Assembly: GCA_004431415.1 (NCBI GenBank)
Contig: QPMI01000665.1
Span: 1-30,401 of the forward strand
Length of the DNA: 30,401 nucleotides
From: Cyanophora paradoxa CCMP329
Taxonomy: Eukaryota > Plantae > Glaucophyta
Direction of reading: 5' to 3'
Positions 1 through 30,401 of this stretch are shown one piece after another; the first letter of the stretch is position 1; every line of letters begins with the position of its first letter. Under the pieces are notes generated by a model. It did not search any database. It worked only from the letters and a program-made list of their open reading frames with translations, and had not been told where the DNA came from. The position numbers and the translations under genes were made by a program.

Positions 1-2
1 GA

Positions 3-956
3 GAAACGGGGCTGCAGGCCGCGAGGGCCAACGGGCTGGAGGCGCTCGAAAAGGTCATCACCGAAATCAACGAGACGGGCCGCTCGGTTTTCATCCTCAA
101 CAAAAAGAACGCCGACGGCAGCACGCGCTACGATATTCGACAGGCGCGCCAGTCGCGGTACTGGGTGCTCTTCAACACGCACAAGAGGCTGGGCGCCGCG
201 AGAGAATTCGAGGTGGAGGCCTTCCGCGGCAGCCTGGCCCAGGTGCTCTCGGACGCCGAATTCTACAAGTTCATTCGATTTAATTTAAAGGAAGAGGACG
301 GCAAGTACAAGGACGATACCTTTGCAAACGCCATCATCGGAATTCGCGTGCAGGGGGGCGTGGAAGTGGGGCCGACCGACGGCTGCTTGCACGCCCACGT
401 GCTCGTCACGATCGACCACATATCGAACCTGCAGGTGCTCTGGGCAAAGTACGATTGGTCGTGGTACTCAAGGAAAAGGAGCCGGGTACGACAACCGTCT
501 ACGAGAGGCTGGGCGAAATTCTGGCCGGCAAATTCGCGGAGGCCGGAAGGAGGCTGGTGGAGCAGCTGCAGCAAGAGGCGGGCAGGACGCGGAGAGAATC
601 CTGCAGAACGCGGAGCTCATCGACGACCTGAACCGAGGGAGAATCGGCATGGGAAAAGACCCGCCCACCATCCTCGCCGAGCTGATTCCGGAGAAAATTA
701 CGGCGGGCGGCTGCAGGAGTACCTCACGAAGACGCTGCCCGAGACGCAGCGGCGCGACCTGCTGAAGCAGTGGTCGCACGCGCGCAACCAGAATAACACC
801 GACAACAACACGGACGGCTACCTCTTCTCCATCTTCCAGACGGAGTCCGCCCCCTCGGACGATCCGCGCTTCGCGCCGCAGGCCGCCGAGATCGGAGGGC
901 TGGGCCGCGGGCGCGGAAAGGGCAAGGGGCGCGGAAGGGGCAGGGGCCGCGGTTAA
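3..956 (+). CDS. HUH-superfamily (Rep-like) endonuclease, 5'-truncated by window, three internal frameshifts
   Basis: Frame is open from position 3. Motif I-like SRYWVLFNT (~150-179), motif II GVEVGPTDGCLHAHVLV (HAH at 390-398), motif III QEYLTK (YxxK at 720-731). The sensible path between II and III switches frames (VVLKEKEPGTTTVYERLGEILAGKF; AERILQNAELIDDLNRG). Ends in a GRGRGKGKGRGRGRGRG tail. Confidence 0.6.
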   Translation, partial: ETGLQAARANGLEALEKVITEINETGRSVFILNKKNADGSTRYDIRQARQSRYWVLFNTHKRLGAAREFEVEAFRGSLAQVLSDAEFYKFIRFNLKEEDGKYKDDTFANAIIGIRVQGGVEVGPTDGCLHAHVLVTIDHISNLQVLWAKYDWSWYSRKRSRVRQPSTRGWAKFWPANSRRPEGGWWSSCSKRRAGRGENPAERGAHRRPEPRENRHGKRPAHHPRRADSGENYGGRLQEYLTKTLPETQRRDLLKQWSHARNQNNTDNNTDGYLFSIFQTESAPSDDPRFAPQAAEIGGLGRGRGKGKGRGRGRGRG

Positions 957-977
957 TTAATCTGACGCGCCCGCAAG

Positions 978-1248
978 ATGTTCCAGGGGGAATGCACCCA
1001 CTCGGACGTCATCACCGTCGTATGCGGCGCGCTCTTCCTGATTTCCGAGCTGCTGGGCGGCACGGAGCGAGTGCGCCCCAACACCGTGCTGGGCGCCCTG
1101 AAGGCGGCGGCCCTTAGGGTCGTGCGCCGCGGGCAGCCCGAGCCCGAGCCCGAGCCCCCGCCCGAGCAGAGGCGCGAGAGCGTCCAGAACATAGGCCCGC
1201 ACCACGTGGACATTCAGATGACGCAGACCGGTACGCGTTTTTTTCTAG
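978..1248 (+). CDS. Small membrane protein (3' end uncertain)
   Basis: Hydrophobic segment VITVVCGALFLISELLG followed by VRPNTVLG and a PEPEPEPP linker; upstream motif at 961. The ORF track runs to 1358, but the next gene's motif and ATG (1244/1261) suggest the real stop is the TAG after the T-run. Confidence 0.5.
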
Positions 1249-1260
1249 AGAACATGGGAA

Positions 1261-1610
1261 ATGGAGACTCCCGCGACACCAGCCCCCAGCGCAGAGGCTC
1301 CAGCGCCCACCAACACCAGCACCAGCAGCAGCACCACGGCCTACCCTTGGCTTCTTAGGACTTACGCGCGAAAGAAGCAGCAGCAGCCGAAGGCACCGGC
1401 GGAAATGGCGGCTGACCTGGATCGGTGCACCCGCCGCGCCATCGCGAGCTACGCCAAGCGGGTCGAGCAGTACCACCCCAGATGGCAGAGGACGCCGGGC
1501 GTAACGCGAAAAACCCCGCCGAGCCCGCCGTGATGGCCGCCGTCATCGACGGCTGCAGTGGGCGCTGCACGAGGAGGAGAGCGCGTCAGAATTTCTTCAT
1601 GCCCAAGTAA
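1261..1610 (+). CDS. Hypothetical viral protein (frameshifted)
   Basis: GGAAATG start 17 nt after TTTTTTTC; ORFs 1261..1533 and 1425..1610 join into one plausible protein ending at the TAA before the next upstream motif. Confidence 0.45.
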
Positions 1611-1629
1611 ATTTCTGAAAGGGCCTTAA

Positions 1630-1821
1630 ACCCGAGAATGATGCCCTGCCGAGCCTCGACAACATCCTCAGCGATTCGCGCTACCTGGGCAGCCTGCTGA
1701 CCTCGGCGCCGTTGCGTACATGTCGCCCGCGCGCTACTACCTGCTGCGGATCCTCCTCGCACAATTCGCGGGCTACTACTTCTGGGCCCACCTCCTGAAC
1801 ATGGGACCGAAGCGGGCTTAA
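1630..1821 (+). CDS. Small hydrophobic protein missed by the ORF track (damaged ATG, one frameshift)
   Basis: After motif ATTTCTGA (TC at 1614), CCTTAAA[tg]CCCGAGAAT gives (M)PENDALPSLDNILSDSRYLGSLLTSA, then shifted AVAYMSPARYYLLRILLAQFAGYYFWAHLLNMGPKRA-stop. Confidence 0.5.
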
Positions 1822-1840
1822 TTTCTCAGCCCCCCCTTAA

Positions 1841-2293
1841 AGTCCTGCGTTAACCTCTACGTCCAGTCGAACGGAGAAACGCAGGATTCCGAGGGCTTCT
1901 GGCGCCTCAGGCTGAACCAGATCCCCTCCGACATCGACACGCTGCAGATCAAGGAGTCTACCTGGAGCTGGACACGACCGCGATTCCGGACCCCACGCCG
2001 CGAAAACCGTAAACGTGCTGCTGATGGACGCGCCCGACTTGAACGTCACGACCATCTCGAACGTGAACTCGTGCATCAACAAAGGTCGTGATCCCGACGT
2101 GGGGCCACGACGGCCTGGAAAACACCATCCTCTACTGGTTCGAGGTGCCATGCCGTGCGCCCCAATTACGGCGTACGACAAATTCCAGGAGCTGCGCGTG
2201 CGCTTCACCGACATCACGGGCGCGACCAAGAAAGAACAACGCCTTCATCGTCAAGAACTTCGGCCTCTGGCCTACGCTAAGTAGGCCGACTAG
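1841..2293 (+). CDS. Putative minor capsid (penton-like single jelly-roll) protein, damaged ATG and frameshifts
   Basis: A[t]G exactly 17 nt after the motif at 1824. Reconstruction: (M)SCVNLYVQSNGETQDSEGFWRLRLNQIPSDIDTLQIKE..YLELDTT..VNVLLMDAPDL..ILYWFEVP..FQELRVRFTDITG..FIVKNFGLW. The pattern of short alternating beta strands (lyvxS..F.l.l..I..lqi; l.vrftD..G) resembles Polinton-like virus/NCLDV pentons. Confidence 0.45.
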
Positions 2294-2313
2294 ATTTTCG
2301 CAGGCCCCCTTAA

Positions 2314-2783
2314 ATGCGCCTGATCATATTCCCGCGAAAGGGCTCGGGCGTCAAGACGCGTACCTTTACGGGCGTGCCTGGCTACCCCTCGCCCCTTGCT
2401 TACAGAGTCGATCTTGTAACCGCCTCTGGTCCAATTAAATACGGGCTGCTGCACAGCCTCAGTCACATCCGTCTCGGCGAGAGCGCATGGCAGGACTTGG
2501 CCTTAATCGTAGAATTCGAGTACAGGGGGGTAGACACGCTAACGGGCGAGCACTTCTACAGGGTACGGGTAGCAAGGGAGGGGTACTCGCTGCGAACGGC
2601 GCGGGCGGGAATACTGGAGCCGAAATACGCGATGCCTCCGAGCCTACCGCTGGCTGCGCGACGAGCAGATCACTATCAGGCCCGATTACCCCTACGCCGA
2701 CGTTTTCTGGCAGGTGCCCGTGGCCGCTGGACAACGGGCGAGGTGAGCGCAAGCTGAAGTGGACGTGGGACGCGGAGCATTAG
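2314..2783 (+). CDS. Hypothetical beta-rich viral protein (frameshifted near 3' end)
   Basis: Motif ATTTTCGCA 16 nt before CTTAAATG; ORF 2314..2757 likely joins the frame ending KLKWTWDAEH-stop (2783), immediately before the next motif. Confidence 0.5.
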
Positions 2784-2808
2784 TTAATTTTTCTCTCTCG
2801 CGGATAAA

Positions 2809-5800
2809 ATGTCGATGCTCGACGACCCCTGGCGCATGGCCATCCCGAATCCGGACGAGGTGCTGAACGGCGCTTCGCGATAGACGGGAGCCTGAGCGTG
2901 AGGGGAATTTACGCGGATGAGATAAGGCTGCGCAAGGGCGCGACCTACAGCGATTTCCTGACGTCCGTCGGTACCTTGGACGATTACGGTGACCTCACCG
3001 CAATTATCAAGGGCTCTGGGGCGTGACGACCGAGACGGGCGTGGACTGGAACATTATTAAGAGGGCGGCCGACGTGAAAATCGCAAACTCCGTCACAGCA
3101 AAAGATGCCACCTGAACCTCGTGAAACTGACTCTAAAGGGCGCAGAGGGAGACGTGAGGCCCGGGTACAACGCACTCGAGCGCATCGCGGGCCCCCTGCG
3201 CCACATCTACTGGAGCGCCAGGCGCTGCCGAGCATGGAGCCCGAGCAGTACAGGCGCGACAGGGAGGAGTTTTTCGCGTGGTTCGACCACTTCAAGGTCA
3301 ACATCCGTGCCTGAGCGCCGACAGGACGGGCGAGACGCCGGAGACGACGGCGGGGGCCGCATCCCAACGGCGCCCGACGTGCTTCCCGATCGCTCCGACT
3401 GGGCGAAAACCCAGAACTGGGCGCTGAAGGACCACTTCCACGACGAGAGGTACGCCCTCGTCAAGCACCCGCACGTGAAGGCCGACATCACGGACTGGGC
3501 GCACCGCCACCTGTACGACGACATCATCGGCGGGCCCAAGTGCCGGGCGCAATTCCTGGTGGGGTACGGGCGGCGGAAGCACGGGAGGTGGGTACAGCAC
3601 CGGGGGTGGGGTACAGGCACCGGAGCGGGGTACAGCACGGGGCGGAGGGGCGCGGGCGGCACGCCAGTGGGCGGGGTGGAGGCAGCAGCAGCTCGGGTGG
3701 CGGCGGATCGGGCGGGACGGCATGGATAAGGTAGCAGGCCTTGCCACTTCAACGGCCATCTTCGGGGGCGCCCTCATCGTAGGCGGCATCAAATACTACA
3801 AGGATCGGAAGGGGTTCGTGAGGCAAATCGACGAGCTGAACGCGAGACCCCCCATTAAATTCGATTCCGAGGACGCGCAGCGCGAGTACTACAAACTCGA
3901 GAACGAAAAGAAGCAATGGAGCGAGCTGAAAGACAAGGAAATGACAGAGGTCGCGGAGAAGAAGGCGGAAGCGAACAAGCTGATGACAGACGCTCAAAGG
4001 CAGGAAGAGAGCGCCCTCACGGCGCTAAGGTCGGCGGAGCGCCAGGTCGCGGAAGAGCGCACGAAAATGATACTCGATGCCGAGGAGGAGCTGAAGAGGC
4101 TAAACGAGCAAAGGGAAGCCGCCAAGGCAAAGAAGCTGCAGGAAATCGAGGCGCTGACTGCCGGCACCGAGCTGCTCGAGGCGCAGAGGAAAGAGATCGA
4201 GGACAGGAAGAAGAAATTGGAAAAGGAGGCAGAGACGAGAAGGCAGCTGCTGGAAGAGGAAGAAGAAACGAGGAGAAAGGCGGGAGAGCTGCAAACGGGG
4301 GCGGTGCAGGAGGCGAACAGGCTCCGGGAGGAGATCAAAAATTTAAAGAGGCGGCCGAGCGGGCGGACGAGCAGTCGAAAAAATTCAAGGCCAACGCGGA
4401 CGAGCTGGCACAGAGGCTGCTCAAGTACGCGCCACGGCAGAGGCTCGCTCGCCCATGGGGACGGCCGAGACGCAGACGACGCCGAGGCCCGATCCGAGGC
4501 CGGCCGCCGAGAGGCTGCCCTTCGCGCGGCTGGGTAGGAGCGACCAGGTGGAAGAGCTCATTGGCCTCACGCTCGAGGATCAGAGGGCCCTCTTCGACGC
4601 GTTAGAGCAGCGGCGCAGGGCGGACGAGGAGGCAGCTGCCAAGACAGAAGAGGAACGACTGAAGGCAATGCAAACTGCATCAGACGAGGAATTTGCACGG
4701 CTGGAGGAGCCGAAGGTAGCGGAGCGTAAGCGACGACTGGAGACGTTCAGGGGGCGCAGATGGATTTTTACCGCTCGGAGCTCAAAAAACTGAAAGAAGG
4801 AAATGCATCGGGGACAGGGTCCGCGCCATGGAAGAGAACATGCGCGACTTTAGCTACGTTATGGATCAGCTGACGGGAAGGGTCAGAAAGACGCCGAAGA
4901 ACTGAGGAGAAAGATGGCCGATGAGAAGTGGAAAAACTTGAGCGTCAGGCTGTTCAGAGGCCCATCAGCGATGCATCTGGATAGCGTACGGCGACGTGGA
5001 GGAGATGCACCGCGAACTGCGGACGGAAGCGAGCCTATGGCGGGGAGCCTCGAATGGTCATTGTACCGGATGCAAAAGGGAAAATTCGCGGCAGAGCTGC
5101 GAGCCAATCCGAAAACGGTGAGCGCGGGCGCACAGAGCGCGTACCTCTCCATGGTCGATTACGTGGGCAAGCTGAGCAAATTTTGGGAAATGCGAAGAGC
5201 CATCATTCCAGCGAGGGCTCGCGCAGTACGATGCCATGGTGCGCGATCTGGAGGCCTTCAAACGTGAGCACCCACCCGCCAAATACAAGATTCACATAGA
5301 TACGACGGCATTCATGGGCGATCTAAGGAAGAGAGGAGACGAGGCCAAGAGTCAGATCGAGGAGCGCTACAGAAAGCCCAAGCGACAAGGAGTACGCAAA
5401 CAGGGTGATTGAAGAGCGCAAACAGCAAGCAAAGGAGAACGCGGCTAGACGCAACGCCGAGATAGAAGAGCAGAGGAAGAAGATTGCGGAGCGCAAGGCG
5501 GCAGAGGAGGAGGCGAGAAAAACCAAGGTAGAAACAGAATACCAAGCATTGAAACGGGAGGCCAGTCAACTATTAAAAAGGAGGGGAAGGGCGTACGCCG
5601 ATGAGGGCGCGGGCGTCGGCTTGGCCAGCCCAGACGACATCACACTCGCGGAGAGGGACGACGTTTCCGTGGAGGAAATGCGCCCGGGCACCGCCCGCCT
5701 GCCCTCCGAGGGCGTGTTTCAGACGCTCGACAGGCGCGTGATGGGCGACTCGGACGTTATTTTGCGCAACGCCCTGATGCCCTACGGCGACTGGAACCGC

Positions 5801-7968
5801 GCCACCGCCGACGCCCTTGCGGATTTCGACCTCGAGCGATTCACCACCAAAGAGCAGCGCGACGCCTACCTGGGCGCCCGAGGGCAAGGCGGCCCGGGTG
5901 GCCAAGGAGCCCTCAGCGCCGAGACGCTCTTCTCGGCGGCGGGTACGGCGAACAACGACGGCATGTCTTTCGGGGCAGCCGATTTATTTCAGGGGGCGGC
6001 ATCGACTTGGTGGCGCCGGGCTCGGGGTACGGGCTCGCGGCCATGCGGCGGGCGGCGCGCGGCGGCGGGCCTTGGGCTGGCGACGGCCGGCGGCCTGCTC
6101 TCGGCCTACCAGGCGCTCTCGCAGGGCAAGATAGGGAGGCGGAGTTCTTCGATACGTTCCGCGATCAGATGATCATGACGGTCGGCTCCTTTGGCCTGCA
6201 GACGGGCATGTCGTCCGCCCTGAGCGCCCTCACGAAAATGAGGATCGGCACGGTGGCGGACTTGGCCTGTCCATCCTCGCGGGCGCCATCGCGCAGGTGA
6301 TCGTGGATATCATCAACGGGCGCAGCGCGGAAGAGATCGTGAAGAACTTCTTCAAGTACCCCGTCGACTGGCGGCCGACACCATCCAGTTCATTGCGCAA
6401 TTATCGCAGCAGATCTACGACTGGGGCGTCGAGACGTGGGCGACGAGGCGAGCCAGCTGCGCAACCGAATTAATCGGCTGGAGGGCGAGCTGGGCTCCGG
6501 ATTTGTGGGGTGTACGACCCTCGGAGGCGCGCGAAATGGCCTCTCTCTTGGCCCAGGAGCTGCGGTTAAACGAAATTAAGGAGCCGAAGGAGCTGCAGGC
6601 GTTCATTCGCGCGCTCGACAACAGCATCAACGATTACCGTACCCCAAGGACCAGAAGACCCTGCTCGAAATCGATCGCGCGACCGTGCTCTTCCTCTCCA
6701 GCTCACCGTTAAAATGCAGGAGGGCTTCGGTCGACTTCGCTCGCCCTGAGTCGACTTATGCGCGACCTGAAGCAGATGATAAAGGAGGAGACCAAGGGCG
6801 GAAGCGCGTCTTAATTGCCGTCTACCAGGAGGGCCTCAACAGGATCAATCACATCGAAGCCCTAAGGCGCGAATTCGGCTCGGCCATCCGTCACTCGGCG
6901 TCTCGTCGAACGGAGGGGCGCAGGTGGCCCGCCTGGCCGACGCCAACTCGCGCCTCGAGATTCCCGGTACCTTCCGCATGCAGGATTGGTGGGAGGCCGA
7001 GGCCTTCAGGAATTACGGGGCCTTCATAGACAACGGGATCAATTCCCAGAGCCCCAAGGCAAACTGGCTGGTACCCAAGGCCTACGTCGATAAATTGATG
7101 GACAGGCCCGCGGCACCCTACAGCAAAAAGATCGCCAAGGGCATCGAGTACTGGGCGCCCGAGCCTAACCAGCCCGTCTTTGCGTCGCAGAACTACGAGT
7201 GGCACATGGCGCCGGGGGCGAGTCAGGCCGTCAGCACCGTGGGCGTTGCCGTACCGCAGCTGGCGGCCGTGGCGCATACAGGAGAGTACCAAGATCTAAA
7301 AGGGAGGCCGACGATACCGACAATTCCAGCAACTTGGGCGTGGGATAACATCACGGGGAAGCCGAGCACGTACCCCCACGCAGACCACCAGCACACCCTC
7401 TCCCAGATCAGCGACTGGGAGGCCCCGGATTTGTCAAACATCACTGTGGACTGGGAAACGCAAGTTACGGGCAGGCCAGCCACCTTTCCCCCCTCGACTC
7501 ACAGTCACAACGTGGACTGGGAGACTCAAGTTACGGGGAAGCCTCTCACCTTCCCCCCCTCTACGCACAGTCACACAGAGTACTCGCTCACCGGCCACGG
7601 GCACAGAAACGTGAACATGGACGCTTACATTCAACACGGCACTTTCTTTCACACGTACTCCGCGAACACGGCTTTCGATCTCAACACAACATACATTGTC
7701 ACGTTCAACATGAGTTTCCCGGAAGCGTACGACGCAGGTGGTGGCTTGTTACCTGTATGGCCCCAGCCAGGGGGAACCACCGCCAAACGTAACAGTTACC
7801 CCATCCATAAAACTTGGAGTGGATGTCGACATGACAGTGAACGTCTACGACGTCACCTACACCGGATTTGTCGTCAGAGTGAGGTTCAGGCCCACGATGT
7901 CAGAAACGATCATCGAATCTAAACGGCTCACGATCTACTGGATGGCAGCGGGCAAGCTGCTTATGTAA
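2809..7968 (+). CDS. Giant (~1,700 aa) structural protein: TM segment, long coiled coil, tape-measure-like Gly/Ala region, fibre repeats and C-terminal fibre-tip domain; many frameshifts
   Basis: Starts ATAAAATG 17 nt after the motif; no other intergenic motif was seen until 7976. Overlapping + ORFs (3121, 3722, 4455, 4914, 5405, 6007, 6503, 6685, 6924, 7738) chain continuously. Contains LATSTAIFGGALIVGGI, E/K/R heptads, GLGLATAGGLLSAYQALSQG, YQDLKGRPTIP, WDNITGKPSTYPHADHQH, and IQHG..VTFNMSFP..TGF..IYWMAAG. Confidence 0.6.
7446..7577 (+). repeat. 66-bp coding tandem duplication (fibre repeat VDWETQVTGxPxTFPPSTHSH)
   Basis: Two copies starting at 7446 and 7512, differing mostly at synonymous positions. 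Confidence 0.9.
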
Positions 7969-7992
7969 TCGATTTTCTGATGCAATCCAAAA

Positions 7993-8813
7993 ATGTCAGT
8001 TGCTGTTCCTTTGTTCACCTACGCTGCCAGCGTGAATCACAAGGGCGATCACACGATTAAGGAGACCACCTCGGAAACCAGGCCACCGAGGCCCCTACAA
8101 CGCCACGGCCGTCCCTTCTCCGAGGCCGATCTCGTGCGAGTCGGCGAGCTGCGCTGCGATAAGATGCGCACGCGGAGGGCGGATCGGCCGTGCCGGGCGC
8201 GTGAAGACGCAGAGGCTCACCGTCACGAACGGCTCCTGGGACGGGAGTGGTCACACCACAAACGCCCTGACCTTTAACGGTACTGCCGACGGGGAGGGAA
8301 TGCGGCGCTCTACGTGCAGGGGGGAGGGGCGGACGTGGTGGGCGGGCTGCGGGTCAACGGGGCCGCAACAATTACGGGCTACCTGAAGCACCCAAAGCCG
8401 GCTTTCTGCGTGGGCCTGAAAACAACGTTTGTAACACCAGCGGAAAAGGGGGTCATCAAACCATGGGGGTGGGCGTGGATCAACACGGGAGGCTTCAATA
8501 CGACGGAGGGCACATTCACGGCACCCGTGAGCGGGGTGTACAAATTTACGCTGTCGGCAACCAGTGCTGTCGCAGGGGCCCTTTCCGTCACGCTGCGGAG
8601 AAACGGATCGGAAGGCGTGGATGGTGCGAAACCCTGGGCGTACACAAGCGAATCCGGCGATAACCGCAACCTTGCATTTACGTTCATGTGCACTCTGGCA
8701 CAAGATCAGTACATCGATCTTTACTCCTGGAGTGGTCAGTACCTGGGCGAGGATTGAGTGTCACACCCAGTGGCTTCACCATATTCACTGGCGAGCTTGT
8801 TTACATGACGTGA
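7993..8813 (+). CDS. Fibre/spike protein with C-terminal C1q (TNF-like) domain, frameshifted
   Basis: PAFCVG..WINTGGFNTTEGTFTAPVSGVYKFTLS..LRRNG..LAQDQYIDL..(shift) SGFTIFTGELV matches the gC1q consensus; N-terminal half stitched from ORFs 7993, 8201 and 8314; motif at 7976. Confidence 0.75.
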
Positions 8814-8831
8814 GTCTTGGTGTAGAACGAC

Positions 8832-10858
8832 TCAGAGGCCGTACTTGGCCTTAAGGTGCGTCATCAGGCTGCTGATGTCGCCCGCGGAGCCGGAGCGCCC
8901 GACAATGATGATCTCAGCGACAAAGGCGTTGAGGTACCCGCCCCAGACACCAATGTTCCTCCAATGAAGCCGGATGTGCGGGCCTGTGCAAGGGCAACCG
9001 TAGAGGGTCCCGTACCTCCACGCGCCCGGATCGCGGTAGCGCCCCGCCTGCAGCGAAGACCAGAACGTACGCGACGTGTCCGTGAACTGGCATATGAAGA
9101 CGCTGTAGGAGATGTCGATGTCGTCTGGGGCGTGGTCGTGTACGCACTGTACGTCGTGGAATTCGGGCTGACGCCTGTGACGATCCGACCCGGGTCGTTC
9201 AGGTCGTGCATCGCGTAAATGATGCCGGATACGTCCGATACCACGCCGATGTTCCAGTAGTTCGTGTGATCTACGCTGCTTATGGCCTTCACTACCAACG
9301 CGACCAGGAACCCATTCGGGTAAGCAACGTTGTTGAACCGCGACAGGTGCGCCGAAAAGTCTAGCCACTGGCTGGAAGCCGACGTGAAGCGCAGCGCCGG
9401 CTTGCCGTTGCTGGCGTTCGCGACGAAGGTAGGGCGGTTTGCCGGCGTCGACTGCGTTGCGGACTCTGCGGTGTTCGCGAGGTTCTGCCAGCTGCTGACC
9501 GCTGCGCCGTCTGCAAGCGAGAGGGACGAGGCGTCGAAGTGCTGCACCAGATCTGTACCGAACTGAGCGGCAACGGAGAAGAGGGTGACGCTGCTGCTTC
9601 CCGAGGAGGGGCCCTCCTCGCCCACCTGGTTGACGCCCTTGACGGTGTAAGTGTACGTGGCCCCGTAGACGGCCGTCGCGTCCGAGTAGGGGCTGGCGCT
9701 GGCGTTCGCGAGGAAGGCGCCGCCCCTGTAGATGTTGTAGGAGACGGTGACGCCCGTCGCCGGCGCGGACCACGCGAGCACCACGGGCAGCAGCTGGGGC
9801 GCCCCTTCCGTCGGGGTCGCGGTGAGCCCCGCGGGCGCCGCCGGGTCCGTGGTGACGTAGACGGCCACGCTTGTGAGCCCCTCCCCGCCCAAGTTCGTCG
9901 CGGAGATCTGGTACTCGTACCCCGTACCCCAGACCGTGGTCGCGTCGCTGTAGGAGTTGGTTGCGGAGTCTGTAAGGTAGGCCCCATCCCTGTAGATCTT
10001 GTACCCCGTCGCCCCCGTGGGCGCCGTCCACGCTAAGCTGACGGGCTGCTGCTGATCGTCGGGTGCAGTCGCCGTCACGTTCGTGGGTGCCGCCGGCTTC
10101 GTCCAAACAACGAGGGGATCGGACTTTTCGTATTCGACCCCGCCCACGATGCCAGCCACCTGGTAGGAGTACTCCGTGCCCCATGCGAGGGCAGTGCTAT
10201 CGTCAATGTACGAGGTAGATAGTCCGCTGCTCGCAAATCCGATGGGGGTACCATCCCTGTAAATGCGAATCGAGTCCGCGCCCTCCATGGCCACCCAGTT
10301 GATTGTGACAACAAAGGTGGGCTTCGGGAAGCCTGCAGACGCGGGGCCGCCCCCTGCGATAAAATCGCCGTAGCTCTGGGCCGTGGCGGTCGTGAGCGTG
10401 GTGTACGCCTCGATCTGCGGGCTGAAGCCGCCTATGCCTTGGAAGAGAATGTAATTGCTCATAGTGCCCTCATGCGTGTAGAGAAGCGACTGTGCGTAGG
10501 TGGTGGGCGGGGCTTTGCCGTGAGAGCCCGTGCTGCTGCTGCCCTGCTCGCGCACCGCCGCCACGCGGTAGAGCCGCAGAGCCCCGAAACTAAAGGGCGA
10601 GTCCGTGTAGGTGACGGTTGGCGCATTCACCGTGGCCACGAGATCCCAGGGGCCGTTGATGCTGGTCGCCCTGTACACCTTGTACTTGACGGCGTTGGCG
10701 ACGGCGACCCAGTTCAGTTGAAATCCGTAGGTGCCGCCCCCGTTATTGAGCACGGAGCCCGATCGGACCTGGGGCCTGCTCACAGTGAGCGAGATCGGTT
10801 CCACGCCGTACTGCGGCGCCTGCACCACCTGCTTCTTCACAAATACGAAGCGGGGCAT
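8832..10858 (-). CDS. Four fibronectin type III repeats plus C-terminal LamG/concanavalin-like domain
   Basis: FN3 signatures (LAWTAPTGATGYKIYRDG..YSD..YEYQISATN; PAAPxxLTAT) occur four times, then HFDASSL..VSSWQNLA..PTFVANASNGKPALRF and, after frameshifts at ~8930-9120, YLNAFVAEIIIV..HLKAKYGL-stop. Confidence 0.85.
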
Positions 10859-10897
10859 TTTCCTCTACGATCCGAAAAAATATCTGCGCCGGGGTAA
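10859..10897. promoter_or_regulatory. Bidirectional instance of the element's conserved upstream motif
   Basis: 39-bp spacer between divergent ATGs: TCCGA-AAAAATA-TCTGC gives TCGGA 17 nt before ATG 10858 (-) and TCTGC 15 nt before ATG 10898 (+), sharing one A/T run. Confidence 0.65.
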
Positions 10898-11575
10898 ATG
10901 ACTTCCAACTGGTACCAGACCCTCAACTCCCTGGACGTTGGTGACAACACCAAGGATTTTGCGCGCATCCCCTCCGGTAGTTACGTCGACGTCTTTCTGC
11001 AAAATCCCGTCGTGATTCAGGCCGTTCAGAACGCCTACGCCACGCCCAAGATTTACTCCTACCAGCTCTTCTTCGACCCTTTGAGCCTCAGCGCAGAGGT
11101 AATCGAGCTGCTGCACGAATCCGGCCTCGTGAAAAAGGTCGCGCCTGCCACGGCCACGGCCAACGTCCTGCGCTGTCTCGAGGTAAAGTTCAGGGAGACG
11201 GGGTACGGCCCCACCGTGAACCAGTACACCGACAACAGTCTACCGGGTACGGGTGCGTACACGGCGCGGGGTACGCTCAAGGGCGACGTGCTCTTCACAA
11301 AATTCAATCCAAGTCCCGCCACCCTGGGGGCCCTCTACACGGGCGGCAACCCGCGCGAATCGAATCTGCCCCGCTTCCCCTTCACCTTTTTCAAGTTCCA
11401 GGTCTTCCCCCTCCCCTACGCCGCAGACCAGCCCCACTTCAGCACGGGTGCCAGCCTCTGCGCAGAGCTGCGCGAGTGCTCGATTTCCTACAGGCACACC
11501 ACGGGCTCCGACGCGGTGCAGCCCGCGGCCCGCATCTCGGGCATCGGCAACGACATCGCCCTCCTCTACGGATAA
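10898..11575 (+). CDS. Beta-rich protein, paralogue A (candidate capsid/tube protein)
   Basis: Intact 225-aa ORF; aligns by eye with 11599..12384 over most of its length. Confidence 0.75.
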   Translation: MTSNWYQTLNSLDVGDNTKDFARIPSGSYVDVFLQNPVVIQAVQNAYATPKIYSYQLFFDPLSLSAEVIELLHESGLVKKVAPATATANVLRCLEVKFRETGYGPTVNQYTDNSLPGTGAYTARGTLKGDVLFTKFNPSPATLGALYTGGNPRESNLPRFPFTFFKFQVFPLPYAADQPHFSTGASLCAELRECSISYRHTTGSDAVQPAARISGIGNDIALLYG

Positions 11576-11598
11576 TCTTTCTCATTTGAGGTCGCAAA

Positions 11599-12384
11599 AT
11601 GCCTGCTACTTCGAACACCATCGTCAAGACCGTGCTGCCCACCCCCGATTTCTTCGGCGACGCCACGAACGCGGCCAACGCTGGGACGGATTCCGTGGTC
11701 TGGGACGGCAACTACGCCTCCATGCTGACCGTGAAAATCCAGAATCCAGTCATGCTGCGCATCACCTCCAACGACTTTGAGAATCCCGCCTCCTGCTCCG
11801 TGTACGTGTACTTTGACATCGACTCGGGAGTGAGCGCGGACGAGGCCGAGGCCCTCTGGCTTTCCGGCCTCCTTAAAAAGATAGAGCCCTCCGTACCCGA
11901 TCGGCCCGCGATTCGCGTGCTCGAGCTCAAGTTCACTGCGAACACCGCCCTCACCCGCACCTTTAATGGCGGCTCCAAGACTCACATTGACGGCGCTGCC
12001 ATCGATAGCACGCGCAAAACTACACAGGCCGTCCCCTTCGAGATGTACAACCTCTGGAAGATGACCGCAAAGGAGATGATGACGAATGCCACCACGGGCG
12101 GAGTCTCGGGTACCTCGTTTTCCTACGATTCCTCGAATCCCCGTACCCAGGTCTGGCCCCGGCTCCTCTTCACGAAATTCACTTTCAAATTGTACAACAA
12201 CATTGCGGGTATGCCTACCTCTGGAATGGTCGTGGGCTCTACCCTCATGGCCGAGCTGATAGAAGCTGAGGCAGACTACACAACTGCCACAACCAACCCT
12301 GCAAACGGCACGGCTACAAACTACGTATCCTGGGCCACAATAGGCCGCGAGTACGACACTAAGATTCACACCACTAGCGTCTAG
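11599..12384 (+). CDS. Beta-rich protein, paralogue B (candidate capsid/tube protein)
   Basis: Intact 261-aa ORF, GCAAAATG start, motif at 11580; shares QNPV, FD, SGLxKK, LExKF, NPR..PR..FT.F.F and G..L.AEL.E....Y with paralogue A. Confidence 0.75.
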   Translation: MPATSNTIVKTVLPTPDFFGDATNAANAGTDSVVWDGNYASMLTVKIQNPVMLRITSNDFENPASCSVYVYFDIDSGVSADEAEALWLSGLLKKIEPSVPDRPAIRVLELKFTANTALTRTFNGGSKTHIDGAAIDSTRKTTQAVPFEMYNLWKMTAKEMMTNATTGGVSGTSFSYDSSNPRTQVWPRLLFTKFTFKLYNNIAGMPTSGMVVGSTLMAELIEAEADYTTATTNPANGTATNYVSWATIGREYDTKIHTTSV

Positions 12385-12739
12385 ACTGGCTAAGCTGCAT
12401 TAGCGCCTGTGCCGCCTCCATCATCTCCGCAATCTCTTCGCTCTTCTCCCGCAGGCTTGTACCCTCCCTCTTCTTCTTCTGGATCTCCGACATCGATACC
12501 CAGCGCAGGTTCTCCCTCCTGTAGTCCAGCGGGTTGCCGTTGATGTGCTCCACGTACAGTCCACGTGGCGGCTTCCCGAGGATGAGCTGGGAGAGGTAGT
12601 GCTTGCGCCTCCCGAAAGTCTTGGTCACCCTGCCCCTGTCCAGTCGCCAGGGAAACTCCATCGCACTCCGGGGTACGTCCGAGTTGACCAGGACGTTGTA
12701 GGGCAGGTCGCGGGAGTCGGTGCACTTGAGCAGGGCCAT
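12374..12739 (-). CDS. HNH endonuclease-like protein, degenerate
   Basis: LSQLILGKPPRGLYVEHINGNPLDYRRENLRWVSMSEI versus phage HNH consensus MHRLI..VDHINGNxLDNRRxNLRxxTxxEN; motif at 12756, 17 nt before ATG. Confidence 0.75.
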   Translation of the reverse strand: MALLKCTDSRDLPYNVLVNSDVPRSAMEFPWRLDRGRVTKTFGRRKHYLSQLILGKPPRGLYVEHINGNPLDYRRENLRWVSMSEIQKKKREGTSLREKSEEIAEMMEAAQALMQLSQSRR

Positions 12740-12778
12740 TTTGCCCTAGGTTCAGAAAATGTTCGACCGGGGACCTTG

Positions 12779-13256
12779 GACCTTGGTGCTCGGACCTTGG
12801 TGCTTGGTGCTTGGTGCTTGGTGCTTTGGAAGCGTTTCTCTCAGGACCCGGGCCCAGACTTTCTCCAGGATCGGAAATTTGTCAGACAAGTCAGGTGAGT
12901 TTTTCTACGGACTTTTTTACTCGTAGTCTTTTTTAGTCGTACCACCCCTCATACTCTTTTTTACTCGTAGTCTTTTTTACTCTTACGACTTCTCGTACCC
13001 TCTGTCTCTTGACATCTCGCTTGAAATCGCTCTCGAAAACTCTGTCGACATTTCAGACTCTACCTCTCTCGAAATCTCACCTGGAATGTCACCGGAAACG
13101 TCGTATGCAAAATGCAGTACCCCTTTCTAAGTCTGCCCGATGGTTAATGACTTGGCGCGGCAAACTCTCAGATCCAGAGAAAGTCTGGGCCCAGACTCTG
13201 AGAGTAACGCTTCCAAAGCACCAAGCACCAAGCCCCAAGGTCCGAGCACCAAGGTC
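12779..13256. repeat. ~110-bp imperfect inverted repeat (12779-12893 / 13148-13256) with CTTGGTG heptamers and T-rich spacer repeats
   Basis: The arms are reverse complements (GACCTTGGTGCTCGGACCTTGG..GCTTTGGAAGCGTT.CTCTCAG..GGGCCCAGACTTTCTC..CAAGTCA); the spacer has TTTTTTACTCGTAGTC-type repeats at ~12912-12986. Confidence 0.9.
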
Positions 13257-13314
13257 AAGTAAAAATAGTCGGCCAATTTTTACAAGTATGTACAATGGAA
13301 TGACGCAATACTAT

Positions 13315-14337
13315 TTACAGCATCTCAAAGTCAGAGTCATCGCCATCGGAAACCAACTCAATGAGGCCCTCGGGCGCCGACTTAAGGGGAATGCGGGGAA
13401 GGGCCTGCGCTGCCTGCACTAAGTCCTGCCGCTCCTGCTCGCGCTGCGCCGCCAAGGCCGCTGCCGCCTCTGCCTCGCGCTGCCGCTGAGCCTCAATGCG
13501 CGCCTTGAGCTCGGCTGCCTCCTTCTGCTTGCGCTCGGCAATCTTGGCCAGCGTCATCTCGCGACGAAGAAGGCGCTCGTGACGCAGCTTGCGCCGCAGC
13601 TCGGCCATTTCGCGCTTGGCGATGATGCGCTTCTCAATGGTCTTGACGTGCTGAGTCAGGCGCTCGGTGTAGTGTGACGTCACACGAGAACGGGCAATGC
13701 CAGCGCCGAGCTTCAAGTCCTTGGCGTTTTCCTTGGCGGGGTCCTTGACGCGCTCGGAGTTGTCGGTGAATGACGTAGTCTCCATGAACTTCTTCTTGAC
13801 GATTGACTTGGTCTTGATAATGCGGCGCTTGCGAGTCGGGTTTTCGTTGTCGCCTTCAGAGTCAGAAGACGACTCAGAGTCGTATGGGATCGGCACGTCA
13901 AAGTCGATGAAGTCGTTGATGTCAGACTCGACGTCAGAGGCCTCGGACTTGGCGTCTTCAGTGGGCTGAGGGGCAGATGACGACGATGACGGAGGGGGGT
14001 AATTCGTGAAGACTTGAGGGGGATAGGCCCAGGCGAGCGTCTCGGCGGCAGACTCGGCGAAAAGCTTGGGGTCGCCCCAGCCAGTGGGAGTCTTGACCCA
14101 GCCGGGGACGGGGGGCACGTCGACGGGGGGCTCGGGCTTGGGTTGCTTGGACTTGGGCAGAAGGGCGGGTACAAAGTTGAGGTTGATGGTGCGGACATTA
14201 CCGTCGCTGTAAGCTTGGTAGCAGTACCCCAGATTGCGGGCACGCTTCTCCATTTCACGGGTAGGCCAATCGCGGGACTTAGTCCACATCTCGCGGGCCT
14301 TGGCAAGGTCCTCAACAAGCTCAGAGGGAAGCGACAT
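13315..14337 (-). CDS. Hypothetical nuclear/regulatory protein (acidic tract, basic NLS-like motif, coiled coil)
   Basis: Intact 340-aa ORF from MSLPSELVE; SDVESDINDFIDFD, DSESSSDSEGDNE, PTRKRRIIKTK, long charged helix, C-terminal LIELVSDGDDSD. Confidence 0.7.
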   Translation of the reverse strand: MSLPSELVEDLAKAREMWTKSRDWPTREMEKRARNLGYCYQAYSDGNVRTINLNFVPALLPKSKQPKPEPPVDVPPVPGWVKTPTGWGDPKLFAESAAETLAWAYPPQVFTNYPPPSSSSSAPQPTEDAKSEASDVESDINDFIDFDVPIPYDSESSSDSEGDNENPTRKRRIIKTKSIVKKKFMETTSFTDNSERVKDPAKENAKDLKLGAGIARSRVTSHYTERLTQHVKTIEKRIIAKREMAELRRKLRHERLLRREMTLAKIAERKQKEAAELKARIEAQRQREAEAAAALAAQREQERQDLVQAAQALPRIPLKSAPEGLIELVSDGDDSDFEML

Positions 14338-15105
14338 CTGCGCAAAGGGAAAAGAGTTCAGCAAAGGCAAAACGTGAGGTGACTGAGAGAGCGGACTTGT
14401 GAAAATTCGGAGAGGCAGGGTTTCCTTGGGCTGAGAGAAGGCGGCGAACCCGTTTCAAGAGTGAGGCAAAGTGGGCCGCCAGATGCCAGGCGTACGCGGA
14501 GTGGGAGAAGGCGTGCGGGATCACGAAGGTCATGAAAGAACGTCGCGCCAAGGCGAAGCGCACTGAGGCGCGCGGGCGCGAGGCCGACGCGCCGCCTGAC
14601 GATACGGCTGGCAACGCTCGCAGGAAGCGCGCGGATCCGGAGCCCCGGCAGCGGGAACGCTGCAGGGAGTGCGGTGCCCTCGAGTCCCGCCACCAAGGCG
14701 GGGAAACCCTAGCCCTCTCACACCTGAGCTGCCCGCCAGACGACTACGGCTGGGTCCGGCTTCAGCGGCCATGCAAGTATACGACCATACGAACAGGTAT
14801 GCTTGGGGCGTGGGCACACAGAGGGCGCGCCCGCGCTAGAGGGAGACACTGGGGGATTGCGGTCTGGGGGCGGGGCCGGAGGACGCAACACCAACAAATG
14901 GAGGCGGCGGAGGCGACGGCAGGAGGCGGCCAGTAGCCCAATCTACTGGGGCTGGCGAGGAGCCTGGCACACGCGCGGCGAGGCCCTTGGGCAGCGCTGG
15001 CGGCGGACATACCATGATTGGGAGTCTTTTGTAGAGATAGGACCTCGTAGCCGGGAGTTTAGGTTGGTTTAGAAATCGATACAGCTAGCTTCCACATCAT
15101 TAGTA

Positions 15106-15246
15106 TTAGTTAGAAACCTCCTTAGCTAGATATCTAGACACGAAACCTTCAAACCTTTCGTTCATTTTGTACTTTCTAAAGCACAGCATACGACGGTCCT
15201 CGATAGTATCTAGTCGGAGAGATTTATTGGGCGATGTGAAACTCAT
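15106..15246 (-). CDS. Small hypothetical protein (46 aa)
   Basis: ACAATG start, MSFTSPNKSLRLDTIEDRR..; lies downstream of a 17-mer also found upstream of the 14337 gene. Confidence 0.3.
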   Translation of the reverse strand: MSFTSPNKSLRLDTIEDRRMLCFRKYKMNERFEGFVSRYLAKEVSN

Positions 15247-15360
15247 TGTAGTTGTGTTGTGTGCTAATGCAAGAGATTTTAATTCAAGAGTGAGGCAAAA
15301 TGGCGGCGGACCGCGGTTTTGTTGCCGATTTTTTTCGCGGTCTAGTTCGCAACGGAAAAC

Positions 15361-15533
15361 GTTGCCAACTGGCCTGAAAAAAGCCAAATTTGGCCTTTTC
15401 TTACGTTTCTCCCCCCTTCCTTCGCTGCAAACTGGACCTAAAAAAATGTTGGGCCGAAGGAAATCTCACGGAAAAAGTCCCTTCTCCCCCCTGTTTTGCT
15501 GCAAACTGGACCGCAAAAAAGTTGGACCGAAGC
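15361..15533. repeat. Imperfect ~40-50 bp direct repeats (GCAAACTGGACC..AAAAAA..TTGG.CCGAAG)
   Basis: Two close copies at ~15421-15460 and ~15494-15533, plus a weaker one at ~15361-15395. Confidence 0.7.
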
Positions 15534-15565
15534 CCCCCTACCCCGCTGAGTCAACCTGGCGGAAA

Positions 15566-16117
15566 TCACTCGAGTGCGTCCTCCGAAGGTCGAGTCTCGG
15601 GGTTGGGTGTACCCCCGTCCAGAAACTCATCTGAGGTCCACAGATTTTTCCCCAGCCGTGTCAGGTATGCCAAAACGGCCGCCTTATCTGGAAGATAATT
15701 CTCAGTCAGCAGCCGTTGAAAGGCGTTACGAAATCGCATGACAACCTCATCTGGATTCATATCCTTTATGAACGCCATGAACTGCGAATTTTTTGCAAGC
15801 TCCTCCGCTGCAACGGTGTCCGTATTGGGGAATGCTATTGGATACGGGAAATATCCTCGTGGAACCCCAGCAAGGTTGCTGCCTTGTGTCGACTTCACTA
15901 GAAGAGGTGCGGCGTAGCCAGTCATGGATTGCTTCACGCCGAGCCCGTTGTGGCTGAAATCGTACCGTTGGCGGGCCAGGCTTCCTGTGAGCTCTTGCTC
16001 CATGCGCCCAATAAATGAGCGATCGTATGCTGCGCGCTTTCGATCGTATGAGGCTTCGACATTATCGCGTGTTGTGTCGACTATCCTCTTCCGACGGTCC
16101 ACTGTCCAACTGGTCAT
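15566..16117 (-). CDS. Hypothetical viral protein (183 aa)
   Basis: True start likely CTCAAATG at 16117 (MTSWTVDRRKR..), with AATTTTCGGA 22 nt upstream; the upstream extension in the ORF track only translates repeats. Confidence 0.65.
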   Translation of the reverse strand: MTSWTVDRRKRIVDTTRDNVEASYDRKRAAYDRSFIGRMEQELTGSLARQRYDFSHNGLGVKQSMTGYAAPLLVKSTQGSNLAGVPRGYFPYPIAFPNTDTVAAEELAKNSQFMAFIKDMNPDEVVMRFRNAFQRLLTENYLPDKAAVLAYLTRLGKNLWTSDEFLDGGTPNPETRPSEDALE

Positions 16118-16159
16118 TTGAGCTTTCCCCTCCCTCCGAAAATTTCCCCGCTTTTGAGT

Positions 16160-16227
16160 CCAGACTCTGATTTTAACTCTTCCCAAGTCCCAAGCACCAA
16201 GCACCAAGCACCAAGGTCCTAGGTCCC
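16160..16227. repeat. Third, partial copy of the inverted-repeat arm (CACCAAG heptamers)
   Basis: CCAGACTCTGA..TAAC.CTTCC.AAG..CCAAGCACCAAGCACCAAGCACCAAGGTCC matches 13191-13256 in the same orientation. Confidence 0.85.
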
Positions 16228-16354
16228 ATTTTTCTCCCATTTTGACTCGAGATTCTGTCCAAGTCCAAATCCGGCCCCGGGATTCGAACCCTCGTTTTGG
16301 GTCGATTTCACGCGTGAAAACAGCACTTTTCGGCCTTTTCCGATTTTTCCTTTC

Positions 16355-16462
16355 TCGCGATCGCATTAATGCCCCCGATCTCGAAATCGCGATCGAAAAG
16401 GGTCGCGATCGGGAGAAAGTCGCGATCACCAGGGTCGCGATCGGCTCGTGATCGCCGCGATC
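16355..16462. repeat. TCGCGATC motif array, ~16-bp spacing
   Basis: Exact copies at 16355, 16387, 16403, 16420 and 16435; variants at 16446 and 16455. Confidence 0.85.
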
Positions 16463-16714
16463 GCCAGCCTCGGAGGGGGTACCCCCACAGCTGTTGCGGC
16501 GGTTATAAGAACCTCCGCAATCCAAGCGTCACTTCCGAGTCTCGAGCTCTCGGAGTTGACTTTTCGCGTTTGGCCCATTGATGGCCCTCATATATATATA
16601 CGCATAATCTCACGACAATGTCCAGAATTCACTACAGATAGCTAGCTATAAAGCGGGCCGCGAAGGCAAAGTAAATACATTCGGGCATTCCAGAAGCTGG
16701 TACTATTACTCTGA

Positions 16715-17595
16715 TATAAGCCGGTGAGCCGGGGCCGCCGGGGGCGACACAGAATTCGAAGAATCGCCTCGAGGGAGTGAGAGGGGCACCTGAGAATGAT
16801 GGGCCCGCGGAACCACGCCCGTCCTCCCCAGGGCGGGCCCCGCGCCTGCATCCGAGCCCTGCGAAATAACATCTATTACATTGGGATTCAGTTTATATAA
16901 GGTGAGCCGGGGACGCCGGGCACGACACAGAAGAATCGCCTCGAGGGAGTGAGGGGGCACCTGAGAATGATGGCCCGCGGAACCACGCCCGGCCTCCCCA
17001 GGGCGGGCCCCGCGCCTGCATCCGAGCCCTGAGAACCAACATCGATTACATTGGGATTCAGTTTATATAAGGTGAGCCGGGGCCGCCGGGCGCGACACAG
17101 AAGAATCGCCTCGAGGGAGTGAGGGGGTCATCAGAGAATGATGGGCCCGCGGAACCACGCCCGGCCTCCCCAGGGCGGGCCCCGCGCCTGCATCCGAGCC
17201 CTGAGAACCAACATCGATTACATTGGGATTCAGTTTATATAAGGTGAGCCGGGGCCGCCGGGGGCGACACAGAAGAATCGCCTCGAGGGAGTGAGGGGGG
17301 CACCTGAGAATGATGGGCCCGCGGAACCACGCCCGGCCTCCCCAGGGCGGGCCCCGCGCCTGCATCCGAGCCCTGAGAACCAACATCGATTACATTGGGA
17401 TTCAGTTTATATAAGGTGAGCCGGGGCCGCCGGGCGCGACACAGAAGAATCGCCTCGAGGGAGTGAGGGGGTCATCAGAGAATGATGGGCCGGGCCCGAG
17501 GAACCACGCCCGGCCCGGCCTCCCCAGGGCGGGCCCCGCGCCTGCATCCAAGCCCTGAGAAACAACATGTGGTATACATGGATTCAGAATCTATA
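16715..17595. repeat. Tandem satellite, five units of ~172 bp
   Basis: GGTGAGCCGG recurs at 16723, 16901, 17071, 17243 and 17415; inner units near-identical, outer units diverged. Confidence 0.95.
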
Positions 17596-18355
17596 AGATG
17601 CGGGGGTGCCCGGGCCCTAGTGGGATGGCAAGAGCGAGACCAGGGCACCATGTGCCATCCACAGAAGTTTCTTTTCGAACTGAATATCTTTGGATAGAAT
17701 TGAGCTCTATTACATCAGAGTACATCATAAGAACGACAATGAAAAGAACTTTCAGGATATATAAAAAGGTCGGGACTCGCAAAGTAATCTAACCTGTAAG
17801 AGCCCGCCAAAACGTCTGACGAGCTCTCAAGCCTGACATCATGGCATCTTGATCATGACCTCATCCAACTCTGTCATCATGAAAACTGACCTCGCCGAGT
17901 CGGTGAGTGACTCCATTCCCAGTCAACAACAGCATGTGTGTTGCATCATATAAAGGCTTAAACAAGCCTCATATGTCACTCATTAACAGGGCATCGCTTG
18001 TTGGAACGAGATTTCGGAAATTATTACGGCCAGGTGCCGCCTAGAGCTAGCTATAGTGCACGTGCCCCGGGCCCTGGGCCCCCACGGCCATGCCGCCGCG
18101 GCGCACTCGTACTATGCCCCGCTGCCGTGCCCCCACGTGCCTCACTATATATGCCCCGGCGCCGCGATCGCGACCGCCGTGCCGCCACGTAACCCGCCTC
18201 GCTGTGGCGTGCCCTCATGATCACGTGCACATATATATGCATGTCCCCTACACATGTCGTAAATGACGCCATGTGTCAATGCGAGACAAAGCAAATTTGG
18301 AGCTACTAGGCTAGTCAAAATCACATCAAAATCTCTGCACACATTGAGCGGGGGA

Positions 18356-19680
18356 GCCGCGCCGCCGCCCGCCGCGCCGCCGCGCCGCCGCCCGCCGCGC
18401 CGCCGCCCGCCGCGCCGCCGCCCGCCGCGCCTCCGCCCGCCGCGCCTCCGCCGCGTGCGGCGAGCCTCGCCGCCGCCCGCCCGCGCCTCCCGCGCCGCCC
18501 GGCGAGATGCCGCGCCGCGCGCCGCGCCTCCGCCCCGCCCGGAGAGCCGCGCCGCTGCCCGCCGCGCCTCCCGCGCCGCCCGGCGAGATGCCCCGCCGCC
18601 CGCCGCGCCTCTGCCCCGCCCGGAGAGCCGCGCCGCTGCCCGCCCGCGCCTCCCGCGCGTGCAGTGAGCCTCGTCGCCGCCCGCCGCGCCTCCCGCACCG
18701 CCCGGCGAGATGCCCCGCCGCGCGCCGCGCCTCCGCCCGCCCGGAGAGCCGCGCCGCTGCCCGCGCCGCCTCCCGCGCCGCCCGGCGAGATGCCCCGCCG
18801 CCCGCCGCGCCTCCGCCCGCCCGGAGAGCCTCGCCGCCGCCCGCCGCGCCTCCCGCGCCGCCCGGCGAGATGCCCCGCCGCGCGCCGCGCCTCCGCCCCG
18901 CCCAGAGAGCCTCGCCGCCGCCCGTCGCGCCTCCGCCGCGTGCGGCGAGCCTCGTCGCCGCCGCCGCGCCTCCGCCCCGCCCGGAGAGCCGCGCCGCTGC
19001 CCGCCGCGCCTCCCGCGCCGCCGGCGAGATGCCCGCCGCCCGCCGCGCCTCTGCCCCACCCGGAGAGCCGCGCCGCTGCCCGCCCGCGCCTCCCGCGCGT
19101 GCAGTGAGCCTCGTCGCCGCCCGCCGCGCCTCCCGCACCGCCCGGCGAGATGCCCCGCCGCGCGCCGCGCCTCCGCCCCGCCCGGAGAGCCGCGCCGCTG
19201 CCGCGCCGCCTCCCGCGCCGCCCGGCGAGATGCCCCGCCGCCCGCCGCGCCTCCGCCCGCCGGAGAGCCTCGCCGCCGCCCGCCGCGCTCCCGCGCCGCC
19301 CGCGAGATGCCCCGCCGCGCGCCGCGCCTCCGCCCCGCCAGAGAGCCTCGCCGCCGCCCGTCGCGCCTCCGCCGCGTGCGGCGAGCCTCGTCGCCGCCCG
19401 CCGCGCCTCCGCCCGCCCGGAGAGCCTCGCTGCCGCCCTTCGCGCCTCCGCCGCGTGCGGCGAGCCTCGTCGCCGCCCGCCGCGCCTCCCGCGCCGCCCG
19501 GCGAGATGCCCCGCCGCGCGCCGCGCCTCCGCCCGCCCAGAGAGCCGCGCCGCTGCCCGCCGCGCCTACGCGGCGTGCAGTGAGCCTCGCCGCCGCCCGC
19601 CGCGCCTCCGCCCGCCCGGCGAGCCGCGCCGCGCGCGCGCCTCCGCTCCGCCTGGCCGCGCCTCGGCCCTATGCGGCGGC
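18356..19680. repeat. GC-rich modular minisatellite
   Basis: Core CCGCCGCGCCTCC alternating with a few modules (CCCGGCGAGATGCC, CCGGAGAGCC, GCGTGCGGCGAGCC, GCGTGCAGTGAGCC). Confidence 0.95.
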
Positions 19681-21049
19681 CCATGACTTGTCTATGAGAA
19701 AACTTCTAAGCGTGGTACGAACTGTTCATATCGCTTGCCGGAGGGGCGGGTCCCCGCATGGATCGCGCTGCCTCAGCATCTGCGCTGCGTCGCCGAGTCT
19801 CCCTGCGCCACGGAGTACTCAGCCCTGGGACTCATAGGAGAGATTGTATTAGAAGTGGCACGCACGAAGCTTTTCGCTCGTTAGCGGCTCGGGCTGTGTA
19901 TCGGTTGCCTGTCGCCACATCGCGCCGCGCCAGTTCTTGGCATCCTTGGCATCCTCGCACACGTATGCTTGCACGCGCTCAGCTGCACGATGGGATGCAG
20001 CTGCGGGACCATTGCACATGGTTGCAGCAGCAATGCAGCTGCGGGACCGGGGTACCAGTACGCGATTGGACAGGGTACACATCCAAAAAGCCTTCGTCAA
20101 CGTCTTCGTCCCGCAGGCCTCGCTGGCCGCCGCCCGAGCAACAGCATTGAACCGCGACTCCTAGCGCATTCCTGTCCTCTTCACGCGCAGGTCCTTGGTC
20201 ATCGGCTTCCGTTCATCGGCTTCAACGGACACCCGCTGCGGTCGGTCTCCCGCCGTCCACTTGGTGCCACGCTGGCTAACTAGCTCTTGAGGGCGGACAG
20301 CAACCCTTCCGAGCACCGAGACGCGAATTCCGACGCTCTGGACCGAGACGCGATGGCAGGTTCGAACAAGTGCCCAAGACACCGTCCTGCCATCGGATTT
20401 GCTAAGTGATCTGACTACTCCGTAAAGGAGCCCTCGGTGGTCTCCCTAGGCCTGCGTTCCGCGTTCCGCGGGCCGGGCCCTCTGGCACCAGGTACGCGCG
20501 CGCCCCAGGCTGCGCCACGTTAGCTAGCAATGCTTGCTAGCAAGCGCGCCAGGCCGGTCCATCCTATAGCTTCCCGTCCCGCGCTGAGCTTAGGTGCCGC
20601 GCCTTGCCGTGACTTCGCGCGTGCAGGCGCCTGGCGGCACCGCGGCACGCGCAACGAGGCGCCGCGGATGTGGTGGAGCACATGGAGCGGCGCCGGCGGC
20701 TGGGACAAGTGGGCGATGGCGCTGCGCGGATGGCGCTGCGAGTAGCTAAGAGGTGGTCAACGAGGCGCGATGTAGGTGTAGCTAGCTAGCTAGCGAGACC
20801 ATTCAGGCATCTGATAGCTAGCTAGCTAGAGAGTGAGTGCAATCGAGATTGGCTGCTCGCTGGTGGGCGCGCGGCGCGGGTGGACGGGTGCTCCGGTCAC
20901 AGGCCTGCGAGATAAGCTTAAATAAGCTTAGATGCCTGCCGAGATGAGCTTAAATGGTATTTCGGACTCATCATTGCGTGTCCGTTTCACTGAAATGGTA
21001 TCTCGGGTTTTACTTAAGATACACCCGAGTTAATTCTCGCTGTGCGCGA

Positions 21050-22953
21050 TATCGATACGTCTTCCTCTACTCGCTCGCCCTCGGCTCGGGACGCGCGAAC
21101 GACGAGCAGGTGGAAGCGATGCGTGAGTTTCGGGTGCGTTCGACCTGCTGCGGCGTCGACCCGATCGCGAGCCGCCCAGCGGCCGCGTCTTGCCGTCTGA
21201 CGTCGACCCGCGGCCGTGCCGACGCCCCAGCCTGGCAGCGCGTCATCTACCGGAACCAGTACCGAGCCCGCGAGGATTGCAGCCCCCGCGTGTCTCAGAT
21301 CCTCCTCTTTCGCTTCGGCGCCGCAGGCGCGCGCGCCGCATCCCGCACGCCCTGCGGCCGTGACCCCGGGTTTAGTGCGCGGGCCGGCGGCGGGCGCAGG
21401 GTTCGGCTCGGAGCTCCACCACACGGCCTCGCTCTGGGGATCGTGCTCAAGACGCGGCGCGTGCTCCTGGTGGCCCCGCACCAGGACTGGCTGTGCGCGC
21501 GTCGCGCCCGCCCCTCTCAGAGTCTGCCCCCTCCCCGCCCGAGCCGAGAGCGGGCGGCCCGGCGGCAGGTACGCGGACCACGATCTCTGCGCGGAGGAGT
21601 GCCGCTGCCTCGGCTGCCGCATGCTCCCGCTCTCCACCTGCTCGTGCGCCGACGCGCCGACGCGGCGGCGCGGCGCACCTCCCCAGCCCGCCTCACGCGC
21701 CGGCGCGGGGCAGCCTCTCGGACCTTGGGGACCTGCAGAGCGGGGCGGCGCCCATATCGCTCGGGAAGCACGAGGCGCGCCGCGCTCCGGCCCACCCGCC
21801 CCCCGCCTCGGGGCGAGCCGGCGGCGGGGCGCAGGCGAACAAGACGGTCCTCTACTACGACTTCGCGGCGTGGAGCGACGCGGCGCTCGCGCGCTCCGTG
21901 GCGGCCCCCGGCGAGGCGCGGCCCCGGGCTTCGAGAAGTGGGGCCCCGAGTGGGCCCGCGCCCAGGCGCGCCTTGAAGGCCGGGCGAGCGACCCGCGCGG
22001 GCGCCCCTCACTCGCACGCGCGGCAGGCCGTCGCCTTCCTGCTGCGCTCCAACGCGCGGGGCGCGGCCTGGCTCGAGGAGGGCCTGCGCGCCGCCGGCCT
22101 CGCCCCCGGCGCCCCCTGCGTCTCCATCCACGTCCGGTCCGCCCCGCCCCGCCCTGCGCCCCACGCCCGCCGCCGCCGAGCGGGCGGGGCAGGCGGCAGG
22201 ACAAGAGGTCGGAGGCGAGGCCGCTGCCGCTGGCCCGGGTGCGGCGCCCGCTGCGCCCCCGCGGGCGGGGCCGACCGGGGGGGCGGCCCGGCCAGTACGT
22301 GGAGCGGGCGGAGCCGTTCCTCCGCGCCCTCAACACGACCCTTTTCTTCGTCGCAACGGGTCCGCCTGCCCCACGCCCCCCTCCGGGGCCGGGGGGCGAG
22401 GGGCGGGGGCAGACGAGGCAGCGGTGCTGCGGGAGGAGGCGGGGGCGTACGGGCCGCGCTACACCTTCCTCCACGCCCCGACAAGGACCGCGCGGTGGGT
22501 GGGGCCCCGCCGGCCATGGCCAGCCGCGTCTCAGGGCGGCGGGGGCAGGTCTTCGACCACGCGAGCCACCTGCGGGAGCGGCGGAGGGGCGGGACGCGCA
22601 CGCGCGAGTGGAAGGTGGCCCCCCGCGCCCCTCCGCGGGGCCGCGGGCGAGGCGGGGCGGGGCGGGCAGGCGGCGATGGTGGACGTGGTGGCGCTGGCGA
22701 CGTGCGGCGCCTCCGTCGTCACCTTCTCAAGCAACGTCCGCCGCCCCCCGCCCCGCCCCGCCCCGCCGAGCGCCCCGCTCCGCGCTGCAGATCGGGCGCC
22801 TGGTCGCCGAGCTGGCGACCTTCCTGCGGCACAACCACACGCGGGCGCGCGCCGGCCCCCGCCCCCGCCCCCGCCTCTCGGGCCGAGGGGCGGGGGCGGC
22901 AGGTGCGGGGCGAGGTGGTCTCCCTCGACGACACTTTCTTCCTCCCGCCCTGA
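21050..22953 (+). CDS. Host alpha-1,6-fucosyltransferase-like (GT23, FUT8-like) gene, multi-exon, 5' end uncertain
   Basis: Spliced exons give WQRVIYRNQ..DCS..GFGSELHH..RRVLLV..DWLY..PLS.C, CVSIHVRRQDKRSEA (intron 22137-22192), LFFVAT, DVVALATC..VVTFSSN-IGRLVAEL and VSLDDTFF, matching FUT8 GYGCQLHH, HVRRTDK, TFSSQVCR and SLDD. Confidence 0.85.
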
Positions 22954-23749
22954 CCGCCCCGGCCCCGCCCCAACCCGCGCCCCCCCGCCCCTGCTCCTTC
23001 ACCCACGTCCGCCTCCTCCTTGGCTTCTCGGGGCCCCGCCCGCCCCGCCCACCCCGCCCGACCCGCAGACCCCCTCCCGGAGTCCACCCCCTTCGTTCGC
23101 CACCGACGTCGACGCCCCACCATCCTCGCCCCGCGCCCCGCCGCCCCGCCCCCGGCGGCCTTCCTGGCGCGCGGCCCCGCGCGGCCTTCCCCGGCGCCGG
23201 CAGCCCCGCGCGGCCGCGGGTCGACCCGCTGCTGGCGCCTCGCCTCTGGGGGCCCGAGCATGCGCAGCGGGGCGGGTCCTGCGGAGGGCCCCGGCCAGGT
23301 CCCCATGGCCAGTGCTCGCGAATTCGAAGCTGCTCGCGTTGATCCTGAGCTCGGCCCGCGGCCGGTCGCTTTCCGTTCGTGGCCCGCTGCAGTGCAATTC
23401 AATACTTGTCCTGTCGACGTCTGTAATATGTGTGCCCCTCTCTGATCACTCCTCCCTCGTTCATTTTGTTCGTTAGTTCGTTAGTTCTTGTTTAGTGCAG
23501 TAGGAGACTCAGTGACTGCTGTAGATCACTAGAAGAGAAGCCCCGCTCCAAGTAGTGTCAGGCCGGCCGACACTTTTAATCTGACACTATTTACATTAAA
23601 TATTGTCAGGACAGTGTCACTTCCTGCCCCATTCTACTAGCTATAGTGGGAGATGGCCATGAATGGCCCAGAGTCGGCGCGTGCGCGCGCAGCAGAGTCG
23701 GCGCCCGCGCGCCCAGGAGGAGGCGGCGGGGATGGAGGGGGCGGGGTGG

Positions 23750-24430
23750 CGCTGGGGGCACCCTCGGGCCCGACGAAGAGGGCGCCTCGAGCTCCCCCAG
23801 CGCCCCTGCGGGGGAGGCGCGAGGGGGGGCCCAGCTGCGGGGCGCGGCCCGGGGGCGGGGGCGGCGGGGCCGGCCCTTCGGGCCCAGTGGCGGGGGCCAG
23901 CAGCGGGGGTCGACCCCGAGGCGCCGGGCGCCCCGCCGCCGGCCCGCCCAGCTGCGAGGCCGAGGGCGCGCGAGGGCCCGAGGAGGAGGGAGGGGGGGGC
24001 AGGGGGCGGGGCGGGCCTTGCCGAGACGGGTGGTGAAGCAGAGGTTGTGCGCGATCGCCGTCGAGGGGCACAGCGACTGCACTGGGGCGTATGAGAGCCG
24101 GAGCCGCGGGCGAGGTTGGCGAAGAGGTGGATGCCGCAGGTGCGCGCCAGCTCCGACGCCCGCCGCACCCGCGCGGGGCGTCGGGCGGGGCCGGGGGGAG
24201 GGGGGCGGGAGAAGGGGAGGCGGGCTTCGCCGCGTCGCGCAGCCAGCCGGGAACCCTGGTCCGGGGCGGGGCGGGGCGGACGAGGTCGACGGCCTCGAGG
24301 ATGGCGAGCGCCGTCCCCGCCCGCTGCCTGCGCCCCCGCGTCCCTCTTCGACGCTCTCGAGGGAGTGCTTCAGCTCCCCCCGCATCAGCCGCCGCACGTT
24401 CAGCACGCGCCCGCCGGCGATCAGACCGGG
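23750..24430 (-). pseudogene. REV3: Degenerate fragment of DNA polymerase zeta catalytic subunit
   Basis: GRVLNVRRLMRGELK, RASELARTCGIHLFANLARGS and QSLCPSTAIAHNLCFTTRLG in the correct order versus REV3 GRIVLNVWRLMRxE, RTSELARxFGIxFxxVxxRGS and FQSLYPSxxIAYNxCxSTCLG; heavily deleted, with SLYPS changed to SLCPS. Confidence 0.7.
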
Positions 24431-24479
24431 GAGAGGGGGAGGGAGGAGGGGGGAGAGGGGCGGACCGGCCGGAGACGTC

Positions 24480-26424
24480 AGCCTAGGGTCGAGCACCGGC
24501 GAGAGAGGCCCTCCGAAGGCGAAGGACGCCGCACCACTGGAGGTCGATGCCGATACCCCAGCGAGCCGCCCTGCACCCTGTACCCCGCCAGCACGTCCGG
24601 GTCCACCCCCCGCACCAGCTCCGCGAACCCTAAGGGGTGCGCCGCTCAGACGACGGGGTACGGGGGAGGTGTGGGCTCGTCGGGGAGGGAGCGGGCGTCG
24701 GAGAAGGCTCGCTCCAGGCGGCGCGGGCCCCGGGCCCCGTCGGGGGCGGCGGGGCCGGCGGCTGAGCTGGCGGGGGCGGGGGCTCCGCTGGGCGGGGCGC
24801 AGGCACAGGCGCAGGAGGATGCCGAGGCGGGCCCGGGGCCCCCGACGCTGCCGAGGTGCATGTTGGCGTGCACCTCGCGCTCGATGCTGCCGGAGAGGCC
24901 AGGCAAGACAAAGAAAGAAGGGGCGAAGCGGAAGGGAAAGGAGCCTCGCCTCAGGCGGGCGAGCTGCTGGCCCACGTGGCGCGGCTCCGGCGGCTCCGGC
25001 GGGGCCCCGCGGCCGCCTCGCCCTCCGACGGCCCCGTACCCCCGAGGACCCCTCCGACCGAGCCGCCGGCCGAAGCGGCGGCGGCGGCGGCGGCGGCGCG
25101 CGCCGGCGACTCGGCGGCGGGGCGGGAGGCCGGTGCGCCCCGCCGCCGCCCCCTGCGAAGAGGTACCCCTAGGCTTTGGGGTGGGTAGGTCGAGAGGGGG
25201 CCGGGTCGGGGCGCGCCGGGCCGGGGCGGCTGCCTGGCTGGCGTCCCGGGTGCCCTGGCGGAGCGCCCGCCGCACGTCCCCGGCGATCGCGAGGGCGTCA
25301 ATGTCCTCGGCCTCTTCTGGGCCCTCCCCCTCCTCGGCGGGATACGCCACCTCCTCCAGCTCCTCGTGCGGGCGGCGGGGCGGGGCGGAGACGGCGCGCG
25401 CGGCGGCCGCCTGGGGTGACCAGAGGGGCCGGGCGGGGGAAAGGGAGAGGCGGGCGCGGTGCGGTGCCGGGCTCGCCGGGGCGCTAGCGCTGGTGTGCAG
25501 CCGCTCGAGGCTCCCCAGGATCGTCCCCAGGCGCCTGTTGATCTCCTCCTCGATCCTGTCCGAGGCATACCGAACCGGAGGCTGCGGCGGCGGCGGCGCA
25601 GGGGCCGGAACCGAGTAGCGGCAGTCACACTGGTACGCGGAGGCGGAAGCGGCGGCGGCGGCCGCTGCCGCGGCAGCCGCGGAGGACCGCGCCTCGGTCT
25701 TCAGCTCCGCGTTCTCGCCGCGGAGCTGTTCCAGCTGCTCCTGCGACACCCCGCCTGAGGGTCGCGCTGCACTCGGGTCCCGATCCGGCAGCGCACCTGG
25801 AGTAGTTGTACATGCCCCTCCAACAGCCTCGCGCGCTCGTGCAGCACCTCGTTCACCTGCGGCGGCGCTGGGGCGGCCCTCGCGGCGCGTCCGGCCGCGG
25901 CGTCTGGACCTTCAGGACCTCGGCTGACGACATTGCAAGCTCGTTGTTGGAGTGCCGCAGCGCCTCCGCCTCCTCGAGAATCTGCTGGAACGCTCCCTCC
26001 ACCTCCCGCTTGCGCCGCTCTGAAGCCTTGGCTGCGGGCGACCGTGAGCAAGGGGCGACCGGCCGCGGCCGGAGGCTCGGTTCGCCGCACCGCACTCCCT
26101 CAGCTCCTGGTTCTGGCGACGCTCGTCTTCCACGTTCTCCAGCAGGCGCTGGAACAGCACCTCGCTAGCATCCAGCTTCTTCTTTAGAGCTCGATTCGAG
26201 GCGCGCTCGTCTCCCTGTAGCTTCTCGACCGCCTCCTGCAACCGCTTGTTCTCCTCGTGCAGCGCTGTCGCTCTCCGATCCGCTCGCATTCGCCCCACAA
26301 CTCCACGGCCTCCTCGTACTTCCGCTGGTCGCCGGTTAGGAGCCCCGGTGGGCTGTCCGAATCGAACAGATCGCACCTCCCACCAGGCAGCGATCTGCGC
26401 GTCGGTCTGCCCCTCCGACGGCAT
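24480..26424 (-). CDS. Host multi-exon coiled-coil protein of unknown function (3' end approximate)
   Basis: MPSEGQTDAQIAAWWE.., then exons LHEENKRLQEAVEKLQ.., AFQQILEEAEALRHSNNELA.. and QEQLEQLRGENAELKTE.. separated by short GC-rich introns; low-complexity Pro/Ala tail. Confidence 0.55.
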
Positions 26425-26664
26425 CGCCAGAATTTGAATCGCCACGCAGCACGGACTCGTCCCGGCGGTACCGACGTGTTTGTGTGTGGTCACACACTGT
26501 GGTCACAGTGTGGTGAGAGACCTGGGTAGATCGGTATCGCTAGAATTTGAATTTTGATTCGTGTACCCGCTTTAGCCAGTTAGCCTGAGTTAGGCTAAGT
26601 TAGCCAGCGTTGCCAGCTAGAACCCAGCTAAGCTTATATCGGGTCTGGAGCGCTTAACACGCGC

Positions 26665-27789
26665 ATGGCGGGAAAGGCGCGGCCGGCGGGCACCTCGCGC
26701 AGCGCCTGGCTCATCGCGGCGCCGGCACTGGCACTCGCGATTGTCGGATACCTGTATGCGCCGCGGCTGGCCCTCAGCTTTTGCAGGGTGCGCACGCACC
26801 GGCGCCGGCGCGCATGTGTATCGAGCGCGCGCATGCATCTCTGATGAGCGCATGTGCAGGCGATCCCGTCGGGCATGCTCGCCGTGAACACCGGTCCGAT
26901 GAACATGCTCAGAGCCACTCCGAGCCACTGAAGCGCTCTCCCGCGTCCCCCAGGTCCCTTCCTCGCTGTCGATGCCATCATCGAGATGACCGTGGACGGC
27001 AAGCGCGCGATCGTTCTGGGAGAGCGCCTGAACCCTCCGTTCGGCCTGGCGCTGCCGGGTGGCTTCGTGGTGGGCACGCGCCACCAACTACCGCACTTCT
27101 CTCTGAATTCTTCAGGATTACGGCGAGTCGATGGAGGACGCAGCACAACGAGAGACCCACGAAGAAACAAATCTGCATCTGTACGATTTTTACCTAAAAA
27201 GGACGACGCACGGGAAGTACATGCGATCCCAGTGGACTCTATCCCTTGGTGAGCAACTGGCCCTGACTCCAGAATGCAAGATTTGCAACCTCTTTGCAAT
27301 TGCAATTGGTCCATTCTCGAAGCTCAACATAAACGTGCCTGCAGGGATCGAATGTCTTTCGACCATGGGAAGATCTTGCAAGACTATTTGGAAGAGTTCA
27401 AGTTGCCACCGTGATCGTGATCAGGAATCGAGGAAGGACCTCGATGGCGCCGCTTTTTTGAGCTCTGGGTGCTCCTCCATTTACGGTCAAGGTACTACAT
27501 CGCATCAATGAGAACGAGGCGGTCACGTTTGCACCTGTTGTTCGTTGGAAAGGCGAGATCTAGAGGGACGATGAAAGCTAAGGACGACGCACGGGAAGTA
27601 CATGCGATCCCAGTGGACTCTATCCCTTGGTGAGCAACTGGCCCTGACTCCAGAATGCAAGATTTGCAACCTCTTTGCAATTGGTCCATTCTCGAAGCTC
27701 AACATAAACGTGCCTGCAGGGATCGAATGTCTTTCGACCATGGGAAGATCTTGCAAGACTATTTGGAAGAGTTCAAGTTGCCACCGTGA
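26665..27789 (+). pseudogene. Host Nudix hydrolase gene with N-terminal hydrophobic segment; internally deleted/duplicated (pseudogene or misassembly)
   Basis: Spliced PFLAVDAIIE..IVLGERLNPPFGLALPGGFV|DYGESMEDAAQRETHEETNL (Nudix box; intron 27070-27115); C-terminus KDDAREVHAIPVDSIPW|DRMSFDHGKILQDYL present twice; middle segment missing. Confidence 0.8.
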
Positions 27790-27915
27790 TCGTGATCAGG
27801 AATCGAGGAAGGACCTCGATGGCGCCGCTTTTTTGAGCTCTGGGTGCTCCTCCATTTACGGTCAAGGTACTACATCGCATCAATGAGAACGAGGCGGTCA
27901 CGTTTGCACCTGTTG
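27199..27915. repeat. Near-identical ~340-bp direct duplication (27199-27540 / 27580-27915)
   Basis: Copies appear identical apart from a 6-nt TTGCAA-type insertion in the first. Confidence 0.95.
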
Positions 27916-28096
27916 CAGGCTTGCGCCGACCCCTGAGGGCCAGGCCAGGTGTGGCCGGGTTCCAGCACGACTGATTCCAAGACGCCGGCGAAGGCGTACC
28001 CCACCGGGGCCCGGAGGGGGCGGAGCGGAGGCGGGGCGGGGTAGGGCATCTAGGTAGCTTGCGATAGCCGCTATGATATGTGACTGCAGCTGATAA

Positions 28097-28142
28097 GGGG
28101 GTGGGGGGGGGGGGGGGGGGGGGGAGGGAGGGGTGGGGGGGG
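28097..28142 (+). repeat. Poly-G tract (G-quadruplex-capable)
   Basis: ~46 nt almost entirely G. Confidence 0.9.
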
Positions 28143-28628
28143 CCGGGCGCGAGCTAAGCGCACGGGCGCGCCCCCGGGTCTAGATCTTATAATTATTGCG
28201 TCTGGGGCGCCTGGTGTTTTATCCTATTAGAGGGGGTCTACGGGGGCTCCAGGGAGGGGGGCAGGCACGGGCGGGGCGGCCGCCCTGTGAGAACGTCAGA
28301 GGACAGGGCGTGGCAGGAGGGGTGGGGCTTGGGGCTAGCTGGGTGCCAACTCTGTTACTACGGATACTTTCTGGTCTATCCGGACCCGCGTACAGGTGAT
28401 TTGTAGCATGCACGCGCGCGTGGCATTGCTTCACTGAGCTGCCTGGCCCAGTGGCTAAAAAAGTGAGCCCCGTGGGCCGAAAGGAGAGAGAAAAGCTGGT
28501 TACGAGCTGACCCAGAGTTCGAATCAACCCGAAGCCAGAATTTAGATTTCGGCCGTATGCAAGAATTGCCCAAGAGGTGTAGACAGGGGTTTTCGAGGGT
28601 GCTGGAGACGGCGGAAGTGGAGGAGCTT

Positions 28629-28970
28629 GAGGATGCCGAGGCGGGCCCCCGACGCTGCCGAGGTGCATGTTGGCGTGCACCTCGCGCTCGATGCTGCCGG
28701 AGAGGCCAGGCAAGACAAAGAAAGAAGGGGCGAAGCGGAAGGGAAAGGAGCCTCGCCTCAGGGGGCGAGCTGCTGGCCCACGTGGTGCGGCTCGGCGGCT
28801 CGGGCGGGGCCCCGCCCCGCCCTCCGACGGCCCGTACCCCCGAGGACCCCTCCGACCGAGCCGCCGGCCGAAGCGGCGGCGGCGGCGGCGGCGGCGCGCG
28901 CCGGCGACTCGCGGCGGGGCGGGAGGCCGGTGCGCCCCGCCGCCGCCCCTGCGAAGAGGTACCCCTAGGC
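28629..28970. repeat. Dispersed duplicate of 24815-25174 (fragment of the coiled-coil gene)
   Basis: GAGGATGCCGAGGCGGGCCC...GAAGAGGTACCCCTAGGC occurs at both loci in the same orientation, with small indels. Confidence 0.9.
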
Positions 28971-30401
28971 CTCGCAGTGCTTGGCGAGGGCGGCCGCTCC
29001 CCTCCGGCGCCCCGGGTCGGCTCTCCGCTTCGGCGGCGTGACCCTGCGCCCCAGCAGTCAGCTCAGGGCGGGCGTCGCGGGGGAGAGGGGGCGGCTCGCC
29101 CGCACCTCTCTCCCTGCCACCCTGCTGTAGACCACGCCGCCGCCACAGCTGCCCCCGGAACCGCCGGGGCGGTCTCGGCGCGCTTCGAGGCGGCCGAGGC
29201 CACCGCCGCGGCGCGCTTCGAGAGGAGCGAGAGGCGCGCGCTGCGGCGGCCGGTGCGGGGCCCGTCAGCAGCGAGAGCTGCAAAGCGAGTGAAGGTTCAG
29301 CCGTGACGAAACGGGCGGGAGGGCGGGGCGGGCGGGGCGGAGAGAGGAGGAGGGACAAAGACGATAAGAAGTGGAGGGGGAAGGGAAGGGGCGGGAATCG
29401 AGAGAGGCGGTCTCCTGGGGCGCGGTGGCGCGGGGGCCGGGGACCCCTCGCCGCGCGGCCCTCACAGAATGCCCAATGGAGCGATGCGCGGGCCTTGGCG
29501 GCGCTGCGCCGGGGGCGGCGGGGGCCCCGCGGCCCCGCGCCCCGGCCACGCCCGCGCTCCAGCCACCCCGCGCCTGCGCCCCCCGCCCCGTTCGCGGCAC
29601 ACCCGCCTCCTGCCCAGGCTCAGAGGAGGGCGCAAGCGCGGGGCGGGGCGGGGCGGGGCGGGCGGGCGCCTGGGCGGGGGCGCCTCGCCGAGGGACATCG
29701 TCGCCGCCGCCGGCATCCTCCGCGGGCGGGCGCCGCGGCCGCCGCGGCGATGCTGCGGCGCGGCGAGAGAGGGGCGGGACGCACCGAAGGAGGCGATGGG
29801 GCGCGAGGGGTCGTCCTCGGGGCGGCCCCTGCCGCTGCCCGGTGAGAGGGGAGAGGGAGGGGAGGAGGTCAGGAGTGGAACGAGGGCGGGGGAAGGAAGG
29901 AGGGGGGGAAGGAGGAGGCGGGGGAGAGATCGGCGACGGGGCCGCCGGCCGGGCGGGCGTCGCGCCGTGCGCCGCCGCGCCCATCGAGGCGTCGGCTTCT
30001 CCTGCATCGAGACGCGGAACGGGGGTACAGGAGCGCAGCAGACTCGGGGAGGGGGAGGGGGAGGAGGGGGCGGCTCGGGGGTGGCGGAGGAGGGCCGGCG
30101 GGAGAGACGGAGAGGGCGGGCGGGCCTCTGCGGGCGCGCTGTTGTGCGCCGCCCGCGCCCTCCCGCGCGGGCTGCGCGCGCATGCCCCCGTCAGTGGGAG
30201 AGGAAACGAGAAAGGGCGGGGGTACATGCGGGGCGATGCAAGGGTAGCGCCGGGGGTACAGTGGCGTGCGGGGCGACGCTTAGGGGCCGCCTACCGCGTG
30301 TCCCCCTTAGGGGGTAATAAATAAGAGGGGGTACGCGCCTCGTCGGGGCACTCGACCTCGGGCGAGAGAGGGGCACGCGCAGGTGGTCGCCACCGCCTCC
30401 C

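Follow-up and report, generated by a model that had tools for sequence, protein, structure and literature searches.

Described relatives of the Cyanophora element

Among small viruses, mriyaviruses have been put forward as the nearest kin of giant viruses; their rolling-circle replication is predicted from sequence and Yaravirus is the sole isolate (PMC11253617; bioRxiv 10.64898/2026.06.19.733378). The gamadviruses (proposed 'Gamadviridae', Mriyaviricetes; PMC11253617) share with other mriyaviruses an NCLDV-like double jelly-roll major capsid protein (MCP), an A32 ATPase, a genome of 35-45 kb and the lack of integration genes. Zoravirus (VC102) and VC218 are PLV-sized, NCLDV-like relatives of mriyaviruses with genomes of 20-30 kb, terminal repeats, and their own MCP cluster and ATPase clade. 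HUH is found in about half of VC102 and in 28% of VC218, and rve in 57% and 62%, respectively (bioRxiv 10.64898/2026.06.19.733378). Neither Cyanophora nor glaucophytes occur in the main text of that preprint. In Cyanophora paradoxa, 366 MCP hits, with HHpred matches to NCLDV MCPs, and 156 PLVs have been listed; by our own reading of the columns, the A32 ATPase is present in 139 of the latter, rve in 85, pPolB in 49, and HNH_3 and a D5-type domain in 40 each (PMC10120064, PMC12220804, supplements). The best HHpred hits of six listed MCPs are all NCLDV MCPs, which according to the source is true of many PLVs.

The window analysed here is the whole 30,401-nucleotide stretch of contig QPMI01000665.1 of the glaucophyte C. 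paradoxa. Its positions 1 to about 16,590 cover the right-hand portion of an endogenous virus that lacks introns and occurs in many copies. We interpret it, with a probability of about 0.68, as an integrated, mriyavirus-related dsDNA virus of PLV size that replicates by rolling circle via a tandem HUH/HUH_long pair, assisted by two predicted T7-type single-stranded DNA-binding proteins (SSBs). The sequence-only reading had held that the element fits none of the known groups cleanly. This we no longer maintain: HUH_long with its short HUH partner is of the gamadvirus type, a T7-SSB fold is predicted, and PLV-sized mriyavirus relatives with HUH and integrase have been described. The element likely belongs with the mriyavirus/Zoravirus-like group as an integrated variant, closer to known viruses than first thought. 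With it, the PLV-mriyavirus-NCLDV continuum gains a glaucophyte host and an integrating lifestyle.

Gene content, copies and variability

The features of the window are as follows.

1..956, + strand: HUH_long endonuclease, C-terminal ~318 aa, with HUH motif II, helical insert, YxxK motif III and GR-rich tail; 3 frame breaks; the gene starts left of the window
978..1260, + strand: small protein with hydrophobic N-terminal segment (codon score, TAAT motif); end uncertain
1260..1821, + strand: frameshifted gene whose C-terminus is hydrophobic (YMSP...H..N); may encode a Mriya_48/DUF5767-like envelope protein; position of start uncertain
1833..2284, + strand: candidate single jelly-roll minor capsid protein (penton), frameshifted; motifs by eye
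2314..2785, + strand: ~155-aa protein, frameshifted, no family in PHROGs or Pfam
2809..7968, + strand: giant ~1,700-aa protein made up of an N-terminal domain, a Gly linker, a hydrophobic helix, long coiled coils, another hydrophobic block, a run of phage-tail repeats (7446-7575) and a variable beta-rich tip
7993..8757, + strand: C1q-domain fibre/adhesin (Pfam C1q, E 6e-7); C-terminal part is a low-copy variant
8832..10858, - strand: FN3-repeat protein whose C-terminal beta domain looks LamG-like by eye; low copy number of the distal part by contig depth
10898..11575, + strand: SSB-1, predicted OB-fold, T7 gp2.5-like; 225 aa, intact; AF2 pLDDT 45.6
11599..12384, + strand: SSB-2, predicted OB-fold, gp2.5/Enc34-like; 261 aa, intact; AF2 pLDDT 35
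12374..12739, - strand: HNH_3 endonuclease, 121 aa (Pfam E 2.8e-8; PHROGs)
12765..13256, no strand: non-coding control region; inverted AAGCACC-repeat blocks flank a T-rich spacer
13315..14337, - strand: 340-aa protein with acidic stretch and coiled coil, no family in PHROGs or Pfam
14454..15299, no strand: 829-bp host insertion; exact 17-nt duplication at 14454 and 15283
15566..16117, - strand: 183-aa protein, low-copy variant, no family found; contig depth about equal to flank
16155..16590, no strand: right terminal region; third AAGCACC block and a self-folding stretch that contains five TCGCGATC repeats (16355-16442)
16723..17568, no strand: 172-bp unit repeated in tandem (4.8 copies) beyond the proposed end; either a host satellite or a sub-terminal flank
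18,357-19,665: 80-bp satellite beyond the element end

The region 1-16,590 carries 13 genes. They are compact, as had been described (coding fraction 0.98 over 1-12,800), but the earlier count of about 15 was too high, the ORF at 14532-14936 belonging to the 829-bp insertion. The GC content is 0.61 in the element vs 0.72 right of 17.8 kb, where there are 22 GC-rich GT..CAG intron candidates (some overlapping) vs 1 in the element. The neighbouring host DNA is intron-rich, as suggested before; satellites adjoin the element first, and the first clear host gene begins near 21 kb. No short-read contig spans 16.0-17.8 kb, so that the junction is a putative one.

Near-identical genes recur in conserved order on at least 28-38 named C. 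paradoxa contigs, i.e. the search for further copies proposed at the outset was successful. HUH genes were found on 28 contigs, and at least 38 carry SSB genes; of the 13 contigs with both, 12 have the two at most 11 gene numbers apart (manual count). The unspanned stretch and the phage-like domains could be taken to mean that the contig is chimeric, with a free virus or phage joined to host DNA. This is hardly credible, as dozens of copies are on separate host contigs, all 20 sequencing runs with the sequence share one organism code, the host insertion is internal, other flanks follow the element's end at other loci, and HUH_long has no match among 50,697 phage records. The same observations support an endogenous eukaryotic dsDNA virus with HUH and phage-type fibres, as originally proposed. 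The element resembles tailed phages in its tail repeats and its Ig/FN3, C1q-like, HNH and gp2.5-like domains. It differs from them in that none of 24 pieces matched a family of capsid, portal, terminase or tape-measure proteins, and in being multi-copy in a eukaryote genome; moreover, such fibres are widespread in PLVs.

About 50 frame breaks are present in our reading of the window. Together with the host insertion inside the element and the MCP not found in its visible part, they would be expected of a capsid-less HUH transposon or a decayed relic with defunct structural genes. We regard this as very improbable, since short-read contigs mend the indels at the listed places (one-base indels at 12, most of them at or near a frame break), other copies give full-length gene models, the adhesin tips vary while the core is conserved, and relatives of SSB-2 with 60% identity occur in environmental data. 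Most of the frame breaks are errors of the assembly, and the family therefore likely has intact members. The gamadvirus-type replication set (HUH, HUH_long, T7-like SSB) is present in an alga that is in culture, in dozens of copies that appear intact, and nicking, origin use, excision and virion formation are therefore directly testable.

The core genes are conserved and the adhesin tips differ from copy to copy. The contig depth at 8540-8919 is 1.2-2.1x that of the flank. The giant gene starts at 2809 and not at 3722 as first assumed: the gene models of 4 other copies (P0103, P0105, P0109, P0110) begin at the 2809 sequence and run through. Its tail-repeat stretch matches a PHROGs tail family (E 1.5e-9) and its homologues bear PTR; the product is likely a virion structural or fibre protein. 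The tape-measure-like character once ascribed to it found no family match (0 of 13 Cyanophora models in Pfam at E 0.01; no tape-measure family in PHROGs). The FN3-repeat protein matches Pfam fn3 (E 6e-5) and RGI_lyase (E 2e-9) and a PHROG Ig-like tail family (E 2e-20). Of the adhesin modules claimed earlier, C1q, fn3 and the tail repeats are upheld by these searches, but LamG has no support in Pfam.

The penton-like gene at 1833-2284 fared less well. This identification is based on motifs seen by eye that follow the penton pattern; Pfam, PHROGs, PDB and Atlas gave no significant match, nor did the gamadvirus mCP profile (2 of 20 shuffles as high). The similarity of 1260..1821 to Mriya_48 is likewise not significant (HMM E 0.41; hhalign E 0.22 onto the C-terminal motif; 2 of 20 shuffles score as high). 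The 978..1260 protein belongs to no family found in Pfam or profile searches.

The published PLVs of C. paradoxa share with the present element the host, HNH_3 (40 of 156) and, in one case, a PTR-PTR-H_lectin fibre resembling the tip of the giant gene (PMC10120064, PMC12220804); unlike here, HUH is unmentioned in their main texts. The HUH/SSB family is probably among these PLVs. We found no paper on HUH in Cyanophora viruses in a search that lacked many journals, and supplements may already classify the MCPs.

Replication proteins

The HUH gene of the window is the tail of a HUH_long protein of ~660 aa; it is 99% identical over 151 aa to the 658-aa P0043. Its designation as an HUH initiator was well founded: motifs II (LHAHV) and III (YxxK) are kept in five long proteins, including the environmental P0054, P0055 and P0059. 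In other copies the short HUH lies directly upstream of HUH_long, e.g. P0076 is the gene number immediately before P0085 (HUH_long), and in the copy of the window it would fall left of position 1. In four further gene models (P0081, P0052, P0056, P0058) the two are fused.

Gamadviruses have the same arrangement, i.e. adjacent HUH and HUH_long with motifs II and III in both and an insert in the long one (PMC11253617), the pair here being seen in other copies. In a phmmer search, HUH_long matched 24 HUH ORFs of gamadvirus-like loci L001-L015 (E 4e-10 to 2e-4). In a tree of 33 HUH domains, the long proteins group with one another and so do the short ones (72/60 when all rows are kept, 97/90 once two outlying long ones are dropped), though these joins involve long branches; forcing the Cyanophora short/long pair together is marginally rejected (p-AU 0.044). 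The Cyanophora HUH_long, with three environmental sequences, forms a clade of its own apart from gamadviruses. It is 611-724 aa long (typically about 660 aa; CxxC...CxxC in its N-terminal part) vs 1,591-2,114 aa in gamadvirus-like loci. Cyanophora further differs in its two SSB paralogues, in its other neighbour genes and in being integrated in many copies, gamadviruses having the pair without reported integration. A C1q-type fibre is shared, by a weak match (E 0.025) in locus L001. Below E 0.004, 23 family HMMs from gamadvirus-like loci matched no window gene (HUH family excluded by length). The new lineage suggested by the sequence-only reading is therefore partly borne out, by the separate HUH_long clade and the unmatched families, and partly not, as mriyavirus/Zoravirus-like relatives are already described. 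Zoravirus and VC218 resemble the element, by description, in having an HUH endonuclease; they also carry Mriya48, for which the window has an unconfirmed candidate; the accessible part of the preprint mentions no tandem HUH/HUH_long or SSB pair (bioRxiv 10.64898/2026.06.19.733378).

The two short beta proteins are paralogues (30% identity, E 1e-17), as had been noticed. Both are predicted to be T7 gp2.5-like ssDNA-binding proteins; the SSB fold ranks first in 4 of 5 fold searches, which cover both paralogues. For the SSB-2 model, VIA gave 4klk (Z 7.0, rmsd 3.8, 118 aligned), 1je5 (6.5, 3.8, 115), 5odk (6.1, 3.9, 112) and ASFV CP312R (5.1, 4.5, 134), and for SSB-1 the best match was 1je5 (Z 3.8, rmsd 6.6, 121 aligned); both AF2 models are of low confidence, and Z values up to 7 are within the range that the tool calls common. 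Foldseek against PDB also placed 1je5 first for SSB-1 (E 0.16). In BFVD, SSB-2 matched phage SSBs (prob 0.89-1.0, E 3e-3 to 9e-3), and the outcome for SSB-1 was mixed. The protein gp2.5 carries an acidic C-terminal tail; such a tail is absent from SSB-1 and SSB-2. The gamadvirus SSB PEV_26 is also predicted to be T7 gp2.5 (1je5)-like, a likeness of predicted folds drawn from its description. A capsid-protein reading of the beta pair was set aside, the fold searches favouring the SSB model.

A conventional PLV with rve and either pPolB or a primase-helicase might have acquired the HUH pair and the SSBs together by module exchange, in which case its capsid genes would be unrelated to mriyaviruses. 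PLVs often switch replication modules, pPolB (49) and D5-type domains (40) occur among the 156 C. paradoxa PLVs, the HUHs alone match gamadvirus-like loci, and phage-type fibres such as these are common in PLVs. We nevertheless find this unlikely, because the HUH pair and the T7-type SSB jointly mirror gamadviruses, and the six listed MCPs best match NCLDV MCPs (this holds for many PLVs too).

The right end and integration

The window opens inside HUH_long, and the left part of the element lies outside it. The visible 16.6 kb yielded no MCP, A32 ATPase, integrase or helicase, and no VLTF2, VLTF3, RuvC or PDDEXK; pPolB, cysteine protease and rve had no match there in Pfam or PHROGs and may lie leftward, and Mriya_50 and Mriya_51 gave no signal. 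For an integrated mriyavirus relative, the life cycle might be as follows. An rve-type integrase encoded left of the window would insert the genome at TA-rich sites. Upon reactivation the HUH pair would nick an origin, for which the block of TCGCGATC repeats close to the end is a possible site; host polymerase would extend the nicked strand and the SSBs coat the displaced one. The double jelly-roll MCP and A32 ATPase, also presumed to lie leftward, would package the DNA, and the penton candidate would carry exchangeable fibres (C1q, the FN3 protein, the tip of the giant protein with its tail repeats) that bind to cells.

The right terminal region is a candidate origin and attachment end, and its DNA folds more stably than shuffled sequences (z -4.0, 0 of 200 shuffles). 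The element ends near CA|TATATA at 16,590, followed by (TA)5. Contigs of 3 of the 4 runs guessed to be RNA match 16181-16597 (13 substitutions, 26 gaps) and then continue into other sequence, with two distinct flanks. TA runs follow the end at three loci (the window and the two flanks), there are two HUHs with intact motifs, no integrase is visible in 16.6 kb, and mriyaviruses lack integration genes. These facts would suit an integration driven by HUH in a Helitron/Replitron-like manner, one HUH initiating replication and the other transferring the strand into TA runs. We consider this quite unlikely. Integrases of the rve type use a terminal CA, as found at the element's end, rve is present in 85 of the 156 C. 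paradoxa PLVs, and gamadviruses have the same pair with integration unreported. Equally doubtful is a third lineage of mriyavirus-like viruses, one that integrates, sister to gamadviruses and capsid-forming with Helitron-like mobility, in which HUH/HUH_long would both start rolling circle and insert into TA runs in place of an integrase.

The 829-bp insertion is likely a retroposon and not viral. It is skipped in other copies, with other flanks at 15272-15280; the insertion-free joint (14453>15283) is present in 1 of 4 DNA runs and in 3 of 4 runs guessed to be RNA, and a GT..AG skip (14672-14739) lies within it. Beyond the element, a low-copy contig begins at 17754 in all 4 DNA runs.

A shared upstream motif had been picked by eye. 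The form TAAT-N14-34-A[AG]ATG has 5 matches in 1-12,800 vs 0.73 expected (a count of 5 was reached in none of 200 Markov simulations) and precedes 4 genes (978, twice, 2809, 7993 and 11599), i.e. the exact form is at 4 of about 11 starts. In the control region the 77-nt arms are 84% complementary, and AAGCACCAAG has 9 matches vs 0.05 expected.

Gene content of the compact region

We consider it fairly probable (about 0.7) that positions 1 to about 16,590 are part of an integrating virus related to the mriyaviruses. A codon model gives a single coding frame across nearly all of 1-12,800, with many frame switches, and when an X is placed at every switch 13 genes can be read in 1-16,590. TAAT-N14-34-A[AG]ATG precedes four gene starts (5 matches vs 0.73 expected, a number reached in 0 of 200 simulations). 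The GC content is 0.61 in the element vs 0.72 to the right of 17.8 kb, and GC-rich GT..CAG intron candidates number 22 on the right side (some of them overlapping) vs 1 in the element. In other words, a sequence-only reading that had described compact genes with a common upstream motif next to intron-rich host DNA holds on these points, except that its count of about 15 genes is too high. The Pfam domains found in the element are C1q, fn3 and HNH_3. The genes discussed below are the following:

1-956 (+), tail of the long HUH endonuclease (HUH_long)
1260-1821, Mriya_48 candidate
1833-2284, penton candidate
2809-7968 (+), giant gene
7993-8757, C1q gene
8832-10858 (-), FN3 gene
10898-11575 (+), predicted ssDNA-binding protein SSB-1
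11599-12384 (+), predicted ssDNA-binding protein SSB-2
15566-16117 (-), 183-aa gene

No major capsid protein (MCP), ATPase, integrase or helicase is found within the window; packaging would depend on an MCP and an ATPase encoded outside it. Published C. paradoxa data include 366 MCP matches, divided into a group of 272 and one of 94, and the six example proteins match NCLDV MCPs by HHpred at 92-98% (PMC10120064); the contigs of these six do not overlap with those listed here for the HUH and SSB copies. Table S6 of PMC12220804 gives 156 Polinton-like viruses (PLVs) from C. paradoxa, for which our own count of its columns is PF04665 139, rve 85, pPolB 49 and HNH_3 40. Other Cyanophora elements are treated in PMC8502044. 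Zoravirus and VC218, mriyavirus relatives of 20-30 kb, are described as carrying HUH and rve (bioRxiv 10.64898/2026.06.19.733378).

The HUH pair and the predicted ssDNA-binding proteins

The HUH initiator recognized earlier is borne out: the window carries the final ~318 aa of a 658-676-aa HUH_long, and its long relatives have two CxxC motifs as well as LHxH and YxxK, which are separated by an insert. The preceding gene in other copies is a 236-aa short HUH. When 1.84 billion representatives were searched with a profile, there were 17 matches, including the long proteins P0054, P0055 and P0059 and six short HUHs. The long P0059 and the short P0062 are both on 4,240-bp Logan contigs, probably one and the same contig, which is likely to represent a free environmental relative with the same HUH tandem. 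No relatives were found in prokaryote genomes or in phages, nor were HUH_long or SSB-2 relatives found in JGI metagenomes.

Gamadviruses, a mriyavirus family, are also described with an adjacent HUH/HUH_long pair (PMC11253617). In IMG/VR we found 16 HUH loci in 15 records, and those checked have gamadvirus-type genes, e.g. L007, where Pfam recognizes VLTF3 and DUF5767; in L003, L004, L005 and L011 the short HUH has no neighbouring HUH_long. Only the HUHs are common to these gamadvirus-like loci and the window: the other 23 families from L001-L015 gave no match to the window genes at E < 0.004 (267 targets). Close relatives of HUH, SSB-2, both SSBs or P0060 were absent from IMG/VR, and one HUH pattern gave 0 matches there. 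In the tree of the HUH domain (n=33) the long proteins from Cyanophora group with the environmental ones (99/98), and the gamadvirus long proteins make up a separate clade (100/99). The two clades join with a support of 72/60, or 97/90 if P0060 and P0064 are left out, and an independent duplication is weakly rejected (p-AU 0.044). Because long branches meet at this point, the support counts as moderate.

SSB-1 and SSB-2 are 30% identical and both genes are intact, i.e. the paralogous pair of beta proteins seen earlier is real; its environmental relatives are at 60-62% identity. The AF2 models are of low quality (pLDDT 35 for SSB-2, 46 for SSB-1), nonetheless the fold matches converge. For SSB-2 the first VIA match is DUF2815 (Z 7.0, rmsd 3.8, 118 aligned), accompanied by T7 gp2.5 (Z 6.5, 3.8, 115), the Enc34 SSB (Z 6.1, 3.9, 112) and ASFV CP312R (Z 5.1, 4.5, 134), and the remaining rows are mostly OB-fold proteins; four of the six top BFVD rows are named phage ssDNA-binding proteins. 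For SSB-1, gp2.5 comes first both in VIA (Z 3.8) and in Foldseek-PDB (E 0.16), with mixed matches in BFVD. The models thus point to two gp2.5-like ssDNA-binding proteins, although no fold search of the pair gave an E-value below 0.001 and neither protein has the acidic tail. Atlas leads for SSB-2 are weak (0.82 for unnamed phage clusters, 0.78 for Bbp16), and PDB sequence searches gave nothing meaningful. The gamadvirus protein PEV_26 was likewise matched to the T7 gp2.5 entry, 1je5 (PMC11253617). We also considered capsid or penton proteins for the pair and dropped this as the less likely reading: profile comparisons linked the pair neither to the penton candidate nor to the gamadvirus mCP, the fold searches gave OB folds, and no jelly-roll capsid is among the listed VIA matches of either protein.

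The HUH pair would drive rolling-circle replication with the two predicted SSBs and a host polymerase. In this proposed replication the Cyanophora virus would resemble a gamadvirus; it falls outside the gamadviruses in the size of HUH_long, the neighbouring genes and integration.

Fibres, structural candidates and copies in the host

In four other copies one gene model runs from the 2809 sequence into the tail repeats (PHROGs), although single models of this kind span the breaks by false introns. Because these models begin there and no TAAT motif precedes 3722, we place the start of the giant gene at the 2809 sequence. Its product combines long coiled coils with two hydrophobic blocks, and the tip varies between copies (P0109). 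Since none of the 13 Cyanophora giant-gene models has a match to a Pfam family, the "tape measure" of the sequence-only reading is a resemblance alone. Phage-type fibres are reported as widespread in PLVs, including one PTR-PTR-H_lectin protein in a C. paradoxa PLV (PMC12220804); by eye the tip matches this pattern, and Pfam calls neither PTR nor H_lectin in the window copy. The penton and Mriya_48 candidates align at the expected C-terminal motifs without significance, and an Atlas search with the penton piece gave nothing; the penton-like gene proposed earlier stays a candidate.

Near-identical copies from the protein searches bear accessions naming Cyanophora paradoxa. We count 28 named contigs with HUH genes and at least 38 with SSB genes. 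Both are on 13 contigs, in 12 of them within 11 gene numbers of each other, with the giant gene between where listed. The 20 sequencing runs holding 8,800-17,800 or part of it have a single organism code (20/20), and no RNA run is among these recorded holders. In four DNA runs HUH contigs have 6-13x the depth of the contig at 17,754-18,353, 8,540-8,919 just 1.2-2.1x and 15,585-16,160 about the same, depth not being equal to copy number. Because the depths differ, we take the core as common to the copies, and regard both the 183-aa gene and the tips with C1q/FN3 as copy-specific. The fibres, which vary between copies, may thus be exchangeable parts.

Short-read contigs show one-base indels at 12 listed places, most of them at or near frame breaks, and at 113 beyond. 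These contigs may derive from other copies of the virus, therefore the in-frame status applies to the family and not to the window copy. In four runs guessed to be RNA, which give no measure of expression, the core genes mostly have little or no cover. In three of these four, not picked for the penton candidate, deep contigs (depth 226-540) cover 1669-2309, i.e. this candidate and the end of the preceding gene; they are 90-96% alike and hence from another copy, and the neighbouring genes are nearly uncovered. They could reflect read-through or a domesticated copy.

The right end and the host flank

Contigs in three of the four RNA-guess runs match 16,181-16,597 and then diverge into two different flanks. 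In the window, CA at 16,589-16,590 is followed by (TA)5. A terminal CA is the rule for rve integrases, and from this end and the species-wide rve counts we infer insertion by an rve integrase lying outside the window. The right terminal stretch is viral, because its AAGCACC block recurs twice inside the element (9 matches vs 0.05 expected). An opposite-strand joint at 12851/16171 is probably due to cross-matching of these blocks and is not taken for an inversion. Five TCGCGATC repeats at 16,355-16,442, inside a stretch folding at z -4.0, are a candidate replication origin. After the second AAGCACC block comes a 44-codon ORF (13291-13422, +), possibly a genuine small gene, which overlaps with the 340-aa gene of the opposite strand at the end of the latter.

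The 829-bp piece at 14,454-15,282 is flanked by an exact 17-nt duplication. Other copies skip it, it has different flanks elsewhere, and RNA-guess contigs show a GT..AG skip; it is likely to be an active, SINE-like host retroposon.

It had been proposed to confirm the junction by reads spanning 16.0-17.7 kb; no contig in the short-read assemblies crosses from element to flank. Outside the proposed end lies a 172-bp array (16723-17568, 4.8 copies, 93% matches), and beyond it an 80-bp GC-rich satellite (18357-19665, 16.6 copies). On the host side there is a 375-bp tandem duplication (27199-27915, 98%), and in the ORF list a GC-rich stretch of ~350 bp occurs in two places (24815-25180 and 28630-28970). 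A host gene with short GC-rich introns lies at ~20954-22950 (+). Its unspliced frames have no Pfam match; its exon motifs CVSIHVR, DK..E and VDVVALA presumably resemble those of GT23/FUT8-type fucosyltransferases.
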